Source: Setoptus koraiensis
Lineage: Eukaryota; Animalia; Arthropoda
Reading direction: 5' to 3'
DNA length: 64,000 nucleotides
Assembly: GCA_048013815.1 (NCBI GenBank)
Contig: CM106586.1
Coordinates: 13,206,001 to 13,270,000 of the forward strand
In this document: piece after piece, positions 1 to 64,000 of the stretch
Layout: every line of letters begins with the position of its first letter
How positions within the stretch are numbered: position 1 is the first letter of the stretch
Program-made: the position numbers and the translations under genes
The notes under the pieces: model-generated
What the model saw: the letters and a program-made list of their open reading frames with translations, nothing else
What the model was told of the DNA's origin: nothing
Databases searched by the model: none

Positions 1-3000
1 TGGCGCTGACCGTTGGCCGGTTGTGTTGCGCAACATAACAGTTGGACAGTTAGTTTGGCCGAGGACAGTTGACCAAATTGAATTGCAAGTGGCTCACTAT
101 TAGCCACTATTAGACGACGCCGGCCCGACTGTGTGCCGAATGAGAATTAGTGTCGGCGAAAGGTGCCGCCGCCGCCTACCCGTCGGGGCCCACACAGTCG
201 TGCCCCCCAGAAAAGGGCGCTCGCACACGACGGGCACGCAGCCCAAAGGGCGAGCGGGCGCCCGAACGAGCAGCCAAACAAACGGCGATTGTCATTAGCT
301 GGCCGGTCATGGGCTCCGGCCAGCACGCCGACGACGACGACGCCGACGACGCCGACGACGAGCATAAATGAGCGAGCGTGCTGTTGTTTGCAAATGATGC
401 AACTTGCATCATTGGCCTCACGCGCGGCCCCAAATCCAAATCAATGCAAATGAAAGCCGATAGATGATTCGCATATCGCGCGGCCCGGCCGGTGGGCACT
501 GATTGAAATGACACTTGCACGCTTGCCGCACGCCGTCATGCAGTTCCTAATGGGGCCCATTCGCATGCGGGCCGGCGCGCGCGCCACTGCCAATGCTGCC
601 AAATCTGCAAATTTGTCTGCTTCGGATATCCGTTCGGCTCGGTCCGTCGGCGGCCGTTCGCTGCCCGACCGAACAAACAAGCCCGCTCTGCTGGGCAAGA
701 TATTGGGCTGATTTATGGTTGATTATCCGCCGTGCCGCCGCCGCCAATAACTGCGGCCCGTCGGTCGGTTCGGCTCGAGCCGCTGGCGAGTCGCGTGCGC
801 TCATATGTCGGCCGTCGCGAATCGAGTTTGTTTGTCGCCAGTGCGGGCCAGTGACGGAAACGACGCCATTGACGGCAATGGGCTATTAGCCGGCAGTGGC
901 AGTAATGTTAAAAAATTGTCATTACTCGCGCAGTTGGCCCCGCTACTAACAAGTTGTTGGCGCGACCATTCCGGCCGTCCGCCAACGACCGAGATCCGCC
1001 AACGGCCGCCGACTGTCCGATGCGCGCAATCAGTGAGCCCAAAAACAGCGGCCAGCCCAGGCCGATCGGGCCCCAAACTAGGCCACACTAATACGCGCGC
1101 GCGCGCGCGCGTCACTCAATCTTATCTCTGGTCGGTGCGCGCGTTACGTTTGCCAGCGCCAGCCATCCATCTATTCGATTCTCGATTTGATTTTATCCAG
1201 CGATATATCTGGATAAAAAGAAGAAGTAAACACCGAGCGTGCAGCGCTTTCTTCTCGCGTTTCTTTGCAGCAAATTTATTATCTTCTGCCATGTTTAGTA
1301 TCTCCTCGGGCGCGTCCTCGCGTCAGCCACTGCGTGCATCGGAAGGGGCCCCGCAACAGTGACACTGGCTGGCTGGCGGATCTCGGCGGAAAGTCGCTTG
1401 TGGGGCCCCCACTCCACTGGGCCGAGGGTTTCATTGGGCTGAGGGCTCTATTAGGGCCCTCAGCCAGTTTCGTGTCATGGGCTCGTTCGGCTGGCTGACG
1501 GCGTCTGGCGGCGCCATTCGCCCGTTGACTGGCGAGTGCGCTCCATCTGTCTGCCTGGGCACGGCGCGCGAGATGCGCCAAGATGGATGCTCAAATTCTA
1601 ACCGGGGCCCCGTGCCTATCTGGCGGCCCCATCAGCTCGCCCCATCGTCTGGGGCTCGCTCGCTCGTCTCATGCTAATAACAATACAAATGTTGTTCCGT
1701 TGTTGGCGCCAGCCACGCCAGCGCCCAAAAGGCAGCCAGTTATGCGCTTAGTTTATATGCAAATTAGTACACTTGAGTTGGTGCGAGCGGGGGCTCCGTC
1801 GCCAGTGCGTGTTTGCAACTTTCGATCTCTTCATTTGCCTTCATTTGGCCTCGCTGTCGGCCACCCGCTTGCCCGCTCTCTCGCTGCCTGCGAGCTCGTC
1901 TATCGGGCTCCCTTCTCGTCTCTAGGCGGCCCGTGCCCTTTGCGAGCGGTTGTTTATAAGAGCGGGCGCGGGTCCCGTTGGTGTCAGTGTGAGATAAATA
2001 ATACAAAAATAAAAAATGGCTCGTCGCGCCGCGCGTGTGTCGCCCCAGTTGGGGCGCCCAGTTGGGCGAACGGTATGCATAGCAGCGCGTGCATGTCTGG
2101 CGAATAATATTGTGTGCAAATAGTTTAAATAGATTGATAGAGATTCTCAAACGAGTTGCTCTCTCTCTCTCTATTTATGTGTGCAGATCAGGAATGAGGC
2201 GCGGGCCCCACAACTGCCTATATGGTGGGCCAAATCGCCGCCGCTTATATCGCAGCCGGATAAATCGGGCTGGAAACGTGCGCGACGGGCGCGGGCGTCA
2301 GTATAAACAAACCGACAATATTTGGTTTGATTTCAGCCAAAGCGGCGGCAGCTACACGTCGGCCGCTTTGGCGACTTTAGCCGGATCGACTTTAGCTGGC
2401 ACCCAAACTGGCTGCCAAATAGGCTCTCGAAATAGCAAAATGCTAAACCATTTACCACCTGAATAAATGGCGCCCATGAATACTGCGAGACTGCTAATAA
2501 TCGGATATCGGTTCCGAGGAGCGCGCCTTGGCGCAAATCTCGTCGTCGTGCACGGATTTTGCAGCCTACTCCTGATGAATATCAATTGTTTTTCATGTTT
2601 GTCGAAACTGTTTTAAGAGGAGCTGCCAAGTTGCCTGCTGCCCTCCAAGTTGTTGTTTGTTTTGGCGACCGCTCCACTCCACGCGTGTGTCGCCCCCCAG
2701 TCTGGCTGAGCCGTCTCGTCGGGCGCACCGTCATCATTCTTCGTTTTGTTTCGTCTCGAGCGTCTCACTTCTTCTGCCTTGGCCCCATCTTGGCCTCGCC
2801 TTGGCCTCGTCTCTGGCCCCATCTCCTGGCCCTCGTCTGCTGACATGCCAGGCCACTGCAGCCAGCCGTGTTTGCCCTTTGTTGTTTGCCATCTATCAAT
2901 CACAATCTAGCCGGCGATAGGGGCGGCTAGAGCTGAGAGAGTTGAGCGGGCCCCAGCAGCAGCAGCAGATAATGCAGATATCATACTCGTCTGGCCATAC

Positions 3001-4078
3001 CAATTTTCGCTCGACAGGCTCGTATAAGCACATAATATATATATGAGGCATATATTAAAAACAAAACTTGTCCCGCTGACCCCGGCACAAGTTTTGTGCC
3101 GGGCGTCCCGCGGTGCGGCCGGCCCGACGCAACACGATACATGGCTCGGTATATATATATCATATCCGTGCGCGTACCTTGGCGCGCACATTTCTGATGG
3201 GGGCCCATTCGGGGGCCCATATTCGCAGGCCGGCATGCAAACACGGCCGCACTGTGATTTATGGGGTTGCAACGGGTTCGCTGTTGATTCGTGATGAACG
3301 TCCAGCGAGACTATTCAAGCGAGCAAACCAATCATTTATTCACCACTCTGGCGTCGCATCCGCAACTCTGAGAACTATCACAAAGCGACCAACTGTCCGA
3401 GGGGCGCACCAGAGCACCAGAGCACCAGAGATCTTTTCGCCGGTGTGTGGCCAGTCTTGGCCAGTATCTTTGCGCCAATATCCGCCAGTCTTTGCGCCAA
3501 TATCCGCCAGGCTCGCGCATGCCACCAATCAGTGCCACCAATCCGCCGGCCAATAAAATAATAGTGACAGTAATATAACCTCTGCCTAGCTGTCCGCTGG
3601 CTCTCAACAATATCCGCTTGCACCGGCACACGCCGCATATCCACTGATATCCATTATTCATGATCGCATTATTCTTATTTATGCGCCTTATTTCTTTTCC
3701 CCCAAATTATCCAATGCCGCGCTCGCCCAAACCGTATATCCGCCGCGCTGCCGCAATCGTGTCACGTCACAAATTTCATCGGCGCGCCAATATTGTCGCG
3801 GGGCCCCACATGATGATATTATGTTGCAATGTTGTGCGCGCGCCGTTCGGGATTACGCAACCAACGAAACGCAACCAACGAAACAAAACCAACGAAACGC
3901 AACCAACGAAACAAAACCAACGCAACCATAATAATAATAATAATAATAATAATGATGATGATAATAATAAAAATAATTATGATGATAATAATCGTCATGA
4001 TAAACGCAACAATAATGCCGCTAATGATGATTATTGTGGCCATTATCGCCATCTAAACAACGTGATTAACCAAATTAG

Positions 4079-7000
4079 GATATTTATGCGCGGCGCTCGC
4101 GGAGGTCACGGTCTCAACGGTTTGGGCGGCCCGGGCGCCAGCCTGAGCGCCGTGTTCCGCTGGACAAAGGGACAGGTTCTGTATTTGAGCGTGGGCAGGC
4201 GCGGCCAGGACGCCTGTCCGTCTGCGTCTCCGTCCGTCAAATGGCCCGCCGCCGCCACCGCCGCCGGCAACACCAAACCCGTCGGGCCCGCCACTACCGT
4301 CCAGCCGCCGTCGCCGCTCGAAAGTGGCGCCGCGGCTCTCGGGCCGCCGCCGCCGCCGCCGCCACAAACAACCGGCGGCCCATTAGCATCACCATTAACG
4401 TTACCATTAACGGCCACACATGAATCATCATCACCATCAGTGGCGGGTCCCGAGTGGTGCCGAGGCCCGCTGGGCTTTGTCGACGAGCAGCTAAAAAAGA
4501 ATCTCATCAATCACCAGAGCGGTGGCGGAGGCGGAGGTGGCGCCACCTATCTGTTCATTAGCAACAAATTGGATCAGTTAGACCGGCCGCAACAACAACA
4601 GCAACAACAACAACAACCGTTGCAACAGCAACTACTCAAGTTGCAACGAGTGAAAGCCGATCGAAAGCGAAACGAACAACTTCAATTACAACAAGGTGCC
4701 AGCTTGGAACCCTCATTGTCATCGAAATCACAGCCACAGCTGACCAGCAACGAGCCCCCGGTACCGGGCCCCACTCTGGCGCAGGTAATGATGTCGCACG
4801 CGTCGGAGAGCGGCCGAGTGGGCGACGCAATAGTTGAAACTGAACCGGGCAACAAGAGTGCCCAATTGAGCCCAATTCAGAAATTGCTCGACGACACCCG
4901 ACTGCTAACGCCATCTGGTGTGGGCCCCAATGGCGCCCAATTGCCAATTCAGCAATCCGATTATTATTATTATGTCTCGTCCGACGATTACTCCACCGCC
5001 GATCAGCCTATACCGCTGGCCATAGCTGCAGGCGGCGGTGGCGGTACCTTCTCAGTGAAACCGGACAATTACTATCAGGCCAATGGGGGCCACGGGCGCG
5101 GACTGCCCATGACCTACGAGGATCAGATCAACATGGCAGCGCAAGTTGTTCAACTGGACGCCTTTCAGCCCCGGTCGCTAGCGCCGAATACAATTCCGGC
5201 AGCGGGCGATTCAGCAGCCGATGTCGGTGGTCATTCTTCTAGCGGCTCGGAGGTCGTAAGGCGATCCGATCAATTGTTGGGCCATAATTGGGGCGCAAAT
5301 TGGCACGTCAACGTGTTGAATTTATCCGAAGTGAGCTATTTGAGTAACAGTGGCCCGCTCAAGGGGGTCGCCGCTTCGGGTCACGTGATATCGCAGCCGG
5401 ATTCGTTCATTTTGAAACCGCCCGACTATCCACATCCGAGCCTGGCGCTGAGTGCGGGCGGATACGGCGGATCCACCTGTCCGCAGACAATCCGTTCCTC
5501 TGAAGATTCAACTGTGATAACTAACGCCAACACTGTGGCCTCTGGCGGATACGGTGGTGGCGGAGCCGGGTGCGTGTGGGGCGGCGGCGGTGGCGGCCAC
5601 ATGGGCGGCCGGCCGGGCAGACCCGGTTTTGGGGCCGAGGGAGGCACGAGTTTTGTTCACAGGGATCTCGCGTTGAGCCTGACGATGGACACCGAAGCCA
5701 GCCGAGCCAGTCTAATTAGCAGCGGTGCCATGATGGAGAGCATGGCCAAAATAAGTGACCAACCAAATGAGGAGCCTGGCGAGGATTCTCCGTCGCGACC
5801 AACTGTGTCTGGGCGCGACAACAACATGTATCCGTTGTTCAAAAGGGCCCCAGGCGACAACTTAAGATGGTTCGAGGCAGCCAATTCGCCTGCCAGCAGC
5901 CGGGGAGACGCTCTGAAAAGAGAAGTGGCCTTCGGGGGCGACCTGCCGTCAGAGCTGCTCGGCAGCGACGGAAAGAGACCTCGAGGCGCTGATTGGACCA
6001 ATATCAAAGCATTTGACGGGCACCTCGATCTAGATGGCGATGGCGAAATAATGATAATGTATCAATTGGAGAATTGCTGTGATTCAAAAAAATATCCGTG
6101 CGTCATAGCGAACAGTTTGCGCCAAGATGCCCTGGCGACGACGCCCAGAAACGAATCCTCTGCCGGCCAATCTGTGGACAATTTTGACACGCTGGTCAAG
6201 CGTTGTTTGTGTCCGGACGGAACTCTTCGTTTGAGTTCTTGCCAGGGTAAGTGGGCCTCAATGAGCGCCTCTGAATCGAGCTGCCCGACTGATTATTCAA
6301 AATATAATGATTGTATGTAATATTGTCTACTTCCACATTGTCCGCACAGTTCCCCGGGACCTCAAGGAGTTATTGTTGAACATTGTGAGATCGCCAATCT
6401 CGCTGTTTGGATTTTTCATGACAGTGTTCATTGTGTATCTCGTGATGTTCTCATCCAAATGTGAGTTGCTCGCCTATTCAACCTTTTTGCTGGCGCGAGC
6501 TCCCGGAGCCGTCCCTTCGGACGCTCGCGGAAATCGCTCGAAATCTCCGATCTCGCGCTATCTTATTAATCTTGCACCAATTTACTAATTTAATCACTTG
6601 TTGCCACTGCCGACACAGGTGAGCCGATCCGGTACAAACTGTTGCCCTTCTACTACAAGCGAAGCCATCTAAAGAAGCGCCAAAAATACTGGGACAGCAC
6701 CTTCAACGGCTACGACTACCGCAACGGGCGCGAAATGGGGCCCCTAAATTCGTTGCTGTCCGCGAGCGATCAACAATTGGCACGAATACGTCATTTGAGG
6801 GGCCGCCAAATAAACGAGAATCCCAATTATCTGTCCGCAAGCGACAGTAAAACATTGGCGGCTCAACTGCACAGCTATCAATTGAATCGCCAGCGGCTCA
6901 CTCTGGCCGCTTCGCTCGGCAAGGGTGCATTCGGCGAGGTATTCCAGGGATACCTGTCGGGCGGGTACGCCTGGCTGTCCGAATTGCAACAGCAACAACA

Positions 7001-9729
7001 CAACCAGCAGCACCAGAACCAGCAGCACCAGAACCAGCAGCAACATCACGAGAGCGAGCAGCAGCCGCACCGACAGAAGGGGCCCGTTTCCATGAGCAAC
7101 GCCAGCCTGTGCACCGAAACCTTTCAGAACGGGACCTCGGGCCTGGGTACGCTAAGCAGCGCCGCCTCGTCGATAATAACCAATCGGTCGACAATACCGC
7201 TGGTGTCGCGCTTGGACCACAAACTGAAACATAAGCAGCAAAAGCAGCAACAACAGCACCAGCAACAATCGCACCAGCGCTCGGTGCGCGACAACCAAAA
7301 AACCAGGGCCCAAGCGGCCAGCCAAAACAAGAGCTCGTATTTGCCGCTGGTGACCAGCCAGACGGACGGCTCGCACCAGTCGTTTGACCTGTCACTGAAT
7401 GGCGTCGACAACGAGCTGGCGCTCGACAACAACAGCAGCAACAACAACGTGGACGACGCTGCAAATCTGTTGCAGCAACCCATTGACACAAGCGACTCGC
7501 TACCTGTTGCCGTCAAGACCCTCAGCAGCGACAACAGAATGAGCAGCGCCGATTTCAAGCAGGAGGCGCTCAATATGTCGCTTGTGTCGCATAGGAACAT
7601 TGTTAAATTGATTGGGGTTTGTTTCGAGGACGACCCGCTGTACATTGTGATGGAGCTGTTGCCCGGCGGAAATTTAAAGAATTTTCTGCTGCAAAACAGA
7701 GACACTCCGCTGCGTCCGACACAATTGTGCATGGGCGATTTGTTGGTGTTTGCGCTAGATATCGCCAGAGGCTTGAATTATCTGCAAGCGAAACATTTTA
7801 TACATCGCGACTTGGCCGCGCGCAATTGCCTGCTGTCGTCGGCCAGCAAAAATTTCTACGATTCCATCACGCTGTTGGGTTTCAACAGCACCGCGCTCAA
7901 CAGTCCGTCGCCCACCAATCACCGACAACAACAACAACAACAGCTAGACAACAACAACGGCCCGCACAGCGTCGAGGGCCAGCCCGTGCCGGAAGTGGGC
8001 GGCCATCAGCGCAGCGGGTCGCCTTCGTGTCTGTCGCTGGCCGCGGCCGGCGCCGGCGGCCCCTCTCACCGGGCCCGGCTGACGGGAGCGCGCTCTTTCG
8101 TGGGCTCGGCCCCGTCGGCCGCCGACGTTCAGGCCAATCATCGGGTGGACATTGAAAAGGTTTACACGAACGGATATCAGAACAGCAACATAGTGGCGAA
8201 AATAGCCGACTTTGGAATGGTGCGCGACATCTACAAGAACGACTACTATCGCAACGCGCAACGAGAAATGCCAGGTGAGTTGCATAATTGCATTGGCGCC
8301 ATTTCGCCATTACAAATTTGTTAGTTTGAGCCGCGTCTCGTGGCGTGGCTCAACTAACAAATTTGCGAGTGGCCGCTAAAGTCGCTATAGTCATTTGTAT
8401 AATCTGCTAATAATCTCATAATGAACCTCTGACTCGCTGTTTTTCTCACACCGCTCGCACTGGATCGGGACGCTGGCGACGCTGATCATGTCTTTGGCGT
8501 CGTTCCAAACAAATTAAATGTATAATAATATAATAATTAAATGTATAATGATATAATTATTAAATATGTACGGCCAATGTCCGGCCGCAGTCCGCTGGAT
8601 GGCGCCCGAGTGCTGCCTGGACGCCGTGTACACCACCAAATCCGACGTCTGGTCCTTCGGCATTCTGTTGTGGGAGGTGATGTCGATGGGCCAGATGCCG
8701 TACCAGAATCTGCTCGAGAACCAGAAGGTGATTGAGTTCATTAGTAGGCGACGCATGAAGACGGTTAGCCCGACGAGCAACAACTCGAATCAGCCTCAAT
8801 GTTCTGACAGTGTCAATGTGACCACGCCAAATTCAATGCCAACCGACAACCAGGCCGCCATCGTAAATGACGCGGACGTTGGCGTTAGCGGCCAGCAACG
8901 CCAACAAGCGCCAACGGACACCATATGCGCTAATAACAACGGGCAACAATTACAGGAGCCACAACAAAAACAACAGCTCGAGCCTCCCCTGCCCATGCCC
9001 CATCAGAACACCCCGTGGCAGGTCTATTCGATTATGTGCTCTTGTTGGGCCTCAAATCCGGACGACAGACCCCAATTCGACGACATAACGGAGCGATTGT
9101 ATTTGTGTTTGCAAAACGAGGACATACTTAACACACCGTTGCCCTGTTTCGCTGACATATCGCACGCGACGCCCACGCCGACACCCACGCCAACGCCCAC
9201 GCCGACCCCATCTGAGCTGACATCGGCATGGAGGATCAATCAGCAGCACAATGGCGGCTTGCTGAGCCACAGTGGCCAGCAACGAATAGCCGGTGCGAAT
9301 AATAAAAATAATCAACAGCAACAACAACAACAATTAGATACTCACAACCAAAGCCAGCGTGCCTTTGATTCGCCAAGAGCAAAACCACCTTTTAGCGCCA
9401 CTGACCAGGCCAATTCGCCAATCGGTTTGTATACTAACAACGAATTGCCATTGAGTGTGGACAATTTGCTCAATGTCGTTAAATACGAGAACAACAACAA
9501 CAACAACAACGATAGTCGATTTAAAAATACACAACAGCAACAATTAACCAGCGGCTACAGCAATAATCCCACTGATCAGGCCATCAATCAATTGAACTTG
9601 ATCAGTTTGGATCAGTCTACGAAACGGGCCACAAGTGACAGTGATGATATAGCCCGCTGTACAGCCACAAATAAGGACAACGAAGCTAAAATTGATACGG
9701 ATAGTGACTACTTGACGCCAAATATCTGA
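4079..9729 (+). CDS. Alk: ALK/LTK-family receptor tyrosine kinase, 5'-incomplete model; exons 4079-6246, 6350-6460, 6619-8274, 8591-9729
   Basis: Glycine-rich ectodomain ([38 protein letters not shown]), Cys-rich EGF-like stretch and TM helix ([18 protein letters not shown]). Kinase motifs [36 protein letters not shown] (ALK-type YxxxYY loop) and VRWMAPE. Three GT-AG introns (103, 158, 316 nt) join the ORF-track pieces in frame, all phase 1. Upstream exons not identified. Confidence 0.92.
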
Positions 9730-10744
9730 TTGGCTCAATATGACATGCAATCATGTTCAATAAATCCGACACAGAGGTTGTGTGCAAAACGTATTTCGTT
9801 TTATGCAATTGTTCGACGTTGTTAATCAATTGATTATTGTTATACTATTTATATACTATTGTAATTATGTAATTATGCCACTTGTTGTACGACAGCTTGA
9901 CACATAGCGAAATATTCTATTTTGTTCTATTCTTATATCACATTGTATCATATATATATGACAACACCAAACACATTAAATGCACACGATATACAGTATG
10001 CAATTACTATACTTTGCATGTACTACTTTGATAAATATCTGGTTGTTCTTTGATGTTGGTCCTTTATATTAGTCTTTTATATTGGTCTTATATATTAATC
10101 TTTTGTATTAGTCTTTTGTATTGGCACACAGGTAGGCACATTCACATGTTGAGTGTCGACACAGTGACAGAAGATTCAAAGTTAAAGTTGAACTTAAAAC
10201 CACTCGCTGCTCTTTATCCTGTTGTCCACTAGATTAGTAAGTCGGCATAATACCAGACCAATGGTTCTCGCTCAAGCTAACATGTTCATTGTCTTAATTA
10301 ATTAATTAATTGCATTAGTCGAATGAATCAGTCACAATCGCTAGAGTCCAATGTCCAGCAAAAAGCAAACTTTACAGTGGGTACAACAGGAGAAAGGGTC
10401 TCAAACGGTTTAATTTACGAGTTGTCTAGTTATAATTCATTTACTCATTCAGCAATTGTGATGATGATGCAACTATCTATACGACTTGATATATTTACTT
10501 GTTGTTGTCGTTGTTGTTGTTGTTGCTGGTGTTGCTGGTGGTGCTGATGGTGTTGTAGTTGGTGTAGTTGCCAGAATTGTGGCGTGATTCTTTTTAGATT
10601 ATGTCTTGCTGTTAGTGATGCGATTGTATTACGTCACTTTTAAATTCATTGTTTGTGTGCAGCTCATCATATTACGTAATAATAAATGTTTCAAATGTTT
10701 CATTTCATCAATTATCAGTCGTTCGCCTCGGCTCACTGCGGAAC

Positions 10745-10990
10745 ACCGATTAACATACCAATTGCATTGTGTCCACCTTATATAGTGGTCGCAACTCGCG
10801 AGCCCTATGTTCAATGTTCACAGTAGTGGTACCGTTATTGCACCTAGCAACTTTGCATAACTGGGTGTGTGTGGTTGCTAGGGAACTAGAGACCACCGTT
10901 GGTAACTATGATTGCGTTGCCTAGTGGACCAAGTGCAGCTGCTTCAGTATTGTTTGGCGCAAGTTGTTGTTGTTGTTGTTGCTGTTGGAA
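10745..10990 (-). promoter_or_regulatory. Copy 1 of duplicated TATA + RFX X-box module
   Basis: Minus-strand TATATAAG at 10777-10784. X-box-like GTTGCTAGGGAAC (10874-10886), GTTGCCTAGTGGAC (10916-10929) and half-site CCTAGCAAC (10843-10851). The same blocks are conserved in copy 2. Confidence 0.6.
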
Positions 10991-11144
10991 TCGCAGTTTG
11001 ATTTTTAGTGTGCGTGTGTATTTATTCTTCTCATTGTTATTATCACTTACACTCTTTAGATGGTAGCTCGCATTCCCGTTATATTCACAATATTACATAT
11101 TAACAACTTTCATCAATGGTTGCGTCCAGACCGACATCACAACA

Positions 11145-11470
11145 CTGATTAAAGCGCCAATTCTATTGTGTCCACCTTATATAGTGGCCAGCGTCACACA
11201 CGAGCTCTGTAGTCGAGCTGCCCAGGTAACTCGTGCATACAGCTCATACGTAATACGTGGCATGTACGTGTTTTTGTGTTGGCCAGTACCTAGCAACTTT
11301 GCATAACCGAATGTGGCCGAACGGTTGCCTAGGAAACTGGACTGGGCAACAAGAGAGTACCGTTGGTTACTATGATTGCGTTGCCTAGTTGACAAAGTGC
11401 AGCTGCTCCAGTTTTGCTCGGTCGCACGTTGTTGTTGTTGTTGCTGTTGTTGTTGCTGTCGTTGTTGCTG
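11145..11470 (-). promoter_or_regulatory. Copy 2 of duplicated TATA + RFX X-box module
   Basis: TATATAAG on minus strand at 11176-11183. GTACCTAGCAAC (11286-11297), GTTGCCTAGGAAAC (11324-11337) and GTTGCCTAGTTGAC (11380-11393). Inr-like TCAGT downstream on the minus strand. Confidence 0.6.
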
Positions 11471-12388
11471 TTGCTGTTGTCGGAACTGCTGGCGGATTCG
11501 CCACGCAACGCAACAGCAATGGACAAAACAAAAGAACCGAAAAGCCGATAAAACTTTGCAGTGCAAAGTTTGCACTAATGTTCCCTACGTAATAATAGAT
11601 GAATAAACAATAACGCCTACTCATACATTAGTAGCGTGTTTGCTGCGGCAATGGCGCCGTCGCCATCGACGAGCTAGCCACCACAACAACAACGGCCACG
11701 AGCACACAACCCAACACGCTCTATCACACGAACAATCTGCAATAACTGACCGATGCAGCTCGTGCAACCCCACCTATGTGGCCAGTTGGTCAGTTGGCTA
11801 TCTGTGTAGCTGTGTGGCCTCACCCACTAATCTATCTATCATACTCTCAATAATGACTATAAATAGGGCTGACTGTTTCTAGCAACACCGGCATTCCCCC
11901 CCCCTCGTTCCTAAATCACGAACTACAAAATTGGTTCACTTTCAGCATGGTCTCGCCAACTACGCCCCTATGCGGCCCCACACTGCCCCTACACGGCCTC
12001 TATACGGCCTCTATACGGCCTCTATGCACTAGGCCAGGTATTTGTGCTCGACGACCGTTTGTATGGGGCACACGTAGGCACATGATGATAAAGTAAATTG
12101 CATAATTGCAGATAGCGAAGCAGTAAAAACGGTCCCTTTTGAATTTGTGACTTTGCGAGCACACACGCATTCAGAGGCGACACATAGAGAGAGAATAGAC
12201 ATACGAATGCAAATGCAAACTTTCAAATGGCTCAGGGGTGGGTCCTCTATTCAGATAATGAGGACCCACCCCAATCATTATCAAAAAATGATAGTGGTGC
12301 AAGGTGGGTGTAGTTTAGTTGGTGTGCGTGCGTGTGTGTGTGAGCGGCTGCGGCGGCGGCCACCACCAGGCGAGGCAAAAAGTTTTAG

Positions 12389-12967
12389 CTAATCATCATC
12401 GGACGCTTTTTGCATCTGATATTTTATTCCCGGTTTTATGTTTGTCGTTTGTTCTTCAATTAGGTTTATAGGAGCCAGAAGAACTCCGCGCTGATGGCGT
12501 CTCGCGCCATGCATTTGCGTTGTGATCGCTCTGCCGGAGAATGGTATAGAATTTTGTTTAAAATGTTCCATCATATGATTGATAGATTGAAATGTCATAT
12601 GTTTAACAATACATTTGTTATCACTGGTTATAGACAATCTTAAATGTTTTGCATTGCCATAACAATTGAACGTGAGCACATACTCTCCCGGTTTAGTTTC
12701 GCTAGGCCTCACCAAATATAGACCGTGACTTTCTAGGCCGTCTTTCAATATGATCCTAGTGGCCTCCTCTCGCGACAGGTGCCTGTTGAACCAGGGATAT
12801 ATGTCGAGTTGGCATTTTGTTGTGTCGTCGTTTTGGTTTTGGCGCCTATGTGATTGTGACGTTGGAGGCGTCTGATGTTTGGGGTCGATATAGACATTCT
12901 TTGAGTTTGATTGCAAGGCTCTAGATTTGCTGAGAGTGCTGTTGTTAAAACTTTGATTCATGCCCAT
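12389..12967 (-). CDS. SH2B/Lnk-type SH2-domain protein (192 aa as seen; may be the last exon of a longer gene)
   Basis: YPWF..LSREEA..IL.DG..SHGLYLVRPSETKPGEYVLTFN..G.AKHLRL matches the SH2B/Lnk SH2 pattern, and the betaB5 Arg is retained. The ATG is directly preceded by a possible acceptor (catag). Confidence 0.8.
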   Translation of the reverse strand: MGMNQSFNNSTLSKSRALQSNSKNVYIDPKHQTPPTSQSHRRQNQNDDTTKCQLDIYPWFNRHLSREEATRIILKDGLESHGLYLVRPSETKPGEYVLTFNCYGNAKHLRLSITSDNKCIVKHMTFQSINHMMEHFKQNSIPFSGRAITTQMHGARRHQRGVLLAPINLIEEQTTNIKPGIKYQMQKASDDD

Positions 12968-14551
12968 CTATGATGATGATAATATAATATAGGTAGATAA
13001 TATAAATAATAATAGAGGTAAATCATAAACAGCGATGATATATTTTTGGTGACATTATTATCGATGATATTGTTGTGATTCTGCTGCTGCTGCTCTACAT
13101 TAAAGGCGCTCTCAGAAAAATGGAGCGACAATTCATACATGTAAGTGTTCACATGTGAGTTTGTATCAATGGCCCACCGGAGGCTTGAGTGTAAATCCGC
13201 CAGGGCGGCTGCGTGAGTCACTCACAAGCGAGCGCAGTTGTCAGTGAGTGCGCCAGTGGGCAGTTGTCTGCAGACGGGGCTCATCTGCAGACAAGCTGCG
13301 TATTTTGATTGAAGTTGAGCAGCGCGAGCGGAAACATTTGTGGATACAGCGCGCGCGCTTGCGAGCGTTAATTGTGGCGCCCGGAGCGCGCCTAGCGGCC
13401 GGAGCGAAAGCCACCGGAAGGCCTTGCGAGTGGGCGCAGCGAGAGTGGGCCGATGTGTGCGATGCGATATGCGATATGTGTGTTCATAAAACACACACAC
13501 CCGCCCGCGAATGAATGGCGCACTGACAATTCTGTTCCGCGCTGTTCCGTTCTGCGCTGCACTGCGCTGTTTTCTTCCGATTGGGCAGCATGTGTGCAGG
13601 CTGGCCGCAGTGCGGCCAGTGCACTGCACACACACACACACAGTGCACATGCGAGTGCAGCCAGTGCACGCCAGTCACACAATCAACATCTGGTTCTAGT
13701 TTGTGCGTGCTGCACCGTGTGACCGTTCGACCGAACGAGCGTGAGAATGCGTGTCCGTGCGTGCAACACACCCGCTCTATTGTGTTGTCCCGTTCGTCTA
13801 TCGTCCGCTGTCGTTTGTTGTTGACCACTCGCTGGTGCGTTCGTCCGCCCGTCCGTCCGTTCGTTCGTTCGTCTCCGTTTGGCCGCAATTGTGCATAGGA
13901 TTCCTTCGATTATCCCAGCGCGATATATATACAAAACATATATAAACTGTCGTGGCTATTGACTTCTTTTAAAATTTATCTATAACATAATACTTCTCTC
14001 TGACTACTTGTCAGTAATATAATGCTGTATCTCTGGCACGGCTCGAACGCTTGTCCGGCGCTCAAACGGCGCTAATAGTTTGTTTGTACGCTGGCTGCAA
14101 CCGTTTGGCCATTGGCAACCAAATGTACACTTTGTACGGCTATACACTAGACCCACGAGACGACTACATTACTTTTTACGCCATTATTATTATTTTGCTG
14201 CACCACCATTTTATGTACACCACACACCACTCCGCTGCCACTAATATGGTATAAATAATATAATTTATTTTATTATGCCCACCGCCAGCAACACCATTTG
14301 ACCAGATGACAGCGATGAGCGTCACCACCACAAGGACACACTTAATATTGACTATTCAACAATATTGACCATATATCGACCATTGCCACCATTGCCACCA
14401 TAGCGAGCATCATGCAACTCTGACCACCAATTCAACCAAATTGGCGTTTCTCAATCACTTGCCAGCACCGTCCAGCCAGCCAGCCAGCACTATCTCACTT
14501 GAATAGCAGCACTATTTTTTCATAATAATTAGTCCATTGAGCAACAACACC

Positions 14552-16073
14552 ATGCACAAACCGCTTCCGCTCCTATTGTACTGTATATTTGCAAACTTTC
14601 TCATAATCAACTGTTCAGCGCCTCATTCACACGCTGCCAGCCATGCCAGCACCTCTGGCCAGACCGCCGTTACCTCAAGCCGCGCTAACAGTCGCGTCAG
14701 TAACGATCGTCCTATCTGTGTAAATGTACCCACTAATCTGAGCTTCTGTCAGCCGCTGGGCTGGGGAAGCAAGATGCGACTTCCAAACTTGCTGGAGCAC
14801 CAATCCACACATGAGGTCGGTACACGCAATAACAATCTACAACTATCTATCTTATCAGTCATGTGACAAATTCATCATTAATCTCCAAAACATTCCAACA
14901 CTTTACAACATTTTACAGGTACAACTGCACGCTTCCACCTGGCAACAGCTTCAAGCCACCAAATGTAGTCCGGACTTGTCATTGTTCATATGTTCCATAT
15001 TGACGCCTGTCTGCTTAGATGTCGTTGTTCCGCCATGTCGATCTCTATGCTTGTCCGTCAAGGGAAATTGCGAGCCAATCATGAAAAGATATGATTACAG
15101 TTGGCCAAAAATCATTGATTGCAACAAGTTTCCCATCAACAAAGACATGTGCATAAGCCACGCAACAGAACTAGCAACAACGGATAGTGATTTTAGTTCA
15201 GCTACCGACATAATTAGCGAAACACATTCTAGTAATCGTAATCAAACTTCACAAACTGAAGATATAAACTCTATCAAGAGGAAAAAGGCCAAGAAGAATC
15301 GTCCAAATAGCAGGAAAAACTCAACTGTCTCAAATCAGCCAGCCCAGCCTGTCATTGAGTCATCTTTTCCATTTGATCCATCATCGAGGCCCAGAGATGA
15401 ACGCAAACAACCAGTCCAAATCGATAAAACAGTTGCACCGTTCGCTGACACCACAACTGCTCTATCTACGCATATCAATGAGACATCTCCAGATTTCAGC
15501 TATACAAATCAATCTAATGTCAACTTTATCCAGCTCTTTTGTTCGACCCATTCAGAGTGGTTAATCAAAACAAAAATTAACGACTTGCAACTATTTCGAG
15601 CTCAAGATAAAAGGAGAATGAAATTGAGATTTTATAAACAAATCTATGGACAGCCAATCAGTAGCAATTCTAAAAATTCAAAAAATAACTCTCACATAAT
15701 TGTCCATCTGACAAACAAAACATTAGCATTAACTTATAACCAAAAATCGATACATTCCAACCTATTTGACAATCTTGTGGCCAGTTCATCGATAAGTTCA
15801 AGTCCAGTCAATGCCAATAGTACGCACAATTTGATGCAATCCTATCTTTTAGCAGGTAAGACTTTGAAGAATCAGCAAAGACTTATTACAATGTGGATGT
15901 TGTGGCCAAGAAAAGATTCAGATCATGCTAGCCAGTCCAGTGAAGATAGATTGCCTAATATTAATCAAAATCTTCTTCAAGATTACAAGGAAATCAAAAA
16001 GAAAGGCGCTAAAGTATGCAATCAGTTTTCTACTCGACCAACCAGGAAAAGTGGCTCCACCAGTCATACGTAA
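14552..16073 (+). CDS. sFRP: Secreted frizzled-related protein (sFRP1/2/5-like); exons 14552-14815, 14919-16073; 472 aa
   Basis: Signal peptide (MHKPLPLLLYCIFANFLIINCSA). 10-Cys frizzled CRD with the sFRP1/2/5 signature MRLPNLLEH..E|V.....W...C...FICS...PVCLD...PCRSLC. 103-nt phase-0 GT-AG intron. Degenerate NTR-like C-terminus (FC...EWLIKTKI). No TM segment. Confidence 0.88.
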
Positions 16074-16451
16074 CATGGTGAATAGATTACTGATAGTTAC
16101 CATAGCATTGAAGTAGCTACAGACTTCTGCACTTAGTAGGGGTCACAAACTATATCAGAAAGAGTCTCATACAACGTGATCACACACAATCAAGATTAAC
16201 ACATATCACCCCCAGGAACCAGACAAATATTCATCTTCGTCACGTCGTCCATGCCAACGATGAAGGTGATCCTGCAAATTTTTGCTGGTTTCTACACGAT
16301 ATTAACGTCCAGGAGAGAAGTAACAGTATCACTCAAATGACGTATTAGTATCTAAGATAAATAAGCTTAATAATTATAATAGTCTTTTTTATCTATACTA
16401 CTTGATAGTAATTATTGCAAATCATTTTATTTAGTTTATTGCATAATATGG

Positions 16452-19079
16452 CTATCTGATTGTACTAGAATCATCTAGCTGCTGCAAGATATTATTATCA
16501 ACGACAGGCTGGGGATCTAATTCGGATACTTGAGGAGTATTCAGTGTATGATCTAATTGGTTGTTCTGAGCATTATTATTGTCGCTCGTTGAAGCATTCG
16601 TTGCAGAGTCGACAACACTAGTAAATCTTGGATTGGTGTTACTATTGCTGTTATTGGTACCGATTCCCGAGTTACTTGTTAGGTTAAATGATAGATTTGA
16701 ATCCAAGTTGAGCATAAGTGTAGAATTGAATGCAATCTCTTTCATCAATGTAGTATCTAAGCCATCTAGACCTAGACTATCTAATCTGGTTGACAACGCG
16801 TTGGTATCGGGTGTATTATTTCTGCTTGCATGTTGTGGCCTGTCATCAGACATTGGGCGTGGACTCCTTTCAACTATTTGCATGATCTTACCATCATCAT
16901 CAATGATTTCATGCTTCACAACAACTCTATTAGATAGTGGTGGTTTATGTTGCTGTTGCTGTACTTCGTAGTGATTTATTTGTTTACGGAGACACTGAGC
17001 AGCAGCGTCACCTTCAGCAGCACTAGTCAAATTGTCCAGCCTCTGTAGGTCCATTCTGACATTTGCATTAGGGGAGTGTTGTTGATCAGGAACAGGTGTA
17101 GAACTAAACTGCGGAGAAATACTGTTGCTAGCAATAGGCGCTGGCGAGTGATTATCTGTAGGGACATTTAGACGCTGATTGTTGACGTAGTAGCTTGCAG
17201 TATTAGTGCTGTAGGACGTATCCACTCCAGGTCGACTACCATCAGGTGTATCTTGAAATCTGGCTTGGTGATGATGATGACCTAGCAAGTTTGGCGAAGG
17301 TGTATTCTGTCGCGAACAGTTATCATTTTGAACATTGCGTTGCTGGTGATAATTGTAAGCTTGCTGATTGTGGGTACCAGAACCAGGTGCTTTTATTGCG
17401 AGCAAATTGGGTGATAATGATGGTGATGCAACATCCTGAGAATTTGTTTGTTGATTGAGTTGATAGTTGGCGAAGGTAGCCTTGTTGGTGTAGATTTTAC
17501 GGCCGTCTAAACCACCAGCTGTGTCGGCAGTCAGATTGACCTGTTGAGACATAGAAGTGGACGCGTTGAGAAGTTGATCGTGATTCGAAATCAATGCCTG
17601 ATTGGTGAGATGCTGTTGCTGTTGTTGAGGATAATGTTGTTGCTGTTGCAAATGAGAAGGTATAATTTGGGCCTGCTGGAAGTGGTGACTGTATGGCATT
17701 TGCTGGTGTTGCTGTTGATATTGCTGATGAGGTTGCAGAATGTTTTCTCTGACATAATTATTCAAGTCTATTTTTTCAATCTTTTGTCTTTTTCTAGCTA
17801 CAATATCTTCGTCGTTCTCGCAAGGTAAAAACTGGAATAGTCTTGGTTCGCTAACTTGATTATCAGACGGTCTCTTCAATTGTACACGAACCATAACCGG
17901 ATGTTGAATGTTCTCAGTGTGATATTTTGGTGTTCTGAAACAAATCGCGGCCTGTTTGTGCACGTCGTTAGGTTGAAATTCAGAATACTGTTCCCATAAT
18001 AATTTTCCATTTACCTCCTCATAGAATCTTATCTGGATATCATCTTTGGAGATTCTATCGCACAACAAAATCACCTCACGTCCTCCAGTGGCTGGCGCTG
18101 AACAATGGCTCAGCTTTGTTATTACCAAGTCTGACATGGCTTTTTTATCGTGAATAGGCTCGGAAACAACGGGCGCCAGGGGCACTGTGCAAGTCTTGCC
18201 ATCGGGGCCTTCTATGAATACTTGAAAGCACAATCTAACAACGTTTAAGTCTATGTTCGAAATACGCTGCTTATGGGCGAATCCCGTCCTGAATGGATCA
18301 ACTTGAATAGTTTCCCTAAGATTGAGCGATTCTTCAATATCTCTCTTTTTGACACATTGTACACCAAGACTAGTGAAACTACAAATCATATCAGAATTGT
18401 TATTCATAACAATGGTGCAAATACCTTTCTTGCATCCTTCTTTACCCACTATGTTGTGAGGGTGAGGCCTGAAAGGATAGTCTTTAGTGACGCAAGACAC
18501 TACTACAACTGCTTTTCCAACATAATTCATTACTTGTATTGTGGGGTATGTTTTGTTATCTGTAGTTGAATTTGCACCAGGCAATGAGCCCGCCGACCTG
18601 CCCTCACATTCATATCTAAACCTCAATGAGCATCTAGCTGGTTGTTCAATGATTTTAACATATGGTCTAGAGACTAGGCTCTTGGATGGTGTCATTAGTT
18701 TAGTGTTTGTGGACATTTGCATCCCTGATTCATTGACCATTTTGTTGTTGTACGTCGAAGGATTAATAGATGAATGATTCACTTGTTGCTTTACAATATT
18801 GTTGTTATTGTTTACAGGATTACCGTAACCACCATACTGGAATTGTTGTTCTTTCACTGCATGAGATTTATCTAATAAGATGTTGGCGTACAAGTTGTCT
18901 GTTTGTTGTTGTTGCTGTTGATCTCCTTGATTTTGATATTTCGATTCCTCCAAATTGATGAGAGCCTCTATATCGTCTAGAGTTTCATTGTGTTGATCAT
19001 TGTTTATTGTACTCTCATTATTGGTGACCTCTGGTGTCTTGCGTTCGTTCAAGAAAGGTTCTCTGGTCGTCTGATACAT
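16452..19079 (-). CDS. dl: Dorsal/Rel (class II NF-kB) transcription factor, single coding exon, 875 aa
   Basis: RHD (PYVKIIEQPA..LRFRYECEGRSAGSLPG, RPHPHNIVGKEGCKKG), IPT domain (GGREVILLCDRISKDDIQIRF), KRPS site, NLS RKRQK and a Q/N/S-rich C-terminus without ankyrin repeats. Confidence 0.97.
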   Translation of the reverse strand: MYQTTREPFLNERKTPEVTNNESTINNDQHNETLDDIEALINLEESKYQNQGDQQQQQQTDNLYANILLDKSHAVKEQQFQYGGYGNPVNNNNNIVKQQVNHSSINPSTYNNKMVNESGMQMSTNTKLMTPSKSLVSRPYVKIIEQPARCSLRFRYECEGRSAGSLPGANSTTDNKTYPTIQVMNYVGKAVVVVSCVTKDYPFRPHPHNIVGKEGCKKGICTIVMNNNSDMICSFTSLGVQCVKKRDIEESLNLRETIQVDPFRTGFAHKQRISNIDLNVVRLCFQVFIEGPDGKTCTVPLAPVVSEPIHDKKAMSDLVITKLSHCSAPATGGREVILLCDRISKDDIQIRFYEEVNGKLLWEQYSEFQPNDVHKQAAICFRTPKYHTENIQHPVMVRVQLKRPSDNQVSEPRLFQFLPCENDEDIVARKRQKIEKIDLNNYVRENILQPHQQYQQQHQQMPYSHHFQQAQIIPSHLQQQQHYPQQQQQHLTNQALISNHDQLLNASTSMSQQVNLTADTAGGLDGRKIYTNKATFANYQLNQQTNSQDVASPSLSPNLLAIKAPGSGTHNQQAYNYHQQRNVQNDNCSRQNTPSPNLLGHHHHQARFQDTPDGSRPGVDTSYSTNTASYYVNNQRLNVPTDNHSPAPIASNSISPQFSSTPVPDQQHSPNANVRMDLQRLDNLTSAAEGDAAAQCLRKQINHYEVQQQQHKPPLSNRVVVKHEIIDDDGKIMQIVERSPRPMSDDRPQHASRNNTPDTNALSTRLDSLGLDGLDTTLMKEIAFNSTLMLNLDSNLSFNLTSNSGIGTNNSNSNTNPRFTSVVDSATNASTSDNNNAQNNQLDHTLNTPQVSELDPQPVVDNNILQQLDDSSTIR

Positions 19080-21019
19080 AATATCAATGATACTGATGAT
19101 AATAACAATAATATTGATAATAATATTAATAATTGTGATAATATGTTAGTAATAGTGTAAATTGGATAATATGAGTCAGCATTCAATCACTAAATGTGTC
19201 AACGTACATGGACGTTCGTCAGTCGGACCATAGCATAGTCTCTATGTTGCTTAGTAATATTAAAACAGTTTTTTGTCAATTAACAAATAATAATATAGTT
19301 TTCAATTAGATCAAACAGTATTGCCTAGGTTCCGTGGAATGTCCTGGTTTGCTTTAAAGTCGGTCCCCAATACAAGATCGAGATTGACCTCAACAGGTAG
19401 CTAAGCTAGTTACATACAAGAATTGATGAGCCAATCATAGTGTGTTGAGCGTAGATTTGTACGGTTTTTAATGTATTTTTGAGCAATGGTACCGCCAATG
19501 TGATTGATGAACACACAATTACAAGAATACAATGGTATTCAATCTGTAATATTTTTGGAAATATTCTATGAGCTTCTATAGTATTAGTACGGTAGTACTA
19601 TTAACATTATTGATAATAATTCTTGTTGAAGCAGTGGCAAGATGATAATAATAAAGAGTGACTATGTAACAGCAGTGGCACTCGGTGACGAATAATAGAT
19701 AATAATAGGCAGCAACATAAAGTGTGTCTCTATGTGATCCTAAATGGTGATAATCTCTAGGCCAATGGTAATGATAATAAAATTACTACTAACAATACAG
19801 TATTAATAACAAGTGCACAACGTTGTTATTGCTATAGTGGCTCCTTTAGTTTTTGTTCGCTTGATTGACTTGTTGCATTATTATTAAATCAATTGTGACA
19901 ATTCTTTTTCTTTCAATTCGTTTCAATTGTGTTTACGCGATTAACAGCCTTACCCAAAACGATTAGTATGTGTTGTGTGTAGTGGTTCCATTAGATTAGA
20001 TGTAGCGTTGAACTAGCACTAACGTTGTTGTGACAACTTGATAAAATTCGCCAACAACAGCAACGAAAAAAGGCTTGCTGTTATGATTATGACTGGTAGC
20101 AAAATTGATGATATTGGTCGTTTATATTTGTTGTTGTTGTTATTATTATAAATATTAGTGAAAACTGATCCCTACTGGTGACTCGTTCGTCATGAGGCAT
20201 CCCGGCGATTGAAGAAACACTCCGGTGTCGGCCAGCATTTTATAACAAACACAAACGAGCCAACACTTTGTTAGTGGAATATCTCACAACGATTTTATAA
20301 TCAACACAAAACTAACAATGTATACTAATGATAATATGTATGTATATATAAATAGTGTGATATGATTGAGATTTTCAGATTCACGTTGCCAGATTTAATT
20401 ATCAGCCAGACCATTGGCTGCGCTTGTTTTTGATTTTGTTACTGCGCAAACTAGATGAATACTTCACAGGAGCAGCTTGGTTCAACTAAAAGAACCAACA
20501 AAAACAGGCTGACTTACAAATAAACTCAAAAGCTTCGGCTAGGCATTCGAACACACTAGCGCTACGGTGAGTTATCAACAACAACAGGTTGTTGTACGCA
20601 CCTGTTAGTCAGTTTGACTCTGTTTTGCTTACCTTTTTGCACATTTTTCACTTACAAAAATTTGCGCACAATTCAATCTGTGTGCCACTGTGCCACAAAT
20701 ATTTGTAATACTATTATATTATATATAATATAATAAGATATATCATTATTATTATCATTACAGCCGTAGTATCAACCTGACTGACCGGCGCTCGCTTGCC
20801 GATTCCAATGACAAGCGCCTCCGAATGACCAAAGGTGTTCGCACGGATTGTACGCAATCATTCGCGTGAGTTGCGCAACTGTCAACACTGGCCTCCAATC
20901 GGCGGCCCTCACCAGCCAGACACACAGCTGATTGGGAGAGCGCCAAGAATTGTTTAAAGTTTACGGCTTCATCTTGTCAATAGTGTCTACTGGTAAGAGA
21001 TAATCCATTTTCATTCTAT

Positions 21020-21360
21020 TGTATGACTCATCGCGTCCTACGTGACAACACGGGCTACGTGACTGATTATTGGCTAGGTAACAGTGACTCATCTGTTTGC
21101 TCGTGCAAGCCTGCACGTACCAAACTTTACGCGTGTCAAGTCCTTGAGCGAGCGAACCTAACCCACACTTCCTGTCATCTTTGACCCACAACTCTCGGCC
21201 TCTATTGGCCAAAAAGCATTGTATACTGGCCGAAGGGGCCGGGGAATGCCCGAGCTGGGCCGGTTGCTGCAAAAGAACTGGTAGTGAGGGGGGTTTTTAC
21301 CCTTTTTTCTAACTCATCAACTAATACGTGCGAGGCAGTTTTCTACGGGACTATTTCCAC
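21020..21360. promoter_or_regulatory. Cluster of AP-1, ETS and kB-like sites upstream of Dorsal
   Basis: TGACTCA at 21024 and 21085; TACGTGAC at 21039 and 21056; CACTTCCTGT at 21166; GGGGAATGCCC at 21241; GGGTTTTTACCC at 21291; GGGACTATTTCC at about 21348. Confidence 0.4.
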
Positions 21361-23676
21361 TGACGCTCGACGCTTCGAGATTGCCCCAGTCAGCATGAGC
21401 CCCTGCCTTTGTGTCCCGGGTTCTCTCAATGAGCGTCATCGCCATCTAGTCCCTTTGCCTTTTAGCCCATGTTGGCCGTTCTCATTAACTTCTCATTAAT
21501 TAATCATTACTGCAATACTAGCTGAAGAAGTAAAAGTTGCGCGCCTATCTCATCTGATATCACACACACTAATGGTGTTATGTATTATTCAATGGTAGCA
21601 CTGACATCAACTCCATCAATTCTATGAATCAATTGATCGTAGTCGTCGTCGTCTCATTTGAGTTCATTCGACATAGACAAACACAGAACACATATACAAA
21701 CAGGTTTTTCCCAATTTCCCAGCATTTTAACACTGCACAGTGCATGAAGTGTTATCAGCGACAACAACAACAACTACCACAACAGGCTGTTACAATTAAA
21801 GGAGTTTACCATTGTCTCCCGTTATATTAATGGAGTTGTCGTGAAACAGTTTGTATGTCGTTTGAACGACCTGGTTTTCACCAAGAAGCCATTTCTTAGA
21901 ATTCAGAGAATGAGTAAAATAATGATTGATGTAATCAAATAAAAGTGTGTGCCCGTATAAGCGTTCGTTTTTTGGCAGCTGGGCAAATGAAAAGAGACGC
22001 ACTAATTGTGCAATTCATATCTTGATTGGTTGGACGCAGTGATTTTGTTGGCCACTAAAACTTTCTGCGACCATTTGCGACAGAGGTCGCCGGTATCGTG
22101 TTTGTTGATTGTCCGCCAATCTGGCGACCAAGCAAACGACAATTGTTTGCTGTCTTGCTGATCGATTATGTATTGTGTGTCATGTTTATTAGCCGTCGGC
22201 AATGTTACACCAAAGTTATATGGCATTGTGAGACGCAACAACAGCATTTAGTTGTTGTTGTTGTTGTTGTTTTCATTGCAAACTTTTATCGTTTCAACAA
22301 TGATACGAGAGAAGGAGATGAAAGTTTTGCAGCAAGTCCAACAAGTAAGATTGTAAGGTACGTGCAATTATCCCGTCCATCTATTATAACATGGAGACAA
22401 ATTATCTAATTAGTAACCAATTACCGGTAACAATTAATGTGAAGCTGCCAACGCTAACAAGCCACAACGAGCTTGTGAGCTTGCCAGCGAACAAGAGGCG
22501 AAGATTGAATGTGTGCCAGTGAGGTTCCCTCAAGTGAGACGATCCGTGGTCTGGCATCGTGTCGCTTGAATATCGTTTTTGTGACAATCCATTGAGATGC
22601 GACATGTGACATGAATAGCGGCGGCGTCATTCATTTATGAGTAGTCGCAGTAGTATGTATGCAGCTCGATCTTGCCAGCTCGGCTTGTTATATCTACTTG
22701 ATCTCAACTCAAGTTGGTAGGTGGTGCGTCGAGCGCGTGGAGATATTACACGCATTGTGAGCGCAGTTGTCGCAGTTCAGCAACGCGCAACGACGTCAGA
22801 CGGATATTTACTATTTGCATGATTCTATTATGAAGAACAAAAAGAGTTATCTAACATTTGTCATGCAACGCCAACGCTGGCAAGAGCCGCCGTGCCAGCG
22901 AGAAAGCGCCGAAGGGAACTCGTTTGCGTCTTGGCGTCTGTCGATACGACTAATTAACGTGACTGCTCGCTTGTGTTCCAAGAATCTCTCGAATGATGGC
23001 GCGACTTGCAACGAACGAAACGCCAGCTCATGACGTTGCAGCACCATTTTATATAACACAATTCATACAAAGATACAAAGATAATTCTCGGCTATTAACG
23101 CATAATGTTGCCAGAGATTTGCCAGAGATGTTGCCACTTGCCGTGTTATACAACCATGAACGCCACCAACAAAGAGAACAGGTTTTCTCATCGACACACT
23201 TGTAAACACACACACACACATATACAGCAATGAAAATCTTACAATACAGCTTGTGATCATGTGCCACAGAGGGCGCCAACATCAGTAAGCTGCTTCTCAA
23301 TTTGCGGGGGCAATTTGTGGTGGCAATTTGTAGTGTCAACTGTCATATTGTTGTTACACTCATTTTAATAATAATTAATAGTAATTATGATAATCAATAA
23401 TCGGATTATTACAATGACACTTTTGTCTGACAAGCTCTTTTGTGAGCCCATTGTCAGCATTCTCTGTGAATGGTGGTCGCCTCATGGCGGCGATGACAAG
23501 TTGCGTCAGTTTTCGAGGATAAGCAAGTGGGCCGACCGACTGCCGCGTGTCCGGGCCCCGACTGACCGATATTCCGAATATTCCGACTGTAAAAAGGGGC
23601 CTCGAGAGTGGCCTGCTCTTGTGTGAAATGTGATAACTTTGTTGTAATTAAATGCAAACTGATTGTAACCAGGGCC

Positions 23677-26636
23677 TCAACTGTAACCGTGGGCGGCTGC
23701 CGCCACCGCTGAGTATGCCACAACCGCGGAAACGGGAGCCGGCACGTGGGCGTGGGCGGCCGCGGCCAGTACGGCACTGGTGGCCGAATGGTGGTGGTGA
23801 TGATGATGTCCGGTCACAGACGACAAGTGCTGCTGATGATGATGATGGTGATATAAACTGTTGGCCGCCTGATGATGGTGCCAAGTGTAGGGCGAGGGGG
23901 CCGTTGAGCTGAATAGGGCCGCACTCTGGCTTTGGTTGGCCTGGTTAGACGAGTGATCGGCGGAACTTTGACTCAAGTGGTGGTGCTGCTGTTGTTGTTG
24001 TTGGTGTTGGTTGACGTTTTGATTGTGCTGCTGTTGGTTGTCTTGCTGCTGTTGTTGGTGATGCTGGTGATTCTCGTATACTTGTTGCTGTTGTTGTTGG
24101 CGCTGATCATTTGTGCTGCTGTCCGTATTGTTGTTGGCAGTCATGGAGTTGTTGCTGTTGTTGCTCGTGGTCGCAGATAGGTGCTGCTGCTGTTGTTGTT
24201 GTTGGTGATGATGTGAAATTAACATATCGGTGGAGAACTGGTCATTTGATGCCTGTTGTCCCGCAATCATAGATTGATGTTGCTGCTGCTGTTGTTGACT
24301 TACCGTCGATCTGCCAATGGGAGATTGCTGCTGCTGCTGCTGCTGGTGACATAATGTCAGATTGTCGGCCTGCTGTTGATTGTTGTTACTGTTGTTGTCG
24401 ATGTTTGTTGTGTCGTGAGCCATGTGATGTTGATGCTGTTGTTGTTGCTGCTGTTGCTGTTGTCTCGATTGTCCGTTGTCCAACGAAGTGTTGAAGGCAC
24501 TAACAACGTTAGGCGGCAACGTGCTTATTGCCGACATGCCAACAACCGAGCAGCCATTGTTTGTCAAATTAAACAACGATGACGTAATTGCTGCCGACGA
24601 TTGCTGTTGGTGATGCTGGTGCTGTTGGCCCATAGAATTGCCAGTGGCCGCCAGATTGCTGGTGGAACCCGATGACGACAGTGTCGACGACGACGACGAC
24701 GCAGATGAGGAAGCGGAAGAGGTTGCCGGTGTTGTTGTTGCTGCGGAAACTGCACTCACTAAGGCAGCAGACGGATTGTTGTTGCTGTTGTTGTTGCTGT
24801 TGAGGCCCACTAATTGATGGTGGGTCGAGTTATTGGCGTGGCCAGCGCCAATTGAAATGAAATTATTATTATTATTATCTTGGCTACTTTGATTTGAATT
24901 TGCAGATGGATGCTGCTGCTGCTGATAATGTTGTTGCATTGTGTCGAAATTGCTCACCTGAGCAGAATACTGAGCTTGCTGTTGGTGTTGCTGGTGATGC
25001 TGTTGTTGTGGTTGCTGTTGTTGTTGGTGGTGCTGCTGCTGCTGGATATGATGATTCAAATGATGATGGTTCATGTTTAAATGATGGTGATGATGCTGAA
25101 AAGAGTGATGATGATGATCTAAATGGTGATGGTGATTAGACATGCCTAAATGATGATGATCGACGGCCGACGAGCCGCCATGATGGCCCAAATGGTGGCC
25201 GTGGTGCTGCCCGGACGAGCCACCGCCCAGCTGATGATGATGAATAGGTCCGCCAGTCGGCTGGCCGGCGGTGGTAGTGGCACTCGGGCCCCCATTAATA
25301 CTGATAGATATATTGATGCCGGCCGAGGCGCCGCTGCTTGTGCCACCGGTCAGCTCGGACGAGGCGTGTACAACTGCCGCGGCGGTTGTGGCGCCAACTC
25401 CAGTTGCGGTGATGGTGGCGGCGGCCGAGGCGGCCGCAGCGGTAGGGGCCGCACTTCCGTTTTGTGTGTGTGTGTGGTGATGGTGCCCAGTTAGAACAGA
25501 GTGATGATGATGATGACTTTGTTGCTGGTGGTGATGATGATAGGCGGCGGCAACCGCGGCCGCTTGCTGATGAGCGGCCGCCGCAGCCGATGCGGTAAAA
25601 AACTGATTCAAGGGCGCCCTGTGATGATGATGATGAACAGTGGCGGCCGCGGCAACATCGGCCACCGCCGCAATAGACGCCGCGGTGACCTGATGATGAT
25701 GGGCGTGGTGGTGATAGGCGGCCGCGGCCGCTTGGGCATGAGCCTTGGCGTAAGCGCTAGGCTCGTTGGGGGCCGGTTGTGTGGCTTGCGCGAGTCCCTG
25801 TCGTTCCGTTGGGTGGCGTTGCGGGCGGAGCGGCGTTGCGAGTCGGGCCAACGGGGTTGATGGTGAGATTCGGAGTTGATCGGGACAAACGGGTTGCAAT
25901 GATGGATAGAGGGAGCGAGGGAGGCAAATGAGAATTAGCTTGTGCGCGCGATTAGATGTAATCATGATTGTTGATTATTGTTGTGATTGATCATGTTGGC
26001 CGATAGCGGGCCGATCGAGGCACGCTGATTGCGCAACAATCTGCCACAGCGTCGCTTTATAGGGCTGATTGGCGTGATTCATCATTGTTCTAATTCAATT
26101 GGCACACACACATAACGGTCCATACATAACATATAACGGTATATATGTAACGTATAACGGTATACGGCGTTATAGGACGGATTTATGGATAGTAATGAGC
26201 GACGACACCCGCTCGCCATCCTATAGTGACGCAATGGTGTTTCGTGTGCTAAACGCCAGGCGGCCACATTAGTCACAACAAATAGTTGGCATAAAAGGAC
26301 TTACCTGAAAGTCAAACTTGTACGCGTACCGCTTGCCGTGCACCTTTTGCATGATGTTCTTATCATAATAATACCTGAGCGCCCTGCTCAATTTGTCGTA
26401 ATTCATGTTGGGCTTGCTCTTGCGCTCGCCCCAGCGTCTTGCCACCTCGTCCGGATCAATCAGTTTGAATTCGCCGTTTCGTCCCTCCCACAAGATGCAT
26501 CCCGAGTTGCTTGTGTCGGCGAGTAACTCCAATAGAAATTGCCACAATTGTATCTGTCCCGAGCCGGTGCCCGCCAGCCGCTGTTGGCTAACGGCGGCCG
26601 ATTGTATGGAATTTGGTGCGAACAGGCCGCACGAGT
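23677..26636 (-). CDS. Ets65A: ERG/FLI1/FEV (Ets65A-class) ETS transcription factor: ETS-domain exon 26636-26305 and terminal exon 25797-23677
   Basis: [15 protein letters not shown]...[59 protein letters not shown], then a phase-0 intron (26304-25798), then GLAQATQP as in the ERG/Ets65A class. The exon starts in phase 1 at Asp, like the D|PYQ junction of ERG/FLI1. Confidence 0.93.
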
Positions 26637-26814
26637 CTAGCATATTGCGCAATATAGTGGATAATAATAATAATAATAATATTTAGACGTACACGTGATT
26701 AGATATATTAGATATTTGCATGATTTCGTGCGATGTGGCGCGTGGTGAAAAGGAAAACAAATGGATAAGTGACGCAACTGCAACTCGCGCAGCCAATCTG
26801 GTCGCTGTGGGCCC

Positions 26815-26898
26815 GACAGTGTCAAGTCGCTGTTGGGTTGACAGTGTCTCGTCGCTGTTGGGTTGACAGTGTCTAGTCGCTGTTGGGTTGACAGTGTC
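26815..26898. repeat. 25-bp tandem repeat, ~3.4 copies (GACAGTGTCTAGTCGCTGTTGGGTT)
   Basis: Units start at 26815, 26840, 26865 and 26890. Confidence 0.9.
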
Positions 26899-28020
26899 GG
26901 GTCAGGGGTCGCCGTCAGTTTATGGGTGAACTCAAACAAAAACTGACACTAGTGCTGCTGGGGTATTATTGTTGGGGTATCACTGCTGGGGTATTATTAG
27001 TTTTTGCTCGTTATCTCGCTCGGTTTTCGGTTGCTTTCTTGGCGCGCACACGCGCGACGCCAAGCATGAATATGTTGCGCAATAATATCCTATGCTAATA
27101 TCCATTGTTGTCACTTGTATATTCAACTGGCGAGTCGTTCGGGCTGGGGGTGGAAATGAACTCACGCACAGCGAAACAGGCAACAGCGACGGGCCCAATG
27201 AGGGGGCCGACACACAGAGCCCAAGCCGAAGCCGATTCTATCATTGAAGCAACGATCTAGCCGCTGGCCGCTGAACAAATAGACAGCACGCGCGCGCCAA
27301 CTATAATACCATACACGCTATACTATATACACATACGGGCACGTGGCTTATGTAATCAAGTTTTATGCGCACTCTCGAGCATTGTGTGATCATATTGTAT
27401 TTAAGCCCGCTATATGCTGCTTGGTGTGCATGCCGTGTGCTATATGGCTCGTGCGGTATATGGCTCGTGCGGTATATGGTGTGCGAGCGGGGCTGGGTGG
27501 GGGTACAAACGAGCGGGCGCCGCATTGGCCCGAACCGGGCCTCGAAGTGGCTTCGAATTAGGCGCTGCACGAGAGCGCGATCAGCGATCACCGTCACCTA
27601 GGGGCGCACCACAACAAGTAAACATTGGTGGCCCAAATTGCTATTTGTTAATATGCCAGCCTATTTGCGCTTTTTTATTAACCTCTCTGGCCTCACTTTC
27701 CACTGCCACTGCGCTTTTTTGGTTTGTTTTTCGGTCGCTATCTCGCTCTTTTCGGCTCTCACTCTCTCGCTAACTGTGGCATGCAGTCTGTGCCAATAGT
27801 AAATAAACACGCGCTCGCACGAGTCGCGCTTAGCGCGCCTATATCAAACGTATTACGTAACGTTTGCGATATAGGCGCGCAAATAATAATATCAACGAGT
27901 AGCAACGAGTAGCCAGCATCTCAATCATGGCTCATATAGCAGCCATAACTGTCAGCCAGTATATGAGATTACTGAATAAACTTGACCGTTGGATAACTGT
28001 CAATTGCTGTCGTTGTCGTC

Positions 28021-28021
28021 G

Positions 28022-28059
<38 letters not shown>
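28021..28059. repeat. (GTT)n microsatellite
   Basis: Direct reading. Similar tracts lie at ~35701-35739 (GTT), ~37392-37427 (CAA) and ~41080-41114 (CA). Confidence 0.95.
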
Positions 28060-30588
28060 GCTGCTGCCGTTGGTCAACAGCTCGTGTGTTTGCCCAGCGC
28101 TTGGCACCGCTCGGGTTAGTTACGCTCCAGGGAAATGGAAACAGATAAAAAATACCATCACTGTCTCACTGAGATCAGTTTACCCTGCCAGTGTCTTGCA
28201 TCTAGTTCGCCTTTTCTATCTAATCTTTTGGTGTTTATCCACCGATCGATGCGGTCTTGTATTGGATATTGGACACTGGATAACGGAGAAGAAAACTTCA
28301 ATTTTCGATCACACCACAAAACCCAAAAACCCACACAAACCGGTGAAATTTTTACCTGGTTACAGTGATTTGAACTCTTTGACTCTACTGACCCAAATGC
28401 GAATCGCATGCACATCACAGCGATGACACATGCTCACTTCACTTGCATAAAGAAGAAAAATTCCAACCGGAAGTAAACGTTTACATACATAACACTCGCA
28501 ATTGGGCGGCAATGTTGCGGCACAATTGTTCGGTGGTTTTAATTGTCGCTTCAGTTTTATTTGTTCTGACAATGACTGTCACCGGCCCTGTATCGATACT
28601 TTGCCAAGTGGATAGTCAATAGCTAATTCAACGGCTGGCTGTTTTGTGAGTGCAAATTGCAAGTGACTTTGTTTGCGTCGAGCGTCAATCGTTGGCCGAC
28701 ATCAATGGTTAGGCACTCATTAGCCTGTGACGATGGCGTAAAATCTATCTATTAGGTGTGTTGCGTAATAACGCAACAAACAGTGAGCTCTCATGTGCAG
28801 GCTAAACAGGTATTTGTACCGTCGTGGACAGGGGCCCCGCTCACAAAAGGTGACAGCCTGCTGTGCAGCACTGTGCCACAGACTCTGTGCCACGGGGCGA
28901 GCCAAATCATTTTTTAGCAAAGCCGGTTGCGCGGATGCAGATGCCTCAGATCCTTCAAGAGGCTCACTCAATGAACGCCATGAAGGCAACAGTGCAGGCG
29001 TTACGCAACGCACTTACGCAACGTGCTGCACTGTTGCAGCGCGTGCTTTTGCGCGTGCTGTTGCGCTGTCGCGTAGTATTGCGCTGTCGTAGTGTGGCCA
29101 TTGTAAAGTCAAGAGGTTGTTCGTGACGAACATTTTAAAATGATATACATGCTGGCATGTTGCAAATAATTTAAAAACAATAACAAATGGCTTGTTTGTT
29201 GCGCAACGTCGTCACGAGCGTACACGTCGAGTCATACCGTTACCGTTATTGTAGTGACTGCACTTGGTGACTGTCACACTGGGGCCCACACTAGACTGCC
29301 GCCACCAGAGACAGAGCGTGGCGGCACTTGTCACGCTGTGTGTCATCTTTCAGTTGACTTGCTTCGGCCTCTCTCGAAACAATCTTGTTTCGCTCTGCTT
29401 CATTCTGGTTCGTTCTGGCGCATTTCGGCGCCTTTGGGCTGCTTGCGCGTCGCCAGAATGAGCCAGAGTGAGCCAGAGCGAGCCAGAGCGAGCCAGAATG
29501 AGCCAAAACGAACCAGTGGCACAGTGGAGCAAGTTGTGCCACCAGCCGCAATTGCGTCACAATGGCGTCTCATGCGTCACGTCAGAAGCGGGCCCAAATT
29601 TAGGGGCGCGACAATGAGCCGGCGCCGATAGCGCCGCTGATTGTGACAACATTCGCTTCTTTGTTGGGGCCTCAATGGTGACATTCAATTGGTCGTGCTC
29701 GCGTTATTCATCATCGTCGTTTCATTTGCCGGCAGGCGCACACGACACATTCGAGTTGTGCAAATTGGGCACGTATTATCGCCATGCTCATAATTGTAAC
29801 AATCGCGCTCGCGTAATGCTCTTAGCCGTGATTTGGCGCGCTGTCATGATCATTGTTTGTGTCCGATTTGGCCAAATCAACTTGTTTTGCGGCCTCGCGA
29901 GCATTTGTTACACAATTTCGCATTGCATAACAAATGCTCCATTCAGCGGCGACTCGACCCAGCGGCCGGCGGCGGCCCGATCCAGCGGCAACCGCGCTCA
30001 ATGGCGGCCCAACGGAATCAAATTAAATCAAGTTCGCGTCTGTCCATCATTATACTTTCGTATTCGTATCGTCATAAGTGCGCCGTCTGACTCAGTCACT
30101 GCTCACGTAATCACTGCAACTGGCGCCACGCGGGCACCGCCAACGCAATGCCGCCGGTGCCCGCGAGAACGTGTTTGGCATTATTATCTGTCTGATAATA
30201 AGGGCCGCGCGGATAATTCGCGCGCGCCGCATTCAGTTTGTTAATGCGCGGCGCGCGGATTTCAGTTTGTAGTAATTAAGTTGTTGTGCTCTCTGACAGC
30301 CACAATAACTGCAATAAACCGCTCTAACAACTCAAATCCAGTTGCGCCCCACTCACAACAAGCGAGCAAACTCGCCAATAGGGCCAATGATTGCGCCCCC
30401 ACCAGAGCACTTGCTTTTTTACCGGCCCCGAGCCCAAAGTTGCCGGCCCCATGCAAGCTGGCGATGCGGCCCCGCTAATCGCATTAACTCGCCATTTTGG
30501 GGGCCGCTTGCTCGGCGAGCATGTATCGGTTTTGGGGCCGGTGAACAGTGCTCAACGCTATCGCTCGTTTGCGCTCGTCCGCCCGCCA

Positions 30589-30646
30589 TTCGACCCAAAA
30601 CCGGCGTCCGACCCAAAACCGGCGTTCGACCCAAAACCGGCATTCG
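30589..30646. repeat. 18-bp tandem repeat, ~3 copies (TTCGACCCAAAACCGGCG)
   Basis: Direct reading. Confidence 0.85.
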
Positions 30647-31765
30647 GCCCATATTCGCCGGCGCCGGCATTGCGTCACAACTGGTCGGGCGTATCAATGA
30701 ACGGTCGTGAGACACCAACCGGCAGCAAGCAATACAAAAAGATCCGAATCGTGTCGCGCTCGACATTTGGCGACGCCGACCGGATAAACCGGCCACCGGC
30801 TGCCCGATCGAATCGCCTGATCAAATTGCCTGATCGAATCACCGGCTCGCTGCGAACTCGCCACGGTGCGCAGAGGGGCCCCAACAGCGACAAGCGCAGC
30901 GCGTGGGAGAGACGAGAGCTGGAATTGGCGCCTGAGCGGCAGTCGATTTAATTAACTCGCGCCCGTCCGTCGATGATGCAGGTCAACAACTGCGCGTTGG
31001 TGCTTGCTTGTTGTTGCTGTTGTCGTTGTCGGTTGTTGCTGTCGTTGGTTGTTGCCGTGGCCGGTTGTTGCTGCTGCGACCCTCGAATGCCCGTCGCACC
31101 GGCAAACAAGATGATAATGAATGATTATCTAGCCGGAGCGCGAGGGCGGCGCGTGCGGCACAGCACGACAACAATGCGACACAAACAATTGTCGCCGACA
31201 CATTTGAAACGCTCAACAAACAACGACCGGCAACAACGGGCAACAACCGGCAACAACAAGCACGCGCTTGTTACGTAAACGGGCGAAAATACGCAAATGC
31301 GAGCGGCGCCGTTGCAACGCGTACGCAAATGCCAACTACGCGGCCAAACAACAACAAACAAATGCAAACGCCGGCGTGCAGCCACGCAACTGCCAAATTA
31401 AAGTTTCATTAATAAACAATGAATATCTCGTGTAGCCGTGAGTGTGCGTACGGCTAATATTTTTGTTTGTTAATATTTGTTGGCGGCGCAACAGCGACAC
31501 GCGCTCATTTGACAGGCCGAGGTGCCAACAGTAACAATTTTTGTCACTTTTACACCCACGCGTTTTGTCATTTGTGCGCAAACTGTGCACACTGTGCCGG
31601 TGACCTTTGTCCGGCGGCGCGCTGGCTCGTGTGCCCGCTCGACGAGCAGTGGCCATAAATAAATGATAAATAAATTTATCACGCTGCGCCTGACTCTGCA
31701 CGCCGTATTTATGGAATGGGGCCAGATTTGCGCAAATGAGCACATAGCGCAAAGTGCTCGCATAG

Positions 31766-31863
31766 TGATCATGAATAGTGAGCACTGATCGTGAATAGTG
31801 AGCACTGATCGTGAATAGTGAGCTCTGATCGTGAATAGTGAGCTCTGATCATGAATAGCGAGC
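31766..31863. repeat. 20-bp tandem repeat, ~5 copies (TGATCGTGAATAGTGAGCAC)
   Basis: Direct reading. Confidence 0.9.
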
Positions 31864-33340
31864 ATTTCATGAGCGATTGGGCGCAAAGCGATGGGCGCAA
31901 TAAGCATAATTGAGCAACGATTGAAAAAGATGATTTATTGGCCGCGCCGGCCGACAACCGGCCCGCATTGTTGCCTAGTGACCATTGTCCAGTTGTCGGC
32001 GGCCATAAGTCACAACTGCGCGCCGACTGGATCTGTTTACTATCCATTATTATCATATCGCGCTTGATGTGGGCCCCCGATGGAAGCGTTCGCATTGTAT
32101 CGGTTGCGCTCAATTGAGTTTGTCTTGTTATTATTCTGGCCGCCATTATCCATTATTGCGCCCGACGTTCACATGGCGCCGGTTGTCGCACGCTGGCCAC
32201 GCCGACCGTTTGTGCGAATATCTGTGTCCGTTTACGTTGTCCACTAAACGGACTTTAGTTTAGACTGCCAATCGGACTGACAGTCCGAATTGGACTGACA
32301 ATTGTCAGGCGCTGTTAATAAATACAGGCCAGTGAGGCGCCAATTATTGCACAACCTTTGCCAGACTCGCTGTCATGTCCGTTCCACTTGGCATGAGCTA
32401 CAATCGCCCGCGAGCCCCAACGGGAGCCCCCGTGCCAAGAGTCACAACAAACGGGGCGCCAGTTGGGGCCAGTTGGGCCCAGTGAGGGGGTTTTTTAGCG
32501 CAGTTTGTGTGGCCGCGTTTGTTTGTTTGTGTGCGAATCATTGATTTCGCGAGCACCGGCTCATTTAATGTATTCATTGACACCGGTTCAAGTGGATCGC
32601 TCGTGTTTGACACGAGCACCCAAACAAATAAATAATCGCCGACTCGCCAACCCAGATAACGCCAGCGGATAATGAATGATGGCCTCTCGAGTTTGGGCAC
32701 CCTTGACCAGCGACTCTTGATTTTTGACCAGCGCCGCTCGCCGATGCCGGCGCTGCACTGGGCCTATAACAGGTGACCGTGGCCATACAACGTGATACTC
32801 ATTATTATTATTATGTTATCATCATATCGGCGGCTCGCTCGAACGCTGCCGAGTCAATGGGTCCGATCTGTTCTATTATGCTCTGTTCTGTTTATAGGCC
32901 AATGTTTGTGTGGCACGCGTTCCGCTTGGCCAGCCACAATTGACCAGCTACAACTGGCCAGCTACAATTGGCAAGACGGCTAATGGTGAGTTATGTAATG
33001 TGTGTCCGTTTAACCTCGCTGCTCGCTTGCCATGAACTTTAACTTGGCCGCCGCCCCTCTCATGAACTCTCGACGCTGGCCCGTTAGCCGGCCCGCTGGC
33101 CGGCCCGTTAGATGGCCCGCTGGCTGACACGGCCGATAGTGGGCCGTAACCCGCTTGCCAGTTAATAAATGGCCGGCCATTGTTGTTGGTGGCATTGTCG
33201 CCAGTCATGGCTGGCGCCATCTATCTAGGCCTATAATGACGCAATAATTCACGTGCATCATTGTGTGTATTTACGCGTGACGGTCTGTTTGCGATTTGTG
33301 GGTGCACTTGTCGCATATCCACATACCAGCATGTATTTAC

Positions 33341-33546
33341 GGATATCCACAGATACCCACAGATATCCACAAATATCCACAGATATCTACACACATCCAC
33401 AGATATCCACAGATGTCCACAGATGTCCACAGATGTCCACAAATATCCACAGCTATTCACAAATATCCACAGCTATTCACATATATCCACGGACATTCAC
33501 AAGTGTCCGCAGACATCCACAGAAATGCACGGATATCCACGGATAG
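33341..33546. repeat. 10-bp minisatellite, ~20 copies (GATATCCACA consensus)
   Basis: Direct reading; variant units include GATGTCCACA, GCTATTCACA and AATATCCACA. Confidence 0.92.
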
Positions 33547-33987
33547 TGACAGGTAGTGGCCAGCAGTCACAGATAATCAATTTGCGACAATGGCGGGTCG
33601 TGCCGCACCAACCCGCACCCGTTACATAACAGCGTCTGTTATGCAACAATGACTATTGTGAACATATTGTGAATAACAATCGATCGATTATTCATTAGTG
33701 AGTGAGCTGCTTTCTGTGCAAATTGGCGACACACAATTGTCAATTGCAAGGCACTTGCAATTGGTGTGACGCGCTAAATCGATTATCCGACTGGATACTG
33801 GAGCAAGCAACACTGTTGCTGCCTGGCGAGTTCAAAGTTCACACATCGCCAACAAATCTAGCGAATCTAATAAACTATTTGATAACTAGCGGGCACGTTA
33901 CGCAACTAGCTACCGATTGCGTAACAGGCTTGTGGCGTAACAGGCCCGTTGCGTAACACGCCCGCTCAAATTGGATTAGTGACTTAC

Positions 33988-34969
33988 CGTCGTCGTCGAG
34001 AAACTCGTGCTTAACTCTATTCAATAGAGGCTTGTGGTGATGATGTTGAACTGCGGAGGCCGCATCTATGTAATGATGATGATTGTTGTTGTTGATGGCG
34101 CGCTGATTGACGTTGGCCGCACAAGTTGTGCCGCTGTCGGCGCCACTATCCGGCCCGTAAATGTTGCCCACTAAACTCATTCTGGCGCTGTTGTTGTTGT
34201 TTTTGTTGTTTGCTTGCTGTCGGCTGTTGGGCCCGCGCGACACTGTCGTTGGCTGTGCACCTGTAATGTGCAACGACGACGACGACGACGTCACCCTGTT
34301 GTTACTGTAGTTGCTGTTGTTGCTGTCGTTGTTGTTGTTGCTGCTTCTGTTGTTGCTGCAGTTGCTGTTGTTGCTGTCGTTGTTGTTGTTGCTGCTTCTG
34401 TTGTTGCTGTTGTTGCCGTTGTTGTTGCCGTGTTGGCTGCTGTTTGACTGGCTTTGAGCGACAGCTATTGAGGCAGACGCCGGCGACGATCGATGGCTGT
34501 TTGTGGTTGTCACGCTGTCACTCGAGAGCCGATTGTGCTCATTTGCATAATAGCTGTTGTTGGTGTCGTACGAGCAAGATGTGATGTTGTTGGCGCTATC
34601 TGTTGTTGCTGCGCCGGCCCGATGGTGCCGAAATCTGAACTGGTGATGATCCAAATAATCAATTTTTGAGCTGGCTTGGCCGACGTCTGAACGTTGATGC
34701 TGCTGCTGCTGATTGTGATAATAGTTGTTGTACATTCGATTGGGAGACTTTAGTGGCACCATCAATGGGCCAGTTGGGCTTGCATCGACGCCGGGCGATA
34801 ATGAGGGCGTTGTATTTTGCGATAATTGACCGCGATCCGATTGCGAATCGTCGTCACTTGAGCTGGGCGCTTGTTGATTGCAATGGTCAAGTGTGGTGGC
34901 GCTTTTCATGCACTTTTGCTGTTCACAGCCTGGCTCGGACTCGCCCAAACTGTTAACCTGTGGCCGCAT
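33988..34969 (-). CDS. Probable upstream coding exon of the ETS gene; homologous to the Dorsal C-terminal region
   Basis: 385-codon ORF with ATG at 34969 (a possible acceptor near 35030 allows a further upstream exon). Strong donor G|GTAAGT at 33988/33987 is phase 1 and compatible with the acceptor at 26637/26636 (predicted intron 7351 nt). Spliced product is 1144 aa. Seven colinear motifs are shared with Dorsal. Confidence 0.7.
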
Positions 34970-35701
34970 CAGCGATACAATCAGCTCAGATCGAAGGCAA
35001 CGGATTTTCCTATTGCGCAACAGCAACAATCTGACAGATTATCTAGTCGGCACTATATGTTGCGTCAGTGATCACTGATGGCTTGCTGTGTTGTTGCTAG
35101 ACTTTGGCCTCTCAATTGGCGGGCTCAATTAACTGACTGTTGCACTGGCTCTCTTATCTCTCGAATTGTATTGTTGCTCATGGATTGAATGGCCTCCTTT
35201 CGCTCACTCAACTGCCGTGTGGTCAATTGCTGTCTGGCAATCGATTGTCGCGCATTTAGTTACTGTGACAATTCTTTCGGGGGCCCCAATGGCATTTCGA
35301 CGCATACACGACAATGAGTCACTTGTGTCTACCTTTATCTAGCTGGCGCAATTGCTGATTTGGGTAATTTGGGTAAAATGGTTGTTTGTATCATCGAACG
35401 TAGTGTTCCGACAGTCGGTGCCCACTAGCATTACTGGCGCTGGCTTGCACTGACTACGGGCCCCCGAATCGCGGGGCGAAATTGCGCGCCAACTTATGCC
35501 TGGCCCCAGTAGTTCGCGTAACACGCATGCGTCACAATGCGAATTCAATTCAAATTTGCCATTTTGCTTCAATTGGCAATCTGTACAAGTCTGCGCATAG
35601 CGCACAATGCACACTTCACACTGCAAACTGCACACTGCGCCAACAATGAGCATATAGCGGCGTTCGTCGTCGCTTTGGCCAGCTAGCAAGTTGCGTCATC
35701 G

Positions 35702-35740
<39 letters not shown>

Positions 35741-36351
35741 CAGTGACCGTTGCGTTTCATTTTTTCTTTGTTCGCTCGGCTGCTTCGTATCAGCGGCGCT
35801 CGCTGCTAACGAGGCCCCAAGACAATCGCTGGACAGCGCAAACAGTGAGCGACAGTGTCGCTCGGAGCCTCGTTAGATCGATTCAGTGCGCGCTTGGCCT
35901 ATATAAAGTGGCCCGGCTGGCCCCTAATACACAAATGTATGCGCAGGCCAGTGAATATCAATGAGCCAGACAAACTGGCCGCTGGCTGGCGGGCCCGTAC
36001 GGCGCGCTTTGTGTCGCAATTAAACAATTGTCGCGAGATAAGATCGCCTCATGAGCTGCCCAGACTGCGCCGGCAGCCTGTGCGGATTGCACGCGATGGA
36101 GCAGCTTGTGCACTGCTCCATCTCGTGCACTGCTCCATCAGAAGTCTCTATCATGAGATGTCTAGCCAACTTGGCTAACAAGTTGTAAGTCAAGTTTGTG
36201 GGCCGCACAGATTGTGCGCGCCGCTCTCGGTTTGGGGGCATTTGCGCGCGCGGTGAGCGCGCCGGTGCCTGTGACGGGTGACATGACTTACGTCACGGGT
36301 ACCACCGCAAGAGCCAACTGGCACGACTGCAACAGAAATAACAGTCGACTG

Positions 36352-36411
36352 CGGCCCGACGGCCAACGCGGCCCGACGGCCAACGCGGCCCGACGGCCAA
36401 CGAGAGCCGAC
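36352..36411. repeat. 17-bp tandem repeat, ~3 copies (CGGCCCGACGGCCAACG)
   Basis: Direct reading. A 15-bp repeat (GAGCCGACGTTGCAC) lies at ~36886-36939 and an 18-bp repeat at ~37260-37346. Confidence 0.85.
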
Positions 36412-37392
36412 GGGCCGACGAGAGCGATGGCTAACGGTTAACACGTGCCACGGTTGTGTCGCGCGTAGTGGCGGCGGTCGCTGATCATTATCATTGTTGG
36501 CCAGTGAACGAGCGAGCGAATTTGTTTTCGTTGTGAGTCGTTGTGCGCCGCGGTGCGCCGCGTTGTCTCCAGTTGCAGTTAGTTATGTAACTGATAGTTG
36601 TTGTTGTCGTTGCTGTATTAGCCGCATTTGCGGAGCGCCAGCCAGCAGCGACCGAGCCGAACGGCGCTCGAGCGTCTTGCCCGGCTGTCGCGGTTGCTGT
36701 TGTTGTCGCCGTTGTTGCCGCTGTTGTTGCCGCTGTTGTCGCCGTTGTTGCCGCTGTTGTTGCTGTTGTTGTTGCTGTTGTTGCTGCTGTTGTTGCCGCT
36801 GTCATTTATGGTTTCATGACTTCATTACATTTATTCATGCCAGTCACACTGGCGTGCGACTGGCGCGCCGCGCTGCACACTGCGGCCGAGCCGACGTTGC
36901 ACGAGCCGACGCTGCACGAGCCGACGTTGCACGAGCCGAGTACGTGCACAGCACAGAATGAGATGAAATCAGAGTGTCGCTTATCGAGCTTATCATCTCG
37001 ACCGCTCGCCTGCCACTCAATAGCCTATATAACCATCAGCAGCTAGATAACTGGATAACTAGATAGCCGCCAGAGAGCCGCCAGAGAGCCGCCAGAGAGC
37101 CGCAGTCAACGACAGCGCGGCCAACATTGTCGGCATATTCGCCCATGAATAGTCGGTCTTGGCGGCCCGTGTAAGTGTGCCAGTGTCCACTTATCTCTGT
37201 CCACAATCTCACACAATCTTGTTAAACGTATTTCTGCTCACTACGTTACATAATACGCTGTGCGCAATATTATTAGTGTGCGCAATATTATTAGTGTGCG
37301 CGATATTATTGGTGAGCGCGATATTATTGGGGTGTGTGCGCGATATTAGTTATGGCACGTTGCTGCTCCAAATCACGCCCTGTGTGATTTGC

Positions 37393-37429
<37 letters not shown>

Positions 37430-38063
37430 TGCCAGCCATGACTACATAATCATTAGCCGCGATACAAGCCGATACAAGAGATAACTGTTGAGATAACTCG
37501 CTCGCATGGCTCACAATGGGCCCATATGGCACCGCTGGCAGCAAGTGACAGCGAGCACAGCGACACCGGGTGACAAAACGACACGTTGCAAATGAAAAAT
37601 GATTCCGATGGATCATGTTGCCAGTGTCGCGGACCGTTAATTCTATTCTGTTTCGGTTGCTTGATTTAGCTCGCCAGCGGGCCCCTTGCCAGCCTATATC
37701 GGGCCTGCACAGCAGCAACTCGCTCGACAACTGGCACAGCAGCACGACCGCTGGCACGACAACGCATACAACAATTTATACGACAACGAATACGACAACT
37801 TATACGACAACTTGTACGACAACTTATACAGACAACAGTGCAGTGGCGAGATGGCCAGATAAACTGATTGCGAGCACTGCTTTTTACACTCATGCACCGT
37901 CTGTACATGCATTAGTAGTTGCTGTATTAGTGCCACTAGTGGTGGCACATATAGGCTATTCGACAGCGGCGAGCTTGTTATAGGAGCCGCTGGCAATCGA
38001 ACGAGACGACATTAGATTAGATTATGTGATTCGCTGATAGAAATGGCAAGGCAACGCTCGCTG

Positions 38064-38094
<31 letters not shown>

Positions 38095-39191
38095 CTCGAG
38101 CTCGAAGCCAGCCTCAAGTCAGCTGACTGTGACAGTGACAGCCAAAGTTAAAGTGACAGTGGCGAGATAGCAAACACACTAGTGGTTGTTGCTGCTAGTT
38201 GTGGCCTCTCCATACGAACACCAGCAATGTTACCAACGTAACCAACGATATTGCGCAACCATTTGCGTTACGTAACCAGAGGTATTGCGCAACTAACGGC
38301 ATTACGGTATTAAGCAACGGTTGCTGGTTGTTACGTAATACGCAACACGCAATAAGCGCCGTACGTTGGCGCGATGTTTGATTGGCCTTGATAAGATTGA
38401 TGATTGATTGACAATGTGACAGTGAATCGTGCGCCATCGGCGCTGGTCTCGCTCGCGTTGAATCGGCACGTTGCTCGTTAGTCGCTAGCCAAAAGTACAA
38501 ATTGTGGTCGCGCGTTTTCAAGTTTGCAAAATGCTGCTCTTTGCACGCGCTGTTTGCGCCATTTTCCATTTTCCACTCGCCAACAGCAACCCGTGGCAAC
38601 ACGTACACATACTTACATGCGTTTATTATTATTATTAGATGGACGCGTATCCATCGTAGGCTAACGGACCATATAGGGACCCCACTGGCCCCACTGGACG
38701 CACTGGCCCATTAGCCTAGGCACAGCGTGCATCAACTGTCCACTGGCACAATGCCGGTGCCGGTGGCGCAATATTCAATAGCGTTTAGCGCACGGCACAG
38801 CGCACACGGCACAGGTAGGCATAATTGTGCAATATGGCACCGTTACCATTTATAACTACAGCTATTAGCATGTTGGAGCGTGGGAAGGGCCACTCAGGCC
38901 TCTTCCACGCGCGACATGACATAACGGGCGATTGTTGTGACATTATCATTGTTATTATTATTATTATTATTATTATTGCTGCACAGCCGATATCGCGTTA
39001 CAATATCAAGAGCGGAGCCATATTTGTCGCAGTGTGTTGGCTGTCATTGGACCGTCGTGTGCTCCACTTTCATTATGCACTTCACCCGTGTGTCACACAA
39101 GTTGGTACACACAACCGACTTGTGTATTGAATGTATGTATACTGTATGTATTCGGGTTAGTGGATCATACAAGTTGCATCATCTGACATCG

Positions 39192-39247
39192 TCTGACAAC
39201 AAGCGATCTGACAACAAGCGATCTGACAACAAGCGATCTGACAACAA
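39192..39247. repeat. 15-bp tandem repeat, ~4 copies (TCTGACAACAAGCGA)
   Basis: Direct reading. Confidence 0.9.
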
Positions 39248-39448
39248 CATCAAACAGCGACGCACACACAAATATTTGCACACACTCACACCGGCGGCTT
39301 GACCGCACCAGCTCAACCGACTCACCTCAATCAATCAGACCGGGCCGGCTCAATACGAGATAGATCAATTAGCCGCGCTGGTGTCTTGTGACAGCTGACC
39401 TCAATCCGTTGTCGCACAACGGATTGAGCCGGCCACTGGTCAGTTGGT

Positions 39449-39540
39449 GTCCGTTGATGTCCGTTGATGTTTGTTGATGCCGGCCGATGTCAGCTGATGT
39501 CTGCTGATGCCTGCTGATGCCGACCGATGTCAGCTGACGA
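39449..39540. repeat. 10-bp degenerate array, ~9 copies (GTCYGYTGAT-like)
   Basis: Direct reading. Confidence 0.8.
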
Positions 39541-41077
39541 CGCCCAGTCGATGAGGCGACTTTGCTGAGCAACCTTGTGCAACTTTGTTGTGCAACTTTG
39601 TTGTGCAACTTGACCGCCGCAACTCGACCGCCGCAACTCGCACGAAACTCGCCTCGACTGACCGGTGTCCGATTGTGCACAGCGCCACAAGCGGCCAACG
39701 GACTAGACAACATTTGCTGCCATTTGCTGGTTAGTCGTTGTGTCTGGTCACACAGGCTCATTTGTACAGTTGTGGTGCCCGTTGGCAGTGCTGGTTTGTA
39801 CCTCGTCGTGGCGCTGCCCAGTCCCGTGTCGGACAATGTCAATGTCCACTGATAATGTTGTTGTTCATCGCAATGTTTTGACTTTGCCCATCAGCATTGT
39901 TGTTACATAATCACTGGCGCTTGTTCGTGTTCGTGGCTGCTCGCTGATTATTGATTGTGATTGGAATCATTGGAGCAAGCGCACGCAACGGCGACGGCGT
40001 GTGCCACACACAACTTACTTGTTAGCTGAACTAACTGTTCTTGGGGCCCCGTTCTTCGGCGCACTCCGGCCAACAATTCTCGAACGGCAATGATCACGGC
40101 ACACACACACACACTCGCATAAATGACAATGATGAGAAACCAAGAGACTTGATGTTATGTCACTTAGGTTACTCATGTTGTGTGTGTGTGTCGTGTGCGC
40201 CGCCAACGAGCATCTTTGTCATTGTTGTTGGCTGTCTCATTTGCTGGCCGCCTGCAACGGTTGTTGCATCACGCGTGCGTGTGATCAATGTCACTCTTGT
40301 TGTTGTCGCCGGTTGTCGCTGGTTGTCGCTGGTTGTCGCTGGTTGTGGCTGGTTGTTGCTGGCTGTCGCTGGTTGTTGCTGGCCGTTGTTGGCTGTTGTT
40401 GCTGTCGGCGGTGTCAGTGTCAGCGTAGAGTGGCTCGGGAAGGGGTCGCAAACATGATGTAGTAAGAGCAAAAGTATAACAATTTTCCCATCGATTGAAT
40501 TGATGATACTCGCACACGCGCGCATACTCACAGGCCGGCATAAAATCAACACACACAACAATAGGCACGCGCTTTCGAATTTTCCCTCTTGCAACTTCGA
40601 AGCGACCAACGGCTGCTCGGCCAGCGAACGCGTCGCGCGTTCGAATTTGCAACTCGCAACGCACAATTGGAACGTGCAATTCGAACAGCACACGTTGCGC
40701 CAGAAAGAAGCCGAGACAAATCTTGACAATCACTGCTCTGCTGTTATGTCATCGTTCTGTGAAGCGCCATTCAAATGTGAATGGCCACACACTCGCACAC
40801 ACAAATGAAATGAATCAAATGAACAACAACAACGCCGTGATTAGTTACATAACATGTGCGACAATGTGTGCACGAGTTGTGCAATTGTCGTGCCTCGTGC
40901 CTCGTAAATATTGAATACGAGCATGGCCGCTGGAAAAAATTGAATTCAATTGATTCGATTCGAACTGTATTGAATCGAATCGAGCGAGTGATGAGCCCGT
41001 CAGAAGAGAATTGAATCATCACAAATGGACGCTTGATTGGCCCACGCTCTATTGCGACCAACAGACCGTAAGCCCAT

Positions 41078-41118
<41 letters not shown>

Positions 41119-42541
41119 GCATTCACATCAACGGCTTTTGTCATTCAGTTTATTTGCTTGTTAGCAAAGTTGTTGCTGTCAGGTTCCAACTCGCCCCCAA
41201 TTCGTTGGTCACTGCGCTCTATTAGGTGTTGACATGGTGGTTTGCCCACACACACACACGCACACCCTATGAGAAATATAAAGTGACGTAATTTCTCGCA
41301 ATGATTTTCGGGCTGGTTGTTTCAGCGTCGGCCAGCCAGTTAACCCGCTACCCGAGCCAGTTAAAAGTCACACTGTTAAAACGCATCTTGCTCGAAGCGA
41401 CAATCGTCCAATCTATATGGGGCATTGTTGCTGCCGAGGTCGCAAATAACAGGCCACAACATAATAAGTCGATCTAAATTAAAAGCAACAATGAATGACT
41501 GTTTTGTTGAAGACACTGGAAACAATCGTCGCTGCAAAGATCGCCCCTACGCCTATAAGCTCGCCTAATCTCTCGTCTAATTCAAAATTGATTTGCATTT
41601 GATTAACTCGGCTTCGATTTTCTCGCTTTTCCATGCGCCAACAATTTGTATATAGCACACATGTATATGTTTACGTATACATACACATATATATATACAT
41701 GTATTTATATGTGTTGTTGTTGTCTCACAACCAAATCTAAACTGTAATCACCGCCATCATTGGCTCACTCTCACATTTAACACAAAACCATCATGCCACG
41801 ATTTTTTCCAGCTACTACTCAAAGAGCGCTGCTGGTAGCTAGCACCACTAGCTACAACCAGCTTTTATCCACTGGGCGCAAATATAACAACGGAAGTGAC
41901 GTGGTGTGTGCGTGCCTGGACTTACGACAATAACGGTGCACGATTTAAGCTACTACCACTACTACTACTACCACTGAACGTTACAACTACTGTTACTGTG
42001 GCCCAAACAAAGTAGCTTAAGCAGCTACCATATACCACCACCGACACTATTATATCGGAGCCAGCCTATATAATGTAGCTCGCTTATTATTCTTGCTCGC
42101 ACAAGCCTGTCTTCTAATGCTAACGCTAGTTAGTGTTGTTGTTGTTGGCGCAACTGCTGTTGTTGCTATTATCTAGATTAAAGAGTAACGAACAACTCCG
42201 ACGAGCGAATGCTGGCGTTACATTAGTTATCAGAATCCACTTCTTTCACTTGACGCGCCAGGACACACTCCTTTCGAAGCAACTCCTACTGGCATGGGAA
42301 CTTGTGCGTGTGTGTCTAGGGAAAGAAATCTGTAACATAACTGTCGTCTGACGCCAATGCTACATATGATTTGCGGTTATAGTGATACTCGAGATAGCCA
42401 TAATGAGCTTTCAGTTCAGCTTTACTTCCTACAAGGTACGAGCGCCCAACTCAATGTTGTACACGTTATTGTGGAGTTCAATAATGAAAATAAAGAGACT
42501 AGAGGCAAAAGTTATTTAATAAGTCTACTTTTTACTAGCAA

Positions 42542-45500
42542 TCAATACCTCCCAGTGAATCTGTGGAACTTTTCATAGTTAGCATGCATATCTCGGAATA
42601 TTTCTCTACTTGACTGATCCAATCTGGCATGAATCATTTCGAATATAGATCCCTGCGCTCCGCCAGCGTGGGTTTTTCTCTGGTTAGCTTGGGCATTCTG
42701 GCTGGCTTTATATTCCTCTTGGTGAGCGTCAATTTGATTAAATATCCTAAAAATTCCTTCATTCAGATGAAGCCTCACTCGTGGATAGCATGTCACAATT
42801 TGAACGTCTTTTATGTAATTAGAAATTAGATAGGGCGCACATCCAATGAAATCCGTCCGCATCAAGCTCAATTGCGTCATTATTTTGGCAGTGTCCAAAG
42901 CGAGAACCTCAAAACGATGTTCTATCTCTCCAAATTCGGCCTCATTGATGGTTGCTTTAATCTTCTCTAGTTTGAGCCTATCAGAAGCTATCAGTAAACA
43001 ACGAATGAACTCAGTGAAAACAAGGTTGAATGTGGGCATGATATTGAGTGCTGTAACTGATTTCTTCAATAAGCATTCATTCAGGACGGAGTATGTAAGT
43101 GATCCCAAATCCAAGAATTGATTGTAAGCATATTGACTATTTTGAGCGTAGCCCCTGAGATTAGAGAATGATATCATCTGTAGAGAACTAAATGTTAATT
43201 CCTCTTTCAAGATCTTGGATTGGTTTGGGCTCCTAAATAATAACACTAACGATGTGAGACATCTAATGCTAATGCAACATCTTACACTGGTCATGGACTT
43301 GTGTACGCCTGCATCCTTGAAGAGATGTATTGACTGACGGCACTCAGATTGCTTTGCTACTTTTGTTATAGAGGCTATTATTTTTTCAAAATTGTCCGCA
43401 AGAATCTTTGATTTCTCTAAATTGTAGGTAGGAGATGCCAAATAAACTGATTCTAATAGAATTAGCGAACGCACAACCAGGCTATGATCGCTGATATCAC
43501 AATCTAGTATTCTATCAAGAATTTTGTCTAAGCTGTCTTGGAAAGTAGTCGCATCGCAGGTTGAAAAGATCAAGGGTGCCACCTTGAGTAGGATCCTTTT
43601 AATTTCTGGGTAGCAGACTTCTTCAACTTCTGCTATGTGAGTTGTGGTTAAACTCTTCGTCTTTGATAGTTTTGTTTCATCTAAGGCTACCTCTGCAAGC
43701 TCTTTCAACATTTTCTTGGAAATTTTCCTACTACTTTTCTCATCATTAGTCTGGTCGGTTTCTCTAGCGATGGATGAGATTATTGTGTCATGAAGCTGGG
43801 TGATAATCCTCAGTTTCAATGCAGATTCTATCTGAGTCCGATATCTATTGTAAAACTCGATGAGGTCAATAAACTGGTCATCGCATAAATGATGGTTCAC
43901 CTTCTTCTTAGACTTGCGCTTTGCTTGTATACAATAACCGATATTCTTGACAATTGAGTCAAATAGTTTCTGTAGGAAGGCTTCATTTTCTTGAAGAGCC
44001 TGCATATCTTTCTGAATAATAAATAGTTTGATTAGAGACACGGTCGCTCTCGTTAGGATTTTGTCATCGTTGAGAAACAAATTGTCTTGATTGGCGATAA
44101 CTAAATTCTTCAATTTTTGTATGCACGGATTTATAGATAGAAGCAATTCGGGCTTTAGAGATAATTGTATGGAGTTTCTGGATTTTTTGATAGACTTTCT
44201 CGAAGTGCAAGTATTTGTGGATAGTATCTCATTAATCATTATCAATTGTAGATAAGTACCGACAGCTTGATCGAGTTCTTCATTAATTATAAAAGCTACA
44301 TAGTCTGACAGAGTGCCAGAATCGCTTTGAGCACAATTCATATAAGTATTCAAAAACAAGCTCATAAATCTTTCAAATATCAAACATGATTTCGATTCTT
44401 CAAACAATTTTGTGTTGTTGGTAAGACAGTTGATCAACTTGATCAAGTATTGACCTGCAGGTATGAGACGAAAGAAGATAGATACTCCTCTTTGTGGCAA
44501 ATCTTCCATCAATCCGGCCAAATAGCCTAGAATTTGTTCCACTGTGGCCAGTGAAATGAATGGGGAAGAAGAAATCAAAACAATCGAGGCCGCAGTGAAT
44601 ATTCGCAAACGATTAGGCATGATCAAGTATTGATGTTGGGCCAGGCTCTGCACAACATTTATCCAATTAGATATGTAGCTTGTCTGCACTGTTTTAGAAG
44701 TGAGAGATGTGGAGGCTCCATTGCAGGCACTTTGTATTGATGACCAGAAGTCTATAGAATTGAACGATTTATCTGCTTCAGGTCCATCAAGTCGCATGAC
44801 CGATAGGAGTAGTTCTTCAGCAGAAATGTGCTCAAATGTAATTTGCTCAATTATAGCTAATAGTGGGGACGCTTTAGTATCCTCATCGTGCTTCCTCTTA
44901 TTTCGCAAGATGTTGCTTTTTAGGTGGAGCAGAAGGGTAGTCACAAGCTGCGTTTGCATAGATATGTCGGTCTCTAGAAGTGCGTCAGTAACTAGGCACC
45001 TAGAAGGCTCATGTGGAAAGGCAAGGCGATCTTTAACAATTGCTTCAGATATAGTTGGATACAAATTTGAATCTAGGTAGGGCATTATCGCGCAAATAAA
45101 CTGTTCATCCATTCTTATGTTATGTTGGCTGTAGTTTGATTCAACTAACTTGGTGACTATTTCCTTGGCCTTGGTCCTTATCAATGTTAGATGTTGCTGA
45201 TATTGGTCTAAATTTTCTAATATGGCGTAGAATCGCAACTTTTGTAGATACAAGTCAAATGCCGCCATGAATAGTTCAGCATCGTCAGTGTTCTTATAGA
45301 AACAAGTCCGATAGACTCTCTTCCAGCCAGTGTCTGAGGTTACTTGAGTCAGACATGATAGATCATACCATTTTAAGTTATCTATATCCGAGGAATCAAG
45401 CACAGGCTGATCTCCTAATTGATAGGTCAATTGTATTATTTTAATGTTTGCAAAGGCCTTGTAGAGCTTTAACAGGTGTGTCATGTGTTCTGAATCAACT

Positions 45501-45709
45501 AGATCTAAAATACCAGACAAAATAGTTTGCGTATCCTGGATGCGTTTGTTGTATCTTTTCAACAATCTCAATGGTATTAGATTGTCGATGGCCTCGACAT
45601 GATTAAGCAATGTGGTGAATTCTTCGAAAGCCGATGTTGTTGGTTCATTCACAATATTACTATTGCATGCTTTCCATTGAGCTAGGAGATCCTCCGTTAC
45701 TGGGTTCAT
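42542..45709 (-). CDS. URB2: URB2/Npa2 ribosome-biogenesis protein, single exon, 1055 aa
   Basis: Long helical, Leu-rich ORF. The C-terminus (APYLISNYI...VRLHLNEGIFRIF...IHARLDQSSREIFRDMHANYEKFHRFTG) follows the Urb2 C-terminal domain pattern as recalled; not searched. Confidence 0.75.
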   Translation of the reverse strand: MNPVTEDLLAQWKACNSNIVNEPTTSAFEEFTTLLNHVEAIDNLIPLRLLKRYNKRIQDTQTILSGILDLVDSEHMTHLLKLYKAFANIKIIQLTYQLGDQPVLDSSDIDNLKWYDLSCLTQVTSDTGWKRVYRTCFYKNTDDAELFMAAFDLYLQKLRFYAILENLDQYQQHLTLIRTKAKEIVTKLVESNYSQHNIRMDEQFICAIMPYLDSNLYPTISEAIVKDRLAFPHEPSRCLVTDALLETDISMQTQLVTTLLLHLKSNILRNKRKHDEDTKASPLLAIIEQITFEHISAEELLLSVMRLDGPEADKSFNSIDFWSSIQSACNGASTSLTSKTVQTSYISNWINVVQSLAQHQYLIMPNRLRIFTAASIVLISSSPFISLATVEQILGYLAGLMEDLPQRGVSIFFRLIPAGQYLIKLINCLTNNTKLFEESKSCLIFERFMSLFLNTYMNCAQSDSGTLSDYVAFIINEELDQAVGTYLQLIMINEILSTNTCTSRKSIKKSRNSIQLSLKPELLLSINPCIQKLKNLVIANQDNLFLNDDKILTRATVSLIKLFIIQKDMQALQENEAFLQKLFDSIVKNIGYCIQAKRKSKKKVNHHLCDDQFIDLIEFYNRYRTQIESALKLRIITQLHDTIISSIARETDQTNDEKSSRKISKKMLKELAEVALDETKLSKTKSLTTTHIAEVEEVCYPEIKRILLKVAPLIFSTCDATTFQDSLDKILDRILDCDISDHSLVVRSLILLESVYLASPTYNLEKSKILADNFEKIIASITKVAKQSECRQSIHLFKDAGVHKSMTSVRCCISIRCLTSLVLLFRSPNQSKILKEELTFSSLQMISFSNLRGYAQNSQYAYNQFLDLGSLTYSVLNECLLKKSVTALNIMPTFNLVFTEFIRCLLIASDRLKLEKIKATINEAEFGEIEHRFEVLALDTAKIMTQLSLMRTDFIGCAPYLISNYIKDVQIVTCYPRVRLHLNEGIFRIFNQIDAHQEEYKASQNAQANQRKTHAGGAQGSIFEMIHARLDQSSREIFRDMHANYEKFHRFTGRY

Positions 45710-47214
45710 GTTGTATTATATAATGATAACGATCAGTTAAATTAACAATAGTATAAATTAATAATGAGTTAATAATAATTAATAATTGGATAGGGTGATA
45801 TATCTAACTAATAGATGGGCGAAATTCCAATGAGAGCGTACGTTACACAGTGAAAGTAGTCACGTTGGTTTCGTTTTGTCACGCTCGTTTGTCGTCATTC
45901 TCGTGTGCCCCCGTGTGGCTGTGCTCAAAAGCACGCCTTACAATCGAGTGCATTCTTGGGCGCATCGCTGTGCCAAAAATGCACGCATGCCTCTGCTCTG
46001 CACAGCTGTTTGCGTGTAAATCGAATCGGTACGTTGGATCAAAATGAACAACGTGTTCACATTCTACAGTGCTTGCGAGAACAAGCGCCAGGTGGCGCGG
46101 GCAGTATTGCCCCTCAGGGAAAAGCCCGCGAATTCACCTGTTGTCAGATTACCTGTGCCCGGCGAAGTTAAAAAAAATATATATATTTTGAATGGCACTG
46201 GGTGAGATAAAGCGCTCGACAAGCGTGAAACGATGTGACCCTCGTACATGTTGGCTGGCAAAGTAACTGGCTAACAAGTGCAATAAGTATCGGCCTTGTG
46301 CGAATTCACTTTTGAACCGTGCGTGTGGTTTATGTGCGCTAGAGTGTGTGCGCATAAACTAGTTTGCAAATAAACAAGAGCGCCAACTGCACAAGTCACA
46401 TACAAACAATCCGACGGCAATTCTCTGGCAAGCTAGCGCACTTGTTGAGAGACGCAAAGTCAGTTCGACAATTGATTTACCTTCAAACCGGCCGATTCTT
46501 TCTCCGCCTCTCAACGACAACGACAACGACAGCAGCAGCAGCAGCAGTAGCATTATAACAACTGCACTTGTACTGCAATGGAACTGTTTATTTCTGGCAA
46601 GACAGTAGTGACTAAGCAAATGAGGCAAGTTTTTCCTTCGTCGTAATTGCAACTCTTAATGTCGCTCGGCCTTTCTCACCTTGCCTTTTGTTGTGTGTGT
46701 TGAGTGTGCAGCGCCCTCTCACTTGATTGAAATATCACAAGAGCTGGCCAAAAAACCCGATGGAAGTAGGAAGAGAGTGTCTCTGAGTTGAGCTGAGTTA
46801 GCCTGGCTCAGTTGCGCTCCTTATACCACAGCCCACACCAGTAGCCATGAACGATGATAAATTTTGAGAATCGTCGACGTTGGTTGTCGTTCACAGCAGC
46901 AGTAGTAATAGTATTAATAATAATCTAACAACAACAAGTATTGGTCTTGATGAGAGAGAGAGAGAGAGAGAACAAACGACAGAGGGAAATAAGGAGAGCG
47001 AGAGGCACAGCGCTAAATAATCACTGCATGTGATCAAGTACAAGCTCTCTGTCTACACACTGCCAGTGTTGTAGTGCCAGTGAAATGATGCGCATTATGC
47101 CAAGGAATACAACAAGTGTTAGAGAAATGAGAAAGTAAGAATAACACACAATATAATGTAGAGAAGAATTCCAGAAAGAAAAGCTCGAAGATCAAACACC
47201 AGCACTTGTTTTAT

Positions 47215-50200
47215 GTGTACATGTTTGCCAGTGAACAGCAACAACAACAACAACAAGTGCCTGCTGAGGCATCGTCGTGAAGGAAAACATTATTACTAAC
47301 ATCTAGTCTGTGGTGTTAGATCCTCTAAATGAACACACACACACACATTTGCCTGACTAACACATTTGATATGGCGAATTAATAGCACTATCTTTGAGAA
47401 CCAACAGCCATCCAGTGTATCAATGGCATGTCTGTTACTTTCCTAAATCGATTCAATCGGCTGCCAATGGAGGCTCAATAGAAGATTTGTGAGATAGAAA
47501 AAAAAATATGTTTATCTCATTTTGTTGTTGATACACACGCACAAATCATCATCAAATAAATAAGTTATCGCCTCATTGAATCTATCACTCGCTCAGCCCA
47601 ATCAGCCAACAAACGACAAACAATGTATGTGTGTTTGCATGATGACAATTAAGCTCAATAATTTACCCGATAGATAAAATAATTACAACTGATTAAATCT
47701 ATAGTCAATACAGTGATAATACTAATATCAGTAATAATAATAGTAATAATAATAATAAAATCACTCGCGCACAAGCTGACAGATTGCTCTGTATTCATTT
47801 TGGACGCCACTTGTTGAGTGTGCTCATCACTCCCTCTCTCACAATATAAACACAAATACAAATCGTGCACTCTAATGGTGTGTGCACGCATCGCTATTTA
47901 TCAAACTCATCACTATTATTATTAATTATTATTATCATTACTATTATATCAGTGTGTAGTATATCATCATTGAAATTATCATCATTACCATTAATTAATC
48001 GATTAATTATAATGACGATACGACAACAATTTACATTCTATTATTATTAAATTAGCACGGCAGTGTGTTACGCGCCGCGGCAGGAGAAGCAACAAACAAG
48101 CAACAGCAGCATCACAACAAAACAATTATACAATAATAATAATAGTACAATCACATTATACAAGACAATCACACAATGTTTATGATATTGCAAAACTTAT
48201 CTTTTGGAACGTTGATACTTAATTCAACATTACTAGCCTTTAGTGCCTACTTAGTCTCTGGTGGATGGAGATATGTCAAGGTTGTTCTAGTTACGTTGCC
48301 TCGTGATTTAACTGGACTCATTCGCCTCGTTCAAACACATTGGTATTTGTATAAATTAAGGAGACGAAACGCCACAGTACCACAAGCTTTCAAAGACAAT
48401 GTCGAGAAAGAACCCAACAGAATTGTCTTCTTTTATGAGGACCAAAAATGGACGGCCAGAGAAATTGATATTCTCTCTAACAAGGTGGCCAATGCCTTCC
48501 TAGAGCACGGCTTCCAACCCGGCCAAGAAGTCGCTCTATTCATGGATTCAAGGCCAGAATTTGTGGCCATTTGGTTGGGTCTTGCCAAGGCTGGTATTGT
48601 TTCTGCATTGATTAATACTAATCAACGCCTAGATACTCTAGTGCATTCCATAACTGTAGTCAATTGTAAAGCTGTTATATTTGGAACGGAACTAAGCTCA
48701 GCCATTGATGATGTTTATGACAAACTTAAATCGCAATCATCATTAGAATTCTTTCATTTTGGTGACAACAAACAAACCAAAATAGCTCAATCTAAATCGT
48801 TACAACAAATGATTAGCGAAAGCAGTAGCAGTGATCCGGTAAATTTAAGCCTTGGCAACTTTAGTGGTAAGTCCCAGTAGCAACATCTATTGCCTTTGCA
48901 CACAAAAGCCTCTTGTATTACTCATTATGCAAACAAGTTGCTAACTGCTTTCTATTTCCTTCCTATCGCCTATTGTTGCTTACTATTTTTAAACTGTTCA
49001 ACAATGTAGACCGATTGTTTTATATTTATACTTCTGGCACGACTGGTCTGCCCAAGGCCGCTATAATCAAGCACAGTCGCTACATGTTTGTTGGAGCGGG
49101 CCTAAGAAACTTAATGGGTCTCAGCAGAGAAACTATTTACACCAGTATACCATTGTACCATTTAGCGGGTGGAACTATGGGAACCAGCCAATGTTTATTA
49201 TTTGATAGCAGTATGGTCATTAAAAAACGATTTTCCGCATCTCAATTTTGGTCAGATTGTATCAAATACAATGCCACAGCTGCTCAATATATTGGAGAAT
49301 TGTGCCGTTATTTATTATCACAACCGCCACGGCCCGAGGATAATCAACACAAAGTCAGAATGATGTTTGGTAATGGTTTAAGACAACAGATTTGGTCAGA
49401 GTTTAAGAATAGATTTAACGTTAAGCAAATAGGAGAATTTTACGGTTCGACAGAGGGCAATGCAAATATTGTTAACTTTGATAATACTCCTGGAGCGTGC
49501 GGATTTGTATCGCGAATATTGCCAATAGTTTATCCAGTAACTCTCATTAAGTGCAATCCATTGACGGGTGAAGCAATCAGAAATGAGAAAGGAGTTTGTA
49601 TCAAATGTGGACCTGGAGAGACAGGCGAGTTTGTTGGTAAGATTATTGAAGGTGACCCGACGCGATCATTTGATGGTTATGTCAACAAGGAGGCAACAAA
49701 CAAGAAAATCGTTCGCGATGTCTTCTGGAAGGGCGACATGGCCTTCTCATCCGGTGATCTCCTAGAAATGGACGAGTATGGTTATGTTTATTTCAAAGAT
49801 AGAACTGGTGATACTTATAGATGGAAGGGTGAAAATGTCTCTACTATGGAAGTGGAGGGTATTATTAGTGAATTGCTCAAGCAACAAGATTGTGTTGTGT
49901 ATGGAGTTGAGGTGCCAAATTGCGAAGGAAAGGCAGGTATGTTGGCTATTGCAGATAAGCATGCCGATCTGAAGAAACTAATCAACGATATGCGCCAAAG
50001 ATTAGCACCGTTCGCCATTCCAGTTTTCATCAGAGTAGTAGACGAAATTGAAGCTACGGGAACATTCAAACTACCAAAAGTAGGATTACAGCAACAGGGT
50101 TACAACATAAATAAGATCGACGATCCAATTTATCTAGTTGATTTGAAGAAAAATGATTGCATTAGAGTGACACAACAAGTTTATGATGACATCACTAGCG

Positions 50201-50246
50201 GTAACTTGAAGTTCTAAGGCGCATGGTATGGTTGCCAATGTTCTCA
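47215..50246 (+). repeat. Arm 1 of a ~3-kb inverted segmental duplication (FATP plus flanks); arm 2 is 52917-55567
   Basis: Reverse-complement homology runs from ~47215/55567 through the CDS to 50246/52917. Confidence 0.9.
48176..50217 (+). CDS. Fatp: Long-chain fatty acid transport protein / very-long-chain acyl-CoA synthetase (FATP, SLC27) copy 1; exons 48176-48866, 49010-50217
   Basis: N-terminal TM segment; YIYTSGTTGLPKAA, YGSTEGN and the FATP signature GDLLEMDEYGYVYFKDRTGDTYRWKGENVST. 143-nt phase-1 intron. Confidence 0.95.
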
Positions 50247-50576
50247 GACAATGATAGATAATTTTCTAGTTTTAGCATAAGCAATTTGTTAAGGAAAGAA
50301 ACACTCAACCAATTATCACTACTAGATATTTACTACCTTTTAGTTCTGTATGATTGAGCAAACAAACATACAAGCAAACAAACGAGAAATGTACTGTTCC
50401 TGTATAACACATCATCATCATACAGATATCACGATGTGAATTCTTTCGTCAAGTTATCTCTTGCTCACTTGTCAAGCTGGTACCGACTTTTCTCCTGACA
50501 TTTACATAGACTTTTCTATTGGCTTTCCGTCTGACTTTCCTTCAAACATCTATTTGGAACTTTCGCTTGGCGGAGA

Positions 50577-51298
50577 TTGGAAATGTCATGTACTCCGCCA
50601 ACATACTCAGTATGTTCTCCGCTGGTACCTTGTACTTGTAGGTTGTATTTTCCGGCCAGCTCCTCTAATTTTATTAGATTAGCTGCTCATTTGGGCAATT
50701 TTATGTGCGCTGATGCACGAATCGTTATCCCCAAATTGGTGGGAAAAAATGCCAAATATCCCAATCCCCCAAGAATGGCAACTTGGCCTTGATAGCTCTA
50801 ACTCTGTCCACCGCTCGAGAGTACATAGCCCTCAGGTCCCCGCCTGGTGGCATGCAGATAACTCTCAGGTGATCCTCCTCTTTGACCCAAACTAAGTCGT
50901 GGTGGCAGGGATTGGATGGGTACCCCTTGAGCGACCGGCCACAACGAACGCGAGTAGATACGACAAACTCGTTGTTTGGATCAACATTGCCCAAGCTATC
51001 ACGATCACCGAAATCGCTAGCCGGGTGCTTGTCGGTCGCCTTGAAGCCGCCGTGATATTCCTCGATAATTGGATTGAATAGATCAGCGAAAAGGGTATAC
51101 GACTCGGCGTCTGGCGCATAGATTCCAACGCCCGAATCTAAATTTTCAAAGCCTGATTGGCACACATCCAATAAAGTGGCGCCCATGGCAGTTTTGAGTA
51201 ACTTAAGTTTGTCGAAAGTCTGACGAGTGAGATATTTCTTCAGTAGCGAATGACATTGATCCGGTGTTGCGGCCTGCAATTTATTATAACCTGCCTCC
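50577..51298 (-). pseudogene. Arginine kinase pseudogene (body of copy 1)
   Basis: Homologous to 56986-58161 but lacks the promoter and first ~42 codons. Net 228-nt in-frame deletion between GGCA microhomologies (57415/57639 in the intact copy). Frameshift after KLPF. The last ~25 codons are deleted. The 3' flank 50247-50570 matches 56610-56920. Confidence 0.93.
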
Positions 51299-51446
51299 GG
51301 GTCGGTGTTGAATTTTTGGGCTAAAATTTTAAACAGATGTTAGGGCGTTCATTTTTTTTCTCGTCCGACAGGGCTCCCAAGGCCAGCTCAACGCGAAATC
51401 GCCATTTTGTGCTTTTTTCCGGATTCCCTAGTCCTGTGCATCGAAC

Positions 51447-51581
51447 CCACTTCCGGTGCCTTTAGGTACCATCACGAGAAACATATTCTGTGCTATGCAA
51501 GCGAGAACAATGAGCGAAGAATGGCCCCTCAAAACCGATATTGAGGTCCGTCGTGATGGTGCCGATGGGCACCGGAAGTGG
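51447..51581. mobile_element. 135-bp MITE-like element with 31-bp imperfect terminal inverted repeats
   Basis: Arms 51447-51477 and 51551-51581 are 27/31 complementary (CCACTTCCGGTGCC...ACCATCACGA). No clear TSD. Confidence 0.5.
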
Positions 51582-52004
51582 ATTAACTTTCTTCGTTTCT
51601 TGCATCAGTAGGGTAAAACTAATTTATGTCAATTTTCGTCTATAATAATCGTATAATAATTCATCTAGCATAAAAAAACTGTCCAACAACTGTTTAGTGC
51701 TGAGGACGAACCTAAACATCAGAAGGCTGAGACTCAAAGACTCGCAATAGAAGCCACACTGAAGCCGAAACTCCAGCTAACTTGCGAATTGCTCGATCTG
51801 GTACATCACCCTGATGTGTTAAGTCGTCTACAAATGATTCGGTACTCCAAGCCATTATCGAGCTGTTAATCTAAGGCTTTTGAGGGCCCCGAACCGTGTA
51901 CATTGCTGGCACGGCTTGGTACGTATTCCGAAGAACACCCAAACTTTTGGTTTGAGGCCCCTCTGCGTCCCGAAATTTAGGTTTTTCCAAATCTCCGGAA
52001 GTAG

Positions 52005-52837
52005 GAACCAACAACACTGGCAACAGCAACATCGACAATCAAAATCACCATCGTCTGGTGGCGCTGCACCCAGTGCAAGGCGCAGTGGCGGATGCCCGAG
52101 GGGGCATGCTTCTTTGACAGTCCTTACTGTCAAAAATGCATGTCTCGGGACAACGTTCATTGGGTAGGGGGGGAGGACTATCCCAAGAAGTACGACTATC
52201 CGACGACGAAATATAAATACAGAGGCAAAATGAAGTTTTTCAAAAAATATTTGGTATGGCAAGCCATTGACTCACGTGGCGATGTCAGTGAGTCCTACTT
52301 TGCCACAGGCACAATCAACGCCGAAATATATCTAGAAGAGTGCCTGAAGAAGCGCCTGTTGCCTTTCATAGAGAAGCACCACCAATTAGACCAAGTTTTA
52401 TTTTGGCCAGATATGGCAAAAGTCCATTACGCCGGACGTGTTGTTGATTGGCTGGTTGATAAAAATATTGACTTTGTACGTGAGAGTGAGAATACGCCCA
52501 ACTTCCCTTTTGGTCGTCCAATTAAGAAATTTTGGGCTCTGTGCAAGTCAGAGTACAAGTCAAGGAATCGGCCAGCTAAAGATTTAAAGCAATTTCAAAG
52601 AGTGTGGAGAAATATGAGTGAGGGAGTGGCAGAGAAGAGCGGAAAAGCTCTAACGGAGCGCCTCAAGTTAAAATTAAGATTAGTCAGAAATGATTCAATA
52701 TATAATATTCTAAACCTACCCCGATTGAAGCCAAGTGATATAACAAATAAATAAAACTCGTTTCTTGTTCAGACTGTGAATACACATAGAGTTACAGCGA
52801 AATATCTGATACGACACGAATTAGTGGACACGCTTTA
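52005..52837 (+). mobile_element. 5'-truncated Tc1/mariner-superfamily transposon, DD37E (ITmD37E-like) spacing; 3' TIR-like end at 52818-52837
   Basis: KF.KKYLVWQAI...G.S..YF..GTIN.EIY...CLKKRLLPFI.KHH...LFWPD.A..HY...N.PN.P..RPI.KFW. Exactly 37 residues separate the second Asp from the position of the catalytic Glu, which is Lys here (AAG, one transition from GAG). The element ends GAATTAGTGGACACGCTT-TA. First Asp, DNA-binding domain and 5' TIR are not seen. Confidence 0.85.
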
Positions 52838-52945
52838 ATAATCCAGCTCGAGAGCCTCTACGAAACGAATATTAAGATTTTGAAATTTGGGTGTCGCAGA
52901 AACATATGTTTCTCTGTGAGAACATTGGCAACCATACTATGCGCC

Positions 52946-54990
52946 TTAAAACCTCAAATTACCGCTAGTGATGTCGTCATAAACTTGTTGAGTTACTCTA
53001 ACGCAATCATTTTTCTTCACATCAACTAGATAAATTGGATCGTCGATCTTATTTATGTTGTAACCGTGTTCCTTTAAGCCCACTTTCGATAGCTTGAATG
53101 TTCCCGTAGCCTCGATTTCGTCTACTACTCTGATGAAAACTGGAATGGCGAACGGTGCTAATCTTTGGCGCATATCGTTGATTAGTTTCTTCAGATCGGC
53201 ATGCTTATCTGCAATAGCCAACATACCTGCCTTTCCTTCGCAATTTGGCACCTCAACTCCATACACAACACAATCTTGTTGCTTGAGCAATTCACTAATA
53301 ATACCCTCCACCTCCATAGTAGAGACATTTTCACCCTTCCATCTATAAGTATCACCAGTTCTATCTTTGAAATAAACATAACCATACTCGTCCATTTCTA
53401 GGAGATCACCGGATGAGAAGGCCATGTCGCCCTTCCAGAAGACATCGCGAACGATTTTCTTGTTTGTTGCCTCCTTGTTGACATAACCATCAAAAGCTCG
53501 CGTCGGGTTACCTTCAATAATCTTACCAACGAGCTCGCCTGTCTCTCCGGGTCCACATTTAATACAAACTCCTTTCTTATCTCTGATTGCCTCGCCCGTT
53601 AATGGATTGCACTTAATGAGAGTTACTGGATAAACTATTGGCAATATTCGCGATACAAATCCGCACGCTCCACGAGTATTATCAAAGTTAGCAATACTTA
53701 CATTGCCCTCTGTTGAGCCGTACACTTCTCCTATTTGCTTAATGTTGAATCTAGTCTCAAACTCTGACCAAATCTGTTGTCTTAAACCATTACCAATCAT
53801 AAGTCTGACCTTATGTTGGTTATCCTCGGGCCGTGGCGGTTGTGATAATAAATAACGGCACATTTCTCCGATATATTGAGCAATTGTGGCATTGTATTTG
53901 ATACAATCTGACCAAAATTGAGATGCGGAAAATCGTTTTTTAATGACCATACTGCTATCAAATAATAAACATTGGCTTGCTCCCATAGTTCCGGCCGCTA
54001 AATGGTACAATGGTAAACTGCTGTAAATAGTTTCTCTGTTGCCGAGAGCCATTAAGTATCTAAAGGCCGCTGCAATTAACATGAAGCGATAGTGCTTGAT
54101 TATGGCGGCCTTGGGCAGACCAGTTGTGCCAGAAGTATAAACATAAAACAATCGGTCTACGTTGTGGCACAGTTTAAAAATAGTTGGCGACGATAGGTGA
54201 TTGGAAGAAGATAAGAAGCAGTTAGTAGCTCGTTTGCATAATAAGTAATTCAAGAGACTTTTGATTACAAAAGCAACAGTTGTTGCTACTGGGACTTACC
54301 ACTAAAGTTGCCAAGGCTTAAATTTACTGGATCACTGCTACTGCTTTCGCTTATCATTTGTTGTAACGATTTCGATTGAGCTATTTTGGTTTGTTTGTTG
54401 TCACCAAAATGAAAGAATTCTAATGATGATTGCGATTTAAGTTTGTCATAAACATCATCAATGGCTGAGCTTTGGTCCGTTCCAAATATAACAGCTTTAC
54501 AATTGACTACAGTTATGGAATGCACTAGAGTATCTAGGCGTTGATTAGTGTTAATCAATGCCGTAACAATACCAGCCTTGGCAAGACCCAACCAAATGAC
54601 CACATATTCTGGCCTCGAATCCATAAATAGAGCGACTTCTTGGCCGGGTTGGAAGCCTTGCTTTATGAAGGCGTTGGCCACCTTGTTAGAGAGAATATCA
54701 ATTTCTTTGGCTGTCCATTTTTGGTCCTCATAAAAGAAGACAATTCTGTTGGGTTCTTTCTCGACATTGTCTTTGAAAGCTTGTGGTACTGTGGCGTTTC
54801 GTCTCTTTAACTTGTACAAATACCAAAGTATCTGACCGAAGCGAATGAGTCCAGTTAAATCACGAGGCAACGTCACTAGAACAACCTTGACATATCTCCA
54901 TCCACCAGAGACTAAGTAGGCACCAAAGGCGAGTAATGTTGAATTAAGTATCAACGTTCCAAAAGATAAGTTTTGCAATATCATGAACAT
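52946..54990 (-). CDS. Fatp: FATP copy 2 (inverted); exons 54990-54300, 54156-52946
   Basis: Intact paralog of 48176-50217 with the same 143-nt phase-1 intron; one extra codon. Confidence 0.95.
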
Positions 54991-55715
54991 CGTATGATGG
55001 TCTTGTATGATGTGATTGTACTTTTATTATTGTATAATTGTTTTATTGTAATGCTGCTGTTGCTTCTCCTGCCGCGGCGCGTAGCACACTGACAAGCTAT
55101 TGGAATAGTAATAGAATTTAAATTGTTGTCGCATCGTCATTTTAATCAAGCGTTTAATTAATGGTGATGATACTACACACTGATGAAACCGATTGGAAAT
55201 TTTAGCATACAAAAGCGGGACTCGTTTTTTTAACCCTACGTTACGGTAGCAAGTCCCAATACTAGTAACGATGAACATATTTTTTTTTATCTAACAAATC
55301 TTCTTGAGACAGTCAATCAAATAGATTCCGAAAAGTAACCGACATGCCATCGATACACTCGATGGCTGGTGGTTCTCAAAGATAGCGCTGGTAAATTTAA
55401 AACACTTTATCAAATGTGTCAGTCAGGCAAATGTGTGGGTGTTCATTTAGAGGGGATAGGGGATAGAGGATCTAACACGACAGACTGAATGTTAGTGATA
55501 ATGTCGGTTTTCATGACAAAGCCTCGGCAGGCACTTGTTGTTGTTGTTCGCCGGTGAACATGCACACCGCTAAGACGACGACACCAACATTTATGGTTTT
55601 CTTGGTGCACGAAAAAATTCCTAGAAGAAAATACTAATCTAGATGGATGTAAAAATAAAAAATGACTTTTCCCTTAGATTCACATGATTAGATTAACCAT
55701 CTAATCATCTCACTA

Positions 55716-55821
55716 TGTTTAGCAAAAAGCTAAAAAAAGCGCTTCCAAGTCACTGCAAAAGTAAGAGCAAAGCTGGAAACAAACCACAAAACAAGGTAGA
55801 ACCTCCTGTTGTTACAAAATT
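55716..55821 (+). pseudogene. Detached 5' end (and 5' flank from ~55612) of arginine kinase copy 1
   Basis: ATGTTTAGCAAAAAGC...AGCGCTTCCAAGTCACTGC...AAGGTAGAACCTCCTGTTGTTACAAAATT matches the start of 58161 on the minus strand. It ends exactly where the pseudogene body (51298) begins. The flank 55612-55715 matches ~58162-58258. Confidence 0.9.
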
Positions 55822-56609
55822 AGCATGCGCATTATCGGACCCCTATGAATCCTACGGCCGCGTACAAAAATAAAGAGAAAGCCTTTCCCACAAGCATCTG
55901 GTGAACCGCCGAAACCAGAGAGAGAGACGAAATTCGTTCGTGCCGAAGCCCTGTTTCGCATAGGGCATGCGCACGTTTTTCGCAAAATTTCGCAACAATT
56001 CTCAATTTCTTATTTAGTGCGCTTGCTTAGCCTCGAATAGATGCGAGAATGCGCATGAAATTTTTTTTTGGGGGGCAGATATCTCGAAAATAAAGCATTT
56101 CACGGGAAAACGAATGTCCATTCCTTGCTCCTCAGATACATGAGAATTCAACAAGACTAAATTCAGGTCAAAAGCGGTGTCATGCTTAGGAGGTTTCCCT
56201 TGTAAGACAATCAAAAATCTTATGACAGTGTGAGCCCAAGTCAAAGGCAATGGGGATGAATTATCTCGGCGAGGGAACGTAATAGAAACAAGAGTGGAAA
56301 ACTCGAGACGGAGTAATTGGATCAAAAATGCTATTTTATTTGACCAATAGGTAGGTCGATTTTGGGGAAAATGCCGGGCGTCGATGTTTCAATGTTACCG
56401 AAGCCAAAGGGAGTCATGTTTCGTCGATAGTGTTATGAATTCGAGATAGCATAGGTCCATAGCAGAGGTTCTTCTATCCGCACGCCAGGCTCATCAACCC
56501 TTTGTGAGGACGTTTAAACGGGTTTCTTGCGGCCAATTTCTCTGTCTCTACTGGTTCTGAGCGGCGTCTTCTGAATTCGTTCCTAGGAGGCCTGTGCTGA
56601 CAGACTTGG
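55822..56609. mobile_element. Foreign ~790-bp insert at the right inversion breakpoint, possibly TE-derived
   Basis: No counterpart in the paralogous unit. No recognisable ORF. The TE origin is only an inference from its position and sequence style. Confidence 0.3.
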
Positions 56610-56985
56610 CAGGCAATGATTGATAATTTTCCAGTTTTGTACAAGCAATTTGTAAAGGAGAGAAACACTCAACCAATCATCACTACTAGATATTTACTAC
56701 CTTTTAGTTCCGTATGATTGAACAAACAAACATACAAACAAACAAACGAGAATTGTACTGTTCCTGTATAACACATCATCATCATACATATATCACGCTG
56801 TGAATTGTTTCGTCAAGTTATCTCTTGCTCTTTTGTCAAGCTGGTACCGAGTTATCTCCGTACATTTACATAGACATAGACATTCCAGCAAACATCGATT
56901 TGGAACTTCCACTTAGCGCCGCAGCAACTCAGAAGCGATCCTACCGAGCGATCAAACATTAAGAAGCTAAAAAGAAAATGCTTCA

Positions 56986-58161
56986 CTACATGGACCTTTC
57001 CATTGCGATCAGTTGCTCTATGCCGTCCTGCATCTCTCGAACTGCTTGATATTCTGTCAGGCCGAGCCTACGCTTGTTGGAAATGTCATATACTCCGCCA
57101 ACACTCTCGGTGTGTTCACCGCTAGTACCACGCACTTGTAGATTGTATTTTCCGGCCAGCTCCTCTAATTTTTTCATATCAGCTGCCAATTTGGGCAATT
57201 TTATGTGCACTGATGCACGAATGGTTGTGCCCAAATTGGTGGGACAAAATGTCAAATATCCCAATCTGTTATCCCTCGAAAATGGCAGCTTGGCCTCGAT
57301 AGCTCTAACACCGGCCACCATTCGCGAATATATAGCCCTAAGATCGCCACCGGGTTGCATGCTAATAACTCTCAGGTGATCCTCCTCGTTGACCCAAACT
57401 AAGAATGTCTTGTTGGCATTGTGAAAAATACCTCGACCTGTTGGCCAGAATCGACATGCATTGGCTGTTTGCAAGAAACGATCGCCCTCTTTAAACAGGA
57501 AATGATCGTCAATGAGTTTCTGTTGAACCTCTTTAGTCATGCCAGTCAACGGATAATAAGTTCCCGCCAGATCGCCTGTCAGCTCCTTCAACACTGTGCT
57601 GACTTTCTGCTCCATATCTTTGTATTGAGCTTCAGTGAGGCAGGGATTGAATGGGTACCCCTTGAGCGATCGGCCGCAACGAACGCGAGTAGACACGACA
57701 AACTCGTTGTTTGGATCAACATTGCCCAAGCTATCACGATCACCGAAATCGCTAGCCGGGTGCTTGTCGGTCGCCTTGAAGCCGCCGTGATATTCCTCGA
57801 TAATTGGATTGAATAGATCAGCGAAAAGGGTATACGACTCGGCGTCTGGCGCATAGATTCCAACGCCTGAATCTAAATTTTCAAAGCCTGATTGGCACAC
57901 ATCCAATAAAGTGGCGCCCATGGCAGTTTTGAGTAACTTAAGTTTGTCGAAAGTCTGACGAGTGAGATATTTCTTCAGTAGCGAATGACATTGATCCGGT
58001 GTTGCGGCCTGCAATTTATTGTAACCAGCCTCCAATTTTGCAACAACAGAAGGGTCTACCTTGCTCTGTGGTTTGTTGCTAGGTTTGCTCTTACTTTTAC
58101 TCCTACTTTTGGAACGTTGCAGTGACTTGGAAGCGCTTTTTCTTGGCTTTTTGTTAAACAT
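56986..58161 (-). CDS. ArgK: Arginine kinase, intronless, 391 aa with a basic N-terminal extension
   Basis: [72 protein letters not shown] and DISNKRRLG phosphagen-kinase motifs. Confidence 0.97.
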
Positions 58162-59268
58162 GATAAAACGATTAGATGGTTAAGACGAAATGTTAAAAAG
58201 AACAGTTATTCTGTTATTGTCACATCTATCTAGATTAGTATTTTCTCATAGTATTTTTGTATGGGCATATGAAAACGATAAATGTTTGTCGCGCGACAAT
58301 CAGGCGAGACAGTCGTACGTGTATTAGACTGTGTGAAATAATTCCTTTGCGTTGGTAATGAAGGCATTGGACGACGAGCATCATGCGTAACACCAGAGTA
58401 AGGATTACAACTCAGATCTGCGAATAGCCAGTACAAATGAGAAAAAAAAATTAGGATCAAAATGAGTATCGCGATACAAATGCTAGGAGACGATTAAGTC
58501 CTAATTTTGATGACTTAAATTCTTGATTTGATCAGATTTTTGTTTGCTTGTTTGATGAGTTGTCTTGGTTGATGAGTATAGTTTGGTCGTTTTCTGTTCT
58601 TTCTGACGCCGTCCCATTGATTTGCTGAATACCATGATCCTAACAAACTCTTCCTTTCACAGACATCTGCAACGAATGAGTCAGTTGATGGCTGGACGAT
58701 GCAATTTTGAAAAATCAAGAATGAGACTCATATTTAAAACTCTTTCATCATGACACCGTTTTCGGCGTCACTCTAGACTTGTCGAGTTCTCCTTCCTCTA
58801 AAAAGCACAAAAACATGTTTCATTTTCCCGGAGAATGCTTGGTTTTTGAGAAATCTAGCTCAGAATTAGCTCATTATGCCCAGTCTCTCCAGTATTTGAG
58901 GTGGTATAGGAGGTGTTAGCAAAAAACGTGTCCGAAGAAAATTGATAGAAACCGATAATACTTGATAATTTTATTCCGGAACTCCAATGATAAATTTTAC
59001 ATCCCTTGGCAACGCAAAGAATCCAGAAATATCGTTTTGTTCGAATTCTAGACCAAGAATAGATCGGAATGAATGGATATATGAATGAGTATGTTACATG
59101 CTTTAAAAGGCAGGCGAAATTCTCGGTAGAGCTTTTTGCGGCCAGAAATAGAATATCTCCTTATAACAGTGCAGTTTCGGGATTTGACGACAAAAAATTG
59201 CATCGAATTGAGAACATTTGAATTTTCATTCACGGAGATACAAAGCTCGATCTGAAATTTAGAAGAAA

Positions 59269-60645
59269 ATGCTTTGTCTCCAGTTTTTCACTTTGATACT
59301 CACCGTATCCTATATTGGTCTTGGAAGATCGACTGAAGCTCTGATCTCGTCACGGGATGAATGTAAAACAAAAATTGCCACTGTTGACTCAGTGGAAAAA
59401 TTCTTGGTCTTCATCGATGAACTGGATATCCCAAGGAACGTTCTGAACAAATGCTTGCATAGTGCCGATGGTATAGGTGATTTGCAGGCCCTAATAGGAA
59501 TCGTCCAACAATCGTCTTCGGTTCATTCTGTTTGCGAACCAGATTTCATTGATCGATTAATGCATTTTGAAAATAACCTGCGCCTTCATGCAACTCGTGG
59601 GCGACTTCGTTTCAGATTGAAACATCGATTGTCGCGATTTTTCGCACTCTTTACTGGTCAGGTTATCGTAACATGCAAAAAGAATCTTGAAAAGAAGCTA
59701 GAACAAGCGGAACGCGAGCGGAATGTTGAACAGAGTTTGAGTATGATCAAAGAGATAGAACTCAAAAAAGTGCCGACTGAAGATTTGCCGCTAAGCAAAG
59801 GAATGCGATATCTAATGAAAATAGCTATGCAAAGCAAACCGTGGTTTACCGATCTACCCGACCATCTATTATTGGCCGAATCTATCGAGGAAAGCGCATC
59901 TGGTATTTTTGTCGTCTTGAGTAATTTCGAAATGATAGAAAAATATGCGAAATTGAAGAAGGCCTGCAAATTGATTGATAGATACGCACAAAGTTCTATA
60001 TATCCGATAGCGAGACTTGCTTCGTACGGTTACATGGCCAGAGACGATTCGAAAGTTTTGGATGGAAATCTTAGGAGCAGCCCACGAGTGAGTAGATGGT
60101 TATCAGTGGTGCAATACTGTCAGAGCGTATTTATCATTCGAGCTCAACTGGATATCGAAGAAAACTTGCCATACAGTTTAGAAAAGGACCTCATCGCGAC
60201 TGAAATGATGGTCAGCACAAAGTTGGACGCGTTTAGATTTGAAGAAAAAGAATCTGTTCACGAATTCGATCACAATATCCAAGTCTACCACGCCACAACA
60301 TCAGGCGTGACCGGTTGGCTCAGAAAGCAATTGAGCAAAGTTGATGAGAGGCTGGTCAAAAAGTTGATGAAATTGTACGGTAATCAAGATAAGCAAACGA
60401 TAAATTCTGTACTGTCGGGGCCCGATTCAGAGGGCCAAGTACAATTTGGTGGCTCTACAACTCTCGTGACAAATCACGCTGCAACGACCACGACGGCGGT
60501 CGCATCGCACGCTCATGGTATTTCGACAGGTACCCGCGAAACCCTGATTATTCTAGCGGTTATTTTCGCGGTGATGTTACTCTCTTACCTCTTGTATAGC
60601 AAGTTAGCGAAAGGGTGGTTGATGGTGTTAAAGGCAGGGTACTGA
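59269..60645 (+). CDS. Uncharacterised protein, 458 aa, with signal peptide and C-terminal TM helix
   Basis: Uninterrupted ORF. Hydrophobic N-terminus (MLCLQFFTLILTVSYIGLG), spaced Cys, T/A-rich stalk and LIILAVIFAVMLLSYLLY near the C-terminus. No family recognised. Confidence 0.8.
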   Translation: MLCLQFFTLILTVSYIGLGRSTEALISSRDECKTKIATVDSVEKFLVFIDELDIPRNVLNKCLHSADGIGDLQALIGIVQQSSSVHSVCEPDFIDRLMHFENNLRLHATRGRLRFRLKHRLSRFFALFTGQVIVTCKKNLEKKLEQAERERNVEQSLSMIKEIELKKVPTEDLPLSKGMRYLMKIAMQSKPWFTDLPDHLLLAESIEESASGIFVVLSNFEMIEKYAKLKKACKLIDRYAQSSIYPIARLASYGYMARDDSKVLDGNLRSSPRVSRWLSVVQYCQSVFIIRAQLDIEENLPYSLEKDLIATEMMVSTKLDAFRFEEKESVHEFDHNIQVYHATTSGVTGWLRKQLSKVDERLVKKLMKLYGNQDKQTINSVLSGPDSEGQVQFGGSTTLVTNHAATTTTAVASHAHGISTGTRETLIILAVIFAVMLLSYLLYSKLAKGWLMVLKAGY

Positions 60646-61831
60646 AAGTGAGATTTTTCATCATAGAAAATAAAAATTCACCATCTCAATAATGAAATGT
60701 GCCGACTGGAATTGATTAACAATTATAACCAAGCAATTCGCAAGCAAAATTGGTTTGTAAACGTTTATTGAAAACTTTATCGTCTCATACTGTTTGATGC
60801 AATCAATTACCAGACGATATTTTGTCAGATAATTAGTTTTTCTAGATCTATCGGCGTAAGTGGCAACATGATATCTTTATGATGTTCTGAATAATCATGC
60901 ACGAATAAACATTTATTCGTCGAATGAATCGTCAAGTTCAATCATGCGTCTGAGTAGGATAGAGATAACCAGATCTCACACATTAATAACCAGACAAGAT
61001 CATGATTGATACTCTTTATTCTTAGTTGCCGAAACGAGTTTGTTATTCCATCTATTTTCAACTTTTATGCTGTGATCATTCTAATGAATGAACTAGTTGT
61101 CAATTGCCAGACGGCATTGTTTGTCATATGATACATGCACCTTATCTCCAGAGTAAATTCAAACTTTATCTTATGCATTGATATGGTACGATTAGACTCT
61201 AATCATTTGATACAGATTGTTCATATGTTTGTCGAAGTGAGCAATAGCTCTTAATGTTTACAGCTTTTTGAAGGTGAAAACAAAGTCAATATACGCTAAT
61301 GTCACAAACGACCGCTTATCATTATGCTCATAGATCTACAACTAGTTTTGAAGCTTGTAATTAAATCTATAGTAATTAGTGAGAGCATTGTTTGCGTTTA
61401 AGGAGAATGAACAATAGTTTGATAGCACACAGGAGTTGTTGTTGGTATAAATCGACATTATTTTGTTGGATAGTAAGCTGACAAACAAAACTAACAATCT
61501 TGTTGTCTTTTGGTGCTTGAGTAACTACTGGCCACTCCACTAATGATTAATTAGAACTTTCCATGCCGGGCAACTTATCAGACTTTCACCACTCAGAGTG
61601 GCTCAGGAATTGATCTTGGAAATAGAAATATTCATCCATATTTTGTCCATGAATTGATAAACTTTGATGAAGATAAGGAAAATTCCGATTATGACCACTG
61701 CTATATCTATAACTCAACCTAAAATTCCTATGTAATATCCATATCTGGAATATTCCATTGCATTCTGCAGATATTAATTACAAGTTGCTTCATTTTTGTT
61801 GCATGTGACTCTTTCACGTGTAATCTTTCAC

Positions 61832-63886
61832 TCAATGCAACTGGCCCATCCGGCATCTCCTAATCACGGCCAACGCGATCTCAGCATAGACAAGAAATAT
61901 TGTCATAAAAGTGTTGAAAAGCTGAGGCATTTTTCCAGAGTTATAATTCGGACAAAAAATCAATAGATTCATTAGATGTATAATTATTGTGATGTTAGTA
62001 TCGTAGTGGAAATACGACTTTCTTCGTTATTTGCTCCAATTTATGTCGCGATATTTACCCATACTAAGTTTTTATAATTTGTCGTTCGATCTTGGAAACA
62101 TGTAAATCCAACTATTTCTTCCTTGCTTTGTGCATAGAAGTCCATCATCTGTCGCATTGATTAACAAGTCACGCCTCAGAGATTTTTGTCAATCATTCAC
62201 AAATTTATGACCAACATTGAGCATTCATGTGTGATCAATACTTACATAATCGTGCAATTGGTGTGGCAATTTGACATTCATAAGTATGTACTCGAGAACA
62301 TCCGTTGGCGCTGATGCCTAGCGATCATGGCAAATATTTTGGGTTGGGCTGTTAATGTGCTCTTGTGTAAAAATCTTTAAAACTTCTGAACTTAGACTCA
62401 TCGATAGATATCTCATGTTTGTTTTACTCACCTGATGTGCAACATGAACGGACATATATGCCGGTTTAATAATAAGAGCCATCATACAACAGGTGACAAA
62501 CAAAAAATTGAATGCGATCACTGAATTCACTTTGACATAACATAAGAAAAAAAGAGTTAAACCCAAACAAAGAAAACCACCTAGCCAATAATAATCAAGC
62601 ATTCTGGACCAAAACTCGTTAGCCTTGTGAACGATTTCGCATATTTCGTTGTGTCTCAAGCAAAGATTGAATAACTGATTACACTGATGCAAATCTGGTC
62701 CAACAAACCAATGGTCATGATACTTTCTCTTTAGGCTGCCGTTTTTTTCTTTTGGGTCTTGCAATTTGACGAGCTTGTTGATTACATTAGCATATAGCGG
62801 AAACACGCCGAATCGAGCACGACGATTAGCATCGGGTTTCTTGACCAGATTCTTGTTAGATTGAGATGGGCCATGTTCGTTGAGGAGATTGGAAGCGATT
62901 TCTGAAGCCAATTTGTACAATTCGCAGTTGACCTTCTCGAATTCTTCTAGAATTGCATTACAGACTGTTTTAAAATAGTAGACGTATAAATATAAGCGGC
63001 CAAAAGAAATGCCCATCCAGATGATGTATAGCGAGAACCACAACATTGATGATTCTTTGATTACTTCTCGTCTGCCACTCAGCAATCCATTTGCTTGCGT
63101 ATCACTTCTTTCATTATATTTATTGGGATCAACATATCGAAATTGACCCACCAACCACGGCACCATGGCAAACATTAGTATCACTGGACTGTATATAATC
63201 ACAAATGAAACGCGAGCCTTCACCTTAACGGCTACTCTCCTGATATCAAAATCTATTGTTCTGCGATCAATCATCTTCTGTCTGCAACTTATATAGGGCT
63301 CTAAATGATTTGTATAACCGGATTGGCTTGATAGATTTCTGAATTTTTCTGTCAACATGTAAGAGGTGAAAAACAACAGAAATGACATAAGCGATTGAGC
63401 CCATCTTGCTTTGCCTGCTGTGTATTGATTGGCTGAATATAAACTATATGGCGAAGCGTGAAATATGCCAGCAGCTTCGTGTACCAGAGTGAATATATCA
63501 ATGCATCTATAGAATATGTTGAAGAAACGTATATGTCGCTTGTTGGCCTCACTCAATACTATTATTCCATTTCCGGTTGAAGTTTTCGATTTGCACGAAT
63601 CAACAATGTGACCAAAATTGCTAGCGCTTTCATCATCTGTACTACTACGAAAAAGAGACTTTTTGGGTGCGGTAGCCGTGGATCTTGATTGATCTTTGCA
63701 TGCGCCCACGAAACGCAAGCCAAAATCAAAGAAAGTCTCTAACGGATGATCGCTGTAGCGAGCATAACAGTCGACGTAATGTTGCTTGATGATTCTCTCC
63801 ATGTCGGATGACCAATATATTCGATTGATCATCCCCATATCATCCCGTACGACCAAACTGTACTTGTTACTTATGTAATCAACCAT
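61832..63886 (-). CDS. Gustatory receptor-like 7TM chemoreceptor; exons 63886-62432, 62317-62246, 62148-62059, 61921-61832 (~568 aa)
   Basis: Multiple TM helices; HNEICEIV...NEFWS and VGFTC motifs as in mite GRs. Three phase-0 GT-AG introns near the C-terminus, a hallmark of the GR/OR superfamily. The last exon is the least certain. Confidence 0.8.
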
Positions 63887-64000
63887 TCTTTAATTGTTGT
63901 TGTTGTCAAATATGAAATTATACATCGATGATAAATTATATTAAAATTCAAAGAACGATCGAACGAACTTGATGGATTGATCTAGTGGTCATGATTCATG

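Follow-up and report, generated by a model that had tools for sequence, protein, structure and literature searches.

A chimeric ETS gene beside Dorsal

In the 64,000-nucleotide stretch of Setoptus koraiensis DNA analysed here (the window), an ETS gene on the minus strand encodes a predicted product of 1144 amino acids, in which a Dorsal-tail-like N-terminus of 327 residues is followed by an ERG-type ETS domain and a His/Gln-rich C-terminus. This chimeric gene is real and, among the relatives examined, appears to be restricted to its lineage. Its first coding exon, which is spliced to the ETS exon, was probably copied from the 3' part of Dorsal, the gene next to it. A full-text literature search returned no earlier description of a Rel-tail/ETS gene. 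Gene birth through partial duplication and exon recruitment is a well-known kind of event, and the mechanism is not new. The interest of the locus lies in a clean, datable natural case of a transcription factor gaining a new N-terminal, putatively regulatory region. Here a piece of the disordered tail of a neighbouring gene appears to have been turned into a coding exon by way of a splice donor already hidden in two conserved codons, and a single window holds the parent gene, an intronic relic and the spliced transcript.

We began with the layout of the window. Read along the minus strand, the genes and open reading frames (ORFs) follow one another as Urb2 (42542-45709; Pfam Urb2), the upstream neighbour of ETS exon 1; the ORF that holds exon 1 (33875-35029, first ATG at 34969); the ORF containing the ETS-domain exon (26652-26269); a long His/Gln-rich ORF (25965-23677); and Dorsal. 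The Dorsal gene is a single exon with a single ORF of 875 amino acids (16452-19079), identified by its orthologues and by matches to RHD_DNA_bind (E 3.3e-65) and RHD_dimer (E 1.1e-36). A gene with an Fz domain (sFRP-like; plus strand, 14811-16073; Pfam Fz) is convergent with Dorsal, as it is in the relative L002. Urb2 lies ~1-6 kb from Dorsal in the relatives L003, L005 and L006; in this window the ETS gene and its Dorsal-like exon lie between the two. In L005 the order is ETS, Dorsal, Urb2; ETS and Dorsal share a strand there, and ETS is the upstream one at a distance of 3 kb. In Fragariocoptes (L001) and L007, the 7-7.6 kb preceding Dorsal hold no ETS gene. The adjacency in L005 indicates that the ETS gene and Dorsal are old neighbours and that the copy came from an adjacent gene, while the differences in order and orientation between L005 and the window indicate that the region has been rearranged.

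Exon structure and splicing of the chimeric gene

Exon 1 (33988-34969, minus strand) comprises 327 codons and one further base, counted from the ATG at 34969, the presumed start. Its frame contains no stops, compared with 10 and 12 in the two alternative frames, and its product is Asn/Ser-rich (17% Asn, 17% Ser, 3.1% Tyr). A 51-nt tandem repeat within it (34296-34435, minus strand, 2.8 copies) encodes an Asn/Ser run, and the contigs of the sequencing runs break at this repeat. The exon ends in GACGACGACG|GTAAGT, a phase 1 donor (G|GTAAGT) whose last exon base is 33988. The first-pass annotation had given the ORF as 34969-33962; the ATG at 34969 stands, but 33962 is where the similarity to Dorsal ends, and the exon itself ends at 33988. 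Intron 1 (26637-33987, minus strand) is 7351 nt long, GT..AG and phase 1, and is defined by a contig from the run X8 described below. Its acceptor, AG|A after CTAG, opens exon 2 at 26636, and the ETS exon requires one base to complete its first codon.

Exon 2 (26305-26636, minus strand) encodes the ETS DNA-binding domain. It is followed by a predicted exon 3 (23677-25797, minus strand; 706 codons and a stop) that would encode the His/Gln/Ala-rich C-terminal region. The prediction is based on the open frame and on peptide continuity in relatives: the sequence across the proposed exon 2-3 junction, FDFQ|GLAQATQP, is present as the same uninterrupted peptide in L005 and P0121. Joined, the segments 34969-33988, 26636-26305 and 25797-23677 amount to 3435 nt and 1144 codons with a terminal stop only, and the peptide across the exon 1-2 junction reads ...VKHEFLDDD-D-SCGLF.... 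Two other features of intron 1 were apparent. A 10-bp tandem repeat (GATATCCACA, ~20 copies) occupies 33342-33545, and run contigs break there as well. An in-frame ATG at 26641-26643 (MLDSCG...) lies immediately upstream of the exon 2 acceptor, so a transcript begun within intron 1 could give rise to an ETS protein that lacks the Dorsal-like part.

To follow the splice at the transcript level, we used four sequencing runs aligned to 31000-36900. One of them, X8, is labelled as another organism and is presumed to be RNA. It yielded a 181-nt contig (depth ~5) that covers 34140-33988 and then continues with 28 letters foreign to the local sequence. These 28 letters have an exact and unique match in the window at 26636-26609; the contig therefore skips 7351 nt between a canonical GT and a canonical AG. 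Depth in X8 was zero across the aligned part of intron 1 (31000-33987), as RNA would give, and the two differences listed for this run, at 34046 and 34049, both fall at third codon positions and are synonymous. Support for the splice thus consists of one short contig from a run presumed to be RNA. It joins exactly the sites, 33988 and 26636, that had been predicted from the first reading of the DNA, and the resulting frame is open over 1144 amino acids.

The ETS domain belongs to the ERG/FLI/FEV class

The ETS domain in exon 2 matches Pfam PF00178 (Ets) with an E value of 4.7e-36 over profile positions 1-80 of 81. Its assignment to the ERG/FLI class, made in the first-pass annotation, was confirmed by comparison with structures in the PDB: human ERG, FLI1 and FEV chains scored 172-187 bits (ERG/FLI1 E 1e-54), and ETS1 and others at most 133. 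Among 120 homologues, the best family matches were D-ETS-3 proteins (Ets65A type), the arthropod members of the ERG-FLI-FEV class without a PNT domain, with ~73% identity over 139 amino acids. The mite protein shares with them the ETS domain and a 12-residue family continuation. Exons 1 and 3 matched no Pfam family, and no PNT domain was found in the spliced isoform, in which exon 1 joins the ETS exon directly. Unlike these relatives, the mite protein has the 327-residue Dorsal-tail-like exon, which was seen in 0 of the 120 family members, and at ~1144 amino acids it is longer than most family matches (260-570). A Rel homology domain (RHD) is missing from the chimeric gene, the sole RHD of the window being Dorsal's own; the chimera thus carries sequence probably derived from a Rel tail and yet does not encode a Rel protein.

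Exon 1 resembles the tail of the neighbouring Dorsal

The first-pass annotation had listed seven blocks shared by this ORF and the C-terminal region of Dorsal. We found all seven in both the exon 1 ORF and Dorsal residues ~540-739 (16863-17462, minus strand), and in identical order. Block 7 (33959-34051, minus strand), which extends across the donor into the intron, gave a significant match: in BLASTP, ORF residues 327-357 aligned to Dorsal residues 706-739 with 19 of 34 identical (E 4e-6). When each protein was searched against the 64-kb window by tblastn, block 7 was recovered with E values of 1e-4 and 4.5e-4 and was the only non-self match with an E value below 0.9. The spacing of blocks 1-5 is similar in the two sequences, at ~25, 29, 24 and 20 residues in Dorsal and 30, 26, 26 and 23 in the ORF. 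Block 6 of the ORF stands further from block 5 than in Dorsal, a difference accounted for by the 51-nt tandem repeat.

The upstream blocks called for more care. Unrelated Gln/Asn-rich low-complexity proteins attained raw Smith-Waterman scores of 100-140, and we therefore discarded raw scores as evidence. Because low complexity inflates such scores, we relied instead on anchored orthologous linkers and on local shuffles. ORF residues 61-195 scored 88 against the 175 residues preceding block 7 in the window's own Dorsal, compared with 27-59 against the equivalent linkers of ten Dorsal orthologues; the orthologous linkers scored only 38-68 against one another, and reversed sequences gave 66-81. 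The segments scored in this way covered blocks 1-5, with block 6 lying outside them. In composition-preserving shuffles, blocks 1-5 gave p values of 0.0005 (global), 0.0085 (20-residue windows) and 0.026 (10-residue windows), and an earlier run had given 0.003 and 0.013. Composition-corrected BLAST, by contrast, returned for the upstream blocks one alignment of 136 columns with 30% identity and only 20 bits. Blocks 1-5 thus outperformed shuffles of matched composition but drew no support from the corrected BLAST.

These results bear on a different reading, in which exon 1 is a true ETS exon of non-Dorsal origin, the resemblance in VKHE..DDDGK is convergent and the other blocks reflect a shared Asn/Ser/Gln/His-rich composition. 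The 20-bit score and the high raw scores of other low-complexity proteins are what such a reading would predict, as is the weak match of the ORF to a family profile: a profile of the motif from which the window's own Dorsal had been left out gave an E value of 0.4, and the profiles overall ranged from 0.17 to 0.4. We nonetheless judge a non-Dorsal origin to be quite unlikely. Block 7, the sole match in the window, includes lineage-specific residues beyond the family core (HKP.L.NRV and ..ER), the blocks are collinear with their spacing kept, the linker of the window's own Dorsal scores far above those of the ten orthologues, and ETS and Dorsal are old neighbours. Judged from block 7 and from the performance of the upstream blocks against shuffles and the ten decoy linkers, the similarity is above chance and the parental sequence of exon 1 is identifiable. 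Homology to Dorsal is firm over the last 34 residues of the matched segment and likely over residues ~540-739 as a whole. Chance or convergence could account for blocks 1-6 taken alone, but is an unlikely explanation for the whole similarity given block 7, the collinearity and the adjacency of the two genes.

A hairpin motif in the Dorsal tail of eriophyoid-type mites

Analysis of Dorsal orthologues placed the window in a clade with the eriophyoid Fragariocoptes setiger and about twenty mite sequences from Logan, ENA and JGI assemblies (support 100/100); the closest RHD is 76% identical to that of the window's Dorsal. The comparison brought to light a strongly conserved motif in the Dorsal tail of these mites. 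It spans 20 residues, with the consensus LVVRREIIDNEGKVMRLVDR, and is present in 11 members of the clade (the window's Dorsal and P0002-P0007, P0010, P0013, P0014 and P0021) and in 0 of the other 109 matches of the Dorsal search. In the window's Dorsal it reads VVKHEII-DDDGK-IMQIVE (residues 720-738; 16866-16922, minus strand). In an AlphaFold2 model built with the alignment of the 11 orthologues, the motif takes the form of a beta-hairpin, with strands at positions 31-37 and 43-49 of the modelled tail (pLDDT ~82). The hairpin is the only confident element of this model, whose mean pLDDT of 53 is poor, as expected of a disordered region. A second conserved block, acidic and hydrophobic (SLDRIDTAELMRDM.FNSNMD.NLGS.LS), lies downstream of the hairpin, and a third, LNTPQVSELDP, is found in early branches of the clade. 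The motif and the block that follows it were absent from the Dorsal proteins of the other mites, spiders and insects retrieved. The top score in the Dorsal search belonged to Leptinotarsa decemlineata P0001 (665 bits, 53% identity over 32% of the query), which outranked mite sequences that are much closer. Its score is probably inflated by Gln-rich low complexity.

The part of Dorsal that exon 1 resembles consists of the linker, which is poorly conserved, together with the first strand of the hairpin and its acidic turn. The ETS donor is the Gly-Lys codon pair GGTAAG, and the identical six bases stand at the same place in Dorsal. Since the donor cuts within the turn, only the first strand and the turn are exonic. 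The intron opens (33962-33987, minus strand) with the GTAAGT donor, followed by a relic of the second strand, KSLIQFER, which aligns to IMQIVER and VIQIVDR of Dorsal orthologues. Compared with the Dorsal of eriophyoid-type mites, such as F. setiger P0010, exon 1 resembles the linker and the strand and turn VV[KR][HR]EIID..GK, whereas the spliced chimera lacks the RHD, the second strand and the distal blocks LDRIDT..LM...FNS...NL.S.LS and LNTPQVSELDP; the complete clade-specific hairpin motif is therefore not present in it. In the Dorsal gene itself, the GGTAAG at the motif's Gly-Lys codons (16889-16894, minus strand) is a good match to a 5' splice site within a single exon.

A rival reading is that the ORF chiefly serves, or simply persists, as a free-standing transcript for a 364-residue, RHD-less, Dorsal-tail-like protein and that the form spliced to ETS is a minor isoform. 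Such a protein would keep both hairpin strands and end at the stop at 33875. The frame does remain open for 37 codons beyond the donor, and the relic retains the ...ER ending of the second strand. Furthermore, in the run X4 an unbroken contig (34305-33488) crosses the donor at a depth of ~30, the same as over the exon, with flanks at 3-8. Were X4 an RNA run, unspliced transcripts would be abundant and could dominate there, and the free-standing protein might exist side by side with the chimera; the contig depth is, however, a whole-contig mean. The second strand has also drifted from the invariant pattern, and the read-through tail to the stop (33875-33961, minus strand) is unrelated to Dorsal, consisting mostly of a 16-bp tandem repeat (33919-33964) directly after the relic. 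X8, moreover, carries the spliced form. On balance we regard a free-standing protein as unlikely and favour the reading in which exon 1 serves the ETS gene.

Origin, direction and age of the copy

We propose that a partial copy of the 3' part of Dorsal (residues ~540-739), made up of its variable linker and of the conserved motif that comes first in the tail, was placed upstream of the adjacent ERG-class ETS gene and became its first coding exon. The Gly-Lys codons of the Dorsal motif, GGTAAG, would have been recruited as a 5' splice site, through which exon 1 is linked, in phase 1, to an ETS-domain exon that lies 7.35 kb further downstream. The 327-residue Asn/Ser-rich N-terminus would then derive, probably, from a Rel tail. 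A different route had been suggested, in which the ETS-Rel pair was duplicated in tandem and one ETS gene and one RHD were subsequently lost. It left no trace: neither tblastn nor a Dorsal-family HMM run over all six-frame fragments detected a second RHD or an ETS relic in the window. Partial duplication of the 3' part of Dorsal is the simpler account.

The direction of copying was addressed by comparing N-termini. The motif is conserved in the 11 Dorsal orthologues of the clade, and neither it nor any likeness to exon 1 was found in the 120 ERG-class proteins, two of which come from the same mite clade. In P0121 and L005, the ETS gene instead has a short His-rich N-terminus in one ORF with the ETS domain. 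This distribution indicates that the motif is Dorsal's own and the ETS gene the recipient, and thus supports copying from Dorsal to ETS, as the first-pass annotation had it. An RV.VK.E-type site occurs in the N-terminus of vertebrate FLI1 and ERG, and this might be taken to favour the reverse, a Dorsal tail segment gained from an ancestral ETS N-terminus. With the motif present in the 11 Dorsal orthologues and missing from the 120 ERG-class proteins, we rejected this direction as extremely improbable.

The copy is old. Different codons are used at 13 of the 19 identical residues of block 7, and GC3 in exon 1 is 0.63, close to that of the ETS exons (0.70 and 0.56) and well above that of Dorsal (0.31-0.37). 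Both the codon differences and the ETS-like GC3 argue against a recent copy, in agreement with the earlier suggestion of an old duplicate whose synonymous positions mostly differ. The frame of exon 1 is open over its 327 codons despite ~30% identity to Dorsal, and the two differences in X8 are synonymous, both in keeping with a possible constraint on the protein. At the same time, the likeness is mostly to lineage-specific residues of the window's own Dorsal, which fits a duplication within this lineage, after its split from the relatives examined. Consistent with this idea, orthologues of exon 1 were not recovered by HMMER against 1.84 billion representative proteins (0 matches), by a word-indexed search with the Dorsal tail region or by tblastn against the loci of seven relatives. 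In L005, the 5.2 kb that precede the ETS domain proved to be free of any Dorsal-like exon. Among the relatives examined, exon 1 therefore appears to be restricted to this mite lineage.

Possible roles of the captured segment

The segment had been described in the first-pass annotation as the Dorsal transactivation region. Dorsal's distal conserved blocks, acidic and hydrophobic in character and the more activation-motif-like, are missing from exon 1. With a variable linker and half of a hairpin captured and these blocks left behind, that description exceeds the evidence. The N-terminus may act as a disordered regulatory or activation region for a factor that binds ETS sites. As the spliced protein retains half of the hairpin motif, it probably does not reproduce the motif's original function. 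It is doubtful, though conceivable, that the borrowed segment keeps a docking or modification site for a regulator of Dorsal. If it does, an ERG-type ETS factor would have come under Dorsal's Toll-type upstream control, or would recruit Dorsal's cofactors. Capture of an exon from a neighbouring gene would then have naturally rewired two transcription-factor networks of development and immunity. We also considered whether VKHE and the acidic residues after it constitute a SUMO site, and ruled this out as a general reading of the motif, most orthologues having VRRE.

Two known kinds of fusion offer points of comparison. EWS-FLI1 and EWS-ERG are somatic oncogenic fusions with a Tyr-rich, SYGQ-type N-terminus, and the mite protein likewise combines a low-complexity N-terminus with an ERG-class DNA-binding domain. 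The analogy drawn at the outset does not extend further: where the EWS region is rich in Tyr, exon 1 is rich in Asn and Ser and has 3% Tyr, the mite chimera is germ-line and evolutionary in origin, and its activation role is putative. A closer parallel is Drosophila jingwei, a chimeric gene born by partial duplication and exon shuffling. As in chimeras of that type, a partial gene copy would have been recruited as a coding exon of another gene, with a new junction and an open frame. The mite gene differs in that its donor lies immediately beside it and gave a disordered regulatory tail instead of a folded domain, and in that conserved Gly-Lys codons already held a latent splice donor.

Other genes in the window

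Additional genes were noted elsewhere in the window. The segment 47200-58300 holds a fatty-acid-transport-type gene in two inverted, near-identical copies (48176-50217, plus strand; 52946-54990, minus strand), together with an arginine-kinase gene (56986-58161) and a truncated copy of it (50725-51279). Three consecutive long ORFs on the plus strand (3660-9729) resemble one receptor tyrosine kinase gene. This putative kinase has a Gly-rich extracellular part and Gln-rich insertions, and by eye it is ALK/LTK-like.
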